A stretch of 61,436 bases of DNA, taken from NCBI GenBank assembly GCA_041500265.1, contig JBGQLU010000002.1, positions 1-61,436 of the forward strand, in the 5' to 3' direction. The notes beneath the pieces were generated by a model. The model was not told the DNA's origin and did not search any database. It worked only from the letters and a program-made list of their open reading frames with translations. Position 1 is the stretch's first letter. Each line of letters begins with the position of its first letter. A program made the translations under genes and the position numbers. This document shows, piece by piece, positions 1 to 61,436 of this stretch. The stretch is from Acidobacteriota bacterium. Lineage in GTDB: Bacteria > Acidobacteriota > Polarisedimenticolia > Polarisedimenticolales > DASRJG01.

Positions 1-321
1 CTTGCCGAGCAGGTTCTTGATTTGTTCCTTCGGCAGAGCCCCGACCGCATGATCGACGACGCGACCGGCCTTGAACACCATCAGCGTCGGTATGCTGCGG
101 ATCCCGAATCGCGCGGAGAGGTCGCCGTTCTCGTCGACGTTCACCTTCGCGATCGTCGCCCGGCCGTCCATCTCGCCGGCGATCTGCTCGAGGTAAGGGG
201 CGATCATCTTGCACGGGCCGCACCAGGAGGCCCAGAAATCGACGAGAACCGGTCCATGCGCGTTCTTGATGGTGTCGTCGAACGTCGCGTCGGTAAGATG
301 CACGATCTGGGGGCTGGCCAT
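1..321 (-). CDS. trxA: thioredoxin (C-terminal few residues cut by window edge)
   Basis: Not in the ORF track because there is no stop in the window. Minus-strand translation from the ATG at 321-319 gives MASPQIVHLTDATFDDTIKNAHGPVLVDFWASWCGPCKMIAPYLEQIAGEMDGRATIAKVNVDENGDLSARFGIRSIPTLMVFKAGRVV... It has the canonical WCGPC motif, and 107 codons fits thioredoxin size. Confidence 0.93.
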   Translation of the reverse strand, partial: MASPQIVHLTDATFDDTIKNAHGPVLVDFWASWCGPCKMIAPYLEQIAGEMDGRATIAKVNVDENGDLSARFGIRSIPTLMVFKAGRVVDHAVGALPKEQIKNLLGK

Positions 322-346
322 GGGTCCTCCTCGACGGAGCACGCGA

Positions 347-1180
347 GTGGATCAATCTAGCACGCGCCTTCCGGCGCCCGCCCGGCGTCGATTCGGGCAG
401 AACTTCCTCGTGTCCAAGACCGCGATCGCCCGTATCGTCGAGGCCCTCGATCCCCGTCCGGGCGAGAGTGTCGTCGAGATCGGACCGGGGCGCGGGGCGC
501 TGACCGCAGCCCTCTTGGAGCGCGTCCCGATGCTGACCGCGATCGAGATCGACCGGGATCTCGTGGCCTCGCTCCGCGCGACGTTTCCGGCCGAACGCTT
601 GCGGGTCATCGACGCCGACGTGCTGGAGGTGTGGGGCGCGCTCCCCGTTCTCGGCGCGGCGACCCCCGGCTTCCATCCCCCGTTCGTCGTCGCCGGAAAC
701 CTTCCGTACAACATCTCGAAGCCGGTCGCGATGGAGCTCATCGCCGGCCGCGCGGCGGTGGCGCGTGCGGTGCTCATGTTCCAGCGCGAGGTGGCCGACC
801 GGTTGACCGCCGCGCCGGGGAGCTCCGCGTACGGCCCGCTGTCGGTGCTCTCCGGCCGCGCGTTCGCGATCGAGCGTCTCTTCACTCTCCCCCCGGGGGC
901 GTTCCGCCCGGCGCCCGCGGTCACCTCCGCGGTGACCCGCTGGGTCCCGCTCCCGGCAGCCAGCCTTCCCGCGGCGATCGAGCCGGCCCTGAAGGACGTG
1001 CTGCGGGCGTCGTTCGCCCACCGCCGCCAGACGATCCTCCGGAACCTGCGCTCCGTCCTCCCCGGAGGGGAAGAGCAGGCGAAGGCACTCCTCCGCGACG
1101 CGGGGATCGACGCGGGATCCCGCGCCGAGGCGGTGGTGCCCGAAGCTTTCATGGCACTCGCGGCATCCTGGCCCGTATAA
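347..1180 (+). CDS. rsmA: 16S rRNA (adenine1518/1519-N6)-dimethyltransferase RsmA/KsgA
   Basis: ORF 209..1180 contains RRRFGQNFLVSK...VVEIGPGRGALT...AIEIDRDL...GNLPYNISKP, the KsgA SAM-binding and NLPY motifs. The maximal ORF overlaps trxA. In-frame candidate starts are ATG 320 and GTG 347, the last start before the FGQNFL motif, so the start is uncertain. Confidence 0.85.
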   Translation: MDQSSTRLPAPARRRFGQNFLVSKTAIARIVEALDPRPGESVVEIGPGRGALTAALLERVPMLTAIEIDRDLVASLRATFPAERLRVIDADVLEVWGALPVLGAATPGFHPPFVVAGNLPYNISKPVAMELIAGRAAVARAVLMFQREVADRLTAAPGSSAYGPLSVLSGRAFAIERLFTLPPGAFRPAPAVTSAVTRWVPLPAASLPAAIEPALKDVLRASFAHRRQTILRNLRSVLPGGEEQAKALLRDAGIDAGSRAEAVVPEAFMALAASWPV

Positions 1181-1228
1181 TTCTCCCGCGAACGTCCTCA
1201 GGCTCTCCTCGCCGCTCCCGGAGGACGC

Positions 1229-2890
1229 GTGTCCCGATCTTCCCCCATCGAAATCATCCCGCTCGGAGGGCTCGGCGAGTTCGGGATGAACCTGATGGTC
1301 TACCGCCACGGGACCGATTGCCTCGTCGTGGACGCCGGCATGATGTTCCCGGGCGCCGAGCATCTCGGGGTCGACGTCGTCGTTCCCAACATGGAGTTCC
1401 TGGACGCCTGCGGGACGATCCACGCCGTCGTGCTCACGCACGGCCACGAAGACCACATCGGCGCCCTCCCCTACCTTCTCGCGCGGCGGGACGTGCCCGT
1501 GTACGGGACGCCCTTCACTCTCGGGCTCGTCCGGGGGCGCCTCCAGGAGCACGACCTCGGTCCCGCGCTGCGGCTCCTCGTGCTGCCGACGGACGGGACG
1601 CCTCTCGTCCTCGGCCCCTTCTCGATCGAGGCGCTGCCGGTGACGCACTCGATCCCCCAGTCGACGATGCTCGTCCTCCGCACGCCGGTCGGGACGATCC
1701 TCCACACGGCGGACTTCAAGCTCGACCCCTACCCGCTCGACGGTCCCGGAACGGACCTCTCGCGGCTGGCGCGGCTGGGAGACGAAGGGGTCTTGGCCCT
1801 GCTCTCCGACAGCACGAACGCCACGCGCCCCGGATTCACGCAAGGGGAGCGCACGGTGGCGCCCGGACTCGACCGCGCGATCGCCGGCGCCCGCGGCCGC
1901 GTGCTCGCGACGACTTTTTCCAGCAACATCCACCGGCTCCAACAGCTCGTGGACATCGGGGTCGCGCGCGGGCGCAAGATCGCGATCGTCGGCTCCTCGA
2001 TGGAATTCCACACCGACGTCGCGGAGCACCTCGGCCTGTTCCGGATGCCGGTCGGGGCCCGGGTGAGCGCGGAGGCGGCGATGAGCCTCGCCGCCGAGCG
2101 GGTCCTCGTCCTCGTCACCGGGTCGCAGGGTGAGCCGACCTCCGCGCTCGCGCGCATCGCGGTCGACAAGCACCGCGACATGGTCGTCGGCGAGGGGGAT
2201 CTCGTCCTCCACTCCGCGCGCTCGATCCCGGGGAACGACAAGCCGATCGACCGGATGATCAACCACCTGCTCCGCCGGGGGGCCGAGGTGGTCACCGGGG
2301 ACGACGCGCCGATCCACGTTTCGGGTCACCCGTCGCGCGACGAGCTGGCCCTTCTCATCCACCTCGTCCGGCCGACGTTCCTGCTGCCGATCCACGGAGA
2401 GTACCGCCAGCTCCGCGCCCACGCCGAGATCGGGCGAGCCTGCGGGCTTCCCGCCGAGCGGATCCTGCTGGCGGAGTCGGGGGACCGGATGGCGCTCGAC
2501 GCGGAGGGCATGCGGATCGTCGATCGGGTCCCGGTCGGGCAGGTGTTCATCGACGGCGCGCTCGACCGCGTGGACTTCTCCGTGCTTCGCGACCGCCGCC
2601 AGATCGCCGGAGACGGGATCGTCGTCGCCGTCGTCGCCGTCCATCGCGACTCGGGACGGGTGGACGGCCCCCCGGAGATCGCCAGCCGCGGCTTCGTCGG
2701 GGATGCGGTCGAGGCGGAGATCCTGACCGAGGCCAAGGACGTCGTCGCGCTGGCCTTGAGCGATACGACGCTCGAGGAGCGGTCGGACGAGGGGCTCTTG
2801 AAGGCGAAGATCCAGGCGGATCTCCGGCGGTTCTTCCGGAAGCGCACACAGAAACGGCCGATGATCATCCCGCTGGTCGTCGAGTTGTAG
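1229..2890 (+). CDS. rnj: RNase J family beta-CASP ribonuclease (metallo-beta-lactamase fold)
   Basis: 553 aa with IIPLGGLGEFGMN, the HTHGHEDHIGALPYL (HxHxDH) motif and a later HVSGHPSRDEL motif. GTG start with GGAGGA 4-10 nt upstream. Confidence 0.9.
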   Translation: MSRSSPIEIIPLGGLGEFGMNLMVYRHGTDCLVVDAGMMFPGAEHLGVDVVVPNMEFLDACGTIHAVVLTHGHEDHIGALPYLLARRDVPVYGTPFTLGLVRGRLQEHDLGPALRLLVLPTDGTPLVLGPFSIEALPVTHSIPQSTMLVLRTPVGTILHTADFKLDPYPLDGPGTDLSRLARLGDEGVLALLSDSTNATRPGFTQGERTVAPGLDRAIAGARGRVLATTFSSNIHRLQQLVDIGVARGRKIAIVGSSMEFHTDVAEHLGLFRMPVGARVSAEAAMSLAAERVLVLVTGSQGEPTSALARIAVDKHRDMVVGEGDLVLHSARSIPGNDKPIDRMINHLLRRGAEVVTGDDAPIHVSGHPSRDELALLIHLVRPTFLLPIHGEYRQLRAHAEIGRACGLPAERILLAESGDRMALDAEGMRIVDRVPVGQVFIDGALDRVDFSVLRDRRQIAGDGIVVAVVAVHRDSGRVDGPPEIASRGFVGDAVEAEILTEAKDVVALALSDTTLEERSDEGLLKAKIQADLRRFFRKRTQKRPMIIPLVVEL

Positions 2891-2902
2891 ACTGGGGTCC
2901 CG

Positions 2903-5200
2903 ATGGACGTCACGCTCTCGAATCTCCGGAAGAAGCGCTGGTTCGACGAGGTCGCCGGGCTGCTCCTGCTCCTGTTCACCGCGATCACCGTCCTGGCCCT
3001 CGCCAGCTACGCATCGACCGACGCGACCTGGTTCCAGCGCCAACCCGGCCTGCACGGCGCTACGAACTGGATCGGGCGGGTCGGCGCGACCTTAGCCGAG
3101 CTCCTGCTCCAACTGCTGGGCACGGCGGCGTTCCTGGTTCCCGTCGTTCTCGCGATCACGGGGTGGAACCGGTTCCGCGGAAAGAGCGTCGCGTCGTCGT
3201 ACGGCCGTCTCGCCGGGCTTCTCGCCCTCCTCGTGACGCTCGCGACCCTCCTGGACCTCCTCTACGGAAACGTCCGCTACGGCGCCGAGATCTTCCGCGC
3301 CGGCGGGTACGTGGGCGCCAAGTGCGCGGGGGCGCTCGTCGCCCTCATGAATCCCCTGGGAGCGACGCTGACCGCGGTGACCCTGCTCGCCGCGACGATC
3401 GTCCTGACCACGCGATTCTCCTTCGCGCGCACGGCGCATCGCGTCGGGGAAGGAATGAACGGGCACATCGCGACCCGCCTGGAGCGGTTCCGCGCCTTCC
3501 GCGAAGCCCGCCGGAAAGAATCCGCCAAGCGCGCCCTCGAGAAGAAGCACGCGAAGAGCGCCGCGGAGCGCCAGGCGGGCGTGGACGCCCCCGAGGCGGC
3601 CCCGGTGATCGAGCTCCCGAAGGCGAGGCCGGCGGTCCGCGCGGAAGAGGCGCCCGCCCCCAAGGTCACGCTGCGCCGCGAGACGCCGAAGGTGGCGCCC
3701 GCGCCTTCGAAGCAACAGACCCTGCTCGAGCCGCCCGCTCCCGGCGGGGTCGCGCTCCCGCCGCTCGAGCTCCTGAACGAGCCGAAGCCCCAGGAGGGCG
3801 AGAGCAAGCAGGACCTTCTCCTCCGGGCCCAGCAGATCGAGGACAAGCTGCGCGAATTCGCCGTGGACGGAAAGGTCGAGGCGATCCACCCCGGCCCGGT
3901 CGTGACGACCTTCGAATACATGCCGGAAGCCGGCGTCCGCTACTCCAAGATCGTCGGCCTGATCGACGACCTCTGCCTCGGCCTGAAGGCCGAGTCGATC
4001 CGGATCGATCGCGTGCCGGGCCGCTCGACCGTCGGCATCGAGGTCCCGAACAAGCACCAGGAGGTCATCTTCCCGCGCGACCTCCTGGCCTCCGAGAAGT
4101 TCCGGTCCTCGAAGTCGAAGCTGACCCTGGCCCTGGGGAAGGACATCCACGGGGACGTCTTCACGGCGGAGCTCGAGCGGATGCCGCACTTGCTGATCGC
4201 GGGAGCGACCGGCGCGGGAAAGTCGGTCGGCTTGAACGGGATGATCACCTCGATTCTCTACAAGGCGACCCCGGCCGACGTCCGGTTCATCATGATCGAC
4301 ACGAAGATGATCGAGCTGGGGATGTACGCCGACATCCCCCACCTCTTGATCCCCGTCGTCACCGACCCCAAGCACGCCTCGACCGCGCTCAAGTGGGCGG
4401 TGCGCGAGATGGAGATCCGCTACAAGCAGCTCGCCTCGCTCGGCGTGCGCAACATCGAGCAGTTCAACCAGGCGCTCGTGGACGATCCGGGCCGGACGAT
4501 GACCGACGAGCGGACCGGTGAGCAGAAGGCGCTCCACCGCCTCCCCTACATCGTCATCGTGATCGACGAGATGGCCGACCTCATGATGGTCTCCTCCGCC
4601 GACGTCGAGGAGTCGATCATGCGCTTGGCCCAGATGGCCCGCGCGGTCGGGCTCCACCTGATCCTGGCGACCCAGCGCCCGTCCGTGGACGTCATCACCG
4701 GCACGATCAAGGCCAATTTCCCCGCCCGTATCGCCTTCCGCGTCAGCCAGCGCGTCGATTCGCGCACGATCATCGACCAGCAGGGGGCCGAGCACCTGAT
4801 CGGGCGGGGGGACATGCTCTTCCTCCCGTCGGGCTCGGCGCGGCTGCTGCGCTGCCATTCCGGGTTCATCACCGAGAACGAGCTGAACCGGATCGTCGCC
4901 TTCCTCAAGAAGCAGGCCAAGCCCATCTACGACGAATCGGTCCTGAAGGACCCCGAGGACGAGCGCGGCGGCGCCTTCGACCCCGGGGAGAGGGACAGCG
5001 TCTACGTCGACGCGGTCAAGCTCGTCCTGCAGGAAGGGATGTGCTCGATCACGCTCATTCAGCGCCGGATGCGCCTGGGGTACGCCCGGGCGGCGCGGAT
5101 CGTGGACATGATGGAGCAGGAAGGGATCATCGGCCCCGCCGACGGCAGCAAGCCCCGCGAGGTGCTCGTGGGACCGGAGATACTCGGAACGCTCGCGTAG
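2903..5200 (+). CDS. ftsK: DNA translocase FtsK/SpoIIIE
   Basis: 765 aa. N-terminal TM helices, a Pro/Ala-rich linker, the motor domain with Walker A (LIAGATGAGKSVGLN) and Walker B (IVIVIDEMADLMM), and a C-terminal gamma-like winged helix (ITLIQRRMRLGYARAARIVDMMEQEGIIG). Confidence 0.93.
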   Translation: MDVTLSNLRKKRWFDEVAGLLLLLFTAITVLALASYASTDATWFQRQPGLHGATNWIGRVGATLAELLLQLLGTAAFLVPVVLAITGWNRFRGKSVASSYGRLAGLLALLVTLATLLDLLYGNVRYGAEIFRAGGYVGAKCAGALVALMNPLGATLTAVTLLAATIVLTTRFSFARTAHRVGEGMNGHIATRLERFRAFREARRKESAKRALEKKHAKSAAERQAGVDAPEAAPVIELPKARPAVRAEEAPAPKVTLRRETPKVAPAPSKQQTLLEPPAPGGVALPPLELLNEPKPQEGESKQDLLLRAQQIEDKLREFAVDGKVEAIHPGPVVTTFEYMPEAGVRYSKIVGLIDDLCLGLKAESIRIDRVPGRSTVGIEVPNKHQEVIFPRDLLASEKFRSSKSKLTLALGKDIHGDVFTAELERMPHLLIAGATGAGKSVGLNGMITSILYKATPADVRFIMIDTKMIELGMYADIPHLLIPVVTDPKHASTALKWAVREMEIRYKQLASLGVRNIEQFNQALVDDPGRTMTDERTGEQKALHRLPYIVIVIDEMADLMMVSSADVEESIMRLAQMARAVGLHLILATQRPSVDVITGTIKANFPARIAFRVSQRVDSRTIIDQQGAEHLIGRGDMLFLPSGSARLLRCHSGFITENELNRIVAFLKKQAKPIYDESVLKDPEDERGGAFDPGERDSVYVDAVKLVLQEGMCSITLIQRRMRLGYARAARIVDMMEQEGIIGPADGSKPREVLVGPEILGTLA

Positions 5201-5213
5201 GGCTCGGCGGTGG

Positions 5214-5332
5214 GAGTCAAGAGTTGAGAGTTAGGAGTTGAGAGTTAAGAGTTGAGAGTTCAGCGTCATGAGGCGGTCGACCCTCAACTCTTAACTCTTG
5301 ACTCTCAACTCTCAACTCTCAACCCTGAACCT
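5214..5332. repeat. Long imperfect palindrome built from heptamer tandem repeats (7 x GAGTTNA, 21-nt spacer, 7 x TNAACTC). Probable bidirectional terminator or protein-binding array between convergent ftsK and the citE-like gene
   Basis: Left arm 5214-5262: GAGTCAA GAGTTGA GAGTTAG GAGTTGA GAGTTAA GAGTTGA GAGTTCA. Spacer 5263-5283. Right arm 5284-5332: TCAACTC TTAACTC TTGACTC TCAACTC TCAACTC TCAACCC TGAACCT. The arms are reverse complements at unit level with 0-2 mismatches per unit, and the stretch is much more AT-rich than its surroundings. Confidence 0.8.
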
Positions 5333-5338
5333 TCCCCC

Positions 5339-6181
5339 TCAGCCGCGCGCCAGGATCCGTTCGGCGAGCGTCACGTGCAGCGCCTCGATCATCTCGCCGT
5401 CCATCGCGACGACACCCTTGACGGCGCCGCAATGCATGGCCCACGCTTCGACCACGCGCCGGGCCCACGACAGTTCGTCCGGCGTGCTCCGGTAGACCTC
5501 GTGGATCGGCGCCACCTGCCGCGGGTGGATGCACGTCTTCCCGTCGTACCCCAGCTCCCTGGCGATCGCGGCGTGGCGTCTCAGGCCGGCGTCGTCCTTG
5601 AACGGGAAGTAGACGGAGTCGATCGCGGCGGCGCCGTGGCGGCGCGCGGAAAGGAGCACCTCCGCCAGCGCGTGCCGCTCCCAGCCGCGGCCCTCGTCGG
5701 GACGGGCTTGCAGCGAGAGCCTCAGATCCGCCGACCCGACGATCAGCATGCGCACCTGCGGATGCGCCCCCGCCAGGGCGCGGGCTTCGACGACCCCGGT
5801 GGCGGTCTCGATCATCAACGCCGTGGCCGCGCCGTGCTCGGCGAACCGCGAGGCGAGTGCTGCGACCGCCGCGGGATCCTCCGCCTTGGGCAGAACGACC
5901 CACGGAGGCTTCGCGAAGCCGACCAGGACGAGATCGTCCTGGAGCGGGCCGCTCCGTCCGGAGTTGATCCGCAACATCCAGGGGACCTCCGGCGAGAGCG
6001 ACCCGGACGCGACCGCCGCCCTCACCTGGTCCCGCGCGGCGTCCTTGTCCTGAGGGGGAACCCCGTCCTCGAGATCGACGATCACCGCATCGGCGGAGAT
6101 CGCGGGGATCTTTTCGAGGAGCGCCCGGCGCGACGCCGGCACGTAGAGGAGGCTCCGAGGAGGCCAGCTCACTTCGGCCAC
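5339..6181 (-). CDS. HpcH/HpaI aldolase / citrate lyase beta subunit (CitE)-like lyase
   Basis: RSLLYVPASRRALLEKIPAISADAVIVDLEDGV... and ...DGKTCIHPRQV are typical CitE/malyl-CoA-lyase-like motifs. The maximal ORF (to 6280) overlaps the upstream gene. Candidate starts are GTG 6181 and GTG 6172, the latter forming a GTGA overlap with the amrS stop. Confidence 0.75.
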   Translation of the reverse strand: MAEVSWPPRSLLYVPASRRALLEKIPAISADAVIVDLEDGVPPQDKDAARDQVRAAVASGSLSPEVPWMLRINSGRSGPLQDDLVLVGFAKPPWVVLPKAEDPAAVAALASRFAEHGAATALMIETATGVVEARALAGAHPQVRMLIVGSADLRLSLQARPDEGRGWERHALAEVLLSARRHGAAAIDSVYFPFKDDAGLRRHAAIARELGYDGKTCIHPRQVAPIHEVYRSTPDELSWARRVVEAWAMHCGAVKGVVAMDGEMIEALHVTLAERILARG

Positions 6182-7242
6182 ATGCCGGGAATCGTCGTTC
6201 CGCAGGGGCAGCGGCCCGCCGCGTCGAGGGCGTAGTGCGTCACCCGGTAGCCGGTGCGCCGCACCACGGTCGCGCCGCACGAGGGGCAGCGCGTGTCCTC
6301 GAGGTCGCCGACGCGTCCGGGGAGGTTGCCGGCGTACACGTACCGCAGCCCGGCCTCGCGGCCGAACGCGGCGGCGCGACGGAGATCGTCGGGGGTCGCG
6401 TCCCGGTTCGCGCTCATCTTGTAGTCACCGTGGAATGCCGTCACGTGCCACGGGATGTCGGGGCTCACCGACGCGAGGAATCCGGCGAGGTCGCGGAGCT
6501 CGCTCTCCCCGTCGTTCCAGTCCGGGATGAGCAGCGTGACGATCTCGACCCAAAATCCCATCGCGTGGAGGCTGCGGATCGTGTCGAGGATCGTTCCGAG
6601 CTTCCCTCCCAGCTCGCGGTAGTGCTCGTCCCGGAACCCCTTGAGGTCGACCTTGTAGAGGTCGACGTAGGGGCGGATGTACTCCAGGACCTCGGGCGTT
6701 CCGTTCCCGTTCGACACGAATCCGCAGACGATTCCCGCCGGCTTCGCTTGCCGGAACACCTCGACGGCCCATTCGGCCGTGATCAGCGGCTCGTTGTAGG
6801 TCGTGACCATCACCGGCGCCGCGTGCCTGCGGGCGAGGGCCAAGAGCTCGTCCGGCTCGACGTCCTGCGGCGGCGCCAGCGCGTCCGGATCGCGGAGGGC
6901 TTGCGAGGTCAGCCAGTTCTGACAGTAGGCGCAGTGCAGGTCGCACCCGAGCATCCCGAACGACAGGGCCTTGGTCCCCGGAAGAACATGGAAGAACGGC
7001 TTCTTTTCGATCGGGTCCACCTGGAGGGCGGCGACGTACCCCCGCGGGGCGTAGAGGGTCCCGGCGACGTTGTGCCGGACGCGGCAGATGCCGTCCAGAC
7101 CCGGAAGCACGAGGCAGCGGTGACCGCAGGCGAAGCAGCGCACGCGCCCGTTGTCCAGGCGTTCGTACAGCACGGCCTCGCGCGTGCGCCGCTCGAGCGC
7201 TTCTTTCAGCGTGGCGACGGCGGGATCGAGGGGGCGGGTCAT
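6169..7242 (-). CDS. amrS: AmmeMemoRadiSam-system-type radical SAM enzyme (AmrS-like; PFL-activase-like)
   Basis: 357 aa. N-terminal Cys-rich segment (RCFACGHRCLVLPGLDGICRVRHN), radical SAM motif GCDLHCAYCQNW, and a C-terminal CPSCG...CPCG zinc-ribbon-like tail. ATG start with GGAG upstream. Confidence 0.8.
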   Translation of the reverse strand: MTRPLDPAVATLKEALERRTREAVLYERLDNGRVRCFACGHRCLVLPGLDGICRVRHNVAGTLYAPRGYVAALQVDPIEKKPFFHVLPGTKALSFGMLGCDLHCAYCQNWLTSQALRDPDALAPPQDVEPDELLALARRHAAPVMVTTYNEPLITAEWAVEVFRQAKPAGIVCGFVSNGNGTPEVLEYIRPYVDLYKVDLKGFRDEHYRELGGKLGTILDTIRSLHAMGFWVEIVTLLIPDWNDGESELRDLAGFLASVSPDIPWHVTAFHGDYKMSANRDATPDDLRRAAAFGREAGLRYVYAGNLPGRVGDLEDTRCPSCGATVVRRTGYRVTHYALDAAGRCPCGTTIPGMWPK

Positions 7243-7254
7243 CGACGACTCCGC

Positions 7255-7959
7255 CTACAGTGTACCGCTCGCGTCCTCGCTCGTCCCGGCGAGCGCGGCC
7301 CGCGCGGCCTCCTGCTCCGCCTGCTTGCGGCTCGGGCCTCGCCCGGTGCCGACGATGCGGCCGTCCACCATGACCTCGGCGTCGAACGACCGCGCGTGAG
7401 GAGGCCCCACCGTCGAGGCGATCCGGTAGCGGGGGGTCAGCCGCCATCGCGCCTGCGCCAGCTCCTGGAACCGCGTCTTGAAGTCGCTCTCGCTCAGGCT
7501 CATGTCGCGCGTGGCGGAGAGCCGCGCGCCGAGGCAGCGCCGGACGACCGCGCGGGCGGAGCGCAGGCCGCGGTCCAGGAACACGGCGCCGACGATCGCC
7601 TCGAACGCGTCGGCGAGCAACGACGGCTTGAGTCTGCCCCCGGACTGTTCCTCTCCCCGCCCGAGGCGGAGGAACGCGCCCAGGTCGAGCTGCCGCGCCG
7701 CGTCCGCGAGCGCCTCCGCGCACACGACGGTTTGCTTCCGCCGGGTCAGCTCCCCTTCGCCGGCCGAAGGGTCGTCCTTCGAGAGCCATTCCGCGACCAC
7801 GAAGCCGAGGACGGAATCGCCGAGGAACTCCAGCCGCTCGTAGTCTTCGCCCTCGCCGCGCTCGTGGCGGAACGAGCCGTGGGTCAGCGCGCGCTCGAGA
7901 TGGACGCGATCGCGGAAAGAGACCCCGAGCCGTCGCTCCAGGTCGTCGAGGCCGCTCAC
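7255..7959 (-). CDS. rnc: ribonuclease III
   Basis: LERALTHGSF...YERLEFLGDSVLGFVVAEWL (RNase III signature), then a dsRBD (KTRFQELAQ...GPPHARSFDAEVMV...GRGPSRKQAEQEAARAAL). Start set at GTG 7959, which forms a GTGA overlap with the upstream stop. The maximal ORF to 8214 overlaps the upstream gene. Confidence 0.9.
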   Translation of the reverse strand: MSGLDDLERRLGVSFRDRVHLERALTHGSFRHERGEGEDYERLEFLGDSVLGFVVAEWLSKDDPSAGEGELTRRKQTVVCAEALADAARQLDLGAFLRLGRGEEQSGGRLKPSLLADAFEAIVGAVFLDRGLRSARAVVRRCLGARLSATRDMSLSESDFKTRFQELAQARWRLTPRYRIASTVGPPHARSFDAEVMVDGRIVGTGRGPSRKQAEQEAARAALAGTSEDASGTL

Positions 7960-9395
7960 GGCTGTCCCGGCGACCCGCCGAGGAGCTGCACGTCGCCGCC
8001 GGATTCGACCCGGATCGTCGGCCGGCTCGCGTTCCCGAGGACCCCCTGGGCCGAAGACCCGCCCTCCAGGATCTCCACGCGCGGGAGGTCGGTCTCGACC
8101 CGGCCGAACTTCGAGCGGGCCTCCACGCGGCATCCGCCGCCGGCGGGGAAGTGGACGGTGATGTCGCCTCCGTCGTTGTGGACGACGCTGTCCTTGCCGG
8201 GAAGCGAGGTCCAAGAGACGGCGACGTGGCGGCCGTCCGCCTCCACCTGCGCGGGACCCACCATTCCCAGCAGCGAGACGTCGCCGCCGCTGCTCTTGAC
8301 CCCGACCGCGCCGGAAGCCCCCTTGACGGTCACATCCCCCTGCGTGTTCTCGACGGTGACGTCGGCCGAGACCCCGTCGATCTGCACGTCCGAGCTCGTC
8401 GCGTAGACGAGCAGCTCGCCCCCGATGTCCTTCAGGCGGACCTTGAGACCGTCCCCCTGGATGCGGACCGGCCCGACGATCTTCTCGAGCACGACCTCGG
8501 CGTTCGAGGTTTTCACCTCGAGCAGCCCCGTGTTCCCCGAGCCCCGGACGGATCCGCCGTAGCTGATGAAGTGGAGCGCCGCCTTGTTGTCCAAGAACTG
8601 CACGTCGCCGTCGGATTCGACCGTGATGTCCCCTTGGCAGCGGGTCATCTTGAGCGGCGTTCCCGATAGCGAGAATTCCCCCCCCTGCGCCAGATCCCGG
8701 AGCTCGAGCTGCCCGCCGCGCTCCCGCACGTGAACCGGCACGTCGGCGGCCCCCACCGTCATCACGACGCCGTCGAGGTCGGCGTCCAGGGGGCCGCGGA
8801 GCTCCGCGACCTGGGCATGGCCGCCGGTCAGGTGCAACGACGAGCTGCCGGCGACCATCCCCAGCTTCACGTCCAGATCGCGGCCGCGCACGGTGACGTC
8901 CCCGTTCACGCTCGACACCGCCACGCTCCCCGACTGGACGTCGCCGGAGAACGAGCCGTTCTGGCCGCCCCCCGACACCTTCAGGCGCTCACCCCGAACT
9001 TCCACCGACGACGCGATCCCCGCCACGGTCACCGTGCTGTCCGTGGCCTCGACGGTGACGTTCATGTCGTCCGGGACGTGCACCACGAGCAGCCGGCCGG
9101 ATTCCGGGACGTCCTTGCGCGGGAGGAAGCGGAAGGTACCGTCCTCCAGCCACAGCGCCACGGGGATCTCGGCCCCCTTCGGACCCGGGGCCGCGCTCTG
9201 GAAGCGAACCTCCCCTTCCTTCCCCGCCTCGACGCGGATCTCGCCGCGGATGCCCGATACGACGACGCGGACCTCGCCGGTGACGGGAACGATCCCCGCG
9301 GACTCCTCGGCAAGGAGGCGCGACTCGCCGGCGCGGGTGAGCGAGGACCACGCCAGCGCGATCACGAGTGCGGAGACGACGCGGTCCCCTGCCAT
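7956..9395 (-). CDS. secreted beta-helix repeat protein (DUF4097 / putative-adhesin-like)
   Basis: 479 aa. N-terminal hydrophobic signal-like segment (VVSALVIALAWSSL), then many degenerate repeats of the type GDVTV.../GGDITV.../SSDVQIDGVSADVTVEN. ATG start with GGGAG upstream. Confidence 0.7.
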   Translation of the reverse strand: MAGDRVVSALVIALAWSSLTRAGESRLLAEESAGIVPVTGEVRVVVSGIRGEIRVEAGKEGEVRFQSAAPGPKGAEIPVALWLEDGTFRFLPRKDVPESGRLLVVHVPDDMNVTVEATDSTVTVAGIASSVEVRGERLKVSGGGQNGSFSGDVQSGSVAVSSVNGDVTVRGRDLDVKLGMVAGSSSLHLTGGHAQVAELRGPLDADLDGVVMTVGAADVPVHVRERGGQLELRDLAQGGEFSLSGTPLKMTRCQGDITVESDGDVQFLDNKAALHFISYGGSVRGSGNTGLLEVKTSNAEVVLEKIVGPVRIQGDGLKVRLKDIGGELLVYATSSDVQIDGVSADVTVENTQGDVTVKGASGAVGVKSSGGDVSLLGMVGPAQVEADGRHVAVSWTSLPGKDSVVHNDGGDITVHFPAGGGCRVEARSKFGRVETDLPRVEILEGGSSAQGVLGNASRPTIRVESGGDVQLLGGSPGQP

Positions 9396-9603
9396 TCGGT
9401 TCAGCTCCCTACGATTTCGCCACGACCGGCACGCGGTCTGGGCCGGACGTCAAGACGATACGGTTGCGCCCGTTCCCGCGCAACAGCGCCGGGACCGTCA
9501 CCCCGACCTGCGCCTCGTGGCCCTCGCGGCGATGCGAGGGCGCCGGACCCGCATGCTAGAATTCGCCGCTTTCACGCCCATTACGACCAGGGAGGAGATT
9601 CCG

Positions 9604-12600
9604 ATGGTGGACTCGACCGAAGGGTCGGCGGAATCCGCCGGCCCCGCGCGGGTCGGCGTTCCCCTCGCGATCGTCCTCGTCATCTTCTTCCTGTCGGGCG
9701 CGACGGGACTCGTCTACGAGGTGGTGTGGACGAGAATGCTGACCCTCGTCTTCGGTCACACCATCTATGCCGTCAGCACCGTGCTCACCGCCTTCATGGC
9801 CGGCTTGGCCCTCGGAAGTTGGCTGTCGGGGAGGTTGGCGGACCGGCTGCGGAGGCCCCTGCGATCGTACGCCCTGCTGGAGCTCGCGATCGGCCTCTAC
9901 GCCCTCCTCATCCCGCTCCTCCTCGGCCGGCTGGATTTCGTTTTCAGGCCGATCTACTCCCACGTGCACGGCTCTTTCTACCTGTTCAGCATGATCCGGT
10001 TCGCCGCCTGCTTCCTGGTCCTCGTGCTTCCCACGACGCTGATGGGCGCGACGCTGCCGCTCCTGAGCCGGATCGTCGCCCCTGCAGCCGGCACCCTGGG
10101 GAAGCGCCTCGGCGCGCTCTACTCCGTCAACACCCTCGGCGCCGTGCTGGGATGCGCGGCCACCGGCTTCGTGTTGATTCGCGTGCTCGGCGTCCGCGAG
10201 ACCATCGCCGCGGCCGCCGGGCTCAACGTCCTCATCGCGGCCGCCGCGTGGCTCGTCTCGGCGCGGCCTATCGCCGCGGAGCTCATCCAGGAAGAATCTT
10301 CGCGAGATCCCCAGGAGGCGCCCTCGGCACTTTCACTGGGGCGCCGCCGGGCCGTTCTCGTCGCCTTCTTCGTCTCCGGCTTCGTCGCCCTTGCCCTCGA
10401 GGTTCTCTGGACGCGATCGCTGGTCTACACGTTCTTCCAGGGGAGCTCCACGTACGCCTTCACCACGATCCTGACCCTCTTCCTGGCCGGCCTGGGATTC
10501 GGCGCGCTCGTGGCGGCACCGTTCGCCGACCGTGCCCGGAATCCCCTGCGCTGGCTCGCCGCGGGCGAGCTGGTCATAGGCGTCTTCGCCATCGTTTCCC
10601 TTCCGCTCCTCGTGCATCTGGCACGAGCGCATGCGGGGCAGCTGCCGACCTACAGCTGGCTTTCGCTCACGCTGCGGGATTTCCTGAAGTCGGCGATCGT
10701 GATGGCGGCCCCGACGTTCGCGATGGGGGCGATCTTCCCGCTCATCGTCCGCGCCTACATCGCGGACGCCGCGGATGCGGCGCGGGGAATCGGGACGCTC
10801 TACGCGTTCAATACCGCGGGGGCGATCGGGGGCTCCTTCCTCGCCGGCTTCGTGCTCATCCCTTTCGTGGGGATGAGCACGAGCCTCATCGTCCTCGGGT
10901 CGGTGAGCGTCGTGATCGCGATCGGCCTCGTCGCCATCGATCCGGGAACGACGCGCGCCGTCAAGCTCGCAACCGCGGGAGCTTGCGGAGCCGGGCTCAT
11001 CGTGCTGGTCGCCGTTCTCCCCGCGAAGGCGGCCTTTCAGCAGGTCTTGGACGGCGAGCGACTCCTCTTCTACCGCGAGGGGGAGACCGCGACGGTCGCC
11101 GTGGTGCAGCTGCAGAGCGGCGAACGGCAGCTCAACATCGACAACGTCGGAGTCGCGGGCTCCAACATCGAGATGCTGACCGATCAGAAGAGTCTCGCCC
11201 ACGTCCCGGGCGTGCTCCATCCGCATCCCCGGCGTGTCCTCACCGTGGGGTTCGGAAGCGGTGGCACCTCCTGGTCGTTCACGACCTATCGCGACCTGGA
11301 GGCGATCCGATGCGTCGAGATCGCTCCCACGGTGGTGGCGGCGCACACGCAGTTCCCGGACTGCAACTTCGATCTCTTCAAGGACCCTCGCTACAAGGTC
11401 ATCTTCGAAGACGCCAGAAGCCTCCTGCGCCTCGACGACTCGAAGTACGACGTGATCTCCACCGACTGCACGGACCTTCAATACAAGAGCAACGCGGATC
11501 TCTACACCGTGGAGTACTTCGAGCAGTGCCGGCGGCGACTGAACGACGACGGGATCTTCGTCGTGTGGATGCCGCTCAGCGGGTTGACCGATACGAACTT
11601 CCGGGTGGTTCTGTCGACGTTCGTGCACGTCTATCCGGAGGGGACCGTCTGGTACCTGAACAACTACCCGACCCACTACCTCCTTCTCGTGGGGTGCGTC
11701 CGTCCGCTCACGATCGACTGGCCGCGGCTCGAGGAGCGGATCTCCCAGCCCGACGTCAAGCGGGATCTGGCCCTCATCGATTTGGCGGACCCGTACAAGC
11801 TCGCGAGCGGGTTTCTGATGGATGCGCCGACCTTGCGGCGCTTCGTCGCGGGGTATGCGCCCAACACCGAAGATCGCCCGGTGCTCGAATACGACGTCGC
11901 GAGGAACCTGGCGGGAGACGTGACCGGCAACCTCGAAACCCTCATCCGCGCGGCGGATTCGGTTCGCCCGCCGGTCGTGGGGATTCCCGCCGAGCGGACC
12001 GCCGAGGTGCGCGCCGGCCTCGATGCGCACCTGGCGGCGAGGCGCCACGTGCTCCGGGGCCACCTCGACTTTCGACGAGGCCGGGAAGACTTCGCCCGAT
12101 ACGAATACGAGAAGGCGCTCGCGATCACGCCTTCCGACGTCAGCCTGATGGCCCTCCTCGGAGTGGACGACCGGACGCGCGACCGCCTCCTCGCCCGGAT
12201 CGCCGCGGACCCCAAGGACCTCAAGGCTCGTTACGATCTGGCGTTCCTCTATCGCGGGCGCGGAGACTTCGCGAGGGCGCGAGCACTGCTATCGGAGATC
12301 CTCGCCGCCGATCCGCACTATCCCCTCGCGGCCGTGAACCTGGGTCTCACCTACGAGCGCGAGAATCGCTTCGACGATGCGGCGGAGGCCTACCGCGGAG
12401 TCCTCGTCTCGAATCCCAACCAGGACGCGCGCGCGATCGCGGAAGGGATGCTGAAGCTGAACGAGATGAAGCGGACGATCCGGGCGACCGCGGACCCCGC
12501 CGCCGAAGCTACCGCGTTGAACGCGCTGGCCGATCGCTACGCGGGCCTCGGCGACCCGATCGAAGGAGTCCGCGTCATCGAGGAGTACGCCGCGCGGCGG

Positions 12601-13005
12601 GAAACTCCCGAAGTCCTCGGCGTGCTCGTGGAGCGGTGCCTGGCCCTGGGTTTGACGGACGACGCCGCCGAGGCCTGCCAGCGCTGGTTGCGGCTCCGCC
12701 CCGAGGCGCCCGAGCCGCACTATTACCTGCTGAAGGCGTACTACAACGGCGGGCTGCTCGATCGCGCGGCGGAGGAGTTCGCCGCCGCGAGGGCCGCCGC
12801 GTCCGAAGAGCCCGCGATCTGGTATCTGGGCGCCCGGGTCTTCGCCCGCCTCGGGAAGACGGACGAGGCCGCCGAGGCCCTGGGCAAGGCGCTGTCGCTC
12901 GGGGGACGCCCGATGCTCGAGCTCGCCATCGCGGATCCCGTGATGGTGGGGAGTCCGGCCCTCCGCAAGGTCCTCGCGATGCCCTCGGGCGGTAGCGCTC
13001 CGTAG
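9604..13005 (+). CDS. fused MFS-like membrane domain / spermidine-synthase-like domain / C-terminal TPR protein (paralog 1)
   Basis: Start trimmed to ATG 9604, with GGAGGAG 8 nt upstream. N-terminus FFLSGATGLVYEVVWTRMLTLVFGHTIYAVSTVLTAFMAGLALGS plus about 12 TM segments. Methyltransferase-fold block VLTVGFGSGGTS...YDVISTDCTDL...DDGIFVVW, then TPR-like repeats to the C-terminus. Confidence 0.8.
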   Translation: MVDSTEGSAESAGPARVGVPLAIVLVIFFLSGATGLVYEVVWTRMLTLVFGHTIYAVSTVLTAFMAGLALGSWLSGRLADRLRRPLRSYALLELAIGLYALLIPLLLGRLDFVFRPIYSHVHGSFYLFSMIRFAACFLVLVLPTTLMGATLPLLSRIVAPAAGTLGKRLGALYSVNTLGAVLGCAATGFVLIRVLGVRETIAAAAGLNVLIAAAAWLVSARPIAAELIQEESSRDPQEAPSALSLGRRRAVLVAFFVSGFVALALEVLWTRSLVYTFFQGSSTYAFTTILTLFLAGLGFGALVAAPFADRARNPLRWLAAGELVIGVFAIVSLPLLVHLARAHAGQLPTYSWLSLTLRDFLKSAIVMAAPTFAMGAIFPLIVRAYIADAADAARGIGTLYAFNTAGAIGGSFLAGFVLIPFVGMSTSLIVLGSVSVVIAIGLVAIDPGTTRAVKLATAGACGAGLIVLVAVLPAKAAFQQVLDGERLLFYREGETATVAVVQLQSGERQLNIDNVGVAGSNIEMLTDQKSLAHVPGVLHPHPRRVLTVGFGSGGTSWSFTTYRDLEAIRCVEIAPTVVAAHTQFPDCNFDLFKDPRYKVIFEDARSLLRLDDSKYDVISTDCTDLQYKSNADLYTVEYFEQCRRRLNDDGIFVVWMPLSGLTDTNFRVVLSTFVHVYPEGTVWYLNNYPTHYLLLVGCVRPLTIDWPRLEERISQPDVKRDLALIDLADPYKLASGFLMDAPTLRRFVAGYAPNTEDRPVLEYDVARNLAGDVTGNLETLIRAADSVRPPVVGIPAERTAEVRAGLDAHLAARRHVLRGHLDFRRGREDFARYEYEKALAITPSDVSLMALLGVDDRTRDRLLARIAADPKDLKARYDLAFLYRGRGDFARARALLSEILAADPHYPLAAVNLGLTYERENRFDDAAEAYRGVLVSNPNQDARAIAEGMLKLNEMKRTIRATADPAAEATALNALADRYAGLGDPIEGVRVIEEYAARRETPEVLGVLVERCLALGLTDDAAEACQRWLRLRPEAPEPHYYLLKAYYNGGLLDRAAEEFAAARAAASEEPAIWYLGARVFARLGKTDEAAEALGKALSLGGRPMLELAIADPVMVGSPALRKVLAMPSGGSAP

Positions 13006-13025
13006 GGCCGGGCCGGCAGCGCGGA

Positions 13026-13529
13026 TCAGGGCGGATCGAAGACTTTGTCGGCGATCTTCGAGAACCACCGCGCCGGTCCGCCGCCTACCGGGTACCGCTG
13101 GCCGTTCCGTTCCACCGTATGGCAGACCAGCGTCGTGCCTCCGGCCTCGACCTCGAGCTGGTCCACGTCATGGACGTCCACCTTGCTCGTCGCGCTTCCC
13201 GTGCGTGAGCTCTCCACCATCAGGCGACCGGTCTTCTCGTCGATCCACGTTCGAAACACGTAGTCGGACACTTTCTTCCCGTCGACGGTTTCGACGCACC
13301 GCCCGTCCCAGCCACAGCGGACCAGCCAACTCTCGTCCTTCGTCGTCTGGCTCCAGCGAAAGAGATACCGGTCCCCGCGCTTCAGGATCGAGATCGTCGA
13401 GCGGACACGGTCGTTCCCGCGCTGCCAGGTCCCCTCGTACCCCCTATCGGTGATGCGCGGCCGGCTCCGGCACGCCAGCACGAGCGAGACGAGCATCACC
13501 ATCTGCCCCGTTCGAACGAACCATCTCAA
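13026..13529 (-). CDS. hypothetical small exported protein or lipoprotein
   Basis: 167-aa ORF. TTG start 8 nt after GGAGGAG. N-terminal hydrophobic segment ending in ...LVLAC (lipobox-like). I recognise no family. Confidence 0.55.
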   Translation of the reverse strand: MRWFVRTGQMVMLVSLVLACRSRPRITDRGYEGTWQRGNDRVRSTISILKRGDRYLFRWSQTTKDESWLVRCGWDGRCVETVDGKKVSDYVFRTWIDEKTGRLMVESSRTGSATSKVDVHDVDQLEVEAGGTTLVCHTVERNGQRYPVGGGPARWFSKIADKVFDPP

Positions 13530-13548
13530 CGTGCTCTCCTCCGCTCGC

Positions 13549-15327
13549 TCAGGGGGTGGCTACGCGGGCCGGCTCGACCGCGAGACGTTCCCGCAGCGCG
13601 GGGTCCAGCGTCACCCCCGAGCTCTCGGCGCGAGCGGCTTCCGCCCGTGCCCCGGTCAGGTCGCCCGAGGACATCAGGGCGACGATCAGGTTGTTCCAGC
13701 ATCCGGTGGCACCCGGGTCGGCGTCGATCGCCGCGCGCAGGAGTCCGATCGCTTCGGCCTGGGCGCCGCGCAGGACGAGGATCGACGAGAGGTTCTCCGA
13801 GGCTCCCGGATCCGCGGGGTAGATCCGCAAGACCTCGCGGTAGCTCGCTTCCGCGTCCCCGGTCCGTCCCGCGGCGGTCTGAATCGCGGCGAGGTTGAGC
13901 CGAGCCACCCGCTGGGCCGGATCGAGCCGCAGCGCGAGCCGGGCGTCGCGCTCGCCGGATGGGAGGTCCCCCGCCTTTTTCCAGGATCCCGCGCGGTTGG
14001 CGAGGGCGGCCGCTCGCTCGGCGATCCGAAGGTCGGCGAAGGGCACCGACAGCGAGATCGCGGCCGATAGCCCACCGGCGACGATCGCGACCGGGAGGCG
14101 GCGCCGGGACTGCGGCAGGGACGTATCGAACAGTGCGGCGAGCCCGGCCCCGGCCGGGATGCACAACAACGCCGCCAGCGGCAGGCGATAACGGCTCGAC
14201 ACGTAGAACAGCACCGGGGTCGATGCCGCGGCGGCGATCGCCCCCCACACCGGCCAGCCTCCGGTCCCCTTTGCGCCGGCGAGGATGACGCCCGCGACGG
14301 CAAGGCCGAGAATGGCCGCGAACGGTACCGGCGCCGCCCGGCGCCAAGGGTTCTCGTCGAGCGCGGGGGCGTAATCCACGCTGTGCTCGTGGTTGTCGAG
14401 CGTCAGCAGCACGCGGCGTCCGAGCAGCCGGATCGTGCCGACCGGATCCTGCGCGCGCGAGCGAACCGCCTGGCGGCCCCACCAGAGATCGGCCTCCACG
14501 GGATCGAGGTCGTTCCCGGAGAGCAGCTTCGCGCGGCGCGTCGCCTCATCGCGCTGGGTCGAAAGATCCCCCGAGAACCCGGGGGCCGGCGCGTAGATTC
14601 CGAGCGCCCCGGGGCCGTTCCCGTGGTACAGGGTCATGCCGCCGTTCGACGACACCAGAACCAGGTGCCCCGACGAGGCCAGGTTCCTGAGCGCCACGGG
14701 CGCGATCGCGAGCGCGATCCCGCCGACGAGGAGGACGGCGCGAGCGAGGCGGTGCCGCATCGCGGCGCCGATGGCCCAAGGCACCGCCACCAGGAGGAAG
14801 TTCGGGCGCGCGAGGGCGGCCGCCCCGGCGGCAACGCCCCCCCACCAGGCCCCGCCCCGCGAATCGACCCCGGCAGCCGCCACCGCGGCCGCGATCAGAA
14901 GGAGGGCGAGCGGCTCGCCGATCGGGGACGACGCGAAAAAGACCGAGGGATGGTAGAAGACGAAGAGGGCCGCGGCGCCGAGGCCCGCGATGTCCCCCGC
15001 GATCCGCCGCGAGGCGATCGCGAGCGCGGCCGCGGCGCCGAGCACGAACAGATGTTGGACGAGGTAGATCAGGGTGAATCGCTCCCCGAACGCCCCGAGG
15101 ATCGCCGCCAGGAGATACGGGAAGAGGGGGGCGAGGTAGAACGCGCCGGGAACACCACCCGAGCCCGAGGCGATCGATCGAGCCCACGTCAGGTAATACC
15201 CGCCGTCGAGCAGCGGGTGGGCGAACGCGGGGTCGGAAGCCGGCTGGGCGAGAACGTACCCGAGCCGGAGGACGAGCGCGGCCACGAGGACGGCGCCGAG
15301 CGCCACGACGAAGCGGCCCCGTTGCAT
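13549..15327 (-). CDS. GT-C fold membrane glycosyltransferase (ArnT/PMT, GT39-like) with C-terminal TPR repeats
   Basis: Start trimmed to ATG 15327, 4 nt after the upstream stop. MQRGRFVVALGAVLVAALVLRLGYV...HPLLDGGYYLTWARSI..., about 11 TM segments, then a TPR-like tail. The upstream part of the 774-aa ORF overlaps the preceding gene. Confidence 0.7.
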   Translation of the reverse strand: MQRGRFVVALGAVLVAALVLRLGYVLAQPASDPAFAHPLLDGGYYLTWARSIASGSGGVPGAFYLAPLFPYLLAAILGAFGERFTLIYLVQHLFVLGAAAALAIASRRIAGDIAGLGAAALFVFYHPSVFFASSPIGEPLALLLIAAAVAAAGVDSRGGAWWGGVAAGAAALARPNFLLVAVPWAIGAAMRHRLARAVLLVGGIALAIAPVALRNLASSGHLVLVSSNGGMTLYHGNGPGALGIYAPAPGFSGDLSTQRDEATRRAKLLSGNDLDPVEADLWWGRQAVRSRAQDPVGTIRLLGRRVLLTLDNHEHSVDYAPALDENPWRRAAPVPFAAILGLAVAGVILAGAKGTGGWPVWGAIAAAASTPVLFYVSSRYRLPLAALLCIPAGAGLAALFDTSLPQSRRRLPVAIVAGGLSAAISLSVPFADLRIAERAAALANRAGSWKKAGDLPSGERDARLALRLDPAQRVARLNLAAIQTAAGRTGDAEASYREVLRIYPADPGASENLSSILVLRGAQAEAIGLLRAAIDADPGATGCWNNLIVALMSSGDLTGARAEAARAESSGVTLDPALRERLAVEPARVATP

Positions 15328-15331
15328 CACC

Positions 15332-18300
15332 TCACCGCCGCGAAGGACTGCCGTCCGATTCGGGGGCGCTGCTCGCGCGGGTCCGGGCCTCGTCACGAGC
15401 GCGCAGGACGTCGGGCGCCGCCTCGCCGAGGCGAACGGCCTCGTCGAGCTGGGCCACGGCTTCTCGCGGACGACCGGAGTCGAGGAGCAGGCGGCCGAGC
15501 AACACCCGCGGAACGGAGAGGGTGGGAACGCGCTCCACGGCTTTCCGGTAGAGCGCTTCGGCGTCGGCCGTCCTGCCTTGGGCCTGACGAACCAAGCCGA
15601 GCCGGTAGAGCGTCCCCGCCCGATCCGGCTGGAGCTGCTGCGCGCGCTCGAGCGCCTCGGCGGCTTCGTCGAGCGTCCCGAGGTGCAGGTCCGCCTCGCC
15701 GAGCCCGAGGAGCGCGTCGATGCGGTCGGGCTCGAACTCCAGGGCGTTGGCGAACGCCGCTCGCGCTTCCCCGAAGTTGCCGGCGCGAAGATACGCGACA
15801 CCCACCTCCCCCGACAGCGTGGCGGCGAGGTTCTGCGCGAATCGGTTCCCCACCCGCGCCACCGGCGTGGCAAGGAAGAGGGCTTCGGCGATCTGATGCT
15901 CGCCGGCCAGAACCTGGGCCTGAACCGTGGCGTCGCACCCCGCGGCGAGCGCCACGAACGAGGGCCGATCGGGCTCCGGTATCCCCAAGATCTTGGCGCG
16001 AGCGTCGGCGTCGGGGCGCAGCGCGCTGAGCGCCTTCAGGTTCGGCCCGGTGGTCGCGGTGAAGGCCGACCGCGGCGCCGAGTACTCGAGACGAGGCCGG
16101 TCCTCGGTGTTGAGCGCCGCGTCACCGGCGAACCGCCGGACCGCGGCATCGTCCAGCTGAAAGAAGGACAACAGCTCCAGCGGCCCGCGGACGCCGATTC
16201 CGGACAGGTCGCCGGCGACCTCGGGCCGTGCGAGACGGCGGGCCAGCTCCGCTTGATCGACGGGAGGGAACGGATCGACGCTCCCGAGAGCAACGAGGCT
16301 CGTCCCGACGGCGAAGACCCTGACGTTGGGGAACACCGAGGAAAAGGTCCGAAGGATGACCCTGAGATCGCCGGTGGGGAGATGCCAGACCGGCGCGAAC
16401 TGGCACATGATCCCCCCCGGCGCGAGGCGGTCGCGGCACGCGCGGAAGTACTCCTCGCTGTAGAGGGCTCCCGAGCCGGTCAGCGCCGGGATGTTCGGGT
16501 GCGCCGAGATGACGTCGTACCGTTCGCGCGTCATCTTGAGGAAGTTCTTGCCGTCGTCAACGCGAAGGTCGAGTGCGGGGTGCCGAAGCACGCCGTGGTT
16601 CTCCACGTCGAACAGGGCGCCCGCCTTGAGCACGCCGGCTTCCAGCTCGACGACCGTGAGCCTCTCGGGGGCGTAGAGGCCCATCACCCCCGCGGTGATC
16701 CCCGCGCCGAGCCCGACCACGCACACCTTGCGAACCGGGCCGGCATGGAGCGCCATCGGAATGTGTCCGAGCAGCTTCTGCGCCATCCGGTCCTCGAGCC
16801 GGTCGGAGGCGGTCACGCTCCCGTTGACGCTGAGCGACTTTCCCTCCGGGGTCCGGTAGACGATCGCCGTCTCGTTGTACCCCTCGACGACACTGAGCAT
16901 CTCCCGGTCGGCCACGACTTGCCCGAGGATCACCCGGCCGCTCGCGTCGAAGAAGTGCTCGGGATCGCGGTACGCCCCCGCGCCGACGACCCGCATGTCC
17001 CACGCGGGAGCGAAGACGAGGATCGCCGCGGTCACCACCAGCGCCAGGCCGCACGGGAGCGCCCAGCGCGGGCGGATCGGTCCCCCTTCGGCCAGCAACC
17101 CCGTGAAGGCCAGGGCCAACGCCACGCCGGCGACCGCTTTCAGCGCCATCGCCGAGCCCACGGTCGGAAGAAGCAGGAACCCCGCGCAGAACGACCCTGC
17201 GATGGCTCCCGCGGTGTTCCACGCGTACACGCGGGCGATCGCCGTTCCGACGGCGCCGCCGCGAGACGCCGCGAGCCGGACGACGAGCGGGAACGTGGCG
17301 CCGAAGGCGAGCGCCGGCGGAAGGAGGACGAGAATCGAGATCAGGAACTTCGCCCACGTCATCCCCGCGAAGTCCATTCCCGACGAGCCGAGGAACCAGA
17401 GGAAGAGGCCGGGCATGGCGTCGACCGCCAGGTAGCCGAGGAGAGCCGCGACCCCCGCGGCGGCCTGACAGAGCACCAGCAGCCGCACGGGAAAACGGGT
17501 CCGGTCGCCCAGCGGTCCGATGGCGAGGGAGCCGAGCGCCAGCCCGAGGAGGAAGACCGCGAGCATCGCGCTGAACGAGTAGACGGTGCTCCCGAAGACG
17601 AGCACGAGAACGCGGAACCAGGCGACCTCGAGAGCGAGCGCGGCCATCCCGCTGCCGAACGCGACGAGGTGAAGCCAGGCCAGAGGAGTCTCCCCTCCAG
17701 CCTCGCTGACGGTCCGGGCAGCCGGGCCCGCGGCGAGGGTCGGCTCGGAACCCGGCGATCGGCGATCGAGAAGGAGCGCCGCCACGGCGACGGCGGCGTT
17801 GCCGAGAACGGCCACGAGCGTCGTCCCGCGAAGGCCGAGCGCCGGGATCAGCACGAACCCCGAGAGGAGGCACCCCGCCGCGGCGCCGAAGGTGTTGACG
17901 AAGTAGAGGAGCGCGACGCCCCGGCCCACCCCCTCGGCCTTCCTCAGCAGCGACTGCCCCAGCGCGGGCAGCGTGGCGCCCATGAGCGCCGTCGGAACGA
18001 GGAGCACGGCCAGGCAGAGCACGAAGCGAACGGCCGAGCGGAGGAAGAACGCGTCGGCGAGGGACGGGTACACCGCGGCGTACACGCGGTCGACGCCGGA
18101 GAGCAGCGCCGGCAAGACGAGCGCGTAAGCCCCGACGCCGGCTTCGAGCAGCGCGAAGACGCGCAGCGGGCGCCCGACCCTCGCGGCACGCCGCCCGAAC
18201 GCGGCGGCGCCCGCCGCCATCCCCCCCATGAAAGCGACCAGAACCGTGCTGACCGCGAAGGCAGTGACGCCGAACACCTCGACCAGCAAGCGGCTCCAGA

Positions 18301-18397
18301 CGACCTCGTAGACGAGCGCACAGCCTCCGCTCAAGGTGAACAGGAGGGCTACGAGGGCGAACGAAGGTGGGAGCGGGCGGGCTTCGGACGACGTCAT
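15332..18397 (-). CDS. fused MFS-like / spermidine-synthase-like / TPR protein (paralog 2)
   Basis: 1021 aa. LFTLSGGCALVYEVVWSRLLVEVFGVTAFAVSTVLVAFMGGMAAG closely parallels the N-terminus of the 9604 gene. VCVVGLGAGITAG...YDVISAHP...PGGIMCQF block, then a TPR tail. Confidence 0.8.
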   Translation of the reverse strand: MTSSEARPLPPSFALVALLFTLSGGCALVYEVVWSRLLVEVFGVTAFAVSTVLVAFMGGMAAGAAAFGRRAARVGRPLRVFALLEAGVGAYALVLPALLSGVDRVYAAVYPSLADAFFLRSAVRFVLCLAVLLVPTALMGATLPALGQSLLRKAEGVGRGVALLYFVNTFGAAAGCLLSGFVLIPALGLRGTTLVAVLGNAAVAVAALLLDRRSPGSEPTLAAGPAARTVSEAGGETPLAWLHLVAFGSGMAALALEVAWFRVLVLVFGSTVYSFSAMLAVFLLGLALGSLAIGPLGDRTRFPVRLLVLCQAAAGVAALLGYLAVDAMPGLFLWFLGSSGMDFAGMTWAKFLISILVLLPPALAFGATFPLVVRLAASRGGAVGTAIARVYAWNTAGAIAGSFCAGFLLLPTVGSAMALKAVAGVALALAFTGLLAEGGPIRPRWALPCGLALVVTAAILVFAPAWDMRVVGAGAYRDPEHFFDASGRVILGQVVADREMLSVVEGYNETAIVYRTPEGKSLSVNGSVTASDRLEDRMAQKLLGHIPMALHAGPVRKVCVVGLGAGITAGVMGLYAPERLTVVELEAGVLKAGALFDVENHGVLRHPALDLRVDDGKNFLKMTRERYDVISAHPNIPALTGSGALYSEEYFRACRDRLAPGGIMCQFAPVWHLPTGDLRVILRTFSSVFPNVRVFAVGTSLVALGSVDPFPPVDQAELARRLARPEVAGDLSGIGVRGPLELLSFFQLDDAAVRRFAGDAALNTEDRPRLEYSAPRSAFTATTGPNLKALSALRPDADARAKILGIPEPDRPSFVALAAGCDATVQAQVLAGEHQIAEALFLATPVARVGNRFAQNLAATLSGEVGVAYLRAGNFGEARAAFANALEFEPDRIDALLGLGEADLHLGTLDEAAEALERAQQLQPDRAGTLYRLGLVRQAQGRTADAEALYRKAVERVPTLSVPRVLLGRLLLDSGRPREAVAQLDEAVRLGEAAPDVLRARDEARTRASSAPESDGSPSRR

Positions 18398-18432
18398 CTC
18401 GACTCGAAGGATAGCGGGAGGCGCCGGAAGTT

Positions 18433-18470
18433 GAAACGAAAAGGGCCGCGGAGCTTTCGCTCCGCGGCCC
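18433..18470 (-). terminator. rho-independent terminator after the secreted-protein cassette
   Basis: Perfect 12-bp stem GGGCCGCGGAGC / GCTCCGCGGCCC (18443-18454 / 18459-18470) with a 4-nt loop. On the minus strand it is followed by TTTTCGTTTC. Confidence 0.7.
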
Positions 18471-18510
18471 TCCTCATGTTGCGTTTACGTGAGCTGCTCG
18501 GTCTCGTGCC

Positions 18511-19452
18511 TCAGTTCGGCTGAACCTTGGCCGGGCCGACCTTCTTGTCGATCACCTTGAACTTCGGTCCGGGATCGGCCAGCGTCGGATCGCACTCGAC
18601 CTTGGTCGAACCGGCGCCGACGAAATTCGGAATGAAGCCGCCGTCGAGCTTCGGACGGAGCGCCAGCGTGGCGGTGTTGTTCGCGGTCGTCGTGCAGGCG
18701 AAGCTGACGGACGCCGTGTTGGCAGTGTTCCCTGCGACCGTTCCGACCACCGACCACGCTGTCGAGGCGCGGTTGGCGTCGGCCGAACCGTCTGACTTCA
18801 GCTTCTCGAGCTTGACGACGTCCCAGCCGGTGATCGCGAGGGGGCACTGGCCGGAGTTGCTCCAGTCATTGCACAGCCCAGCAGGAATGTTCCACGTCAT
18901 GGTGACGTTCCGGGTCGTGCCGGTGTGGCTCGACGCGGTGATCGTCGGCTTCGGGATCTCGACCAGATTAGGAGCGCCGCCCTGCGCGAAGTCCATCTTG
19001 AGGTTTGCGCAGGTACCCTGTTGGGTCACGGCGATGGTCATGTAGGCGTGCCGGCCGTCGGCCGACTTGTCGTACATCGCGAGCGCTACTTTGCCGCCGT
19101 CGACCGGGCAGCCGTCGGTCGTACCCAAGTCCGTCCCCCAGCCGGCAGTGAGGTGACCGGGTGTGCCGAAATTGACGAACCAGGGCTGGGATCCATTGGT
19201 GCCGTCGGGCTCGTAGTTTCCGTTGTCTTTGCCAAGGCCGACGGCGGCGTTTCCCGCGCCGATCTGCCAGTAGTCGCCCTGGATCGAGCCGAGACCGACG
19301 CCAGGGTCGGCAAACACACCGTAGTAGTCAGGCCCGCAGGATGCGTACGTACCCATCGACTGGTTGGTGCCGCACGTGGCGCCGGCCGGCGTCGCGGCGA
19401 CGACGGCAACGGCAGCCACCGCCAGCAGTGTGAACAGAGTGCGCTTGGTCAT
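18511..19452 (-). CDS. hypothetical secreted Cys-containing protein
   Basis: 313 aa. Signal peptide MTKRTLFTLLAVAAVAVVAATPAGA, ATG start with GGGGAGG upstream, 10 Cys, and a Lys-rich C-terminal tail. No family recognised. Noticeably lower GC than its neighbours. Confidence 0.7.
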   Translation of the reverse strand: MTKRTLFTLLAVAAVAVVAATPAGATCGTNQSMGTYASCGPDYYGVFADPGVGLGSIQGDYWQIGAGNAAVGLGKDNGNYEPDGTNGSQPWFVNFGTPGHLTAGWGTDLGTTDGCPVDGGKVALAMYDKSADGRHAYMTIAVTQQGTCANLKMDFAQGGAPNLVEIPKPTITASSHTGTTRNVTMTWNIPAGLCNDWSNSGQCPLAITGWDVVKLEKLKSDGSADANRASTAWSVVGTVAGNTANTASVSFACTTTANNTATLALRPKLDGGFIPNFVGAGSTKVECDPTLADPGPKFKVIDKKVGPAKVQPN

Positions 19453-19475
19453 GATCTCAGTATCCTCCCCTGGTC

Positions 19476-20159
19476 TCAGTAGTGCGACGGAATGTAGTTG
19501 ACGTCGTTCGCCATTTGAATCAAGTACGCTTCACCCGGAACCAGCGTGAAGTTCGGGCCCGTGGTGGCGCGACCGTTGTACGACTGGTAGGTGTCGCTGA
19601 CCTTCAGGAACTGCTGGACGCCAGCCGCGCCGATCGCCGTCTTGCCGCCGACGTCGTTGAACAGGTCGGCAGCGAGCGTCCCAGTGAAGTTGTACGGCAT
19701 GGAGAAGAACTCATTGCCGGACTTCGAGACGCCGCCGGCCGCTTTCTTCAACGGATGAGCGAACGAAGGATCGTGCGACCCGACGATGATGTAGCTCACG
19801 TCGTTGGCCATCTGGACCAGGTAACCCTCGCCCTTGTTGAGGGTGAAGTTCGGACCGGTCGTGGCGCGGCCGTTGTACGACTGGTAGGTGTCGGTGATCT
19901 TCAGGAACTGCTGAAGGCCGGCGGCGCCGATTGCTGTCTTGCCGCCGATGTCGTTGAACAGGTCGGCGGCGACTGTCATCCCAGACTGCAAATTGTCCGG
20001 CATCCCCAGGGTGATGTTTCCGCTCTTCGACACGCCGCCGGCGGCCTTGGTCAGCGTGTAGTTGAGCTTGAAGCCCATGTTGGAGGCCAGGACGCCGCCC
20101 GCCGCGAGGACCACGACCAAGGCGACCACCATGACTCCGATGAAAGTGCGCTTGCTCAT
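19476..20159 (-). CDS. hypothetical secreted protein made of two tandem ~100-aa repeats
   Basis: Start trimmed to ATG 20159, with GGAGGG upstream. MSKRTFIGVMVVALVVVLAAGGVLA signal. Two copies of KAAGGVSKSGN...AADLFND[IV]GGKTAIGAAG[LV]QQFLK[IV].DTYQSYNGRATTGPNFTL..GE.YL[VI]QMANDV.YI. Confidence 0.75.
   Translation of the reverse strand: MSKRTFIGVMVVALVVVLAAGGVLASNMGFKLNYTLTKAAGGVSKSGNITLGMPDNLQSGMTVAADLFNDIGGKTAIGAAGLQQFLKITDTYQSYNGRATTGPNFTLNKGEGYLVQMANDVSYIIVGSHDPSFAHPLKKAAGGVSKSGNEFFSMPYNFTGTLAADLFNDVGGKTAIGAAGVQQFLKVSDTYQSYNGRATTGPNFTLVPGEAYLIQMANDVNYIPSHY
19501..20057. repeat. intragenic tandem duplication (two ~255-bp units, period 297 bp)
   Basis: 19501-19754 and 19798-20057 align base for base over long runs, for example CCGTTGTACGACTGGTAGGTGTCG, CTTCAGGAACTGCTG and GTCGTTGAACAGGTCGGC. 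Confidence 0.8.
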
Positions 20160-20271
20160 CCAGATTCCCTCCGAGGTCAGTGCCGCACCGGGTTCAGCGC
20201 CCAGGATATCCCCCCAAAACAACGCCCTCTCCCGGACAGCGGGTGCGAGTCTCTGCGCTCGATTCCGCCTA

Positions 20272-20299
20272 AATGTACCCGGAAGATCAAGAACGTCAA
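20272..20299 (-). promoter_or_regulatory. sigma70-like promoter candidate for the secreted-protein cassette
   Basis: Minus strand reads TTGACG, a 16-nt spacer, then TACATT, about 105 nt upstream of ATG 20159, inside a 214-bp intergenic gap. Hexamer match only. Confidence 0.3.
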
Positions 20300-20373
20300 G
20301 GTGAGAATCCTCTACCCCCATGGCTTGGGCGCCGCCTCCCCTGGCGACGGTTGCTTCGAAAACCGAACGAAAG

Positions 20374-20853
20374 TCAGTCGATCCTATAGAAAACGAGATT
20401 CGGCCCCGCGGTCGCGGAGTCCACGAACCGGTTGTCCCTGACCTGAATCGCCTTCGACCGGTCGAACCGGTCGGGGGCCGTGGACTTGGTGACCACGTGA
20501 GAACGCTTCCCGTTGGCGAACGTGAACACGACCTCGTCGCCGAGCTTGGCCACCTGCACGCCCTGTCCGCCCGGACGCGCGGCGTCGTTCATCTTCGGGA
20601 CGCTCAGGAGCACGCCGGCCGTCACCAGGATCGCGGGGACCAGACCCGCCGCGATCACCAGCCGGACGGGGAAGAAGAGCGGTGCGAAAGCGCCCGAACG
20701 CGCCGAATCATCGTGCGCGGCCCGGAGGATCGTGCCGCGAGCCGCCGCCGACAGGCCCATCGCGGGGTCGTTCGAAGCCCGACACGCCGCGATCGCCCGG
20801 TCGAGATCCTCGCCGGCACGGTCTTTTTCGCTTCTGTTGCCGAGTCCGAACAT
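20374..20853 (-). CDS. single-pass membrane protein, putative anti-sigma factor
   Basis: 159 aa, immediately downstream of the ECF sigma gene. One central TM (FAPLFFPVRLVIAAGLVPAILVTAGVLL) and an extracytoplasmic C-terminal domain. There is no zinc-binding HxxxCxxC motif, so the function is inferred from position only. Confidence 0.5.
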   Translation of the reverse strand: MFGLGNRSEKDRAGEDLDRAIAACRASNDPAMGLSAAARGTILRAAHDDSARSGAFAPLFFPVRLVIAAGLVPAILVTAGVLLSVPKMNDAARPGGQGVQVAKLGDEVVFTFANGKRSHVVTKSTAPDRFDRSKAIQVRDNRFVDSATAGPNLVFYRID

Positions 20854-20914
20854 CGCTGGCCTCGCTTCGCTCCCCTGGTCTCGCTGATGAATACCGGGCG
20901 CCGGGGCGAAGCGT

Positions 20915-21505
20915 TCAACGGTTCCGCTCTTTTTCTTTGGGGGGGGCCTCGAACGACCGCCGGAGCCTCCCCCGGGCCAGCCCGAGGTGGCGGCGGACGG
21001 TGATCGAGGTGATCCCGAGGGCCCGGGCGACCGCTCCCGTCTCCAAACCCTCGATCTCGCGGAGCACGAAGATCGCGCGCTCCCGCTCGGTGAGGGTCTC
21101 GAGCGCCGCTTCGAGCCTCCCCTTCAGCTCCGCCTGATCCGCGTTTTCCGCCGGCCCGGGATGAGGGTCTCGAGCCCCCGACGCCGCCTCGGTCCAAGGG
21201 ACCTCCGGACCGGAGTCGGTCGCCCGGCGCCTGCGGTGGTCGTGGGCCGCGTTGACCGTCATCCGGTAGATCCACCCCTCGAACGACCCTCCCGGCCGGT
21301 ACCCCTTCAGGTGGCGGAAGACCCGGATGAAGACCTCCTGCGCGACGTCCTCGACGTCGCTGGGGGCCACTCGCAGGTAGCGCAGGACCCGGAGGACGCG
21401 CGCTTCGTGGCGGAGGAGCAGCCCCTCGAACGCCCGTACGTCGCCGGCGCGGGCGGCGGCGACCAGAGACTCGTCCGTTGCATCCGGCTCCGGAGACCGT
21501 GCCAC
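20915..21505 (-). CDS. ECF-type RNA polymerase sigma factor (sigma-70 family, group 4)
   Basis: 196 aa. Region 2 (EDVAQEVFIRVFRHLKGYRPGGSFEGWIYRMTVNAAHD) and region 4 HTH (ERERAIFVLREIEGLETGAVARALGITSITVRRHLGLARGRL). GTG start. Confidence 0.88.
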   Translation of the reverse strand: MARSPEPDATDESLVAAARAGDVRAFEGLLLRHEARVLRVLRYLRVAPSDVEDVAQEVFIRVFRHLKGYRPGGSFEGWIYRMTVNAAHDHRRRRATDSGPEVPWTEAASGARDPHPGPAENADQAELKGRLEAALETLTERERAIFVLREIEGLETGAVARALGITSITVRRHLGLARGRLRRSFEAPPKEKERNR

Positions 21506-21514
21506 CCGTGACCT

Positions 21515-24500
21515 CTAGAAGGGACTCTTGTTCCCCCGCGCATCCACCGCCAAGACCGAATAATACTGGGTGGCGGCGGCCGGAGTGATCTCCTTCGAGG
21601 TTGCGGTGACGGACGTCAGGAGCGGAACCGCGCCGTCCCGGATATTGGCGCGGGAGAACGGCGTCGAGCGGGCATAGATCTCGTAGTGGTCGATCTTGAC
21701 CGGGGCTCCATTGCCGGCCGGATCGAAGACACGGGTCACCGCCGGCCACGAGAGCACGATGTTCCCGGGGGTGGTGCCGGACTTCGCCTCGGTGAGCGGG
21801 TCGGGCCCGCTCGGGAGCTGGTTCCCCAGCCCGCCGGGGTTCCCGCTCACGTCGATCGCGCGCACCAGGTAATACCCCGGCGTGCCGCTCCCGAGGGCGC
21901 CGGCGTCGGTGAAGGTCGGGGTCGCCGGCGTGCCGATACGGTTGGCGAGCGCCGGAAGGAAGGTCGGGGTCGTCCCTCGGTAGACCTCGTAGTTGGCGAC
22001 CGTCGCCGGCTTCCCGTAGATGTCGGTCGTCACCGCGCCCCAGGTCAGAACCACGTCCGATCCGTTCTTCCTCAAACGCAGATCGGCGATGAACGCCGGT
22101 GACTTCACCCCGCGAACGAACGTGGGGGTGGCGAATTTCTCCTGGGAGTACGAGGAGGTGTGCCCCGACGTGTTGGTGGCGGTGATCGCGACGTAGTAGG
22201 TCGTGCCGTTCGACAGCCCCTGGAGGACAAACGACGTGAGCTTGCCCACGCCGACGGTCGTCGTATAGACCCCCGGCGCGATCCCGTAGTTGACCGTGTA
22301 GTTCTTGAGGTCGCTCTCCGGGCTGGCGTTCCATGCGAGGTTGAGCTTCGAGCTCGTTTCGGGATCGGTCACCGTGAGGCCGGTCGGAGCCGCCGGAGGG
22401 TTGGGATTGAGCGGTGTCGCCTTGACGCAGTCGGGACCGTTGACCGCGCAGTCGCTGTTGAAGTTCGACCAGCGGCTCTCGAACCCCTGCGAGTCCAGCG
22501 CCACGACGTAGTACTGGTACGTGGTGGCGTTGACGACGCCGAGATCCGCGAAGGCGGTCCCGCCGACCGGCGCTCCGTTCGCCTTCGTGTACGGAGTCGA
22601 GTTGATGTCGGGGGTCCGGTAGATGTCGTAGGTCGCCCCGGTGGTGGAGGAGGCGGTCCACGACAGGTCCACCCTCGCGTTTCCCGCGACGGCCGCGACG
22701 TTCTTCGCCGGACCGACCGCCGGAAAGACGAGGTCGGTCACCGGGTCGCCCATCAGGATGAAGCTCTGGCAGTACTCGGTCGATCCCTGCCCGCACAGCA
22801 TCTGGAGGGTGTCGAGGACCGGGACGTCGATCGTCCGCAGCTTCTCGGGCCCAAACAGATCGTTCCACAGGACGTCGGTCACCGCGTGTCCGACGAAGTT
22901 GAACGACAGCCCGGAGGGCGAGAAGACGGCCATCGCTCCACCGCCACTGCGCTTCAGCCAGTCCTCCCCCATCGACCGGGTCGCGGTCGTGTGGAAGCCG
23001 CCGGTCAGGCAGTCGTCGGCCAGGAGCCAAGGGTACTTCGCGCCGCTGCTGCCGTTGGTCAGCGAATCGGTGTCGGTCTTGATCCAGATCGAGTCGTCCG
23101 ACCAGATGTCGAAGTTTCCGTGCCCCTCGAACTGCATGATCGACGCCCCGTCGGAGACGACGTTGCCGTTGACGGCCGATCGGATGTCGTTCTTCATCTG
23201 GGCGGTGTTGCAGACCTGCGTATTGATGTTGCAGTAGTCGGAGAAGTAGCGGAGCTTCTGGTCGGTGTGCGGGGGGCGCTTCAGATACGACTCGGCGGCG
23301 TCGTTGGTGGCTTCGAACTCCAGGGAGGCCGACACGTCGATGATCCCTTGGGAATCCCGGTGCCCGCGATCGGACACCAGCAGCGCGTGACGCCGCCAGT
23401 TCCCCGCCGGCGGGCTCTGCTGGTAGCTCAGCAGCTTCTGAAAAACGGTGTTCGCCTCGACGTCGTCCCTCACGGGAACGCGGGCGACCACCAGGTCGGC
23501 GAGCTGGTCCCCGCCGGAGACCGCGGCCATGACGTTGTCGCTCGCGTAGTAACCCAGTTGAGGGTCGTCCAGGAACATGATCTGGGTCGGGATGAAGCTC
23601 CCGTTGGTCGTCCCCGCCTTGTAGTCGTAGGAGCCGTCGCCCAGGAGGAGAACGAACGCCGGCTTCGGGTCGGCCCATCCTTCTCCGGGGGTGGTCGAGG
23701 TCACCCAGCGGAGGAAGTTCTTGATCGCCAACGGACCGGGGAGCCCGTCGTTGAACTCGTCCTGGACGTCCTCGATCATCGCGATCTTCGAGGTGATCCC
23801 TTTCGACTGGTGGTAGGCGAGCAGGTTGTTGAGGGTCGTCCGCGCGGCCGAGCCCGCGGCGCCGAGCGTCGTCGGGTGCGCGATGACGATCAGGTCGGCC
23901 TGGTTCGCGTTGTTCTTGAGGTCCGAGACGGTGTCGGTGGTGAAATCGGGATCGGCGGGAATCGACACCGCACCGGCGCCGGCCACCACGAACCGGCGGG
24001 ACGTGCCGTCGGGGAGCGCGGGATCGTTGTCCACCCGGAACCGGATCGTGAACGGACCGGCCCCCGTGACCGTGGCGCCGGTCAGGCGGACCGACGAGAC
24101 GACGCCGGTCGCGCCGACACGTCCGGTGATCTCGTAAACCTCTGGGGCGGAATTCGTCAGCCCCGAGACGATGAACTCGGCGTCTCCGTCCGGCCAGTCG
24201 AAGGTCAGCGTGTCCCCCGAGGCCTGGAACGAGCGGCGGTACCGGATCTCGATCCAATCGAGGATGAACTGATTGGACACCCCCGACACCGGGAGCGCAT
24301 CGAGCACCACGAGCGCCGGATCGGTGAGCCCCGGCCCCGAGCCCGGGTAGGTCCAGTTGAAGTCGTGCGTGTAGAGCGTCCGCCCGTCGAAGGTCCCGTT
24401 GTCGTTGTTCGTGGCAAGGACCAGCGCCCCGCTCGTCTCGAGCGTCACCCGGCTCTGGTGGTCCGGATTCACCGTGTCGCTTTCGGTGATCCCTCGAACC

Positions 24501-26005
24501 TTCACCAGGACCTCCGCGGGGAGCGTGCCCGAGGCGAGACCGGGAAGGGGCACGCTGTCGGTGCGTGACGCCGGCGATCCTCCCGCGATCAGCGTCGGAA
24601 TCCAGTACCAGGGGTCCGCCGCTCCCAAGGGTCGCCACCCCGTCGGCGAATCGACTTCCTGGTGCGAGACCGCGCCGAAGTTCGTGGGGGGGACTCGCAC
24701 GTTGGTCGGGGTGACGTCGCGCAAAGGCATCCGCGAGCGGGAACCGGTCTCGACCGACAGGAAGTAGACGTTCTCGTCCGTGAAGTCGCGCGCCTCGTAG
24801 ATGTCGTTGTTCGTGTTGGGGAGATCGGTGTTGAGAACCGTCTTGGGCTCGTCGTCCAGCGCTTGCCCGTAGAACTGCACCCAGTCGCCGGCGTCGAGGA
24901 GGTTGTTCGCGTTGACGTCCTGAATCCGCAGGGGGACCTCGACCCCGCGGTTCATGAGCTTCCAGCTCGACAGAGCCTGCGACGTGAATCCCGTGCCGTT
25001 CATGCGCGTGAAGTCGAGCCGCACGACGCCGTTCTGGCGGATGCGGATCCGGTAGAGCGGACCGGAGGCTGGGGCCGCGGGGGACGCCGCCGCTGGGGCC
25101 TGCGGCGCCAGCGCGCCGATCCTGAAGGTGGTCCCCTGCGCGTAGTTCACGAACGCGTTGCGGTACACGGGCTCGAACCGCGAATCCGGAACGGGCTCGG
25201 CGCGCGCGAACGTGTCGCCGTCGAAGTGAACGATCACCTCGAACGAGCGCGTGACCCGCAGCCCTCCCAGGCGCGGATCGAATCGGACCGGAGCGAGGTG
25301 GACCTCGACGTAACGTTGATCCCTCAGGACGCCGATCTCCCCGAGCCGGGCGATCGCCTCGGGAAAAACCCTGCTCCCCTCGTAGATCTCGCGGTCCTCG
25401 ATGCGCTCGTCGCGGATCTGAGCGCCGGCGGCCGGGCGATCCTGCGCCGCGCGCGCGTCGACTGCGGTCTCATCGGCCTCGCCCGGGACCTCCCCGACGC
25501 GCCGGGACACCGGCCGCGGCCGAACGCCCGGGAGCACCTCGTCCGTCCCTGGAACGATCTCCAGCCGAGGGGTCGTTCCCGGCGGGATCGCGACGCGGAT
25601 CGTTCGTGACGGAACTTCCGGAGCTCCGGATTGGCGTTGCTGGTCGCCGAATCCGGCCAGCTCGAGGCGGGTACCGTCCGTGGTCGGCACGAGCGAGAGC
25701 GCCGGAGGGGAGACACGGAAGGCGAACTTCGGTTCGCCCTGCACGTCTCCGACCGCCTGGAGCACCGGTGGCGGCGAGCCCAGGGACTCCCCGACGCCGA
25801 GCGCGATCAGCAATCCCCAGGCGAGCCCACGGACCGGCGCGAACGGTCGCTGCAAGAGACGGCGGGATCGCTGGCGGGGGTGGGGCAAGGTTTGGCTCCG
25901 CTGCCGGGCGCGACGCCTCCTGCCCGCCTCCCCCAGGAAGGACCGCGCCCAACCTCCAAAGCCTACGGTGAAAGGAAGGGGGCGGCAACCCGGGGCCACG
26001 GTCAT
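21515..26005 (-). CDS. large secreted gingipain-like cysteine peptidase (family C25-like) with C-terminal Fn3-type repeats
   Basis: 1496 aa. C25-like core ...ADLIVIAHP...FVLLLGDGSYDYK...ARVPVRD... with a His/Cys dyad context (MQFEGHGNFD ... LLADDCLTGGF). Several Fn3-like modules follow (LSWTASS...YDIYR, LAWNASP...YTVNYG, LTWGAV...YEVYRG). ATG 26005 forms an ATGA overlap with the upstream stop. Confidence 0.8.
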   Translation of the reverse strand: MTVAPGCRPLPFTVGFGGWARSFLGEAGRRRRARQRSQTLPHPRQRSRRLLQRPFAPVRGLAWGLLIALGVGESLGSPPPVLQAVGDVQGEPKFAFRVSPPALSLVPTTDGTRLELAGFGDQQRQSGAPEVPSRTIRVAIPPGTTPRLEIVPGTDEVLPGVRPRPVSRRVGEVPGEADETAVDARAAQDRPAAGAQIRDERIEDREIYEGSRVFPEAIARLGEIGVLRDQRYVEVHLAPVRFDPRLGGLRVTRSFEVIVHFDGDTFARAEPVPDSRFEPVYRNAFVNYAQGTTFRIGALAPQAPAAASPAAPASGPLYRIRIRQNGVVRLDFTRMNGTGFTSQALSSWKLMNRGVEVPLRIQDVNANNLLDAGDWVQFYGQALDDEPKTVLNTDLPNTNNDIYEARDFTDENVYFLSVETGSRSRMPLRDVTPTNVRVPPTNFGAVSHQEVDSPTGWRPLGAADPWYWIPTLIAGGSPASRTDSVPLPGLASGTLPAEVLVKVRGITESDTVNPDHQSRVTLETSGALVLATNNDNGTFDGRTLYTHDFNWTYPGSGPGLTDPALVVLDALPVSGVSNQFILDWIEIRYRRSFQASGDTLTFDWPDGDAEFIVSGLTNSAPEVYEITGRVGATGVVSSVRLTGATVTGAGPFTIRFRVDNDPALPDGTSRRFVVAGAGAVSIPADPDFTTDTVSDLKNNANQADLIVIAHPTTLGAAGSAARTTLNNLLAYHQSKGITSKIAMIEDVQDEFNDGLPGPLAIKNFLRWVTSTTPGEGWADPKPAFVLLLGDGSYDYKAGTTNGSFIPTQIMFLDDPQLGYYASDNVMAAVSGGDQLADLVVARVPVRDDVEANTVFQKLLSYQQSPPAGNWRRHALLVSDRGHRDSQGIIDVSASLEFEATNDAAESYLKRPPHTDQKLRYFSDYCNINTQVCNTAQMKNDIRSAVNGNVVSDGASIMQFEGHGNFDIWSDDSIWIKTDTDSLTNGSSGAKYPWLLADDCLTGGFHTTATRSMGEDWLKRSGGGAMAVFSPSGLSFNFVGHAVTDVLWNDLFGPEKLRTIDVPVLDTLQMLCGQGSTEYCQSFILMGDPVTDLVFPAVGPAKNVAAVAGNARVDLSWTASSTTGATYDIYRTPDINSTPYTKANGAPVGGTAFADLGVVNATTYQYYVVALDSQGFESRWSNFNSDCAVNGPDCVKATPLNPNPPAAPTGLTVTDPETSSKLNLAWNASPESDLKNYTVNYGIAPGVYTTTVGVGKLTSFVLQGLSNGTTYYVAITATNTSGHTSSYSQEKFATPTFVRGVKSPAFIADLRLRKNGSDVVLTWGAVTTDIYGKPATVANYEVYRGTTPTFLPALANRIGTPATPTFTDAGALGSGTPGYYLVRAIDVSGNPGGLGNQLPSGPDPLTEAKSGTTPGNIVLSWPAVTRVFDPAGNGAPVKIDHYEIYARSTPFSRANIRDGAVPLLTSVTATSKEITPAAATQYYSVLAVDARGNKSPF

Positions 26006-27924
26006 CGTTTGGCGGGTTTGGAGGGAAATCCGGGGTTGTCCGCGAGCGCCCGAAATTCCGGAAGCGCTCGGAGCTTGTCCACGTCGGTGAAGCCGGCCTG
26101 CACCGCGGCGCGAAGCGTCTGAACCGCCGCGGGCCCCTCCCCCGCCGCCGCCTCGCAGCGGGCCCGAAGCACCAGGAGGCGCCCCTTCTGGCGGGTCTTC
26201 GCCAACGCGCCGGGGAGGAAGGTCCGGCAGACGTCCTCCCGCTCTCCCATCTCGTAACGCGCGAGCGCCTCGTGGAAGGTGAGCTCTTCGGAGTCCGGGA
26301 ACTTCGCTCGGCCGGCGCGGAACGTCTCCGCGGCATCGCGTTTCCGCCCCAGGAGGACGAGGATCTCGCCCTTGAGCTCGAAGCTTTCCGGCGAATCGTC
26401 GTAACGGGCCAGCAGCGCGTCCGCGACTCTCAGCGCCGCATCGGTCTGCTTCAGGTGCGCGAGCGCGGTCGCCCGGGCGTGCATGGCGTAACGTCCGGTC
26501 GGATCCTTGGTCAGCACGTACTCGGAGAGCTGCGCGATCTCGTCCCAGCGCTCGGACGAGATCGCGGCCTGGAGGCGGGCGAGGTCAGTCGAGAGGTAGA
26601 TGAGATCCTGCGGCGCCGGCCCCCTCTTCGCCGCGGCGCCGCTCCCCGTCGACCCGAGGTAGCCGAGGCTCGCCAGCCGAGCCCGCGCCTCCGGAGACAG
26701 ATCCGGCGTCTCAACGGAAGCGTCCCGCGGCGTGATGCCCGACTTGACCTCCGCAAGCGTTCGACCCATCTCGGCGGCGCGCTCCGTCTCCGCGGCGATC
26801 ACGTTCTCCTTCTCCTGCGGGTCGCGCTCGAGATCGAAGAGCTCCGGGCTCACCGAATCGATGAACTTCCAGCGTCCTTCGCGGATCCCCTCGATCGAGC
26901 TCCACCCGTGGACGAGGCTCCCGCCGAGAGCCTCGAAGTAGAGGGTCCTCGGAGGCATCGTTCGTCCATCGAGCGCCGGACGGAGGCTTATCCCTTGGGG
27001 CGCCTCCCCCGCCGGGTCGAGCCGGCACAGGTCGATCAGCGTCGGAGCGACGTCGGCGAGGGTCACGGGCGCCGCGATCCGGACACCCTTCCGCGCGCCG
27101 GGCACCTTCATGAGCAGCGGCACGTGGATCGTCGACTGGTAGGCCAGGAGCGAGTGCTGCGCTTCTCGGTGATCGTAAAGGCCCTCTCCGTGGTCTCCCG
27201 CCACGACGACGAGCGTGTCGTCCCAGAGCCCCTTCTTCCGCAACACCTCGAAGAGGCGGCCGAGCTCGCGGTCGGCGTAGGCGATCTCGCCGTCGTAGGG
27301 ACTGCCGCGGAACTGATCGGAGAACGGAAAGGGGGGCTGATAAGGATGGTGCGCATCGAAGATGTGAAGCCAGACGAACGACTTCGCCGAATCACGGCCG
27401 GAGAGCCACGCCAGCGCGCGATCGACGCCGTCGCCGGCGGAGCGTTCCCAGGCGTCGGCGTTCCCCTGCGCCCCGCCCGGATCATCGGGGTAGTCGTAAA
27501 GATCGAAGCCCTGGTCGAGACCGAACGGCTTGGCGACCGAATAGGACGCCGGGAAGGCCGCCGTCTGATACCCTGCGGCGTGAAAGCGCTCGGCGAGCGT
27601 CACGTGGCTCGCGCCCAGGCGGAAGCTCACGTTGTACCGGACCCCCGTCGCCGGCGGGTAGAGGCCGGTGAAGAGCGTGCTGTGGGACGGCATCGTGCAC
27701 GAATCGGGCGCCGAGGCGTCGGTGAACAGAAACCCCTCCCCGCCGAGGTGATCGAGGTTGGGCGTGGCCGCGGTCGCGTCGCCGTAGCAGCCGAGGTGAT
27801 CGGCGCGCGTGGTGTCGAGCGTGATCAGCAGAACCCGTTTCGGACTCCGGGTAATCTTTCCGCAGCCCGCGAGCACGACGAAAGCGAGTGAGAGCCCGAC
27901 GGTGGCGAGCCGCCTTGCACTCAA
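26002..27924 (-). CDS. sulfatase-like (alkaline phosphatase superfamily) lipoprotein with C-terminal TPR domain
   Basis: Start set at TTG 27924 (TTGA overlap with the upstream stop), giving (M)SARRLATVGLSLAFVVLAGC, a lipobox. VLLITLDTTRADHLGCYGD metal-site motif. The nucleophile region reads SCTMPSHSTLFTGLYP, which is not the canonical C/S-x-P-x-R. ...VVAGDHGE... and a TPR-like tail. Confidence 0.8.
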   Translation of the reverse strand: MSARRLATVGLSLAFVVLAGCGKITRSPKRVLLITLDTTRADHLGCYGDATAATPNLDHLGGEGFLFTDASAPDSCTMPSHSTLFTGLYPPATGVRYNVSFRLGASHVTLAERFHAAGYQTAAFPASYSVAKPFGLDQGFDLYDYPDDPGGAQGNADAWERSAGDGVDRALAWLSGRDSAKSFVWLHIFDAHHPYQPPFPFSDQFRGSPYDGEIAYADRELGRLFEVLRKKGLWDDTLVVVAGDHGEGLYDHREAQHSLLAYQSTIHVPLLMKVPGARKGVRIAAPVTLADVAPTLIDLCRLDPAGEAPQGISLRPALDGRTMPPRTLYFEALGGSLVHGWSSIEGIREGRWKFIDSVSPELFDLERDPQEKENVIAAETERAAEMGRTLAEVKSGITPRDASVETPDLSPEARARLASLGYLGSTGSGAAAKRGPAPQDLIYLSTDLARLQAAISSERWDEIAQLSEYVLTKDPTGRYAMHARATALAHLKQTDAALRVADALLARYDDSPESFELKGEILVLLGRKRDAAETFRAGRAKFPDSEELTFHEALARYEMGEREDVCRTFLPGALAKTRQKGRLLVLRARCEAAAGEGPAAVQTLRAAVQAGFTDVDKLRALPEFRALADNPGFPSKPAKR

Positions 27925-29825
27925 CGATGGAACTCGCGCATCAGATCGGCAAACGCGGGGTCTCCCCGGACGCTCCGCAAATCCGGGTCGGTCTGGAGGC
28001 TGTCCCAGCTCCGGTAGCCGGCGCGGATCGCCCGCCGGAGGTAATCGACGCTCCCCTTCACGTCCCCCGTGAGCGCCCGCATGCACGCGATGTCGTAGAG
28101 AAGGTCGTAGGACCCGGGGCGCGAGGACACGACCGCCTCCCAGAGGCGCGCGGCCTCCGCGGGTTCCTGGCGGTCGAACGAATGGCCGAACCAGTGGAGG
28201 GCCTCCGGAGCACACGGATAGTGCGCCACCGACTCTTCGAAGCGGGCCTTTCCCCTCGGCCGAAGCGTCCCGCCGCTGTTGTTGATCCCCCACTCGAGCG
28301 TCGCGGCAAGGTTCAGAGGATCCAGCGCGAGCGCTGCCTTGAAATGCGGGATCGCGGCGACCAGACCGCCGCGGGCCGATTCCCACCTCGCCGCCCAGAC
28401 TTCTTTCGCGATGGTCGCGCACTCGTCGCGCGGGCCGCAGTCGCGACCGGCGTCGGGAGCCTGCTCGATCTTGATGCCGCGCTTTTCCAGCAGCGGCGCG
28501 ACCGTCTCAAGTGGCACCGACCTCGTAGGGATCTTCGAACGGCCCAATACAGCCTCTTTCAAGGACGCCACCTCCGGCGCACCGGCGGCGACCGCCGTGC
28601 CATCCAGGTTGCGGCTCTCCTCCATCAGTCCGACGCCGATCCGAAGAGTGTGGCGCAAGCCGCAGGTCCACGCCTTCCAACCCATCTGGTCGAGGGGAGC
28701 GGTGGACCACGCGAAGATCGTGCGGTCCTTGGGAATCCCCGCGGCGAGGTCCACGCCCTCGGAACCAGAAAGCTCGACTCCCCCGGCGCTCGCGAGCGTG
28801 ACCGCCACGTCCGGCCCCCACGCCATTCCCGCAGGGGCCGCCTTGCGCCTCTCCGGAGCCGCCCGGTAAACGAGCGGCACCCGGACCGCGTTCTCGCTCG
28901 GCGAGAACCCCGGACCCGGGATGCGGCTCCCCTTCTCGGAGACGTCGCCATAGGTCGCGGACCAGAGGATCTCGGCGCCCTCGAGCCGGGAGAGCGACTG
29001 CAGGCCGGTCAGAAGTTGATCGAGCGCCTGGTCTGTAGTGCCGATGCGCTGGTCGAGCTCTGTCCCCTCGACGGAGGCGCCGAACAACCCCGGCACCGCG
29101 GTGCAGGGCTCGCCGAAATGCAACCAGACGAAAGCGCGGTCCGAGGGCGCCACCGACCGAAGCCAGCCGAGGGCGTGCTCCACGACCTTGCCGGCCGGGA
29201 GTGGGCGCACGAGGCGCTGGGGGGTTCCGAAGGGGATCCCTTCCGGCTCGTCCACGACCTGGAATCCGCGAACGACGCCGCTCGCCGACTCGAGAAACGG
29301 GGTCCCGGGAAACGCGGCGGTCTTGAAACCCGCCCGTTGGAGGCTCTCCGCGAGCAGCGGCGTCTTCTCGCCGAGCGGAGTGTAGATGTCGTCCACGACA
29401 CCGTGGCGATCGGCTCCCAACCCGGTGAGCATCGATGCGACCGCAGGGCGGGTCATCGGGTCCGCCGTCCAGCCTTGAAGCGCGACCCCTCCCGCCGCGA
29501 CGAGCCGGTCGAGACCGGGCGTCGCCACGGCACCGCCGTACAGCTTGAGGCGTGCGGGCGGTATCGCGTCCACCGTGACCAGGACGATGGTCGATGCGCC
29601 GCGGGACGCGACAGGGAGCGCCGCGGGAAGCGCGGCCGGGAGTGCGGCCGAGGGCGCAGTCGGGGGAGCGGCGGGGGCATTGGGCGTTGGAGCGGGCTCG
29701 GCTGACGGCGCAGTCGGGGGAGCGGCCGAGGTCGCGGCCGGACGCCCGCAAGCTGCCGCGAACGCGAGCGCCGCGACACACAAGACCCGGGTTCGCCAGT
29801 ACGTCCTCCCGACCTTCACCGTCAT
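27921..29825 (-). CDS. sulfatase-like (alkaline phosphatase superfamily) lipoprotein with Pro/Ala-rich linker and C-terminal TPR-like domain
   Basis: Start trimmed to ATG 29825, with GGAGGAAGGAG upstream. Signal plus lipobox ...ALAFAAAC, a 50-aa P/A/T/S linker, then IVLVTVDAIPPARL..., nucleophile-region DPMTRPAVASMLTGLGADRHG, and a TPR-like tail. Confidence 0.75.
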   Translation of the reverse strand: MTVKVGRTYWRTRVLCVAALAFAAACGRPAATSAAPPTAPSAEPAPTPNAPAAPPTAPSAALPAALPAALPVASRGASTIVLVTVDAIPPARLKLYGGAVATPGLDRLVAAGGVALQGWTADPMTRPAVASMLTGLGADRHGVVDDIYTPLGEKTPLLAESLQRAGFKTAAFPGTPFLESASGVVRGFQVVDEPEGIPFGTPQRLVRPLPAGKVVEHALGWLRSVAPSDRAFVWLHFGEPCTAVPGLFGASVEGTELDQRIGTTDQALDQLLTGLQSLSRLEGAEILWSATYGDVSEKGSRIPGPGFSPSENAVRVPLVYRAAPERRKAAPAGMAWGPDVAVTLASAGGVELSGSEGVDLAAGIPKDRTIFAWSTAPLDQMGWKAWTCGLRHTLRIGVGLMEESRNLDGTAVAAGAPEVASLKEAVLGRSKIPTRSVPLETVAPLLEKRGIKIEQAPDAGRDCGPRDECATIAKEVWAARWESARGGLVAAIPHFKAALALDPLNLAATLEWGINNSGGTLRPRGKARFEESVAHYPCAPEALHWFGHSFDRQEPAEAARLWEAVVSSRPGSYDLLYDIACMRALTGDVKGSVDYLRRAIRAGYRSWDSLQTDPDLRSVRGDPAFADLMREFHR

Positions 29826-29873
29826 GGACGACTCCTTCCTCCGAATTACATCCAGAAGACCCCAAAATGTATC

Positions 29874-31871
29874 ATGCGCGATCTCGCCCGCCAGCGACGC
29901 GGGAGGGCGGAGGACGGCGCTGTGCGCTCGAATGGAGGCGCCCTCGGGGGAGCCCTGCTGATCGTCGCGGTGACGCTTTTCGCGTACGCCCCCGCGCTGC
30001 GCGCCGGGTTCAACTGGGACGACGCCCGGTACGTCACCCAGAATCCGATGCTCGAGGACGCGCACGGCCTGTGGCGGATCTGGTTCGACAGTTCCGCGAC
30101 CGTTCAGTACTACCCGCTGACCCACACCACGTTCTGGCTGGAACGGCACCTGTGGGGGCTTCGCCCCTTCGGCTTCCACCTCGTCAACGTCCTCCTCCAT
30201 GCCGGCTCGGCGATCCTGTTCGCCTCGATCCTGCGAACGCTGCGCGTGCCGGGCGCGTGGCTCGCGGCGGGGATCTTCGCCTTGCACCCCGTGCACGTCG
30301 AATCGGTGGCCTGGGTGACCGAGCGCAAGAACGTCCTGTCCGGCATCCTCGCCTTAGGCGCCGCCCTGGTCTACCTCCGCTCCGCGCGGCTCGACGCCGA
30401 GGCGGAAGAGCGATCCGGCTCGCTTGGCGTCCTGTCGATGATCCTCTTCTGCGGTGCTCTCTTCGCCAAGACGGTGGCCGCGACGCTTCCGGTCAGCCTC
30501 GCCCTCGTCCTCTACTGGAAGCGAGGCCGATGGGAGCTGCGCGACCGCGTCTATCTCCCCGCCATGGTGGCCTGCGCCGCGATGCTGGCGCCCTTGACCG
30601 CGTGGCTCGAGAGGCACCAGGTGGGGGCCCAGGGTCCCGAGTGGAACCTACCCCCGGCGGAGCGCGTCGTGATCGCGGGCCGGGCCTTCTGGTTCTACCT
30701 CGGGAAGCTCGCGTGGCCCCATCCGCTGATCTTCACCTACCCGCGCTGGACCGTGAACGCGGGGTCGGCGGCATCGTACGCGGCGCCGGCCGCGGTCCTC
30801 GCCCTGCTCGCGGGACTCTGGCTGCTCCGCCGACGCCTCACGACAGGTCCGTTCGTCGCCGCCGCGTACTTCCTCCTCACGCTGTTCCCCGCGCTCGGCT
30901 TCGCGAACGTCTTCCCGATGCGTTACTCCTTCGTCGCCGACCACTTCCAGTACCTCGCGAGCCTCGGACCGATCGCGGTCGCCGCGGCGGGGGCCGTCGC
31001 CGGATGGGCCGCGCTCGCGAGGAGAGCGCCGGGGGGCGCGGCCCGGCGCGCCGGCGCCGTCGCGGCGGGGCTCCTCTTGGCCATTCTCGGAACGCTCACA
31101 TGGAGCCGCGCCCACGCGTTCCGGGACGAGGAGACGCTCTGGCGCGACACGCTGGCGAAGAACCCCGACGCCTTCATGGCCCACAACAATCTGGCCCTCA
31201 TCGCCGTGCGGAGCGGCGATCTGACCACGGCCGCGGAGCATTTCGAGCGTTCGCTCCGCCTCAAGCCCGACTACGCCTCCGCGCTCAATCTCGGCATCGT
31301 GCTCGCGCGCCAAGGGCAAGACGAGAGGGCGATCGCGATGTACCGCGAGTCGCTGCGCGAGAAGCCGGACGAGATCGGCACCCACCTTCTGCTCGGCGAG
31401 GCGCTCCTCGAGAAGGGGGAGCGCGACGAGGCGCGTACCCACTTCGAGGCGGCGGTGCGCCTCGGACCGCAAGACGCCGGGGCGCTGAACGCGCTCGGGA
31501 GCTTTCTGCTGGAATCGGGGCGGGTCCGCGAAGCCACCGCGCTCTACGTGCGCGCGGTCGCGGCACTCCCCGACAGCCCCGTCGCCCGGCTGAATCTCGG
31601 GATCGCGCTGGCGCGCGACGGACGGGACGACGAGGCCCTCGCCCAGCTCCGAGCGGCCATGAGCCTCGCCCCCGCCGACCCCGACGTGCGTTACAACCTC
31701 GGCGCCCTTTTCGTCCGCACGGGGCACGCCGTGGAGGGTCGCGAGCAACTCTCGGAGGCCGTTCGCCTTCGGCCCGATTTCCCCGAAGCGGTGCAGGCGC
31801 TCGAGCTCAGCCGCCGGCGCCGTCCACGAACGTGCGGAGCTTCTCGTAAACGTCGAGCGAGACCAAGTTGA
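29874..31871 (+). CDS. TMTC-like polytopic membrane protein with C-terminal TPR repeats (putative protein O-mannosyltransferase-type GT-C)
   Basis: FAYAPALRAGFNWDDARYVTQNPML motif in the first loop, about 10 TM segments, then clear TPRs (AHNNLALIAVRSGDLTTAAEHFERSLRLKPDYASALNLGIVLARQG...). Alternative start GTG 29922 has GGAGGA 7 nt upstream and may be the true start. Confidence 0.7.
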   Translation: MRDLARQRRGRAEDGAVRSNGGALGGALLIVAVTLFAYAPALRAGFNWDDARYVTQNPMLEDAHGLWRIWFDSSATVQYYPLTHTTFWLERHLWGLRPFGFHLVNVLLHAGSAILFASILRTLRVPGAWLAAGIFALHPVHVESVAWVTERKNVLSGILALGAALVYLRSARLDAEAEERSGSLGVLSMILFCGALFAKTVAATLPVSLALVLYWKRGRWELRDRVYLPAMVACAAMLAPLTAWLERHQVGAQGPEWNLPPAERVVIAGRAFWFYLGKLAWPHPLIFTYPRWTVNAGSAASYAAPAAVLALLAGLWLLRRRLTTGPFVAAAYFLLTLFPALGFANVFPMRYSFVADHFQYLASLGPIAVAAAGAVAGWAALARRAPGGAARRAGAVAAGLLLAILGTLTWSRAHAFRDEETLWRDTLAKNPDAFMAHNNLALIAVRSGDLTTAAEHFERSLRLKPDYASALNLGIVLARQGQDERAIAMYRESLREKPDEIGTHLLLGEALLEKGERDEARTHFEAAVRLGPQDAGALNALGSFLLESGRVREATALYVRAVAALPDSPVARLNLGIALARDGRDDEALAQLRAAMSLAPADPDVRYNLGALFVRTGHAVEGREQLSEAVRLRPDFPEAVQALELSRRRRPRTCGASRKRRARPS

Positions 31872-32985
31872 CCAGGATCGACGACCAGACGTAGGCGTAG
31901 GTCGCGGGCAAGCAGAGCAAGAGCGCCCACTTCGCCTCACGGCGCGACCAGAGCTCACCGAACGGAATCACGAGCAGAAACGGATACACGGGAACCATGA
32001 AACGACCCTGATCGGGGAGCGTGGTGAAGACGTTCGGAAGCGCGAGAAGCGCCGAGACGAAGAAGGCGTCCTTGTGGCCGTTCCGCCACAGCCAGACCAG
32101 GCCATACGCCAGGGCGAGGTAGAGGAGAACGGTGCCGTACCCCTCGGAGGCTTCGTGATGCAGGCCCGCGTCGAAGATCCCGCGGAACGGCACCCAGGAC
32201 ATCTTGTCGGCGTTCTCGCTGAAATACGCCCAGAAGTTCCCCAGCCTCGCGGACAAGACGAGGAAGTGCAGCCCGAGGAAGATCGGGATCGGGAGGAACG
32301 ACGCGGTCACGCGGAGGAGACTCGTCAGGCTCCGGCGGGTGACGAGCTGCCGCGGGCTCCACCCGGAGATCTCTCCCAACCGGGTGAGCTCCGCCAGGAG
32401 AAACGCGGGAAACAGCAGCACGCCGTAGATCCGGGTGATCGAGGCGAGCCCACCGAAGAGGCCGGCGAGAGCGAGGGAGCGCTTCCGATAGAAATAGAAC
32501 GCGCACAGGATGAACAGGAGAAACGGCGGCTCGCTCGCGCCCACGCTGTGGTAGATCACCCATCGCGGCGGGAAGAAGACGAAGGCGGCCGTGCACCACA
32601 GCGGGTCGCCCACGAGACGGAACTCGTCGAGAAGGCGATAGAGCACGGAAAAGCAGAGGCAGGAGAAGACGAACGTCACGACCAGCATGGCGTCGAAGTA
32701 TCCGAAGATCGGCGACAGCAGGCGGATGGAAAGCGGGGTAACGGGGAGGATCACGCGAATGCCGTACGTCGCGCCGAACGCCGCGAAGACGCCGCACGCC
32801 GGGTCGTAGAGGCTCCGCGCGACGGCGACGTACACCGGCCCATCCCAGAAGCGTTGGATCAGCGACAGTCCCGCCGCCGGCTCGCCTCCCCAGGGAACGA
32901 GGCCGACGGCGTAGGTCGCCAGCGTCGAGAGGAGATTGAGGAGAATCAAGAGGGCGTGCGGCCGCAGGGCTCTCGACGTGTTCAC
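31807..32985 (-). CDS. polytopic membrane protein, possibly PIG-V/GT-C-like mannosyltransferase
   Basis: 392 aa, about 10 TM segments, first-loop motif IQRFWDGPVYVAVARSLYDP. GTG start. The 3' end overlaps the convergent TMTC-like gene by 65 bp. Family call is weak. Confidence 0.55.
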   Translation of the reverse strand: MNTSRALRPHALLILLNLLSTLATYAVGLVPWGGEPAAGLSLIQRFWDGPVYVAVARSLYDPACGVFAAFGATYGIRVILPVTPLSIRLLSPIFGYFDAMLVVTFVFSCLCFSVLYRLLDEFRLVGDPLWCTAAFVFFPPRWVIYHSVGASEPPFLLFILCAFYFYRKRSLALAGLFGGLASITRIYGVLLFPAFLLAELTRLGEISGWSPRQLVTRRSLTSLLRVTASFLPIPIFLGLHFLVLSARLGNFWAYFSENADKMSWVPFRGIFDAGLHHEASEGYGTVLLYLALAYGLVWLWRNGHKDAFFVSALLALPNVFTTLPDQGRFMVPVYPFLLVIPFGELWSRREAKWALLLCLPATYAYVWSSILVNLVSLDVYEKLRTFVDGAGG

Positions 32986-33107
32986 TCGGCCACACCTTTT
33001 CGTCGCTCGGGCTTCCCGAGGCGCGGCGAGCCTAGTCCGGCGCGCGGGGGACCGTCAACAGGGCACGGCGTCGCGTTTCCGCCGGCGACGGGGTACGATC
33101 GGCCGAC

Positions 33108-34697
33108 GTGAACGGCGGCGAGGACTCACGAGGTACGGCACGGCGGCCGCAGATCCTCTACCGCCTTCTATTCGCGCTCCTCTGCGCCGCGTTCGTCCTC
33201 CATGCGCTCCGGCACGCCTTCCTCATCGACGACGCGTACATCTCGTTCCACTACGCGCGCAACCTGGTCGAGGGGGCGGGGCTGGTCTTGAACCCCGGCG
33301 AGCGCGTGGAGGGTTACTCGAATTTCCTCTGGGTCCTCCTGCTCGCCGCCGGGATGAAGTGCGGTGTCGCGCCGGAGACGCTCTCGCGAGCGCTCGGGAT
33401 GCTGGCGGGGCTCGCGCTCCTCGAAGTGACGAGGCGGCTCGCGCTGCGGCTGCTCCCGGAGGAACCTCTCTCGCGATGGCTGGCGCTCCTTGCGGTCGCG
33501 ATGCTGGTGGCCAGCCGCACCGTCGCCGCGTGGTGCACGGGAGGATTGGAGACGCGCCTCTACACCGTCCTCATCGCCGCCGGACTGCTCCTGCTCGCGA
33601 GGGAGATCTCGACGGAGTCCGGCGTGTTTCCCTGGAGCGCCCCCGTCCTCGGCCTGGCGCTCCTCACGCGCACGGACGGATTCCTCCTGGTCGGCATCCT
33701 GGCGGCCGGGCTGCTGCTGTTCCGCAAGGGGAAGGTCGGCCGCCACGGCACGCTCTTCTTCGGAATCCTCGCGCTGACGATCGGCGCGCAGCTGGCGTTC
33801 CGGCGCGCTTACTACGGGGAATGGCTGGCCAACACCTACTACGCCAAGGTTCCCGGCCTGGCCTTGCGATCCGGATTCCGGTACCTGGCGCTCGCCGCCG
33901 GCTCCTACGGCCTGTACCTCTCGATCCCCCTCGCCCTGCTCGCGCTCGAGCGCCCGTCGAAGCGCCGGTCGGTGGCGTGGCTCGGGTGCGCCCTGCTCCT
34001 CGGTCACCTGGCCTACGTGGCCTCGGTCGGTGGGGACCATTTCGAGCTCCGCTTCGTGGACGTCGTCTGGCCGTTGACGGCCGCTCTCTCGATCGCCGGC
34101 GCTCGGCGGATTCCACGCCTCCTCCCGGCTCGAGCCGGGAGCGCGCTCGCAACCGCGCTCGCCGGATGTCTCGTTCTCTGGAACTTGGTCCCGGCGTTCC
34201 GAGGGTTCGCCTCCACCGAGGCGACCTTCGCGATCGAGCTCGAATCGAGCCTGTGCATCGCGTGGTCCGAGGTCGGGCGCTACTTCCGGGACCACGCCGC
34301 CCCCGACGAGGTGATCGCCTTGCGCCCCGCCGGCGTCATCCCCTACGTGAGCCGCCTGCGGATCCTCGACATGGAAGGGCTCTCGGACAAGATCGTCGCG
34401 CGGCGGCCTCCCGCGCCTGGATGGGACACGCCGGGCTGGGGGAGAATCGCGAACTGGGAGGATGTGCTCATCCGCGCGCGCGCGACCTACTACGTCCAGC
34501 ATCCCGACCTGAGGACGGGACCGGCCACCGAGCCCGAGCCGCCGGCCATCGTGGAGGTCGAGGGGCGGCGGTTCGCGCTCTGCCCGGTGCGCGTGCCGCT
34601 CCGGGGGTTCTGGCTGCGGTTCTTCGTCATCTCGGAGGAGGCCGTGGTCGGAGACCGCATCGACGCGTCACGCATCCGCAGCCGAATCCGCCCGTGA
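33108..34697 (+). CDS. GT-C-like membrane glycosyltransferase, DDA[YF]I-motif family (paralog 1)
   Basis: 529 aa. N-terminal TM followed by FLIDDAYISFHYARNLVEGAGLVLNPGERVEGYSNFLWVLLLAAG, about 10 TM segments and a soluble C-terminal domain. GTG start. Confidence 0.7.
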   Translation: MNGGEDSRGTARRPQILYRLLFALLCAAFVLHALRHAFLIDDAYISFHYARNLVEGAGLVLNPGERVEGYSNFLWVLLLAAGMKCGVAPETLSRALGMLAGLALLEVTRRLALRLLPEEPLSRWLALLAVAMLVASRTVAAWCTGGLETRLYTVLIAAGLLLLAREISTESGVFPWSAPVLGLALLTRTDGFLLVGILAAGLLLFRKGKVGRHGTLFFGILALTIGAQLAFRRAYYGEWLANTYYAKVPGLALRSGFRYLALAAGSYGLYLSIPLALLALERPSKRRSVAWLGCALLLGHLAYVASVGGDHFELRFVDVVWPLTAALSIAGARRIPRLLPARAGSALATALAGCLVLWNLVPAFRGFASTEATFAIELESSLCIAWSEVGRYFRDHAAPDEVIALRPAGVIPYVSRLRILDMEGLSDKIVARRPPAPGWDTPGWGRIANWEDVLIRARATYYVQHPDLRTGPATEPEPPAIVEVEGRRFALCPVRVPLRGFWLRFFVISEEAVVGDRIDASRIRSRIRP

Positions 34698-36670
34698 GCG
34701 GCGGCGGATCCGAAGCGGTGGGCGCGGCCACGCCGAGGCGCGCCGGGTGGCGCCTCCTCGTCGGCGCGGCGCTCCTGTTGCCGGCGCTGTGGCACGCGGG
34801 CGCGATCGCGAGGATCTTCCTCTCCCGCGCGGCCTATCCGATGGACATCGAATGGCTGGAGGGCGGAGAGCTCTACCAGGCGTACCGGTGGGACCACGGG
34901 CTCAGCCTGTACGGTCCCCCCGATCAGGGGTACCTCCCCTACACCCATCCGCCGCTCCACTTCGTCGCGCTCTCGCTGGCCGGCCGCGTGGCCGGGCTCG
35001 ACTACGCCACGGGTCGCGCGCTCTCCGCGTTCTTCTTCGCCCTCGCCTGCGCCGCGGTCGCCGCCGCGGTCTGGCGCGCGTGCACGAGCCCGGCCGAGCG
35101 GCTGACGGCGCCGGCCTTCGCGGTGGCGATGGCGATGGCGAGCTTCCCCGTCGCCGGGGGCATCTACGATCTGATCCGGAACGACACTTTGGCCCTGGGG
35201 CTCGTGCTCCTCGCCGCCGTCCTGGTGGGAGACGGCAGGACCTCGACGACGCGGATCGTGCTCGCGGCGGCGGTCTTGACCGCGGAGGGGTTCACCCGCC
35301 TCCCTTACCTCGCAATGGGCGTCGCGCTCGGCGTCTTCGTTCTGGCGCGGAGCCGGCGGAACGGACTCCTGCTCGGAGGGTGCACCGCTCTCGCCGGGGG
35401 CGCCGCGCTCGGCGGGCTCCAGCTCGCCACCGGAGGCTGGTTCTGGTGGTACTCGGTGACTGTCCTCTCCGGGCATCCCCTCGTCGCGAAGCGGTTCCTC
35501 GACGGCCTCCGCGCGGTGCTGGACTTCGCCCCGTTCCTCGTGGCACTCCCGTTCGTCCTCGGGATGCCGGCCTTCCGGCGGCGCCTATCGCCTCGAACCG
35601 TGTTGTGGTGCGCGCTCCTCGGCGCCGCGCTCCCGGCGGGGCTCCTCCCCTACGCCAAGCTCGGAGGGTTCGACAACGATCTGATCCCGATCGTCTTCCT
35701 CGCGGGTCCGGTGGCGGTGCTCGTCGTCCTGGATCTCTTGCGCGGGGCACCGGGGGCTCCGGGCCCGCCGGGATGGGTTCGCTGGTCGGCGGTCGTGGCC
35801 GCCTCCGCGTTCCTCGCCTGGCGCACGTACGATCCCGCGCGGTTCATCCCCGACGCCTCGCGGTGGGCGCGGGCGGAGCGGCTGAACTCTTTCGTGGCGG
35901 GACTGCGCGGAGGCGTCATCATCCCGAACCACCCGTTCCTCCCGATCCGGAACGGCCAGACGGGGCCGCAGCTCCACACGATGCCCTACCTCGACGTGAT
36001 CGGCCGCGGGCTGGGTGAGGCGATCTACCCGTACATCGAGACGTCGAACGCGGCCTGGGCGATCTTGGACGGCGGCGAGCCCCTGGTTCGAGAGACGGTG
36101 TTGAGCTTGTACGACTTCGTCGGCACGCTCCCCGATCCCGTCTCGACGATGGTCGGCTTCCCGTCGTCGCCCAGCCTGCTCTTCAAGCGGCGCGAGCCGC
36201 TCCGGAAGTCGGCGGTGCGGGTCCTCTTCGACTTCGAGTCGGCGTCCTACGAAGGCTGGACGGCGACTGGCGACGCCTTCGGCTCCTCTCCGACCGCCGG
36301 CCGGCCTCCCGACCAGGGGGTCATCCTCGGTTACCGCGGGCGTGGGCTTGCGAACTCCTTCTCCCGAGCGTCGGGTGATGCGGCGACCGGGACGTTGACC
36401 TCCCCGCTCTTCACCATCGACCGCAGGAGTCTCGCCCTGCTGGTGGGCGGAGGGACGCGCGCGGCGACGAGGGTCGAGCTCCGCGTGGACGGCCGGCCCG
36501 TTCGAGAAGCCTCCGGTCCGGGCGGGGACGTCATGGTTGGAACGGTGTGGGACGTGTCGACATTTCGCGGACGGCAAGGGCAAATCGCGATCGTGGACGA
36601 GGACACGGGGCCGTGGGGGCACGTCCTCGCCGACCAGATCGAGCTGTTCGATCCGCCGGGCGCTCCTTGA
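34694..36670 (+). CDS. polytopic membrane protein (GT-C-like) with C-terminal LamG/concanavalin-like beta-sandwich module
   Basis: Start set at GTG 34694, a GTGA overlap with the upstream stop. Multi-TM N-terminal two thirds. C-terminal FDFESASYEGWTATGDAFGSSP...TGTLTSPLFTI...LLVGGG...VELRVDG...VWDVSTFRGRQGQIAIVDEDTGPWGHVLADQIELFD. Confidence 0.7.
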   Translation: MSGGGSEAVGAATPRRAGWRLLVGAALLLPALWHAGAIARIFLSRAAYPMDIEWLEGGELYQAYRWDHGLSLYGPPDQGYLPYTHPPLHFVALSLAGRVAGLDYATGRALSAFFFALACAAVAAAVWRACTSPAERLTAPAFAVAMAMASFPVAGGIYDLIRNDTLALGLVLLAAVLVGDGRTSTTRIVLAAAVLTAEGFTRLPYLAMGVALGVFVLARSRRNGLLLGGCTALAGGAALGGLQLATGGWFWWYSVTVLSGHPLVAKRFLDGLRAVLDFAPFLVALPFVLGMPAFRRRLSPRTVLWCALLGAALPAGLLPYAKLGGFDNDLIPIVFLAGPVAVLVVLDLLRGAPGAPGPPGWVRWSAVVAASAFLAWRTYDPARFIPDASRWARAERLNSFVAGLRGGVIIPNHPFLPIRNGQTGPQLHTMPYLDVIGRGLGEAIYPYIETSNAAWAILDGGEPLVRETVLSLYDFVGTLPDPVSTMVGFPSSPSLLFKRREPLRKSAVRVLFDFESASYEGWTATGDAFGSSPTAGRPPDQGVILGYRGRGLANSFSRASGDAATGTLTSPLFTIDRRSLALLVGGGTRAATRVELRVDGRPVREASGPGGDVMVGTVWDVSTFRGRQGQIAIVDEDTGPWGHVLADQIELFDPPGAP

Positions 36671-38220
36671 GCGCCGCGGCGCCGGACGCTCGGCCGCGCC
36701 CCTGGCTCATCCCAGCCTGCATCGCCGCGCTGGCCGTCCTGGCGGTGACGCTTCGCTGGCGCTGCTTTCACGCCTACGTGGACGAGGGTGACCCGTGCGA
36801 GTACGTGTGGGCGATCCGGCAGGCGTACCTGCCACACTCTCCCTACGTGCTCTTCCTCTGGATCGGGCGCGCGATGGCGGCGTGCGGAGCTCCGGCCGAC
36901 ATCGGGCTTTCGGCTCTCAGCCTGGCCTCCGGTCTCTCCGCCGTGGCCCTGCTGGGGCTGGTCGTGCGCCGCCAGACGGCGGAGACCGCGGCCGGATGGC
37001 TGGCCTCTCTCGGATTCGCCGTCTTTCCGATCTGCGTCTGGTTCTCCGGCATCCAGGAGGTCTACGCGCTCCAGACCGCGCTCGCGTTGGCCGCGGTCTG
37101 CGCCGCGCTCTCGGGCGGAGGGCCGGCAAGCGGGGCGGCCGCGGGGCTGCTGTTCGGCGCGGCCTTTTCGGCGCACGACGGCACGATCCTGTTGGCGCCC
37201 GCGATGGCCGTCGCCGTCTGGGACGGCACCGGCGCCGGGGCGACCCTCCGCGCGCGGCTCGCGCGGCTCGCGCGGCTGGGCGCTGCGCTGCTGGGTGCTT
37301 CGCTGATGCCCGTCCTCGCCTACGGCTGGCTCGCCTGGATCTTCGCGCACCGTGACGCCGGCCCATGGATCGGTCCCTGGCTGCGCTATCTCCGCGGCAT
37401 CACCCCCGCCCCGGAGCTCGGCGGCCTCGGCGCCGCATCGGCGCTCGCGAGGATCCAGGCGCTCGTCGCCGGATCGCTCGGCGCGATCGCGGGCTCGGTC
37501 GCGATCCCGCTCGCCCTTCTGGTGATTGCGATCGTCATCCTCTTGGCCGTGCGCGGGCGACGCACGCTTCTCTTCTGGACGATCTACGCCGCTCCGTGCC
37601 TCGCCTACGAGCTCGCGCTCGGACGCAACGTCGACCCGGGCATCTACATGGTCTACCTCGCCCCCGCGCTCGCCGCGATCCTCGCCGCGGCGGCCACGGT
37701 CCTGCCGGCGCGCGCCCGCGGTCCCGCCGTGGCGGTCCTCGTCGCCGGCGCCCTCCTCGGCCCCTGCGTCCGATCCGCGGCGCTCGCGGAAAAGGTCGTC
37801 TCCCGCGATGCCTTCCTGCGCTCGGAATGGATGCAGACCTGCGATTGGCTCCGGCGCCATGCGCCACCCGGAAGCGTGCTCGTGCAGCCTCCCGGGCTCG
37901 AGCACGTCAACTTCATGCCGTGCCACACGGGGCTGCGGCCGATCATCGTGCAGGAGGGGCTTTTTCGGATCTTCGTCGGGGGGCCGGGAACGCCGCTGAA
38001 CCTCGACGCCTTCCCGTTGCTTCAACCGGCCCACCTCGATCGACTGCTCGATCGAGGGGTCCCCGTCCTGTCGCTGGTGCCGGATCCCTTCCGATCGACG
38101 GCCGGAGACGGCGAGCGAACGGCGACCCGCTACCGGTGGAGGGAAGAGACGATCGCGCCGGACGCAGGAGCGGAGCCGCCCCGCGCGCTGTACGTGCTCG
38201 AGCGCAACGTCGGTCGCTGA
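36667..38220 (+). CDS. polytopic membrane protein, DUF2723/TMEM260-like GT-C candidate
   Basis: Start set at TTG 36667, a TTGA overlap. First-loop motif VDEGDPCEYVWAIRQAYLPHSPYVLFLW resembles the D-x-G-[DE] ... H-[PS]-P-x-Y-x-LF signature of that family. About 11 TM segments. Family call is tentative. Confidence 0.6.
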   Translation: MSAAAPDARPRPWLIPACIAALAVLAVTLRWRCFHAYVDEGDPCEYVWAIRQAYLPHSPYVLFLWIGRAMAACGAPADIGLSALSLASGLSAVALLGLVVRRQTAETAAGWLASLGFAVFPICVWFSGIQEVYALQTALALAAVCAALSGGGPASGAAAGLLFGAAFSAHDGTILLAPAMAVAVWDGTGAGATLRARLARLARLGAALLGASLMPVLAYGWLAWIFAHRDAGPWIGPWLRYLRGITPAPELGGLGAASALARIQALVAGSLGAIAGSVAIPLALLVIAIVILLAVRGRRTLLFWTIYAAPCLAYELALGRNVDPGIYMVYLAPALAAILAAAATVLPARARGPAVAVLVAGALLGPCVRSAALAEKVVSRDAFLRSEWMQTCDWLRRHAPPGSVLVQPPGLEHVNFMPCHTGLRPIIVQEGLFRIFVGGPGTPLNLDAFPLLQPAHLDRLLDRGVPVLSLVPDPFRSTAGDGERTATRYRWREETIAPDAGAEPPRALYVLERNVGR

Positions 38221-38230
38221 GGCGCGGCGC

Positions 38231-40153
38231 TCACGCGAGCCAGGTCTCCCGCCAGCGCTGAAACATGAAGAGGGTGAACAAGGGCTTGCGGTGATCCCGC
38301 GTGCCTTCGAGGTGCTCGTTCACGAGGGTCCTCACCGCTTCGGGCCGGAAGAGCCCCTCGTTCCGCAGGCGGCCGGGATCGAGGGCGGAGAGAAGCTCGC
38401 CGCGCATCCCTTCCCGGAACCAGCGGCCGATCGGCAGGGCGAACCCCCTCTTGGGTCGGCTCAACACATCACCGGGGAGAATCCCTCGGAGCGCTTCCTT
38501 CAGCACGTGCTTGAGCCGCCCGTGGCGCACCTTGAGGCTTCCCGGAATCGCGAACGCCTGCACGACGAAGTTGAAGTCGAGCAGCGGAGCGCGGGCCTCG
38601 AGCGACACCGCCATCGTCGCGCGGTCGAGCTTCGTCAGGATCCCCTCGGCCAGGTACCCCTTCGCGTAGAGGTACGCATCGCGGTTGACGGGATCGAGCT
38701 CGCGCGCCCGGCCGTACTGCGCCCGGATCTCGTCGTAGAGCGTGGGCAGGTCGAGGACCGCCCGCGCCTCCGGCGTGAGGAGCCCCGGCAGCTCCTCCGG
38801 CACGAACGCGCCGAGCCACCGCCAGAGGCGCTCGTCGTCGCGCGCCTTGGCACCGCGAAGGAATTGGTTCGCCTTGAAGTCGAGCGAGAAGTAGCCGAAC
38901 TCGGGGCGGAGCCGGCGCGCGGCCGGCCGGACGAGCGCCCGGTCGGCCCAACCCGGCACCATGCTCGCGTAGAGGCGGGCCAGGCGGAGGGCCCGGAACG
39001 TCGGGTAGCCGGCGAAGAGCTCGTCGCCGCCGTCGCCGGAGAGCGCGACGGTCACGTGACGCCGCGTGAAGCGCGCCAGGAGATAGGTCGGCAGGATCGA
39101 GGCGTCCGCGAACGGCTCGTCGAGGAACCCGCAGACCGGCGGGATCGCCGCGCGTGCCGCCTCGACGTCGAGGATCTCCTCGCGATGGTCGGTTCCGAGG
39201 CGGGAGGCGAAGGCGCGGGCGGCGGCGGACTCGTCGAAGCGCGGGTCGGTGAAGCCGATGGAAAAAGTCTTCACGCGGTCGTGGCCCAGCAGGTCCACCA
39301 TCGTGGTCGTCATCGCGGAGCTGTCGATCCCTCCCGAGAGGAACACGCCCAGGGGAACGTCCGCGACGAGGCGGCGCTGGACGGCCTCCCGCAGCCCCTC
39401 GCGAATCGCCGGGCCCAGCTCGCGCGACGTGCGATCCGCCGAGGCCGAGGTGGTCCCGCCGATCGCGCCGATCGGGTCCCAGTACGTGCGCGTGGTCAGC
39501 TCGCCGGTGTCGAGGCCGAAGGTGAAGGTGGAGGCCGCGGGGAGCTTCCGCATCCCTTCGTAGATCGCGTGGGGCGCGGGCACGTGCTCGAAGAGGAGGT
39601 AGAGGGCGGCGGAGCGGACGTCGAGGGTGCGGCGGACGGCGGGGTGACGAAGGAGCGCCTTCGCCTCGCTGGCGAACGCGAAGAACGTGCCGTCGTGGAC
39701 GAGGTAGAGGGGCTTTTCTCCCATCCGATCCCGCGCGCCGAACAGGAGGCGGCGCGGCCTGTCGTGGATCACGAACGCGAACATGCCGTTCAGGTGATCG
39801 ACGCATCGCTCGCCCCAGGCGGCGTAGGCGTTGAGGATCGTCTCGGTGTCCGAACGCGTCCGCGCCGGGTGCCCCAGACCCGTAAGCCGCGAGTTCAGCT
39901 CCCCGTAGTTGTAGATCTCGCCGTTGTAGACGATCGAGAGCGTGCCCGCCGCGTCGCGCATCGGCTGGCCGCCCCCCTCCCGGTCGATGACCACGAGCCG
40001 CCGATGCCCGAGCGCGACGCTCGCTTCGGTCAGGTACCCTTCCGCGTCCGGGCCGCGGTGGGTCAGGGCGGCCGTCATCCGGCGCAGGACGTCCTCGCCC
40101 TCGACCGGAGGCGCCGGCGATCCCGCCCGCGCGAACCCCACGATTCCACACAT
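38231..40153 (-). CDS. asnB: asparagine synthase (glutamine-hydrolysing) family amidotransferase
   Basis: 640 aa. MCGIVGF N-terminal nucleophile Cys2, the glutaminase domain (YNGEIYNY), and PP-loop SGGIDSS in the synthetase domain. Confidence 0.9.
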   Translation of the reverse strand: MCGIVGFARAGSPAPPVEGEDVLRRMTAALTHRGPDAEGYLTEASVALGHRRLVVIDREGGGQPMRDAAGTLSIVYNGEIYNYGELNSRLTGLGHPARTRSDTETILNAYAAWGERCVDHLNGMFAFVIHDRPRRLLFGARDRMGEKPLYLVHDGTFFAFASEAKALLRHPAVRRTLDVRSAALYLLFEHVPAPHAIYEGMRKLPAASTFTFGLDTGELTTRTYWDPIGAIGGTTSASADRTSRELGPAIREGLREAVQRRLVADVPLGVFLSGGIDSSAMTTTMVDLLGHDRVKTFSIGFTDPRFDESAAARAFASRLGTDHREEILDVEAARAAIPPVCGFLDEPFADASILPTYLLARFTRRHVTVALSGDGGDELFAGYPTFRALRLARLYASMVPGWADRALVRPAARRLRPEFGYFSLDFKANQFLRGAKARDDERLWRWLGAFVPEELPGLLTPEARAVLDLPTLYDEIRAQYGRARELDPVNRDAYLYAKGYLAEGILTKLDRATMAVSLEARAPLLDFNFVVQAFAIPGSLKVRHGRLKHVLKEALRGILPGDVLSRPKRGFALPIGRWFREGMRGELLSALDPGRLRNEGLFRPEAVRTLVNEHLEGTRDHRKPLFTLFMFQRWRETWLA

Positions 40154-40178
40154 CGGATGCCCCGGCGGGCCGCCTCCG

Positions 40179-41219
40179 TCAGGCGGGAGGCTCGGAGGCG
40201 GCCTTCGGAGACCGTCCGCGTCCTCTGAGGCTCTTGATCACGTAGGCCCGCTTGTTCTGCGACTCGAAGTAGGTGCGCATCAGGACCTCCGCCAGGAGCC
40301 CGATGAAGATCATCTGCAGTCCGACCACGAAGAGGCCGACGCTCAAGACCGGCAGCGGCGTCGCGATGAAGTCCTTGTGCCACTGCGGGTCCCACGGATT
40401 GTTGCGGGGGATCAGCTTGAAGGTGACCGACAGGAGGAAGGTGAGCAGCGACAGGCCGATGCTCATCATCCCGAACCCCCCGAAGACGTAGATCGGCTTG
40501 GTGATGTACGCCGAGAAGAACTTGAGCACGATGAGGTCGAGCACGACCTTCATCACGCGCTCCATCCCGTAGTGGGAACGTCCCGACCTCCGGGCCCGGT
40601 GATGCACCGGGATCTCGGTGACCCGCGCTCCCTGCCACCGCGCGAAGATCGGGATGAAGCGGTGCATCTCGCCGTAGAGGCGCACTTCCTCGAGCGTCTC
40701 GCGACGGTACGCCTTGAGGGAGCAGCCGTAGTCGTGCAGCGGAACGCCGCCGACCTTGGAGATCACGAAGTTCGCGAGCCGCGACGGAAGGACGCGCGAG
40801 AGAGAGTCCTTCCGGTCCTTCCGCCACCCGGAGACGACGTCGTACCCGCGGTCGAGCTCGCGCAGCAGCGCCGCGATGTCCGCGGGATCATTCTGGAGGT
40901 CGCCGTCCATCGGAACGATCACGGCGCCTTGCGCGAGGTCGATTCCAGCGGCCATGGCGGCCGTCTGTCCGAAGTTTCTGCGAAAGGTCACGACGAGCAC
41001 CCGCGGGTCGGTGCGAGCCAGCTCGGCCAGGATCTCCGGCGACCGGTCGTGCGACCCGTCGTCCACGAGGATCAGCTCGTGCGACCGCCCGAGCTTTGCC
41101 ATCGCGTCGCACGTCTCGCGGTAAAGGGTCGGGATGTTGTCGGCTTCGTTGAAGAGCGGAACGACGATCGAGACGTCGACGGCTCCCCCCGGGGGCGGAT
41201 CGCTCTCGGAGGCCAGCAT
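40179..41219 (-). CDS. GT2 polyprenol-phosphate glycosyltransferase (GtrB/ArnC/Dpm1-like)
   Basis: 346 aa. VSIVVPLFNEADNI...LILVDDGSHDRS...GAVIVPMDGDLQNDP (GT-A DxD), two C-terminal TM helices, and the architecture of lipid-carrier sugar-charging enzymes. Confidence 0.88.
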   Translation of the reverse strand: MLASESDPPPGGAVDVSIVVPLFNEADNIPTLYRETCDAMAKLGRSHELILVDDGSHDRSPEILAELARTDPRVLVVTFRRNFGQTAAMAAGIDLAQGAVIVPMDGDLQNDPADIAALLRELDRGYDVVSGWRKDRKDSLSRVLPSRLANFVISKVGGVPLHDYGCSLKAYRRETLEEVRLYGEMHRFIPIFARWQGARVTEIPVHHRARRSGRSHYGMERVMKVVLDLIVLKFFSAYITKPIYVFGGFGMMSIGLSLLTFLLSVTFKLIPRNNPWDPQWHKDFIATPLPVLSVGLFVVGLQMIFIGLLAEVLMRTYFESQNKRAYVIKSLRGRGRSPKAASEPPA

Positions 41220-41226
41220 GGTCAGA

Positions 41227-41256
41227 GTTCTAGCCTTCAGCGAGAAGCGCTGTCAA
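41227..41256 (-). promoter_or_regulatory. sigma70-like promoter candidate for the GT2-asnB unit, implying a leaderless or near-leaderless mRNA
   Basis: Minus strand reads a perfect TTGACA, an 18-nt spacer, then TAGAAC, followed by only 7 nt before ATG 41219. There is no SD before that ATG. It sits directly after the terminator at 41276-41312. Confidence 0.35.
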
Positions 41257-41275
41257 GCGGGCACGGCATAAACTC

Positions 41276-41312
41276 AAAAGGCTCCGGGAACGCGACGTCG
41301 CGCTCCGGAGCC
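41276..41312 (-). terminator. rho-independent terminator ending the RiPP cassette
   Basis: Stem GGCTCCGG (41280-41287) / CCGGAGCC (41305-41312) encloses the inner palindrome CGCGACGTCGCG. On the minus strand it is followed by TTTTGAGTTT. Confidence 0.7.
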
Positions 41313-41413
41313 CTCGAGGGTGTTTCTCGTACTTTCCGACGAACCAAGTGCCGCGGGCGTCGGAGCCGCCTCGCCCCGCCCTGCCACGGCGGCTCGGACC
41401 ATCGACCTGGACG

Positions 41414-41530
41414 TCAGCTCTGAATCGGGCCTGCGGCGCAAGCGGTGTCCGTGGACTTCGTGCACGTCACGGCCCGGGCTTCGAGCTTCTCCGTGTGGAT
41501 GATTGCTGGCTTCTCGTAGATCTTCTTCAT
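41414..41530 (-). CDS. 38-aa candidate RiPP precursor peptide (not in ORF track)
   Basis: Minus-strand ATG 41530 preceded by GGGGGAGG. Translation: MKKIYEKPAIIHTEKLEARAVTCTKSTDTACAAGPIQS, stop TGA 41416-41414. 32 of 38 codons end in G/C, matching the genome coding bias. It lies 126 nt downstream of the rSAM gene on the same strand, with a terminator about 100 nt further on. Confidence 0.65.
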   Translation of the reverse strand: MKKIYEKPAIIHTEKLEARAVTCTKSTDTACAAGPIQS

Positions 41531-41617
41531 GAGCCTCCCCCTGAATTGGAGTTCTATCTGGTCGTAGCTACAAGTCAGTTTCACCCTGATCGGGCCATCC
41601 GCCCGAAACCGGCAGAT

Positions 41618-41646
41618 GATATACGCTGCCGCGTCGGGGTTTTCAA
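41618..41646 (-). promoter_or_regulatory. sigma70-like promoter candidate dedicated to the precursor peptide
   Basis: Minus strand reads TTGAAA, a 17-nt spacer, then TATATC, starting 11 nt after the rSAM stop. These AT-rich hexamers stand out in GC-rich sequence, and the predicted 5' UTR is about 80 nt. Confidence 0.4.
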
Positions 41647-41656
41647 CCGGAGTTTC

Positions 41657-42736
41657 TCAACCCTTGTTGCCGCCTATTTGCAGCAACTCGTAAGCCCGTT
41701 TCACCGCCCGGGCGTTGATGTCGACCTGAGGATAAATCGCCAGCGGGTCCCCCATCTGCGTTTCGGCCACACCGAGGCAGAAGGTCATGTACTGGCCGTT
41801 TTCGTGCCGACTGATGCGGTTCTTCGCTTCGATCGACAGGTCCCGGACCTCGTTGAGCACGGGGGACGACCCCCAGATGTCGCTGAAGCTATTGATTTCC
41901 AAGATGTTACCGATCTTGCGCCGAAACGCCACGCACGGGAGGATGTTCCCGTAGGGGTCGATCGTGAACCCGGAGCGGCCGGTGCCGCAGTTGGCTTCGG
42001 CCCCTTCCGACGCGCAGTGGTTGGCCCGCGGGGGGAGCTTTCCCCGGTGGAGCTCCATGTACCATTCCCCCCAGTACTTCTCGAGGAATTCGGCACTGGG
42101 CCGGAGCGCGAGCGGGTCGAGGTTGCCGTCGTCCTTCGGGGTGATCACCGCATCGAAGGTCACGAAAACGCCCAGCCGGTCGCCGATGTCGCGGATTTCG
42201 AACAACTCGTCCTGGTTGAGCTTGGTGATCGGGCACTTGAGGTTGATCTTGATCCCCGCCTCGACGAGGTTTTCGAGTGCCTTGACGGTTTTGGCGAACG
42301 ATCCCTTGATCCGCGTCAGCGCCTCGTGGGTTTCCGGCCGGGCGCCGTGAATCGAGACCTCGACCTCCATCGGCTTCAGCTCGCGGACCTTGGCGAGCAT
42401 CGCCGGATCGGCGAGCAGGTACCCGTTGGTGTAGATCCTGAGCGCCATCCCCAGCCGCCGCACCTCGCCGGCGATCTTGAAGAAGTCCCTGTGGCAGAGC
42501 GCTTCGCCTCCGGTCAGCGTCATGTACAGGACGCCGAAGTCGGCGATCTTTCGAAGGGCTTCGAAGACCTGGGGGGTCGTTAGCTCCTTCTGTCCGGTGG
42601 GCGAGTTGTAGCAAAACGTGCAGAGGTGGTTGCACCGGAAGGTCAGCTCGAACTGGGCGGACAGCGGGATCGCGTGAGCGAACGCCGAGTCCATGATGTG
42701 CTGATACGGGCTGACCCGTTCCGTCGCGCCACTCAT
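41657..42736 (-). CDS. radical SAM peptide-modifying enzyme with C-terminal Cys-containing auxiliary (SPASM/twitch-like) domain
   Basis: 359 aa. FELTFRCNHLCTFCYN (CxxxCxxC), GGEAL SAM-binding motif, and a C-terminal ...NHCASEGAEANCGTGRSGFTIDPYGNILPC...MTFCLG. ATG 42736 forms an ATGA overlap with the PqqD-like gene. Confidence 0.88.
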   Translation of the reverse strand: MSGATERVSPYQHIMDSAFAHAIPLSAQFELTFRCNHLCTFCYNSPTGQKELTTPQVFEALRKIADFGVLYMTLTGGEALCHRDFFKIAGEVRRLGMALRIYTNGYLLADPAMLAKVRELKPMEVEVSIHGARPETHEALTRIKGSFAKTVKALENLVEAGIKINLKCPITKLNQDELFEIRDIGDRLGVFVTFDAVITPKDDGNLDPLALRPSAEFLEKYWGEWYMELHRGKLPPRANHCASEGAEANCGTGRSGFTIDPYGNILPCVAFRRKIGNILEINSFSDIWGSSPVLNEVRDLSIEAKNRISRHENGQYMTFCLGVAETQMGDPLAIYPQVDINARAVKRAYELLQIGGNKG

Positions 42737-43041
42737 GCCCCGACCTCCGCCGACCGTTCGTCCAGCATGCCGTGACGCGCGAGGTCGCTCACGAAGTCGC
42801 GCGCGTCGGCGGCCGCCGCCTCGGGGGCGACGTCGAATTCGTCCGCGATGACGGCGGCAATTTCATCGACCGTCCGCGTCCCGTCGAGGAGTCCGAAGAT
42901 ACGGATGGCGGCCGGATTGAGCACTTTGACCTCAGCCTTGCCGGCGAGCACGACGAGGCCTCCCTCGTCCGCAACCGCGCGAAACGCGCTGTCGGGATGC
43001 CGCCGGGGGCGGTTCGGAACCGCCGGAGTCACCTCGAACAT
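42733..43041 (-). CDS. PqqD-family peptide chaperone (RRE domain)
   Basis: ...FRAVADEGGLVVLAGKAEVKVLNPAAIRIFGLLDGTRTVDEIAAVIADEFDVAPEAAAADARDFVSDLARHGML is the typical PqqD pattern. ATG 43041 has GAGGAA 6 nt upstream. The alternative in-frame ATG 43062 lacks an SD. Confidence 0.8.
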   Translation of the reverse strand: MFEVTPAVPNRPRRHPDSAFRAVADEGGLVVLAGKAEVKVLNPAAIRIFGLLDGTRTVDEIAAVIADEFDVAPEAAAADARDFVSDLARHGMLDERSAEVGA

Positions 43042-43167
43042 GGGGGGTTCCTCGCGTGCCATGTCAACAAGGACCGAAGGGGTCCTCTTTGGAGCCCTTA
43101 GTTTACGGTCAAGTCCCGGGATCGGCAATCCCGGAGGGAAAGTGCGGGTCCGCGGCCTTCTCCCACG

Positions 43168-45027
43168 TCATCTCAGGTACCCGAGGCTCTTCAATCTCTC
43201 CACCATCTCCGGGTCGTAATCGCTGGTGCCCGCCTCCGCCGCCGACCCTCGACGCCCCCATGTGGCGATCGGCGGCGGGGGCGGCGGGGCCGATTCGAAG
43301 CAACGGGCGGGGGCCCGCCCCCTCATCTCCCGGCTGGCCGGAAGCCCGAGGACCCTGAGGACGAGGGGGGCCACGTCCAGATCCCCGATCGGCGGCCCCA
43401 CGCAGGCGGGTGAGACACCCGTCGAGACGGCGGCGACGAACCCTTCGGTCTCCCGGGTCGCGCTCCTGCCCGGATCGGCCACGACGACGACCGCCCAGTC
43501 CGGCCCGCGCTCGGCGAGCCTCGAGAAGATCGCGGCGTCCAGCCAGCGGACGTACGCCTCGATCGCTTGGGCCTCGACAAGACCGGACGCCTCGCCGGTC
43601 GTCGCCCCCGCCGCCAAGCGGCCGCGCAGGATGTCGAGACCCGGGAGATACACGAACGAGGCGCGCACCGATTGGTCCTCGAGGAGCGTCTGCGCCGCGC
43701 CCCACGCGAACGCGTCGATCAAGAAGGATTCCCAAGCGATCGACGCCGTTCGCTCCGGAAGTCCCGCGAATCGAAGGTCGAACTCGCGGCGTATCTCGGG
43801 GCGCTTGCCGGCGAAGTCGGACTTCAACCTGAGGAACAGCCCTTCCGGCCGGATGTCGCGGTCCTCGCGACCGTCGCTGAGGAGCTTGGGAAGCACCCGG
43901 TCGGAGACGAGGTAGCCGGATTCGGCGTCCCCCGCGATCCCCCGCGCGGGCCAGCTCGCCCAGAAGTTGACCGACGACGACGGCGCGACGAGGCCCGCCA
44001 TCTCCCACAGCGCGCGCATCCGCCGTCCCGCGCCCGTGGCCGGCACGGTACGCACCGGAAGCAGGAACCGAAGAGCCGCGACCGCCCCGGTGGAGGCGTG
44101 CATCGCGAGCGGGGTGGCGACGCCGGGCAGCCTCGTCGCCCCGGCCCCACGGATGCCGTGGTCTTCGACCCGCATCCCCGTCGTGATGGTCGTCCAGACT
44201 TCGGCCGGCTCGAGGCCGGGGTCGCGATGCTTGGGGAACAGCGCTCCGCGGGCGAACGTCGCGAGGAGGTTCTCGGTGGCGCCCGCGGGCGTCAGGGCGG
44301 GGACGAGAGCCCCGTCGAGCCCGTCCACGCACACGACGAGCGTAGATCGCTCCACCCGGGCCGCGCTCCATGTCGACGGCGGGATCGCACCCGCGGAGGG
44401 AGATGCGGCGGGCACGACGAAGAAGGCGAGCGCGATCGGGACGAGCACCAGCAGCACGATCGCGACGGGGCGCCGGTTGCGGTCGGGGACCTCTCCGGTG
44501 CGTCCCACGATGCCCGCGAGGGAGACCAGGCCCGCGAGCCAAGCGACGAGCGCGCCGGCCGCCAGCGCGCCCGCGAGCAGGAGGAGCGTCACCCCGAGCG
44601 GGGCCCGCGGTCGCCCTCGGGCCTGCAGGATCACCAGGTATAAAAGGAGGGGCGCCGCGACGAGCAGGCCGGCGCGCAGGGCATCGCTCGGCCGCGCCCC
44701 GCGCCGGCGGGCCCATGCGACCGCGATCGCGCCGGCCCCGGCATCGAGCCCGAAGAGGACCGCGGCCGCCAGCGCCGCGAAGTAGACCCAGAGCACCACG
44801 GCGTCCCGCGGGCCGAGCAACGGCCGGTTGGCGGCGACCGTCGACGCCGCCACGAGCCCACCGAGGAGGGGCGCGCCCAAGAGCGCCGCCTTCGCGCTCG
44901 CCCGCAGCACCGTGCGTGCCGCTCCACCGGGCGCCGCGAGATCGCGGAGGAGGAAGCGCTCGATCCGCCCCTGCAGGTAGCCGCGCTCGACGAGCTTTCG
45001 CCGGACCTCTTCGTACCGCTCGGTCAT
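43168..45027 (-). CDS. membrane-anchored alkaline-phosphatase-family protein (type I phosphodiesterase/nucleotide pyrophosphatase-like)
   Basis: 619 aa. About 5 N-terminal TM helices, then LVVCVDGLDGALV...WTTITTGMRVEDHGIRG...FVYLPGLD..., and the C-terminal tail ...MVERLKSLGYLR (a similar LASLGYL occurs in the sulfatase-like gene at 26002). Confidence 0.7.
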   Translation of the reverse strand: MTERYEEVRRKLVERGYLQGRIERFLLRDLAAPGGAARTVLRASAKAALLGAPLLGGLVAASTVAANRPLLGPRDAVVLWVYFAALAAAVLFGLDAGAGAIAVAWARRRGARPSDALRAGLLVAAPLLLYLVILQARGRPRAPLGVTLLLLAGALAAGALVAWLAGLVSLAGIVGRTGEVPDRNRRPVAIVLLVLVPIALAFFVVPAASPSAGAIPPSTWSAARVERSTLVVCVDGLDGALVPALTPAGATENLLATFARGALFPKHRDPGLEPAEVWTTITTGMRVEDHGIRGAGATRLPGVATPLAMHASTGAVAALRFLLPVRTVPATGAGRRMRALWEMAGLVAPSSSVNFWASWPARGIAGDAESGYLVSDRVLPKLLSDGREDRDIRPEGLFLRLKSDFAGKRPEIRREFDLRFAGLPERTASIAWESFLIDAFAWGAAQTLLEDQSVRASFVYLPGLDILRGRLAAGATTGEASGLVEAQAIEAYVRWLDAAIFSRLAERGPDWAVVVVADPGRSATRETEGFVAAVSTGVSPACVGPPIGDLDVAPLVLRVLGLPASREMRGRAPARCFESAPPPPPPIATWGRRGSAAEAGTSDYDPEMVERLKSLGYLR

Positions 45028-45040
45028 CGTGGACGGCCGC

Positions 45041-45934
45041 TCAGCGGTCGCGCTCGCGGACCATCTCCGCCAGCCCCGCCAGCACGTGGCCCCGCTTTCC
45101 GAACGGCTCGAGCGCCAGAACGGAGGCGCCGATCAGCTCGTCGGCCAGCCGCCGTGCGCCGTCGATGCCGCACAGGTTGACGAAGGTCGTGCGGTCTCGG
45201 TCGAGGCCGGCGTCCTTGCCGGTCGTCGCCGGATCGCCGCTGTAGTCGAGGAGGTCGTCGGTGATCTGGAAAGCGAGACCGAGATTCTTCGCGTACCGGC
45301 GCAGCGCCTCGACCTCGCGGGCCCTCCCCCCGGCCGCGTGAGCGCCGAGCTCCGCCGCGGCGATGAAGAGGGCGCCGGTCTTGTGCGCGTGGACGTATTC
45401 GAGCGCTTCCAGGTCGAGCCGCTTTCCGGTCGATTCGAGGTCGACCACCTGACCGCCCACCAGCCCCTCGGCTCCGATCGCAGCCGCGAGCGAGGCGATC
45501 GAAGCGCTCCGCGTCCGCTCCTTCAGCCGCTCCGCCCCCTGGATCGCCGCGAACGCCGCGTTCAGGAGCCCGACCGCCGCGAGGATCGCGTTCGCCTCCC
45601 CCACTTCCTTGTGCAGCGTCGGCCGGCCGCGCCGCAGCGTCGCGTCGTCCATCGACGGCAGATCGTCGAGGATCAAGGACGAGGCATGGACCATCTCGAC
45701 CGCGACCGCGAGCGGCAGCGCGTCGTCCCGCTCCCCCTTCAGCATCTCGCACGCGGCGAGGACGACGATCCCCCGGAGGCGCTTCCCGGGAAGCAGGAGC
45801 GTGTAGCGCATCGCCTCGTGCAGCGCCGCTGGAGGCGTTCCCAGGGGCTGGAGGCTCGTGCCGAGCGCCTCCTCGACGGCGCGGCGCGCCTCGCCGAGGT
45901 AGGTCGAAAGATCGGCCGCCGCGACGGGGCTCAT
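45041..45934 (-). CDS. polyprenyl diphosphate synthase (FPP/GGPP synthase family)
   Basis: First and second Asp-rich motifs LILDDLPSMDDATLRRGRPT and FQITDDLLD. Start placed at ATG 45934; the ORF track begins at TTG 45943. Confidence 0.88.
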   Translation of the reverse strand: MSPVAAADLSTYLGEARRAVEEALGTSLQPLGTPPAALHEAMRYTLLLPGKRLRGIVVLAACEMLKGERDDALPLAVAVEMVHASSLILDDLPSMDDATLRRGRPTLHKEVGEANAILAAVGLLNAAFAAIQGAERLKERTRSASIASLAAAIGAEGLVGGQVVDLESTGKRLDLEALEYVHAHKTGALFIAAAELGAHAAGGRAREVEALRRYAKNLGLAFQITDDLLDYSGDPATTGKDAGLDRDRTTFVNLCGIDGARRLADELIGASVLALEPFGKRGHVLAGLAEMVRERDR

Positions 45935-45964
45935 CCTCGGCAATCTACCACGCGGGGCGGGGCG

Positions 45965-46882
45965 CTAGGGTCGCGCGAGACGGAGCCGGAAGAACTCGAC
46001 CACGCGCTCGTGATACCGCGCGAGATCGTCCGCCGACAGCCCCGAGCTCTGGGTGGCGGGAAGGGTGAGGAGGCTGCGCTCGGAGTCCTTCCGTTCGGGG
46101 AGGAGGGCGTACATCGCCTTCATCGCCTCGTCGAGCCGGCCGTCCCCCGCTGGAGCGACCAGGAGCACGTCGCGTCCCGCGAGCCCCGGGAGAAGCGCGG
46201 AAGCCCGGTGCTCGCCGATCGAGGTGCGCTGCAAGACGGTGAAGACGGCGACGGGAAGCGCGCCGAGACGCTTGACGCCGAACGGCCATCCTTCGAACGT
46301 CCGGCGCACGAGCGTCCATCCGGCGTCCGGCCAGAGCCCGTCGAGCACCAGCACCCGGAGCGCCGGACGATCGGCGGCGGCGAGCACGACCGCGTGAGCT
46401 CCCATCCCGGTTCCGTACGCGCCGAGCTTGCGAACGTCGATGCCGTCCTGCGCGAGGCCGGTCAAGAAGTCCACCGCCCCGAGGACGTCGCGCTCCTCGT
46501 TGATCCCGAGCGTCGATCCGTCCCCTCCCGAGGCCCCGTGCCCGCGGAAGTCGAAGGCGAGCACGGTGAACCCCGCCTTGTTCAGGACGATGGCGAGGTT
46601 GATGAGCGCGTTCTTGCTCGCCCCCAGATCGTGGCAGAGCACGATGCCCGGCTGGCCGGCGCGGCCGCGCAGGAGCCAGCCGGCGAGCTCGATGCCGTCG
46701 CCGGATCGGAAGGAGACCTCCTCGACCTTCGCCAGCTCCGCGCCGAGGTTCGACGCGGCCGGCCGCTGCCGGTCGGGGTGGGTCACGCGCTCCACCTGGA
46801 CCGACACGGCCCCGACGGCGACGACCCCGCCGAGCAGGACGACGAGCACGATCGCTCCCGGGACGGACCTCCAGAATCTCAT
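45965..46882 (-). CDS. alpha/beta hydrolase with N-terminal membrane anchor
   Basis: Start trimmed to ATG 46882. MRFWRSVPGAIVLVVLLGGVVAVGAV anchor, then GIVLCHDLGASK...AFDFRGHGASGG...YGTGMGAHAV, a G-x-G-x-G nucleophile-elbow-like motif with no Ser in the usual position. Confidence 0.78.
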   Translation of the reverse strand: MRFWRSVPGAIVLVVLLGGVVAVGAVSVQVERVTHPDRQRPAASNLGAELAKVEEVSFRSGDGIELAGWLLRGRAGQPGIVLCHDLGASKNALINLAIVLNKAGFTVLAFDFRGHGASGGDGSTLGINEERDVLGAVDFLTGLAQDGIDVRKLGAYGTGMGAHAVVLAAADRPALRVLVLDGLWPDAGWTLVRRTFEGWPFGVKRLGALPVAVFTVLQRTSIGEHRASALLPGLAGRDVLLVAPAGDGRLDEAMKAMYALLPERKDSERSLLTLPATQSSGLSADDLARYHERVVEFFRLRLARP

Positions 46883-46951
46883 GCGTCGTGCAATATAAGG
46901 ACCCCCGCGGGCCGCGAACAAGGTCCCGGACCGACGAGGTCGCCCCGGCCG

Positions 46952-49054
46952 ATGACGCCACGCGCCCGTTTCTTCCTCCGCATCGCCCTCGCGGCGACCG
47001 CCACGCTTTTGTTCGCGCATGCGTGGGCCTACCGGTTCCTGTGCGACGACGCCTTTATTTCGTTCCGCTACGCCAGGAACCTCGCCCTCGGGCACGGCCT
47101 CGTCTTCAACCCCGGCGGCCCGGCGGTCGAGGGGTACACGAACTTCCTCTGGGTCCTCATCCTGGCCGCCGGGCAGCGAGCCGGGGTCGCGCCGGAGCAT
47201 GCGGCCCTCCCGCTCCTCCTCACGGCGACCGTCGGACTGTGGGCGATCGTCGTGGGGTGGCAGGCGCGGAACGATGGGGCCTCCGCCTGGGCTCGCATCA
47301 CTCCCCCGCTGCTCCTCGCGGCGACGCGGACCACGGCGGTCTGGTCGACGAGCGGTCTCGAGACACGGCTCTTCGAGCTCCTCGCGGTCGCCGGGGTCCT
47401 GCGCCTACTGATCGAGCTCGAAGACGACGCCCGCGACCTGCCGTCCCTGCGGCCCTGGTCCGGGTGGCTCCTCGCGGCCGCGACCCTCACCCGCCCCGAC
47501 GGCGCCCTGGTGGGCGCCATGGCCCTCGCCGCCGGGTGGGCCGCCTCGCCGTCGCGGGCCCGGCGGCTCCGGTCCTGGGGATTGCGCGCGGCGGGGTTCG
47601 TGCTTCCGCTCGTGGCGCACGAAGCGTTCCGCCTTGCCACGTACGGCGCGTGGCTTCCGAACACGTTCGCCGCGAAAGTGGGCGGGCGAACCTGGTGGGA
47701 CATGGGGTTCGTCTACGTGGGAGCCTTCGCGCTCGAGTACGGCGTCTTCTTGTGGCTCCCGCTGCTGGCGCTCGCCTGCCACCGGCACCTGCGCCGCGGA
47801 ACCGGGCGCGTTCCGCTCGTCTTCGCCGCGGCGACCCTCCCTCACGTCCTTTATGTCGTCGCGATCGGCGGCGACCACTTCGAGTACCGCCCCCTGGGAT
47901 TGCTGGTGATCTTCGCGGCGCTCCTGATCGGGGATGGTCTCGCCGAGGCGGCGGAGCTCCGCGGAGCACCGGTCGCGGCGGCGGCGCTGGCAGCGGTGCT
48001 GTTCGGCATCACGTGGCTTCCTGCGAGGTCGCACCTTCAGTACCCGGCGGAGCGATACCGGAACACCTTCCCGGGAGGCTGGGGAGAGGACGACGCGGCG
48101 GAACGCTGGCTCGATCCGGCCGCGGATCCCGTGCTCGGCTCGCCCCTGATCCGCGCGTGGCCGCGGGCGCATCGAGCGGCCCTCGACGTTATCTCGCGTT
48201 CGGCGGTCGGGCTCCGTCAGGAAGAACATGCCCTGTTCCTCGGCACCGTCCGTCCCGAGGGGGAAGCCGTTCGCGCCGCGATCGGCGCGGGCCGGATTCC
48301 CGCGAACTTGCACGTCGCGCTCGCCTGCGTTGGAGCGATCCCGTACCTCTCCGGCCTGCGCACCCTCGATCTTCTCGGCCTGACCGATGCGCAGGTCGCG
48401 AGGATGCCCGCGGTGAGCTCCCGCCGAGTCCTCGCCCACGAGCAGCGCGACACGGCGGCCTACGAGCGCGCGGCCGGAGTCGATCTTCGCTGCCTGCGCG
48501 CCGCCCACCTCCTCTATCCGGTGGACGACGCGGACCTCCTGAAGTCGGTCGTGCGGGCCGTCGGACGCGGGTCCCACCCGGAGGCGGCGCGCACCGACCC
48601 CGGGCACTGGCTGGTCGGGACGTTGCCGCAAGGGGCCGAGGCCACGCGCGCGCGGTTCCCGGATCTACGCTTCTCGGATCTGGCCGATCCGACGGCGCTC
48701 GATGCGTTCGTCGCGGTCTCGGCCGAAGCGCTCGCGGCTCGCCATCGGGCGGCGCCGCGCGATCTCGACGTGACGATCGCTCTCGGGCAGGCGCGCCTGC
48801 TCCAAGGGAAGGGCGACGACGCACGCGCCCTGTTCGAGGACGCGATCGAAGCCGCCCCCGAGCGGCTCGCCGCCTGGGTCGGCCTCGCCGCCGCGCGGGC
48901 CGCGACCGGCGATCGCCCGGGCGCCTCCGCCGCGGTGGCGCAAGCGCTCGCCCTGGCCCGTCGGCGGGGCTCCGCGGAGGACCGGGCCGAAATCGAGGCG
49001 CTCGCCGCCCGGCTCTCCGGGGCGGGCGGTCAGACCCCGCCCAGCGCCCGGTAG
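46952..49054 (+). CDS. GT-C-like membrane glycosyltransferase, DDA[YF]I-motif family (paralog 2) with C-terminal TPR
   Basis: Start trimmed to ATG 46952. FLCDDAFISFRYARNLALGHGLVFNPGGPAVEGYTNFLWVLILAAG aligns with the gene at 33108. A TPR-like tail follows. The long upstream part of ORF 45029..49054 is antisense to real genes. Confidence 0.7.
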   Translation: MTPRARFFLRIALAATATLLFAHAWAYRFLCDDAFISFRYARNLALGHGLVFNPGGPAVEGYTNFLWVLILAAGQRAGVAPEHAALPLLLTATVGLWAIVVGWQARNDGASAWARITPPLLLAATRTTAVWSTSGLETRLFELLAVAGVLRLLIELEDDARDLPSLRPWSGWLLAAATLTRPDGALVGAMALAAGWAASPSRARRLRSWGLRAAGFVLPLVAHEAFRLATYGAWLPNTFAAKVGGRTWWDMGFVYVGAFALEYGVFLWLPLLALACHRHLRRGTGRVPLVFAAATLPHVLYVVAIGGDHFEYRPLGLLVIFAALLIGDGLAEAAELRGAPVAAAALAAVLFGITWLPARSHLQYPAERYRNTFPGGWGEDDAAERWLDPAADPVLGSPLIRAWPRAHRAALDVISRSAVGLRQEEHALFLGTVRPEGEAVRAAIGAGRIPANLHVALACVGAIPYLSGLRTLDLLGLTDAQVARMPAVSSRRVLAHEQRDTAAYERAAGVDLRCLRAAHLLYPVDDADLLKSVVRAVGRGSHPEAARTDPGHWLVGTLPQGAEATRARFPDLRFSDLADPTALDAFVAVSAEALAARHRAAPRDLDVTIALGQARLLQGKGDDARALFEDAIEAAPERLAAWVGLAAARAATGDRPGASAAVAQALALARRRGSAEDRAEIEALAARLSGAGGQTPPSAR

Positions 49055-50874
49055 AACGCCTCGAGACGGGGAAGCGTGCTCCCTTCCCCTCTCAGGGCCG
49101 AGGCGATCGCGAGCGCCTCGTCGCGCCGTCCGGTCGCGGCGAGAACGGTCGCCAGCGCGTAGCGCGCCTCGGGGGATTCCGGCTCGAGCGCGATCGCCTG
49201 GCGGTACTCCGATTCCGCCTCGGGAAGACGCCGAAGGGCGGCGTGGACCTTCCCCCGAAGGAGGTGGGTGCGCGCGCAGCTCGGATCGATCGCGAGCGCT
49301 CGGTCGACGAGATCCCCCGCTCCGGCGGCATCGCCGGCCGCGAGCCGCTCCGCCGCCCGGTTCTCCCACCGCGTGGACTCGACGGGGACGAGGTGCGTTC
49401 GCCCGGGCCGCCACGGGTAGACCTCGAGGATCGCGGGCTCGGGGTCGGCGACGAAGAGCGGCTCGACGTTCGAGACCTCGAGCCAGTTCCGGAGCACGGC
49501 GAGATGGGTGACGTGGCGCCGGGCGAACAGATCGGTCAGGTACGGGGCCGGATCGGGATCGTGAAGATGAGGGACGACCTCGGGGTCGATCAGGCCCGCG
49601 AGATCCACGATCCGGCGGCGCGAGTAGAAGGCGATCGCGCCGATGTCGTGAGTCGCGATCACCGCATCCGCCGGCGTGTTGGCCAGGAGCCAGCGGCCGC
49701 ACGCCTCGTGGCGGACGGCGTGGTAGCGGCAGAAGGAGGCGTATTCGGAGATCGCGGCCCGGGCGGCGAGAGCGTGAGGGATCGTCACGGCGAGGGCGAC
49801 CGCGGCGGCCACCGCCGTGCGGACCGTACGGCTGCCGCGGGCCAAGGCTCGGAACGCGTCTCGGCCGATCCCGGCGGCCAGGATCGCCGCCGCGGGGAGC
49901 AACGGAACGAGATACCGTGCGAACCGGTGCGGGTACGGGAGCGCGATCGCGTAGGCGAGCGGAAGGGCGACGAGCCACCCGGCCTCCGGCCGGAACGGGC
50001 CGCGCCGCCGGAGGACGACCTCGCGTATCTCGCGCCCGAGCCCGACGACCGCGAGCGCGCCGACGACGACCCATCCGCCGCTGGCGAAGAGGCCCAGCAC
50101 GTCGCGCTTCAGGAACGCCGAGCGAGAGAGACCACCGTAGTAGGCGGTCTTCGCGGCGAAGGTGTTGGGAAGGAGGTGCCCGCCGGTTCCCAGGTTGAAG
50201 AGGGCGTACGCGGCGACGATCCCGGAAAGGATCGCCACGGGACGCCACGGCGCCGGCTGGTTCGCATCCTCGCGATCGAGCGCGCGAGCGAGCGCGCCAT
50301 CGATAGCGAAAACCCCCGCCAAGATGAGCCCTTCCGGACGCGTCCAGACCGACGCCCCGACCGCGCAGGCGCACGCCGTCGTGCGCCCGCGGGTCCACGC
50401 GGAAAACGCGGCGGCGATCGTCAGGAGAAAGAGGCTCGTCTCCATGCCGGAGGCGGACAGGAGCGCGATCCGGCCGTCCCAGCCGAGCAGAAGCACCACG
50501 GCCGCCGCGGCGGCCGCGGAATCGAGCCGGGCCTTCGCCCAAGCCCCCACGGCGAGCAGGAACCCCGCCTGCGCGCCGATGCCGAGCGCGTAAGCGAGCC
50601 ACTTCTCGTGCGAGGTGAAAAGGAACCCGGCGGCGAGGAGCAGCGTGTATAGAGGCGACGTCGATCCCGCGGTCGCCGCATCGCCGGGGAAGTAGGCGAA
50701 GCTCCCGTGCTCGCTCAAGGTCCGGGCGAACGTGAGGTGGATCCAGGGGTCGTCGAGCGGGAAGCCGTCGAAGCCGTTCCGGTGACTCGCGATCGCGACC
50801 AGCGCCAGCGAGAAGGCGACCCCCGCGCCGGCCGCGAGAACCAGGGTCGCGCGCTCCCGCGCCGGACGCGTCAT
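49030..50874 (-). CDS. GT-C-like polytopic membrane protein with C-terminal TPR (distant paralog of the DDA[YF]I family)
   Basis: Start trimmed to ATG 50874, an ATGA overlap with the uvrC stop. FPLDDPWIHLTFARTLSEHGSFAYFPGDAATAGSTSPLYTLLLAAGF, about 11 TM segments, then TPRs (CARTHLLRGKVHAALRRLPEAESEYRQAIALEPESPEARYALATVLA). Confidence 0.65.
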   Translation of the reverse strand: MTRPARERATLVLAAGAGVAFSLALVAIASHRNGFDGFPLDDPWIHLTFARTLSEHGSFAYFPGDAATAGSTSPLYTLLLAAGFLFTSHEKWLAYALGIGAQAGFLLAVGAWAKARLDSAAAAAAVVLLLGWDGRIALLSASGMETSLFLLTIAAAFSAWTRGRTTACACAVGASVWTRPEGLILAGVFAIDGALARALDREDANQPAPWRPVAILSGIVAAYALFNLGTGGHLLPNTFAAKTAYYGGLSRSAFLKRDVLGLFASGGWVVVGALAVVGLGREIREVVLRRRGPFRPEAGWLVALPLAYAIALPYPHRFARYLVPLLPAAAILAAGIGRDAFRALARGSRTVRTAVAAAVALAVTIPHALAARAAISEYASFCRYHAVRHEACGRWLLANTPADAVIATHDIGAIAFYSRRRIVDLAGLIDPEVVPHLHDPDPAPYLTDLFARRHVTHLAVLRNWLEVSNVEPLFVADPEPAILEVYPWRPGRTHLVPVESTRWENRAAERLAAGDAAGAGDLVDRALAIDPSCARTHLLRGKVHAALRRLPEAESEYRQAIALEPESPEARYALATVLAATGRRDEALAIASALRGEGSTLPRLEAFYRALGGV

Positions 50875-52700
50875 CGCGAGGCGGCCCCCCGGCCCGCGTC
50901 CGGAGCCTTGGCCCAGAGGGCGATCGCCTCGGCCACGCGCCCTCCCGCCACGCGGGCCACCGCCTGGCGCTCCGCCGCCTTGACCCCTTCGACGCTCCCG
51001 AACGCCTTCAGCAGCTTCTTCGCGAGCCCCGGCCCGACCCCGGGCACGTCGAGGAGCGCCGTCGTGATCGTGCGGCGGGCTCGCTTCGCCCGGTGGCGCG
51101 TGATGCCGAAGCGGTGGGCCTCGTCGCGGATCCGCTGCAAGAGCTGGAGCGCCGGGGAGGCGCGGTCGAGCCGGACGGGCTCGCCGGATCCCTGGACGAA
51201 GATCTCCTCCTCGCGCTTGGCCAGCGAGATCACCGGAAGCGTCGGGAGCCCCTCCGCGGTCAGGGCGCGCACCGCGGCGCCGAGCTGGCCCGGCCCTCCA
51301 TCGATGAGCACGAGATCGGGGAGGCGGCGCCCTTCGGCGATCAGGCGCCGGTAGCGGCGCGTCACCGCCTCCGCGATCGACGCGAAATCGTCGGGGCCGG
51401 TGACCGACTTGATGTTGAAGATCCGGTAGTCCGAGGATTTCGACCTCCCCCCCTCCCAGACCACCATCGACGCGACCGAATCGGTCCCGTGGATGTTCGA
51501 GACGTCGAAGCACTCGATCCGGTACGGCGGCTCGGGAAGGCCGAGCGCCTCGGCGAGCGCCTCCAGGACCGCGACACCGTGGCTGTGCCGCGCCCGGAAC
51601 CGGGCGTCGAAGGCGATCGCGGCGTTCTTGTCCACGAGCGCGAGGAAGCGGCGCTTCGTCCCCCGCTCCGGGACGTGCAGCGCGACCTTCCCTCCGCGCC
51701 GCTCGGCCAGCCACTGCTCGAGCAGCGGCGCGTCCGCCGGGAGCGCGGGGAGGTAGATCTCGGGGGGCGGGGGCGCGTCGGCGTAGAGCTGCACGAGCAC
51801 CTGCGCGTAGAACCCCGGCGGGTCGAAGTCCAGATCGTCGAAGGTGAACTCGCGCCGCGCCTGGATCTTCCCGCCGCGCATCTCGAAGATCTGGAGGGCG
51901 GCTTGCCGTCCTTCGGCGTGATGAGCGAGGTAGTCCTGATCTTCGAGGCCGGCCGACGCGATGTTCTGGCGGACGGCGAGGCGTTCCACGGTTCGCAGCG
52001 TGTCGCGGTAGCGCGCGGCCCTTTCGAAGTGGAGCCCTTCCGAGGCTTCCCGCATGTGCCGCTCCAGCGAGGCCGTGAGGTCCTTGTGCCGCCCCTCGAG
52101 AAAGAGCTTCGCATCCGCGACCGCGGCGCCGTACTCCTCCGGAGTCGTCTTCCCGGCGCACGGCGCCAGGCACTGGTCGAGGTGGTAGTAGAGGCACGGC
52201 CGCCGCTTCCCGTCGAACACCTCGTTGCACGTGGCGACCTGGAAGAACTTCGGGATCATCTTCAACGAGCGGCGCGCGACCGACGCCGGAATGAACGGAC
52301 CGAAGTAGGCGTTCCTGTCGAGGCGCGCGCGCCGGACGAGCGACACCCGCGGGTAGACGTCCTCGAGCGAGAGCTTCAGGTAAGGGAAGCTCTTGTCGTC
52401 CCGGAGCACGATGTTGAACGGTGGACGGTCTCGCTTGATCAGGTTCGCCTCGAGTATCACGGCCTCGAGCTCGGTGTCGACGACGATGAACTCGAGGTCC
52501 GCGATCTCCTCGACCAGCCGCGCGGTGCGCGGCGGATGCTGCGCGCCGGGCTGGAAGTACGAGCGCACGCGCGACCGGAGGGATTTCGCCTTGCCGACGT
52601 AGAGGAGCTCGCCCGAGACGCCGCGGTAGAGGTAGACCCCCGGTCGATCCGGAAGCCCGTCGAGCTTGGCGCGGAGGGGCGAGGGGGTCGAGGCGTCCAT
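50871..52700 (-). CDS. uvrC: excinuclease ABC subunit C
   Basis: 609 aa. GIY-YIG N-terminus (GVYLYRGVSGELLYVGKAKSLRSRVRSYF), UvrBC domain, RNase H-like endonuclease domain, and C-terminal (HhH)2. Confidence 0.93.
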   Translation of the reverse strand: MDASTPSPLRAKLDGLPDRPGVYLYRGVSGELLYVGKAKSLRSRVRSYFQPGAQHPPRTARLVEEIADLEFIVVDTELEAVILEANLIKRDRPPFNIVLRDDKSFPYLKLSLEDVYPRVSLVRRARLDRNAYFGPFIPASVARRSLKMIPKFFQVATCNEVFDGKRRPCLYYHLDQCLAPCAGKTTPEEYGAAVADAKLFLEGRHKDLTASLERHMREASEGLHFERAARYRDTLRTVERLAVRQNIASAGLEDQDYLAHHAEGRQAALQIFEMRGGKIQARREFTFDDLDFDPPGFYAQVLVQLYADAPPPPEIYLPALPADAPLLEQWLAERRGGKVALHVPERGTKRRFLALVDKNAAIAFDARFRARHSHGVAVLEALAEALGLPEPPYRIECFDVSNIHGTDSVASMVVWEGGRSKSSDYRIFNIKSVTGPDDFASIAEAVTRRYRRLIAEGRRLPDLVLIDGGPGQLGAAVRALTAEGLPTLPVISLAKREEEIFVQGSGEPVRLDRASPALQLLQRIRDEAHRFGITRHRAKRARRTITTALLDVPGVGPGLAKKLLKAFGSVEGVKAAERQAVARVAGGRVAEAIALWAKAPDAGRGAASR

Positions 52701-52776
52701 GGCGCCCGATTCTACGATCCGCGCGGGGGGACCGCCCCCGAAGCGGGGCGCCTCGGTCGGTTATGATCGTCCGTCC

Positions 52777-54288
52777 ATGTCCCCCCGGCTCGCCCTGGTC
52801 CTTCTTCTCGCCGCGGCGGCGTGTGCGATGGCGTGGCTCGCGGTGTATCAGGTGGACGACGCGTTCATCGTCTACCGCTACGCCCGGAGCCTCGCCCACG
52901 GCGCGGGGTTCGTCTTCAATCCCGGCGAGCGCGTCGAGGGGGTGACCTGCTTCCTCTGGACGCTCGTCCTCGTGCCGTTCGCGGCGGTGGGAGCCTCCCT
53001 CCCCAAGATCACGCCGGTCCTCACCGCGCTGTGCGGCCTGGGGGGAATCGCGGTCGTCGCGCGCCGTCACGCCGAGATCGAGGAGCGCGCGCGGCTGTCG
53101 TATCGGGACCTGCTGCCCGGCCTTCTCCTCGCCGCCTCGCCGGCGTATGTCTACTGGTCGGTCGGCGCCCTCGAGACCGTGCCGTTCGCGCTCCTCGTCG
53201 CCCTGGCGCTTCGCGATCACGCGCGCGAGACCTCGGCGCCGGCTGCCACGGGATTGCGCTCCGCGATCTGGGTCGGACTGGCCGGCCTCGTTCGACCGGA
53301 AGCGCCGGTCGTGGTGGCGGCCCTCCTCGCCGACCGGCTGATCGCGGTGGCCGGGGGCCGCGCGTGGCGGGCCGGGTTGCGCGAAAGCGCTCGATGGTCG
53401 TCGATCGTCCTGGCGATGTGGATTCCGTTCCTGACGTTCCGCCGCCTATACTTCGGCGAGTGGCTGCCGAACACCTATTACGCGAAGACGGGCGCCCCCT
53501 TTCTCGCGCGGCTCGGCTGGGGACTCAGATACGCGCGCGAGTGGTCCGCCTCGCTCCTGCCGTCGTTCGGTGCGACCGGGGTGCTGGTCGGCTCGCTTGG
53601 GGTCCTCGTTCTCGCCGGCCTCCTCGCGATCGGGTTGGTCCGCCGCCGGCTCCGCCCCGAGGCGCTCGTGGTGATCGCCCTCGTGGCCGCCGTGCTGTTC
53701 GAGGGGGGTGACTGGATGGTCTTCCACCGCCTTCTAGTTCCGGCGCTCCCCCCGCTCGCGGTCCTGGCGGGCTTCGCGCTGTCGCGGTGGGCGGTGCCGG
53801 GCCGACGGGCGGCGATCGCGCTGCTCGTGGCCGCGGTGATCGGGAGCGGCGCCGTCGTCGCCGCGGCGGAGCGCGACGGCGGCCGCGGCCTGGCCGTCAA
53901 CGCCGAGGGGTACCGCCGAGCGCACCGCGAGATCGCGCGGTATCTCGCGGACCACGCGTGGCCGGGAGACTCCGTGGCCCTGATGGACGTCGGGATCATC
54001 GGCTGGTACGCCCCCGAGTTGCGCCTCATCGACATCACGGGGCTGACCGACCGGGCGGTCGCCCACGCGCCGGGCGATTTCTTGGACAAGCGCTACCCCG
54101 TGGAGGAGCTCCTCGCCCGGGCGCCGCGGTTCGCCGTCCTGATCCCCGGGTTCGCCGCCGACATGCGAATTCAGGCCCACCCCGAGTTCCAGTCGCGCTA
54201 CCACGAGCTCTTCCACGTGAACCACCGCGCGAACTGGACTCCGCCGAGCGACTACGAGCTGCACGTGTTCGAGCGGAACGGACCCTGA
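52777..54288 (+). CDS. GT-C-like membrane glycosyltransferase, DDA[YF]I-motif family (paralog 3)
   Basis: Start trimmed to ATG 52777. [45 protein letters not shown], about 10 TM segments, and a soluble C-terminal domain collinear with the gene at 33108 (...IDITGLTD... versus ...LDMEGLSD...). Confidence 0.7.
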   Translation: [503 protein letters not shown]

Positions 54289-54291
54289 TCC

Positions 54292-54530
54292 CACGGTGGC
54301 CGCGAGCTTGTTGCTTGTCCCGCGTTCCGACTTCGGCAAATCACTGATGGGGCGAGCCTTAGAGCGCTCGACGACGTGTCGGTCGATGTACGCGATTGGC
54401 GTGCATCTATTCTTGGGGGGCGTCGGCGCCATCCAGCCGTATCGGGGGCGCAACCGGCGCAGTTCCGACACGCAATCTCGCAAGTATTCTCCGCGACCGA
54501 GTAGGACCCAACAACCTCGCGGCCACCGTG
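54292..54530. mobile_element. MITE-like non-autonomous element (or structured ncRNA) with 15-bp terminal inverted repeats and an 8-bp flanking direct repeat
   Basis: TIR-L CACGGTGGCCGCGAG (54292-54306) is the exact reverse complement of TIR-R CTCGCGGCCACCGTG (54516-54530). CCCTGATC occurs at 54283-54290 and again at 54531-54538. The interior is clearly lower in GC and has no credible ORF. No transposase in the window. Confidence 0.5.
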
Positions 54531-54542
54531 CCCTGATCGCCG

Positions 54543-55364
54543 TCAGGCCAGCGAGCGGAGGAGCGGGAGGAACGACGCGTCGGGCGCGAAGACGAGCGTG
54601 CGCGCCGGCGCGCCGCCTGCGATCGACTCGAGAGCCCGGCCGGCGAGCGGATCCGCGGTCCAGCCGGAGGACACGTAGAGGAGGTTGGCCGCCACGCGCG
54701 CTTCGACCGCGAGGCGCGTCGCGGACAGGAGCGCCGCGGGCGCACCGTGCTGCGGCAGCAGAATGGCCGCGACCGGCCAGCGGCCGGGTCCCGCATGCCG
54801 GATCTCGCGATCCCGGATCGGCGTGCCGATCGCCTCGAGCCGCCCCGAGCTCCGATCGACGAAGACGATGTCGTCGCTGATCGCCGCGACCCCCGCGGCG
54901 CCGGCGGCTTGCGCCCACGTGGTCTTCCCCGCTCCCTCCCCCCCGATCAAGAGGAACGCACGATCCCGAAGGACGATCCCGGCGGCGTGGAGCGCCCCGC
55001 CGCCGGATGCGAGAAGGCGCCACGCCAGCGCGGGTGCCAAGAGGTTGATCAAACCCCACAGCCGGCGCCGATCGTCCCCCTGGGCGAGACGCATGGTGAC
55101 CCGGCGCACCGCCGCGTCGCACGTCATCTCGCCTTCGTCGCGCCTGACGGTCAGCGATCCTCCCGTCCGCTCGATGTCCGTCCCCCCTGTCATCGTCGGC
55201 CCGGGGGTCAGCGAGCGGTCGAGCTCTCCGACTTCGACGACGATTGGATCGCGATCGGTGAAGGGGACCGCGAACGCCGGCCATTCCGCGCGGAGACCTT
55301 GCTCGAGGCGCTCCGGGAGCCCTTCGAGCCGGACCCCCACCCCCGAGACGTCGAGATCGGTCAC
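54543..55364 (-). CDS. HPr-kinase-C-terminal-domain-like P-loop protein (HprK-related kinase, paralog A)
   Basis: Start set at GTG 55364, a GTGA overlap. ALHAAGIVLRDRAFLLIGGEGAGKTTWAQ...AISDDIVFVD matches the HprK catalytic-domain pattern (H-G..v...g.gvLi.G.sG.GK[ST]...v.DD). No HprK N-terminal domain. Confidence 0.65.
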   Translation of the reverse strand: MTDLDVSGVGVRLEGLPERLEQGLRAEWPAFAVPFTDRDPIVVEVGELDRSLTPGPTMTGGTDIERTGGSLTVRRDEGEMTCDAAVRRVTMRLAQGDDRRRLWGLINLLAPALAWRLLASGGGALHAAGIVLRDRAFLLIGGEGAGKTTWAQAAGAAGVAAISDDIVFVDRSSGRLEAIGTPIRDREIRHAGPGRWPVAAILLPQHGAPAALLSATRLAVEARVAANLLYVSSGWTADPLAGRALESIAGGAPARTLVFAPDASFLPLLRSLA

Positions 55365-56304
55365 AGCCCCGCCGCGTCGATGGCGTCCCAGTACGAGTCG
55401 TCCTTTCGGAATTCGAGCTGAAACAACGGGATGGCGGCGAACGCCGCCTCCACCGCCGCGAAGAGGTCCGGCCGCTGCTGGAACGCCTCCGCGACGAAGG
55501 TGAGGTTGCCGACGAGCTGCCCGAAGACGAGGGCGCGCGGCACCGGCCGAACCGCCGCGCGATCCGATTTCACGATACGGAATCCCGCGGACAGCGGGAA
55601 CCGTCCCACGACCGGCGGTCCCTCCTCGTAGGTGCCCCGGAACGGGCTCCCCACCAGATCGAGGCCGCCCCCCGGCCGGGGGAGGAGGAGCGACAGGTCG
55701 TCGCTCACCACGGTGGCGCGCCGGTTGACGGCGCTGAGCGTCGATTTCCCCGCCCCGGACTCGCCGAAGAAGAGGTAGCCGCGTCCCCCGCGGACGGCCG
55801 ACGCGCCGTGCACGAAGGCGCCCCCGCGGACCGCGGCGCACCACGCCGTCGCGCAGCGGAGGAAGTTCTCTACCGCGCGAAGCTCAGGCTCGTAGGTGCC
55901 CCTCGCCAGGAGGATTGCGCCGGATCGCGACGCGGTGTCGAACCATCCCGCGAGCGCGTAGCCGACGTAACGCACGCGCGTCCCGTCGCAGGCGATCCAG
56001 ACGGGATTGAACTCCGCCTCCTTCGGCGGCTCGATGAAGTAGTCGCGCTCGTCCCGGCTGAACGCGACGCAGACGTCGGCGAGGTCCTTCGCTCCGATCG
56101 GGCCGGCATGAGCGTCGAATCGACCCGAAAGCGATCGCGCGAAGGCGGCATCGATCCCGTCGATCCGGATGCGGAGGTCGGAGAGCGCGAGCGTGAACGA
56201 CGCGGGCCCGGCCGGCGGTCGCGGATCGGCGAAGAACGCCCATGGGGGCGGTTCCCCCGCGCGGGCGGGGTAGCTACGCCCCCCCTTGGCACTGAACCGC
56301 TCGC

Positions 56305-56308
<4 letters not shown>
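55361..56308 (-). CDS. HPr-kinase-C-terminal-domain-like P-loop protein (HprK-related kinase, paralog B)
   Basis: Start set at GTG 56308, a GTGA overlap with the uvrB stop. [30 protein letters not shown]...[10 protein letters not shown]. Confidence 0.7.
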
Positions 56309-58296
<1,988 letters not shown>

Positions 58297-58308
58297 AGGC
58301 TCGCTATT

Positions 58309-60888
58309 CTAGCCGCCGCCCACCACCACCTCCTCCGGCAGCGGCCAGAGGCAGTAGCGGCTCGCCATCGCCATCCCGTAGGCGCCCGCGTCGAGGATGG
58401 CCAGGGCGTGCCCCTCTTCCGCGCGCGGGAGTGCCCTCGCGGACGCGAAGACGTCGGTGGACTCGCAGACATTGCCGACGACCTCGACCCACTCCGGCGC
58501 GGCCTCCGGGGCCGACAGGTTGACGATGCGGTGGTACGCGCCGTAAAGCGCCGGGCGAAGCAGGTGGTTCATCCCGGTATCGAGCCCGATGAACACGTGC
58601 CCGCCGCTCTCCTTGCGCGTGGTCACGGTGGCCAGGAGGACGCCGGCCGGAGCCACGAGGAAGCGTCCCGGCTCGAACCAGGCCTCGGTCCGGGTGGAGC
58701 GCCCCGCGGCGAAGGCGCGCAGCCGGACTCCCAGCGCCTGTCCGAACGCCGCGAGGTCCGGCTCGGCCTCCCCTTCGCGGTAAGGGACGCCGATCCCTCC
58801 GCCGAAGTCGACAACCTCGATGCTCGGAAGCCGTCCGGCGGCGTCCAAGAGCGCCTCCGCCGACCTTAGCAACGACGCCGCGGAGAGGATGCCGGACCCC
58901 ATGTGCGCGTGGACGCCCGCGAGGTGGAGGCCCGCCTCCCGGCACGCGGCCACGGCGGCATCGAGATCGGTCAAGGCGATGCCGAACTTGCTCTGCGCCC
59001 CTCCGGTGACGACGTGCCGGTGATGCCCGTCCCCGACGCCCGGATTGACGCGGAGCAGAACGCGTGCCCCGCGCGCGTGACCGGAGAGCTTCCGAATGTC
59101 CGAGATCGAGCCCAGCGCCAACGCGCAGCCTCGTTCCGCGATCTCCCGCAAATCGCGCGCGCGCGCGTTGGTCGCCGACATGAGCACCGACGCGGGCGCG
59201 TGGCCGCACTCGATCGCGCGCTGCGCCTCCGCCGGTGAGGCCGCTTCGATGCCGACGCCCAGGGCCGCCAGCCGCCGGAGGATCGCGGGATGGGCGTTGG
59301 CCTTGCACGCGTAGAGGAGGCGCCCCGGAGCGATCGGAAGCGTCTCCTCGAGGCGCCTCACGCGCTCGCCGAGGATGTCGAGATCGTAGACATAGAGCGG
59401 CGTGCCGTGCCCTTCCGCGAGCGCGAGCAGCCCCGAGCGCCCCCCCGCCGGAAGACCGACGTCGATCGGAGGGACCGAGGCGGAGGACTCGCCGAAAACT
59501 TCCGCCGGAAGGGGCCCGCGGAAGAACGCGTCGTGAAGCGCTTGCACCGCCCGCGCTCCGTCTCCCGGGGCGACGACGACGCTCAGGTTGATCGCGGAGG
59601 CCCCTTGGGTGATCATCCGCACGCGAACGTCCTTGAGCACGCGGAACGCCTCCGCGGCGACCGTCGCATTCCCCTGCATCCCCTCCCCCACGAGGCAGAC
59701 CAGCTCCAGCCCGCGCTCGACCTCGACGCGCGCGAAGGCGGAGAGCTCCTCCACGATCCCGGGGAGGCGCCGGTCGTCGTCGATCGTGAGCGACACCGAG
59801 ACCTCGGAGGTCGCGAGCAGGTCCACGGGCGTGCGATGGGCGTCGAAGGCGGCGAAGATCCGGGCCAGGAACCCGTGCGCCATCAGCATCCGGGTCGAGA
59901 CGACGTGGACCAGCGTGATCCCGCGCTTGTCGGCGATCGCCTTCACCGCGAACCGGCCGTCGTCCGGCCGGATCCCCTGCGCGAGGATCGTCGTCCCCTC
60001 CCCTTCCGGGCGGCGCGAGTTCCCGACCCAGACCGGGATCCCCGCCGTCACCGCGGGAAGAACGGTGGACGGATGGAGCACCTTCGCGCCGAAGTAGGCG
60101 AGCTCGCTCGCTTCGGCGAACGAGAGGACCTTCACCCGCCGCGCCTCCGGAACGACCTGCGGATTCGCCGTCAAAACGCCGTCCACGTCCGTCCAGATCT
60201 CGACCCGGCGCGCGCCGAGCGCTCGTCCCAGGAGGCTCGCCGAAAAGTCCGATCCGCCTCGGCCGAGAAGGGTCGGCCGCTCCGCCCCTTCGACCGAACT
60301 GCCTCCGAGAAAGCCCTGGGTGACGAGCGCGCGCCCGGGGGCGAGGCGGCCCGCGAGACGGGCGAGGGCGCGCTCCGCGATCGCCTCCGGGAGCGGAGGG
60401 TCCCGCTCGGGGTCGGAGCCCGCCGTGCGAACGACCTCGCGGGCATCGAACCAGGCGGCCTCGATCGAAGCACCGGCGAGCGCTGCGACCACGATCCGGC
60501 TGGAGAGGAGCTCTCCGGCGCCGACGAAGCGGGCCCGGACCCAGGGGCTCGCATCCCCGACCAGCGCGACCCCGCGCCGGAGGTCTTCGAGTGCTGCGAG
60601 GGTCAGATCGAGGGCGTCTTCCGCCTCCCCTTGGATCCCCGGCGGCGCTTCGATCGCGCGGAGGAGCTCGCGATGCCGCGAGGCGATCGCCGCCAGCGCG
60701 CCGTTGGATCCGGTGTCGTCACCCCGCGCCGCGCCGTCGATCGCGGCGATCAGCGCGTCCGAGACCCCCGCCAGCGCCGAAACGACGACGAGCGGCGCCT
60801 CGTCGAGCCGCTCGCGCACGATGGCGGCCAGGCGCCAGAGCGCGGCCGGGTCCGCGACCGATGTTCCGCCGAATTTCGACACGATCAT
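58309..60888 (-). CDS. bifunctional aspartate kinase / diaminopimelate decarboxylase fusion
   Basis: Start trimmed to ATG 60888. MIVSKFGGTSVADPAAL, the aspartokinase domain, ACT-like regulatory region, then a PLP fold-III decarboxylase half (TPLYVYDLDILGERVRRL...YACKAN...HMGSG...GGGIGVPY...EPGR...CESTD). Confidence 0.85.
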   Translation of the reverse strand: MIVSKFGGTSVADPAALWRLAAIVRERLDEAPLVVVSALAGVSDALIAAIDGAARGDDTGSNGALAAIASRHRELLRAIEAPPGIQGEAEDALDLTLAALEDLRRGVALVGDASPWVRARFVGAGELLSSRIVVAALAGASIEAAWFDAREVVRTAGSDPERDPPLPEAIAERALARLAGRLAPGRALVTQGFLGGSSVEGAERPTLLGRGGSDFSASLLGRALGARRVEIWTDVDGVLTANPQVVPEARRVKVLSFAEASELAYFGAKVLHPSTVLPAVTAGIPVWVGNSRRPEGEGTTILAQGIRPDDGRFAVKAIADKRGITLVHVVSTRMLMAHGFLARIFAAFDAHRTPVDLLATSEVSVSLTIDDDRRLPGIVEELSAFARVEVERGLELVCLVGEGMQGNATVAAEAFRVLKDVRVRMITQGASAINLSVVVAPGDGARAVQALHDAFFRGPLPAEVFGESSASVPPIDVGLPAGGRSGLLALAEGHGTPLYVYDLDILGERVRRLEETLPIAPGRLLYACKANAHPAILRRLAALGVGIEAASPAEAQRAIECGHAPASVLMSATNARARDLREIAERGCALALGSISDIRKLSGHARGARVLLRVNPGVGDGHHRHVVTGGAQSKFGIALTDLDAAVAACREAGLHLAGVHAHMGSGILSAASLLRSAEALLDAAGRLPSIEVVDFGGGIGVPYREGEAEPDLAAFGQALGVRLRAFAAGRSTRTEAWFEPGRFLVAPAGVLLATVTTRKESGGHVFIGLDTGMNHLLRPALYGAYHRIVNLSAPEAAPEWVEVVGNVCESTDVFASARALPRAEEGHALAILDAGAYGMAMASRYCLWPLPEEVVVGGG

Positions 60889-61017
60889 CGCGTCATCGTA
60901 GCGCGAACGACACACCGCCGTGTCCCGCCGGCCCGTCGGTGACGCGCCTCGCCCGTCCGAGGGCCGAATTCCCACACCTTTCGGCAGGCACGGCGCGTGC
61001 TAACCTCAGTTGTCGTC

Positions 61018-61436
61018 ATGAGCCGAGCGCAGCGACGCACCCTCGTTCTGAGCCTCATCCTCGTCCCCGCCTTGGTCGGCGGGGCCACCCTGGGCTATGG
61101 GTTGAAATTCGACCTCCCCGACGTGGAGGCGCTGGACCACTACACGCCCCCGCTCAACACGCGCGTCCTGGCGAAGGACGGCGCCGTGATCGGGAGCTTC
61201 GGCGAGCAGCGCCGCACCCTGCTCGCGCAACAGGAGATCCCCAAGGTTTTCGAGCAGGCGTTGATCGCGGTCGAGGACGCGCACTTCTACGACCACGGCG
61301 GCATCGACCTCAAGGGGATCGCGCGCGCCGCCTGGCACGATCTCACGACCTTTTCGTTCGAGCAGGGCGCGAGCACGATCACCCAGCAGCTCTCGCGCAA
61401 CCTCTTCCTGAGCCACGACAAGACGGCGAAGCGGAA
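61018..61436 (+). CDS. class A penicillin-binding protein (PBP1A-type), N-terminal transglycosylase part; runs off the window
   Basis: Not in the ORF track because there is no stop. ATG 61018: MSRAQRRTLVLSLILVPALVGG (TM anchor) ...IPKVFEQALIAVEDAHFYDHGGIDLKGIARA...GASTITQQLSRNLFL, which are GT51 motifs. Confidence 0.88.
   Translation, partial: MSRAQRRTLVLSLILVPALVGGATLGYGLKFDLPDVEALDHYTPPLNTRVLAKDGAVIGSFGEQRRTLLAQQEIPKVFEQALIAVEDAHFYDHGGIDLKGIARAAWHDLTTFSFEQGASTITQQLSRNLFLSHDKTAKR

Follow-up and report, generated by a model that had tools for sequence, protein, structure and literature searches.

A cluster of predicted GT-C membrane proteins beside a putative polyprenyl-phosphate sugar synthase in an uncultured acidobacterium

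Introduction

In Rhizobium, a single synthase, RgtE, serves several GT-C enzymes, the four ArnT-like proteins RgtA–D. The mycobacterial AftB-type enzymes use a donor that is made from PRPP and not via a GT2 enzyme. Other examples of multi-component transmembrane glycosylation are the GtrA/GtrB/Gtr* systems of Shigella and Salmonella, CsbB/GtcA/YfhO and GacI/GacL (reviewed in PMC8035078, PMC11127046), and pairings of a GtrB-type synthase with a single GT-C enzyme or a set of them have already been described in bacteria (PMC11127046, PMC8035078, PMC12041528). There is also precedent for a GT-C enzyme whose carbohydrate-binding module (CBM) binds its glycan acceptor (PMC11127046, PMC8035078). Proteins are glycosylated by the bacterial GT-C enzyme TfpW (bioRxiv 10.1101/2020.04.19.049825), the streptococcal Pgf system (PMC12041528) and actinobacterial Pmt (PMC12331936).

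Here, we analysed a locus from an uncultured soil bacterium of the Acidobacteriota, in which five different predicted membrane sugar-transferring enzymes lie consecutively beside a predicted enzyme that loads sugar onto a lipid carrier. The locus (positions 29874–41219) is part of a stretch of 61,436 nucleotides, all of which was analysed and which we call the window. It probably represents an established means of decorating the cell envelope, built mostly from undescribed enzyme families.

Results

Layout of the locus

The boundaries of genes A–G (Table 1) were set by GC3 frame analysis together with the metagenome's own gene calls. The polytopic membrane proteins A–E adjoin one another and are accompanied by F, an AsnB-type amidotransferase, and G, a GT2 enzyme. 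The reading frames overlap by 4 bases at both the C/D and the D/E junction, and translation of C, D and E is coupled. G and F are co-directional with a gap of 25 bases, while A and B each stand separately; the seven genes divide into three or more transcription units. All five families A–E have an invariant or near-invariant acidic residue directly behind the first membrane helix. The initial annotation had picked out such acidic first-loop motifs in five consecutive polytopic proteins, and all four motifs that it quoted are present in the translations.

Table 1. Genes of the locus and related genes elsewhere in the window.
Gene	Position	Strand	Length	Description
A	29874–31871	+	665 aa	Membrane domain (~1–420), C-terminal TPR repeats (~425–650)
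B	31807–32985	-	392 aa	Small polytopic protein
C	33108–34697	+	529 aa	AftB-like (GT89-type) predicted GT-C, catalytic-type DD motif
D	34694–36670	+	658 aa	Predicted GT-C membrane domain, periplasmic linker, C-terminal beta-sandwich
E	36667–38220	+	517 aa	Predicted GT-C membrane domain, small C-terminal alpha/beta domain
F	38231–40153	-	640 aa	Glutamine-dependent AsnB-family amidotransferase, N-terminal MCGI
G	40179–41219	-	346 aa	GT-A domain, two C-terminal membrane helices
	13549–15330	-		Polytopic, C-terminal TPR repeats, ~11 hydrophobic peaks ('GT39-like' in the initial annotation)
	15332–18397	-		MFS-like membrane, spermidine-synthase-like and TPR fusion (NF037959, 101 bits, exceeding the cutoff of 40)
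	26002–27924	-		Sulfatase-domain protein with TPR (Sulfatase, E = 2.4e-43)
	27921–29573	-		Sulfatase-domain protein with TPR (Sulfatase, E = 3.6e-12)
	46901–49054 (start approximate)	+		AftB-like paralogue of C with C-terminal TPR, outside the locus
	49030–50874	-		Polytopic with TPR, distant AftB-like paralogue, outside the locus
	52777–54288	+		AftB-like paralogue without TPR, outside the locus

The five membrane proteins

The family profile of C aligned with the solved structure of AftB (9dlf) at E = 4.1e-48 over profile positions 4–465, with the DD motifs in register; within the motif IDDAYISFHYA, D41 and D42 are invariant in the family. C also matched the NCBIfam family beta_arabfuran_tase (E = 3.4e-5), at 22 bits against an AftB equivalog cutoff of 1050, and no Pfam family was found. 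Judged by its sequence, C is a homologue of AftB-type arabinofuranosyltransferases. The window holds at least three further AftB-like GT-C genes. The genes starting at 46901 and 52777 are 40% identical to C over 313 residues (BLASTP, E = 6e-48) and 39% identical over 231 residues (E = 8e-28), respectively, and both match NF041481 (E = 5.6e-15 and 1.4e-7). The gene at 49030 has paralogue matches to these two and matches the LA_3751/2 putative glycosyltransferase family (E = 9.8e-5).

D had no match in Pfam or NCBIfam, and its distant homologues bear PF13231. D51 and E53, in the motif YPMDIEWLEGG after helix 1, are at least 90% conserved in the family and not strictly invariant. The AlphaFold model of D (pLDDT 85.9) shows a predicted GT-C fold ending in a CBM-like beta-sandwich: in Foldseek searches, the best matches were EmbC/A/B, AftD, ArnT, ALG12 and AftB, and those of the C-terminal domain were MAM, CBM35, CBM61 and the C-terminal domain of EmbC. 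E, for which only 12 homologues and no Pfam family were found, was likewise modelled with a GT-C fold (pLDDT 84.5, pTM 0.86), matching ArnT, AglB, STT3, ALG9/12, PglB, Pmt4, AftB and DPY19. For both models only GT-C enzymes stood at the top, in agreement with the earlier proposal. The motif of E, DEGDPCEYVW...HSPYVLF, contains the invariant residues D42, E45, Y46 and LPHSPY (55–60). An alignment of the E profile with TMEM260 (9rql; E = 0.025) runs through this motif, and PF11028 was detected in one of the 12 family members (E = 0.008). Of the five proteins, E is the most TMEM260-like, with marginal likeness.

A carries the motif FNWDDARYV, in which the WDD after helix 1 (D49/D50) is invariant, and matched TPR families in Pfam. 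Its family, a very large one in bacteria, joins a PMT_2-like domain to TPR repeats (more than 7000 homologues at 50–60% identity). Several homologues have been named protein O-mannosyl-transferase by JGI, and some carry PF13231. PMT_2 was matched among relatives of A (2 of 11 and 3 of 8; also in L001 and L085), and DUF1736 was absent from A and from the 120 homologues checked. No solved structure was matched by sequence, and hhalign comparisons with the D and E families were not significant. From these weak or transitive matches we infer that A is a GT-C resembling the PMT_2 superfamily, with the domain arrangement seen in TMTC and TfpW.

B is probably a small GT-C, as judged from similarly weak or transitive matches. 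Within WDGPVYVAVA, the aspartate of WDGP (D48) is invariant, and B further carries D325/R328. The profile of the family (334 cluster representatives) matched GPI mannosyltransferase 1 (PIG-M) among solved structures at E = 0.006. Weak Pfam matches were to PMT_2 (6 of 47) and GT87 (2 of 47), and NCBIfam returned the AZOBR_p60025 glycopolymer-formation family (E = 3.5e-8).

The general classes proposed initially, GT-C-type enzymes with a Dpm1/GtrB/ArnC-type synthase and an AsnB protein, stood up to these searches, as did the TPR repeats (in A) and the beta-sandwich (at the C terminus of D); the specific family labels did not. The TMTC label for A conflicts with the missing DUF1736 and the PMT_2 matches of some homologues, no PIG-V match was found, the weak matches of B being to PIG-M, GT87 and PMT_2, the IDDAYISF protein C is of AftB type, and the TMEM260 label for E is left with its marginal likeness and lacks the TPR domain.

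The synthase and the amidotransferase

G contains a Glycos_transf_2 domain (E = 9.9e-30). Among curated families, it scored 205 bits to PRK10714 ArnC (equivalog cutoff 529) and 156 bits to PgfS, each under its cutoff. Its matches to solved structures were ArnC (E = 1.3e-54, residues 15–329), GtrB (5e-32) and Pyrococcus DPMS (2.5e-14). Its alignments with ArnC, GtrB and an archaeal Dol-P-Man synthase cover the whole protein and take in the membrane helices, and G is therefore predicted to be a polyprenyl-phosphate sugar synthase of the ArnC/GtrB/DPM1 type, as had been proposed from its two C-terminal helices. The AsnB-type assignment of F is likewise upheld by its MCGI start and its Asn_synthase (1.1e-94) and GATase_7 (2.6e-43) domains; F scored 544 bits to the XrtA/PEP-CTERM amidotransferase family TIGR03108, under the 817-bit cutoff.

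Conservation in relatives

The conserved core of the locus consists of D, F and G; in the closest relatives it is accompanied by co-conserved accessories, namely A, B, C and E. The arrangement sulfatase–A–B–C–(methyltransferase)–D–X–AsnB was found in locus L089 at 64–90% identity, and L088 holds C–D–E–AsnB. L001, L003 and L090 hold D–AsnB–GT2 with no adjacent B or E. In these five loci, homologues of F are 75–90% identical and adjoin D or G homologues; the G homologues of L001 and L003 are 82–83% identical. A more distant acidobacterial locus, L063, unites D-family and C-family genes with a true G orthologue. C and D are neighbours across phyla (L015, L021, L047, L063) and E and C in L085. E homologues frequently occur in unrelated contexts (L084, L086), and most Myxococcota D-family loci are without the other genes.

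Surrounding genes

The two sulfatase-TPR genes upstream of A are co-conserved with the GT-C genes: a 70% identical copy adjoins the A homologue in L089, and sulfatase genes also adjoin D-family genes in L022, L025, L049 and L076. The fusion gene at 15332 has a second copy at 9604–13005 (+), and a homologue directly adjoins the GT2 gene in L001 and L003. The gene at 13549 has the TPR repeats ascribed to it, which were its only Pfam matches; no PMT or GT39 family was detected, and it weakly matches AZOBR_p60025 (E = 1.7e-4). The gene at 45041, taken for a polyprenyl diphosphate synthase, encodes a trans-type FPP synthase and not the cis-prenyl synthase that makes the glycan carrier. No flippase gene of the GtrA, SMR or MATE type was found within the window. 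Nor is there a nucleotide-sugar biosynthesis gene that would name the sugar of G.

Discussion

The locus probably encodes a toolkit for periplasmic or extracytoplasmic glycosylation from lipid-linked monosaccharides, following the multi-component transmembrane mechanism of the Gtr, Arn, Rgt and Pgf systems and the mycobacterial arabinosyltransferases. At the cytoplasmic face, G, according to its family assignment, would move a sugar from a nucleotide sugar onto polyprenyl phosphate. A transporter, none of which was identified in the window, would then flip the lipid-linked sugar. In the periplasm, GT-C-fold transferases of five families would glycosylate envelope acceptors from lipid-linked donors: A (PMT_2-like with TPR), B (PIG-M/GT87-like), C (AftB-like), D (ArnT/Emb-like with the CBM-like domain) and E (TMEM260-like). 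The modelled folds of D and E and the AftB homology of C point to this role, to which A and B would be added by inference. The probable role of F is to amidate a carboxylate, carried by the sugar, the donor or the product, for instance by converting a uronic acid to a uronamide; in relatives, its homologues invariably pair with G or D.

Judging by the CBM-like domain of D and the AftB-like enzymes, some of the acceptors, at least, appear to be glycans or glycolipids, and glycan acceptors are no less likely than proteins. The TPR domain of A could, instead, serve to bring in a protein or partner. Since the donor of mycobacterial AftB is made from PRPP and not by a GT2, the product of G may, by analogy, not be the donor for C and its paralogues.

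The locus might alternatively hold no single pathway and be an envelope-biogenesis island of independent GT-C paralogues, accumulated in a lineage that is rich in these genes, in which only D, F and G cooperate and the rest draw on donors from elsewhere and act on unrelated glycans. The mixed orientation and several transcription units fit this reading, as do the eight or nine GT-C-like genes, at least, that are spread across 13.5–54.3 kb and interleaved with genes unrelated to them (for a C25 peptidase, an ECF sigma factor, a radical SAM peptide cassette, the FPP synthase and a hydrolase). Solitary E homologues, the three relatives that keep D–AsnB–GT2 only and the Myxococcota loci point the same way. 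We nevertheless regard it as unlikely, given the A–B–C–D–AsnB and C–D–E–AsnB orders kept in relatives, the C–D pairs across phyla and the E–C pair, and the overlapping frames of C, D and E. Counting against a shared toolkit are the lack of a flippase gene and of nucleotide-sugar biosynthesis genes, the different donor route of mycobacterial AftB, the number of transcription units, the scattered E homologues, the core without adjacent B and E, and the weak evidence for A and B.

The initial annotation had framed the locus as an apparent protein O-mannosylation-type system. In such a system, TMTC-, TMEM260- and PMT-like enzymes would transfer hexose to Ser/Thr of periplasmic or surface proteins from Dpm1-made polyprenol-phosphate mannose. 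This framing is unsupported, as nothing shows protein mannosylation by the locus, and we consider it improbable. It would draw on the TMTC- and TfpW-like architecture of A and the JGI names of its homologues, on TMEM260 as the sole sequence match of E among solved structures, via a D..E..HPP-type motif, with PF11028 in one family member, on the homology of G to Dol-P-Man synthase and on the existence of protein-glycosylating bacterial GT-C enzymes (TfpW, Pgf, Pmt). Against this, DUF1736 is missing from A and from 120 homologues, the TMEM260 signal is marginal in a protein without TPR, neither PIG-V nor GT39 was matched, G is far closer to ArnC than to DPMS, AftB-like enzymes and CBM-like domains are typical of glycan-acting enzymes, and no candidate acceptor protein was identified. 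Still less probable is a modification of lipid A or the LPS core of the Arn/Rgt type, in which an ArnT-like GT-C would transfer a polyprenyl-phosphate-linked amino or uronic sugar made by G and amidated by F. ArnC is the best match of G, the structural searches with D and E place ArnT near the top, and Rgt offers a precedent; however, G lies far under the ArnC cutoff, arnA, arnB, arnD and arnE/F-like genes are absent from the window, and neither the CBM-like domain nor the TPR repeats nor AftB-like enzymes are characteristic of systems that modify lipid A.

Comparison with known systems

The ArnC/ArnT system (lipid A aminoarabinose) and PgfS/PgfM (streptococcal protein O-glycosylation) resemble the locus in that ArnC and PgfS are the best family or structure matches of G, and ArnT is one of the top structural matches for D and E; however, G stays under both equivalog cutoffs and other arn or pgf genes are absent. 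E shares with TMEM260 (PF11028) the GT-C fold, and its WDxCEY...LPHSPY aligns with GGDSGEL...AHPPGYP in what is its sole plausible sequence match among solved structures. The E-values are marginal, though, Foldseek places ArnT, AglB and STT3 first, and an alpha/beta domain replaces the TPR-like domain.

Like TMTC1–4 (GT105) and Pseudomonas aeruginosa TfpW, A combines a predicted N-terminal PMT_2/ArnT-like GT-C domain, with DD(X) after helix 1, with a C-terminal TPR domain on the extracytoplasmic side. A by-eye comparison with the TMTC motifs (PMC7801869), which is a lead and not a test, finds M1 (DD) and M4 (K) collinear in A, and QYYPL against SYRPL for M2 and ADHFQY against ERxxY for M7. Unlike TMTC1–4, A has no detected DUF1736, its M4 glutamate and DW motif are not evident and no solved structure matches it by sequence.

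In the mycobacterial arabinan set (AftA–D, EmbA/B/C), a single polymer is the substrate of several different GT-C enzymes. C and its three paralogues are homologues of AftB (9dlf/9dlh; C family E = 4e-48), and a C-terminal carbohydrate-binding-type domain is common to D, the Emb proteins and AftD. In contrast, mycobacterial decaprenyl-phosphate arabinose is made from PRPP via a UbiA-type enzyme, for which the window has no gene, C reaches 22 bits against the AftB cutoff of 1050 and the host is not an actinobacterium.

As in Gtr-type systems, a GT2 of the GtrB/ArnC type whose C terminus forms membrane helices would make a polyprenyl-phosphate monosaccharide, from which GT-C enzymes with a loop-1 aspartate would transfer the sugar outside the cytoplasm. 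Unlike those systems, the locus is without a GtrA-type flippase gene, has a tightly coupled AsnB amidotransferase and sets side by side five predicted GT-C enzymes, each from a family unrelated to the others.

Gene organisation of the locus

Because the window has a G+C content of ~70%, genes were called by third-position GC periodicity. Between 29874 and 41219 this yielded five polytopic membrane proteins (A-E), an AsnB-type protein (F) and a GT2 (G). The same products were obtained from the own gene calls of a 62,284-bp contig of JGI metagenome 3300052990, and all motifs quoted in the initial annotation were present in the translations. The C/D and D/E junctions each consist of a 4-base overlap, G and F run in the same direction with 25 bases between them, and A and B form separate units. 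As called, A and B run towards each other and share 65 bases at their 3' ends (31807-31871); this is either a true frame overlap or an over-extension of the basic C-terminal tail of A. The genes lie in an envelope-related island (~9.6-54.3 kb) bordered by housekeeping genes (KsgA, RNase J, FtsK, RNase III, UvrC, UvrB and a LysC-LysA fusion).

Features of the island and its flank, and proteins of related loci (positions refer to the window unless a locus is named)
Feature	Coordinates	Strand	Length	Remark
MFS-like membrane domain, spermidine-synthase-like domain and TPR repeats	9604-13005	+		large fusion
MFS-like membrane domain, spermidine-synthase-like domain and TPR repeats	15332-18397	-		second fusion
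Three small unannotated proteins	18511-20760			N-terminal hydrophobic segments; near C25 peptidase and ECF sigma factor
ECF sigma factor	20915-21505	-		beside gingipain-type peptidase
Gingipain-type (C25) peptidase	21515-25855	-	1446 aa	propeptide and FN3 domains
Tandem sulfatase-domain proteins	26002-27924, 27921-29573	-		TPR tails
A	29874-31871	+	665 aa
B	31807-32985	-	392 aa
C	33108-34697	+	529 aa
D	34694-36670	+	658 aa
E	36667-38220	+	517 aa
F	38231-40153	-	640 aa
G	40179-41219	-	346 aa
Small low-GC ORF	41414-41584	-		ends ...MKKIYEKPAIIHTEKLEARAVTCTKSTDTACAAGPIQS; likely start MKKIY
Radical SAM/SPASM enzyme	41657-42736	-		peptide-modification cassette
PqqD-family chaperone	42733-43062	-		peptide-modification cassette
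Unannotated protein	43168-45027	-	619 aa	~5 N-terminal membrane helices, large soluble domain
FPP synthase	45041-45943	-		trans-type polyprenyl_synt
AftB-like paralog of C	~46901-49054			TPR repeats
AftB-like paralog of C	49030-50874			TPR repeats
AftB-like paralog of C	52777-54288
Two paralogs weakly resembling HprK-related kinases A/B and ScmC	54543-55364, 55361-56308	-
Unannotated protein	L089 9337-10836		499 aa	stands where E stands in the window
Unannotated protein	L001 6594-8900		768 aa	inside GT-C cluster
Unannotated protein	L085 4625-6982		785 aa	inside GT-C cluster

A putative lipid-sugar synthase and an amidotransferase

G contains a Glycos_transf_2 domain (Pfam, residues 17-179), and its hydrophobic peaks at ~222-291 correspond to two C-terminal membrane helices after the GT-A catalytic domain. 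It aligned with solved structures of ArnC (E 1.3e-54, residues 15-329), Synechocystis GtrB (E 5e-32) and the Pyrococcus Dol-P-Man synthase (DPMS; E 2.5e-14). The nearest NCBIfam models were ArnC (205 bits, cutoff 529) and PgfS (156 bits, cutoff 500), both matched below their equivalog cutoffs. The full-length alignments, together with this placement, identify G as a polyprenyl-phosphate glycosyltransferase, a GT2 of the ArnC/GtrB/DPM1 type. The sugars of its known relatives are mannose (Dpm1), Ara4FN (ArnC) and glucose (GtrB); a nucleotide-sugar gene is absent from the locus. F starts with MCGIVG, containing the nucleophile Cys, and matched GATase_7 (2.6e-43) and Asn_synthase (1.1e-94), while its best NCBIfam model, an XrtA/PEP-CTERM-associated amidotransferase, scored below cutoff. 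F is an AsnB-type glutamine amidotransferase, as first proposed.

A classical three-component Gtr-type system includes a dedicated flippase gene in the locus, which was not found here: the scanned window proteins contained no GtrA, SMR or MATE flippase, and the small ORFs around G no GtrA-like one. The ORF at 41414-41584 was considered for this role and rejected in favour of a candidate peptide precursor. The sole transporter-type domains among the scanned proteins are MFS-like and fused to spermidine-synthase-like proteins; that the MFS-like part of these two fusions is the missing lipid-sugar flippase is pure speculation.

The gene at 45041 had been read as a polyprenyl diphosphate synthase. 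Its product is a trans-prenyl enzyme of the short-chain type rather than UppS (a cis-prenyltransferase), and it passes the FPP synthase model NF045485 (279.3 bits vs a 275-bit cutoff). A dedicated glycan-carrier supply is therefore not supported, and the enzyme was dismissed as lipid-carrier support. A 65% identical copy lies near GT-C/TPR genes in the related locus L085.

GT-C features of the five membrane proteins

Each of A-E showed at least seven to nine hydrophobic peaks and a polytopic module with a conserved acidic loop-1 residue after helix 1. Three-dimensional similarity or clear homology to solved enzymes was found for C, D and E.

Single-sequence Pfam and NCBIfam searches with C gave chance-level or weak matches only. 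A family profile, built from C and eight homologs from related loci, matched AftB of mycobacteria (GT89; 9dlf, E 4.1e-48) along nearly the full length (profile positions 4-465). The DDAYI motif of C, whose loop-1 residues D41/D42 are invariant, aligned with DDGLI of AftB. This places C among the AftB-type GT-C enzymes and not with TMEM260 or PIG-V. It is far from an AftB ortholog, scoring 22 bits against the equivalog NF041481 (cutoff 1050), with 54 and 30 bits for paralogs. No gene of a PRPP-dependent donor pathway was found in the window, and the AftB-type enzymes may well use a donor that does not come from G. Three further AftB-like paralogs lie outside the range first described; the GT-C-rich region therefore spans ~13.5-54.3 kb.

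D and E matched no Pfam or NCBIfam family in single-sequence searches. The ~20 close homologs of D are all unnamed, PMT_2 being carried only by its most distant matches; a D-family gene (45% identity) is present in Sorangium cellulosum So ce56. For E, no more than 12 homologs were found, including one from Candidatus Polarisedimenticolia. AlphaFold models on homolog alignments were confident, with pLDDT values of 85.9 for D and 84.5 for E (pTM 0.86 for E). Comparison with solved structures by Foldseek, a check suggested in the initial annotation, retrieved GT-C structures for both: EmbC/A/B, AftD, ArnT, ALG12 and AftB for D, and ArnT, AglB, STT3, ALG9/12, PglB, Pmt4, AftB and DPY19 for E, with transporters ranking far below at near-zero probability in the case of E. 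The acidic residues directly after helix 1 are at least 90% conserved in D (D51/E53) and invariant in E (D42/E45). By these models, D and E are enzymes with the GT-C fold. The last 140 residues of D separately matched MAM, CBM35, CBM61 and gingipain adhesin domains and the EmbC C-terminal domain.

The initial annotation listed a TMEM260/DUF2723-like enzyme. TMEM260 (9rql) was the one plausible match of the E family profile among the sequences of solved structures (E 0.025), and the alignment passes through the D..E..HxP motif (WDxCEY...LPHSPY vs GGDSGEL...AHPPGYP). PF11028 matched one of the 12 E-family members (E 0.008) but not E itself. A small alpha/beta domain closes the E model (residues ~400-513), and no TPR family was matched in Pfam, unlike the TPR-like C-terminal lumenal domain of TMEM260. 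The relation of E to TMEM260 is a lead, not a demonstration.

The B family, with 334 cluster representatives in an exhaustive search, has three invariant residues: D48 in the WDGP motif, D325 and R328. B alone gave chance-level or weak matches in Pfam and NCBIfam. Together with 46 relatives it weakly matched PMT_2 (6/47), GT87, PIG-M, ALG3 and Mannosyl_trans4; all matches fall in GT-C families and none is significant alone. The closest solved structure to the B profile was GPI mannosyltransferase 1 (PIG-M), a weak match (E 0.006). The PIG-V label was not borne out, as the PIG-V profile (GT76, Mannosyl_trans2) matched neither B nor any of the 46 relatives.

The initial annotation also listed a TMTC-like enzyme; TMTC proteins (GT105) transfer mannose from Dol-P-Man to protein Ser/Thr. 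A has the TMTC layout of an N-terminal membrane domain with a loop-1 DD motif and C-terminal TPR repeats. Its WDD motif (residues 48-50) is invariant, D49/D50 being the loop-1 acidic residues, and residues 424-650, the C-terminal third, matched TPR families in Pfam. By eye, its invariant residues appear to line up with motifs M1, M2, M4(K) and M7 described for TMTC (PMC7801869). The TMTC-specific part of the label did not hold: DUF1736 (PF08409, the TM7-TM8 segment) was not found in A at E<=0.01, in sets of 11 and 8 relatives at E<=1, or in the precomputed Pfam domains of 120 homologs. Whole A as query returned results swamped by TPR proteins. The membrane domain had more than 7000 matches at 50-60% identity in Acidobacteriota, Planctomycetota and Desulfobacterota-type lineages; many homologs are named protein O-mannosyl-transferase by JGI, and a minority carry PF13231 (PMT_2). 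PMT_2 matched 2/11 and 3/8 of the relatives (best E 2e-8), and in L001 and L085 it is carried with full confidence by A-like proteins that share 30-32% identity with A. The link from A to GT-C enzymes is thus transitive, via these relatives. The membrane domain matched no solved structure by phmmer or two family profiles. In hhalign comparisons, which used alignments of low diversity, the A family did not reach significance against D or E (probabilities 1% and 14%).

The gene at 13549, thought to be GT39-like, encodes a polytopic TPR protein and matched TPR families only (Pfam) and, weakly, AZOBR_p60025 (NCBIfam), with no PMT or PMT_2 match.

Conservation of gene order

A second contig of the same metagenome (L089) has the order sulfatase-A-B-C-(methyltransferase)-D-(499-aa protein)-AsnB at 64-90% identity, and a farmland soil locus (L088) has C-D-E-AsnB. 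D-AsnB-GT2 recurs in L001 (NCBI GCA_973471965.1), L003 and L090; in L001 and L003 an MFS/spermidine-synthase fusion directly adjoins the GT2, followed by an A-like PMT_2-TPR gene. In L085, E and C occur together with two A-like genes and an FPP synthase. D-family genes occur in many Myxococcota and Acidobacteriota MAGs, often with a C-family gene adjacent, and the Acidobacteriota locus L063 holds a true G ortholog as well. E homologs are also found alone in unrelated contexts (L084, L086). Named relatives belong to the Acidobacteriota (Polarisedimenticolia, Acidobacteriia) and Myxococcota. From this gene order, D-F-G is a stable core; in the closest relatives, A, B, C and E are conserved along with it. 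The 499-, 768- and 785-aa proteins of L089, L001 and L085 may be further undescribed GT-C families. GT2s near D-family genes in L015, L029, L041, L046 and L069 were left out of the G orthologs because they are generic GT2s without C-terminal membrane helices.

Surrounding genes

The tandem sulfatase-TPR proteins have a 70% identical copy in L089, again beside an A homolog, and sulfatase genes also adjoin D-family genes in several Myxococcota loci (L022, L025, L049, L076). Directly upstream of G lies a peptide-modification cassette (41414-43062, minus strand), whose small ORF could encode a Cys-containing precursor peptide of the thioether RiPP type. Families of HprK-related kinases A/B and ScmC accompany radical SAM peptide-maturation cassettes, and the kinase-like pair at 54543-56308 may therefore be linked to this one. 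The 619-aa protein matched no Pfam or NCBIfam family; by eye, it has a VVCVDGLDG segment reminiscent of enzymes of the alkaline-phosphatase superfamily.

Discussion

Extracytoplasmic glycosylation from lipid-linked sugars is well understood in a few model systems, and to our knowledge donor and acceptor are not known for most bacterial GT-C enzymes. In the established mechanism, a GtrB/ArnC-type synthase loads a sugar onto polyprenyl phosphate; once the lipid-sugar has been flipped, GT-C enzymes transfer the sugar outside the cytoplasm (PMC11127046, PMC8035078). The anatomy of the locus fits this scheme. It is unusual in that it groups five GT-C enzymes from five unrelated families, A and B being candidates, and in its tight coupling of an AsnB amidotransferase to these enzymes.

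The combination of GT-C enzymes and a lipid-sugar synthase seen in the initial annotation is supported, by homology or structure for C, D and E and by the ArnC/GtrB/DPMS alignments for G; its specific family labels and protein O-mannosylation framing mostly are not. A bacterial protein O-glycosylation machine, in which TMTC and TMEM260 relatives are served by one Dpm1-like lipid-sugar synthase, would draw on the layout of A, the TMEM260 lead for E and the DPMS alignment of G. No finding at the locus singles out mannose as the transferred sugar or points to a particular acceptor protein, and we consider such a machine improbable. If it did exist, the 'non-canonical' O-mannosylation of animals would have a bacterial, operon-linked antecedent, and D, E and B would each be the first member of a new GT-C family in CAZy.

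What we describe is a locus built largely of uncharacterized GT-C families. It joins an assayable donor synthase with five families of GT-C or candidate GT-C enzymes, three of which (B, D and E) lack a Pfam family. That of A is very large, uncharacterized and TPR-fused, and its close homologs number more than 7000 in various phyla. With its conserved gene order, the locus therefore offers a compact test bed for the function of GT-C families, including bacterial TMEM260/TMTC-type relatives. Should the acceptors be proteins, bacteria of Acidobacteriota- or Myxococcota-like type would join those with GT-C protein glycosylation; should they be glycans, the locus would indicate a periplasmically assembled envelope polymer that has not been described.

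The accessory features of these enzymes, CBM-like in D, AftB-like in C and TPR in A, argue for mixed or glycan acceptors. In Emb, AftD and GT136 enzymes a CBM-type module binds the glycan acceptor (PMC11127046), and the CBM-like domain of D is a feature common to these enzymes. A shares its architecture with TMTC and with Pseudomonas aeruginosa TfpW, a TPR-bearing GT-C enzyme that adds arabinose to pilin (bioRxiv 10.1101/2020.04.19.049825); in both TfpW and TMTC, TPR repeats like those of A accompany protein acceptors.

Follow-up and report, generated by a model that had tools for sequence, protein, structure and literature searches.

Within the 61,436-nt stretch of Acidobacteriota DNA analyzed here (the window), we observe three minus-strand genes in the same orientation, encoding a PqqD-family protein, a radical SAM (rSAM) enzyme and a short peptide (Table 1). 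The PqqD stop codon and the rSAM start codon share a 4-nt ATGA overlap, which reads as translational coupling. A gap of 126 nt then separates the rSAM gene from the peptide gene, which extends from an ATG at 41530 to a stop codon at 41416-41414 and has a GC3 of 32/38. These features, together with the CNHLCTFC motif of the rSAM enzyme and the ribosome-binding site GGGGGAGG, had been described in an earlier note on this DNA, and coordinates and motifs alike were verified in the sequence. The same note took the peptide ORF to be missing from the ORF list; it is in fact listed there as the tail of a 56-aa GTG ORF (41414..41584), and all homologs of the peptide start at the MKK methionine, not at the upstream GTG.

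Table 1. Features of the cassette and of its surroundings in the window.
Feature	Position	Strand	Remarks
PqqD-family RiPP recognition element (RRE) protein	42733..43062	-	109 aa from ATG; PF05402
Radical SAM enzyme	41657..42736	-	359 aa; PF04055, weak PF13186
Precursor peptide gene	41414..41530	-	38 aa; MKKIYEKPAIIHTEKLEARAVTCTKSTDTACAAGPIQS; kept after rSAM in related loci
Shine-Dalgarno GGGGGAGG	41534..41541	-	3 nt before ATG of peptide gene
Sigma-70-like promoter of peptide gene (predicted)	41618..41646	-	cross-locus conservation
PorU-like C25 peptidase	21515..26005	-	1496 aa; propeptide_C25, Peptidase_C25, fn3
ECF-type sigma factor	20915..21505	-	Sigma70_r2/r4_2; after C25 peptidase
619-aa membrane protein	43168..45027	-	frequent upstream neighbor of PqqD
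Asparagine-synthase (AsnB) homolog	38231-40153		two genes downstream; complete glutaminase domain, starts MCGIVG

Synteny comparison and homolog searches place the same small ORF 3' of the rSAM gene in every related locus with sufficient downstream flank. Because a single 38-mer is too short as a query, we searched with an alignment profile instead and obtained 728 clusters (at 90% identity) at E<=1, none of them named; no NCBIfam family model matched the peptide. Exact peptide words were found in only one species genome among genome contigs, so the taxonomic breadth of the family, which extends over soil Acidobacteriota, rests mainly on metagenome proteins. Across residues 12-21, pairwise codon comparison gives 0 nonsynonymous against about 170 synonymous differences. 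Judged by these codon differences, conservation shows the 38-aa ORF to be a real, translated gene under strong purifying selection. A short ORF beside a maturase, with purifying selection acting on the protein, is what is looked for in a precursor of a ribosomally made peptide that is modified after translation (RiPP), and this is what the locus contains.

The putative leader (residues 1 to about 21) carries Y5-x-x-P8-x-I10 followed by HTEKLEARA, and the putative core (about 22-38) reads C23-x-K25...D28...C31-x-x-G-P-I-Q-S38. A YxxPxL-like leader segment and two core Cys, eight residues apart in the window, had been pointed out before. Of the distinct peptides, 134/134 carry Y..P.[ILV] and 132/134 have exactly two Cys. 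Between the Cys, all 134 have an Asp or Glu, placed 4 or 5 residues after the first Cys, and 129 have a Lys at +2. The same peptide in the same synteny accompanies sister rSAMs that are 42-46% identical to that of the window, and conservation is higher for the peptide than for the enzyme, whose identity falls to 42%; at one sister locus the precursor is present twice in tandem, and the two copies differ in their C-terminal tails. More distant relatives (rSAM 36% identity) have longer precursors built on the same plan, in which PYExPA[IL]xWE... is followed by C-x-K, a stretch of 7-9 residues, a second C and a brief tail. The peptide of one such relative, L020, has no acidic residue between its Cys (...CGKIGGAGGPC...). 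Locus L013 was dropped as a divergent member, since its translation (rSAM "52% identical") reflects a frameshifted assembly or a pseudogene and not divergence.

Upstream of the peptide gene, and beginning 11 nt past the rSAM stop, TTGAAA (41646-41641) and TATATC (41623-41618; TATAAC or TATAAG in relatives) are separated by a 17-nt spacer. TTGAAA and CGTATA[AT]C blocks recur in 13/13 aligned upstream regions, where the surrounding sequence has diverged, and also at sister loci L017 and L019. We infer that these blocks form the peptide gene's own sigma-70-like promoter, a call based on cross-locus conservation instead of on the consensus scan of the window: the scan reported no promoter at the peptide gene because the -10 hexamer ends in C and the scanner demands T at that position. 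In all 13 aligned loci, GGGGGAGG or GGGGAGG stands at the same position. With its predicted promoter and a strong ribosome-binding site, the precursor could exceed the enzymes in amount. Rfam returned no riboswitch or known RNA for the 126-nt spacer at E<=1, and hairpins after the peptide (terminator) and in the 5'-UTR are not stabler than shuffled sequence (z = 0.8 and 0.5).

The HMM searches called for earlier identify both enzymes. The PqqD-family protein matches PF05402 over residues 44-100 (E 1.1e-13; 51.7 bits against a cut-off of 23.4) and by its domain is of the PqqD-type RRE kind. Its best NCBIfam matches, ScmD (37 bits, cut-off 100), PqqD TIGR03859 (32, cut-off 46) and the lasso PqqD models (29, cut-off 70, and 14, cut-off 80), all lie below their cut-offs. 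Homologs of 76-105 aa are found directly upstream of the rSAM gene in related loci. An alternative upstream TTG start of this ORF is possible at 43128.

The second enzyme belongs to the radical SAM superfamily, with a match to PF04055 (E 4e-23), an invariant C-x3-C-x2-C motif (C35-N-H-L-C39-T-F-C42) and the partial TIM barrel: the beta/alpha core of its AF2 model (pLDDT 82) matches rSAM structures. PF13186 is hit weakly (29 bits), over profile positions 1-53 only (Pfam). The C-terminal domain contains C241, C250-X12-G263-X4-C268 and C320, and these four Cys, like the three of the SAM cluster, are invariant in 32 homologs. SPASM domains are defined by a seven-Cys motif (CX9-15GX4C-gap-CX2CX5CX3C-gap-C) with two auxiliary clusters, and Twitch domains are truncated SPASM domains with one auxiliary Fe-S cluster (PMC6231123). 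The CX2CX5CX3C block is absent from this rSAM and from all 32 aligned homologs, which leaves it short of a full SPASM domain, and in the model helices come after a beta-hairpin (E257-259, E264-266). With the four invariant Cys located where a Twitch domain would have them, motif and model together point to a Twitch-like C-terminal domain, that is, a truncated SPASM with one predicted auxiliary cluster, as in SkfB. Top Foldseek matches are SkfB, BlsE, PqqE, SuiB, CteB and anSME.

Neither enzyme reaches an NCBIfam equivalog cut-off. The rSAM scores 103 bits against StsB (cut-off 625), 99 against GeoRSP_rSAM, its second-best match (cut-off 400), 98.6 against MftC TIGR03962 (cut-off 265), 76 against SkfB TIGR04403 (cut-off 300), 75 against AlbA (cut-off 850) and 75 against PqqE TIGR02109 (cut-off 381); it is thus no member of a curated thioether-synthase family (StsB, SkfB, AlbA). 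The statement of the earlier note that no named class could be recognized therefore stands for the cassette, but not for the auxiliary domain, which is probably a Twitch-type SPASM truncation.

Conserved neighbors of the cassette are UvrC, an alpha/beta hydrolase, a polyprenyl synthase and an alkaline-phosphatase-like membrane protein. The last corresponds to the 619-aa protein, whose window copy has no Pfam or NCBIfam match and whose likeness to the alkaline-phosphatase superfamily comes via the L018 homolog only, which matches PF01663; homologs with 40-61% identity lie upstream in L002, L013, L014 and L016, and none in L015. An ScmC/HprK-like protein is found beside the sister cassettes of L018 and L020. 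In 11 loci the peptide stop is followed, at a distance of 30-115 nt, by the start of a homolog of the C25 peptidase. The window's own C25 protein matches PF01364 (E 7e-59); against the T9SS sortase model PorU (NF033707) it scores 171 bits (cut-off 420) over residues 313-1096, so it is PorU-like and no member of that family. The order C25 peptidase then ECF sigma factor is shared by the window and L014, L015, L016, L018 and L019. Adjacency of peptide and peptidase is broken in L002, in L013 and in the window; in the window, inserted glycosylation and sulfatase-like genes displace the peptidase by about 15 kb. It is their adjacency elsewhere that suggests a functional tie between the C25 peptidase and the cassette.

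The cassette had been described as part of an envelope-glycosylation island. This island is peculiar to the window, as none of 21 other loci has the GT2 and AsnB genes beside the cassette. A role as an anSME-like maturase for neighboring sulfatase-family proteins was considered and set aside, because PqqD and the peptide are the constant partners of the enzyme. The sulfatase-like neighbor at L001 has, in translation, T-L-P-S-H where sulfatases have C/S-x-P-x-R.

We consider it probable, at roughly three in four, that the cassette is a three-gene rSAM-RiPP system of an undescribed family, vertically conserved in Acidobacteriota. A leader-dependent rSAM/PqqD maturase acting on the 38-aa substrate was the core of the earlier proposal, and it gains support from the conserved, selected small ORF and the shared motifs; a literature search returned nothing on this peptide/rSAM family. 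Going by the biochemistry of RREs and rSAM-RiPPs, the PqqD protein would bind the N-terminal Y-x-x-P-x-[ILV] segment and present the C-terminal half to the rSAM, which would cleave SAM reductively and take a hydrogen atom from a core residue. Conservation of the Y..P.[ILV] segment, also in the precursors of the distant relatives, lends such leader binding indirect support. In most genomes the transcript probably continues into the PorU-like C25 peptidase and the ECF sigma factor. The cassette itself includes no protease and no exporter. The leader is conserved to a degree that is unusual for a true leader, and it may be the entire 38-mer that functions.

As to the product, the two Cys, the acid between them and the Y..P.[ILV] segment make thioether cross-linking our leading guess: one or two intramolecular Cys-S-to-carbon thioethers, each with a loss of 2 Da, to which we give, by analogy with known maturases, a little less than an even chance. 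C23 and C31 would be the donors, and the acceptor is plausibly the Asp/Glu 4-5 residues after C23. The single predicted auxiliary cluster may be where the enzyme deals with a substrate thiolate; in CteB, a Cys of the substrate serves as ligand at an open Aux I site (PMC6231123). However, the four auxiliary-site Cys are all invariant, so the cluster may be fully ligated, as in anSME and BtrN (PMC6231123), with no open thiol site, and anSME also gives the highest TM-scores to the AF2 model (0.66-0.68). Different chemistry on the same substrate, such as a C-C or C-O cross-link via Lys25, epimerization or Cys oxidation, with the Cys acting as disulfide or metal ligands, would accommodate this. It would also fit the Lys at +2, which is as conserved as the Cys, and the comparable matches to MftC, PqqE, SuiB and EpeE, none of them a thioether former. 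The L020 peptide, which lacks an acidic acceptor, shows in addition that not every member of the wider clade can form a Cys-Asp link. Nevertheless, the two Cys are the most conserved feature of the core clade-wide, SkfB, the nearest relative of solved structure, is a thioether synthase, and the core offers no aromatic residue that could take part in the known links of Lys-Trp, Tyr or cyclophane type, and we regard non-thioether chemistry as rather unlikely. Sequence similarity among rSAM enzymes is a poor predictor of chemistry (PMC10288494, PMC6231123).

Readings that change the role of the product, or the nature of the locus, are less probable. The earlier framing implied an ordinary secreted antimicrobial sactipeptide or ranthipeptide, and the architecture (RRE, rSAM and Cys-containing precursor), the strong promoter predicted for the precursor and the tandem precursors with different tails would suit a bacteriocin-type RiPP. 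Yet the core is almost constant across more than 700 clusters, unlike those of bacteriocins, which as a rule diversify; housekeeping synteny is vertical, not patchy or mobile; and no ABC exporter, C39 peptidase or immunity gene was found in about 20 cassette contexts. We find an antimicrobial role improbable. A near-invariant peptide beside a drifting enzyme, synteny with uvrC and the lack of immunity and export genes make it more likely that the product serves the producer's own physiology or envelope than that it is a strain-specific bacteriocin. Much of this pattern would also be expected if the product were a peptide-derived cofactor or a small redox- or metal-binding factor in the manner of PQQ or mycofactocin, made of a few residues or of the intact modified 38-mer serving as an intracellular prosthetic group: the peptide is near-invariant despite deep enzyme divergence, the locus is single-copy, core-genome-like and syntenic with uvrB/uvrC, it has no export, immunity or dedicated protease genes, and its start, Y-E-K-P-A-I, resembles the W-x-K-P-A-F of PqqA. 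What makes a cofactor hard to credit is that no conserved PqqB/C/F- or MftD/E/F-type tailoring enzymes adjoin the cassette, that no conserved candidate cofactor-dependent dehydrogenase lies nearby, that the PqqE and MftC models are far below cut-off, and that the partner kept downstream is a C25 peptidase of secreted type.

A PqqD-like B1 protein and an Asn-synthetase-like cyclase occur together in lasso clusters, and PqqD and AsnB in the window could be taken for a degenerate cluster of this kind. We reject this because AsnB and GT2 are absent from the 21 related loci and there is no transglutaminase-type B2 protease; AsnB, with its complete glutaminase domain, is a full glutamine-dependent Asn synthase. 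Likewise, a non-peptide rSAM (AhbD-, NirJ- or MoaA-like) with an incidental small ORF might be argued from the scores of the NirJ, AhbD and MoaA models, which are about as high as those of peptide maturases (93-99 bits). These matches cover the rSAM core only (residues about 29-190), however, while StsB (29-304) and MftC (23-304) are the best NCBIfam matches reaching into the C-terminal domain, and the peptide adjoins the rSAM in every locus. Synteny effectively refutes both of these readings.

Returning to the rSAM-RiPP reading, the C25 peptidase might, speculatively, be the protease that cuts behind the invariant Arg19 or Lys25. As a long shot, the cassette could make a lineage-wide, non-antibiotic peptide that functions as the whole 38-mer and is passed to the C25 peptidase, either for maturation at Arg/Lys or for sortase-like attachment of its invariant C terminus to an envelope glycolipid, and that feeds the adjacent ECF-sigma circuit or builds a surface feature of Acidobacteriota cells. 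If so, it would represent a new functional category of rSAM-RiPPs, a housekeeping envelope or signaling peptide with a C25 transpeptidase.

The Acidobacteriota rank with the most abundant bacteria of soil and, to our knowledge, very little of their peptide chemistry has been characterized. With two small enzymes, a 38-residue substrate and a family of more than 700 sequence clusters, the cassette is a clonable target. Its conservation pattern is nearer to that of peptide-derived cofactors (PQQ, mycofactocin) than to that of bacteriocins, and elucidating the product would therefore establish a new RiPP family and might uncover a physiological function that is conserved. The compact enzyme, with its discrete RRE and single predicted auxiliary cluster, is also useful for asking what Aux I contributes alone to catalysis.

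Among known systems, SkfB of Bacillus subtilis (PDB 6EFN) is the best solved-structure match both by sequence (E 7e-18) and by Foldseek (E 6.5e-14), and has the Twitch-type C-terminal domain and single auxiliary cluster predicted here. This sporulation killing factor sactisynthase acts on a ribosomal peptide and links Cys sulfur to carbon (PMC6231123). The likeness goes no further than the rSAM core, where query residues 15-196 align by fold at 24% identity; in SkfB the RRE is fused at the N terminus whereas PqqD is a separate protein here, SkfB has another pattern of Aux I ligands (CX33CXC), and its precursor is unrelated to the present peptide. StsB, from the Streptomyces sactipeptide system StsB/StsC/StsA, works with a discrete RRE protein, as expected for this cassette, and in StsA Cys2/4/6 are linked to Gly11/13/15 (PMC10288494). 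StsB and MftC are annotated as SPASM-domain enzymes, whereas this rSAM lacks the second-cluster Cys block, and neither StsA nor MftA resembles the peptide. MftA ends in GVY, and the peptide in G-P-I-Q-S; with MftC also below cut-off, this is not a mycofactocin locus. PapB of the freyrasin ranthipeptide system, reported as an RRE-fused SPASM enzyme, is comparable in motif spacing: the precursor PapA has six repeated motifs, and the present peptide a single loop bounded by two Cys with Asp/Glu at +4/+5 from the first. In CX3D motifs, PapB joins the Cys sulfur as a thioether to Asp at its beta-carbon, or to Glu at its gamma-carbon, and it also accepts CXnD spacings of n=0-6 (PMC9413430). The GeoRSP and SynChlorMet (ScmC/D/E/F) systems, defined in silico by Haft, are likewise uncharacterized cassettes of a PqqD-family protein and a short rSAM/SPASM enzyme, but differ in taxonomic range and neighborhood, and scores are far below their cut-offs. 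The PQQ system differs in that PqqE has two auxiliary clusters where one is predicted here; in addition, PqqE and PqqD models are below cut-off, no PqqA match, no Tyr after the leader and no Glu...Tyr pair are seen, and no pqqB/C/F was found in the cassette neighborhoods examined. In its layout, however, PQQ biosynthesis brings together the same elements as this cassette, a discrete PqqD chaperone, an rSAM enzyme and a very short, highly conserved peptide, and the alignment to PqqE takes in the CX12GX4C portion of the auxiliary domain.

The three minus-strand genes of the cassette are laid out as the earlier note had read them, with an ATGA overlap between the PqqD-family RRE gene and the radical SAM (rSAM) gene, a 126-nt gap, and a small ORF that has an SD sequence and a GC3 of 32/38. 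The identities of the two proteins are likewise borne out by Pfam (PqqD, E 1e-13; Radical_SAM, E 4e-23), and the SPASM match is weak and partial (29 bits, profile positions 1-53).

Features of the cassette and its surroundings in the window and in related loci (L-numbers)
Feature	Position	Strand	Remarks
PqqD ORF	window 42733-43062, from ATG	minus	3' end within rSAM start, ATGA overlap
Radical SAM gene	window 41657-42736	minus	359 aa
Peptide ORF MKKIYEKPAIIHTEKLEARAVTCTKSTDTACAAGPIQS	window, ATG 41530, stop at 41414	minus	38 codons, 126 nt past rSAM gene
GGGGGAGG	window 41541-41534	minus	precedes peptide ATG
Promoter-like blocks	window 41646-41641 and 41623-41618	minus	cross-locus alignment
Membrane protein	window 43168-45027	minus	619 aa; C terminus ...ERLKSLGYLR
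Tandem sulfatase-family and TPR proteins	window 26002-30296	minus	recur around cassette
Tandem sulfatase-family and TPR proteins	L001 about 1480-3536		recur around cassette
PorU-like C25 peptidase	window 21515-26005	minus	1496 aa; propeptide, C25, fn3
ECF sigma factor	window 20915-21505	minus	after C25 peptidase
ScmC/HprK-related kinase-like protein	L018 3157-4613; L020 7522-8361		beside sister cassettes
Distant precursors	L020 7283-7456 and 8898-9065	minus	
Distant precursors	L020 4573-4743; L021 4577-4738		

The rSAM family is large, with 496 matches at E<1e-20, mostly from Acidobacteriota MAGs (Polarisedimenticolaceae, Terriglobia), and the best 120 of these are all at least 67% identical. 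By the earlier note, a small ORF that is not conserved, or is frame-disrupted, beside the rSAM gene would refute the proposal, and the ORF clearly survives: the same peptide lies downstream of the rSAM gene in all related loci whose sequence extends far enough past that gene. A profile built from nine such peptides retrieved 728 peptide clusters (90% identity) at E<=1, all unnamed or "hypothetical protein" in their sources. In pairwise codon comparisons of nine distinct 38-codon genes, residues 12-21 (HTEKLEARAV) show 0 nonsynonymous versus approximately 170 synonymous differences, which indicates that selection acts on the protein sequence of the peptide. At one related locus, L013 (3000-4070), the rSAM frame is broken by frameshifts, reflecting either an assembly error or a pseudogene, and the downstream peptide gene is intact.

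Motifs were counted in 134 distinct peptides of the 38-aa family. Both Y..P.[ILV] and an Asp/Glu between the two Cys are present in all 134 (acidic at +4 in 89, +5 in 111), exactly two Cys in 132, a seven-residue inter-Cys spacing in 126, a tail of seven residues past the second Cys in 131, Lys at first Cys +2 in 129, and a C-terminal Ser in 131. Three sister groups, with rSAMs 42-60% identical to that of the window, keep both the synteny and the peptide family, so that the peptide is conserved more than its enzyme; peptides of loci L018 and L019 end in AGGPVTS and AGPIQS. Locus L017 (6162-6446), the only one seen with duplicated precursors, carries two in tandem, nearly identical in leader and first loop and differing in their C-terminal tails (PGGVLVT and PGGIAIT). 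Farther out, rSAM relatives at about 36% identity have 53-57-aa precursors upstream of PqqD with a like pattern (...PYEEPALLWEDDL...AC-N-K...C...S). On its other strand, L020 encodes two more paralogous precursors, and all precursors of L020 and L021 combine a PYExPA[IL]xWE leader with a two-Cys core; they adjoin very large FG-GAP/PQQ-repeat proteins.

Alignment of thirteen regions upstream of the peptide gene revealed GGGGGAGG before the ATG and a TTGAAA-N17-TATA[AT]C block that starts just past the rSAM stop and is kept while its flanks diverge. Judging from this block, the precursor gene appears to have its own promoter, which fits a demand for substrate exceeding that for enzyme. An Rfam search of the spacer gave no match, and predicted hairpins, both in the UTR and past the peptide stop codon, were no better than those of shuffled sequence; we claim no RNA element here.

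The "glycosylation island" that the earlier note gave as the setting of the cassette does not accompany it elsewhere, the window's GT2 and AsnB being found by tblastn in 0 of 21 loci. The usual order is instead (uvrB), uvrC, alpha/beta hydrolase, polyprenyl synthase, and a membrane protein of approximately 615 aa, followed by PqqD, rSAM, peptide, a C25 peptidase (1400-1500 aa), and an ECF sigma factor, with sulfatase-family TPR proteins nearby. In 11 loci the C25 gene starts 30-115 nt past the peptide stop and is followed by the sigma factor, whereas in the window approximately 15 kb of glycosylation and sulfatase-like genes intervene; the window therefore carries an insertion or rearrangement between the peptide and the C25/ECF pair. 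Among curated models, the window's C25 protein scores best against the T9SS sortase PorU, though short of the cut-off (171/420).

The window's membrane protein matched no Pfam or NCBIfam model, and its L018 homolog matches PF01663. An L-x-S-L-G-Y-like motif occurs both at its end and inside the L001 sulfatase-TPR protein. This L001 protein has T-L-P-S-H in place of the C/S-x-P-x-R of true sulfatases, and thus may use a Thr nucleophile with no need of formylglycine maturation. L018 also has a small signal-peptidase-I-like protein by its cassette. Some lasso precursors are reported to be phosphorylated at their C-terminal Ser by HPr-kinase-like enzymes. Given the ScmC/HprK-like neighbors and the almost always Ser/Thr-terminated precursors, C-terminal phosphorylation would be a lead at L018 and L020; no such gene adjoins the window cassette.

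Elsewhere in the window are a second, unrelated radical SAM gene (6169-7242, minus) of the AmmeMemoRadiSam system (TIGR04337, 265 bits; cut-off, 220), an 888-aa fusion (58309-60975, minus) of amino-acid kinase, ACT, and Orn/DAP/Arg decarboxylase domains, joining an aspartokinase-like to a DAP-decarboxylase-like domain, and a 1021-aa protein (15332-18397, minus) that unites C-terminal TPR repeats with a spermine/spermidine-synthase domain and an MFS-like membrane region, and that has a homolog at the edge of L014.

In the rSAM enzyme, C35, C39, and C42 and the C-terminal C241, C250, C268, and C320 are invariant in 32 homologs. C250-X12-G263-X4-C268 corresponds to the initial part of the seven-Cys SPASM motif, of which the enzyme lacks the Aux II-binding CX2CX5CX3C block. 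A single auxiliary cluster defines Twitch as opposed to SPASM domains (PMC6231123, PMC10114670), and by these definitions the Cys pattern indicates a Twitch-type C-terminal domain. The AF2 model (pLDDT 82) comprises the rSAM barrel, a beta-hairpin, and C-terminal helices. Among solved structures, the Twitch sactisynthase SkfB is the top sequence match, with PqqE next; by fold, the ranking is SkfB, BlsE, PqqE, SuiB, CteB, and anSME. All NCBIfam models score below their cut-offs, the best being StsB (103/625), GeoRSP (99/400), and MftC (98.6/265), and tetrapyrrole and MoaA models align to the rSAM core only.

A constrained peptide gene is thus always accompanied by genes for an RRE protein and an rSAM with a Twitch-type Cys pattern. 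The Y-x-x-P-x-[ILV] segment would be the part that PqqD binds, and hydrogen-atom abstraction by the rSAM would take place within the two-Cys core. Thioether formation is our leading guess for the chemistry, at slightly below even odds (about 45%), since the Cys are invariant clade-wide, the nearest solved enzyme is thioether forming, and an acidic residue always lies 4-5 positions past Cys1, resembling the CXnD motifs cross-linked by PapB (PMC9413430). However, similarity among rSAM enzymes is a poor guide to their chemistry (PMC10288494), the auxiliary site seems to be fully ligated, and an acidic residue is absent from one distant precursor. As to function, the peptide is near-invariant over its whole length, the synteny is vertical, and genes for export or immunity are absent, all of which favors a product that serves the physiology or envelope of the producer itself over a bacteriocin. 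Processing of the peptide by the C25 enzyme is speculation, prompted by adjacency and by Arg19 and Lys25, which are invariant.

No Pfam or NCBIfam model matches the peptide, no equivalog covers the PqqD protein or the rSAM, no source names the cassette proteins, and literature searches returned no report on the family. Among 1.84 billion representative proteins scanned, full-length rSAM relatives appeared only at <=45% identity, many likewise with just 3-5 C-terminal Cys, and the ten nearest of those inspected were unnamed. The cassette is a solid, testable discovery lead, and would gain importance if it is a cofactor-like or envelope function that keeps it conserved. As a type, the combination of a precursor with an rSAM and a separate RRE is known; this particular family is not, and it stands out by its predicted single auxiliary cluster, ultra-conserved "leader," and PorU-like neighbor.
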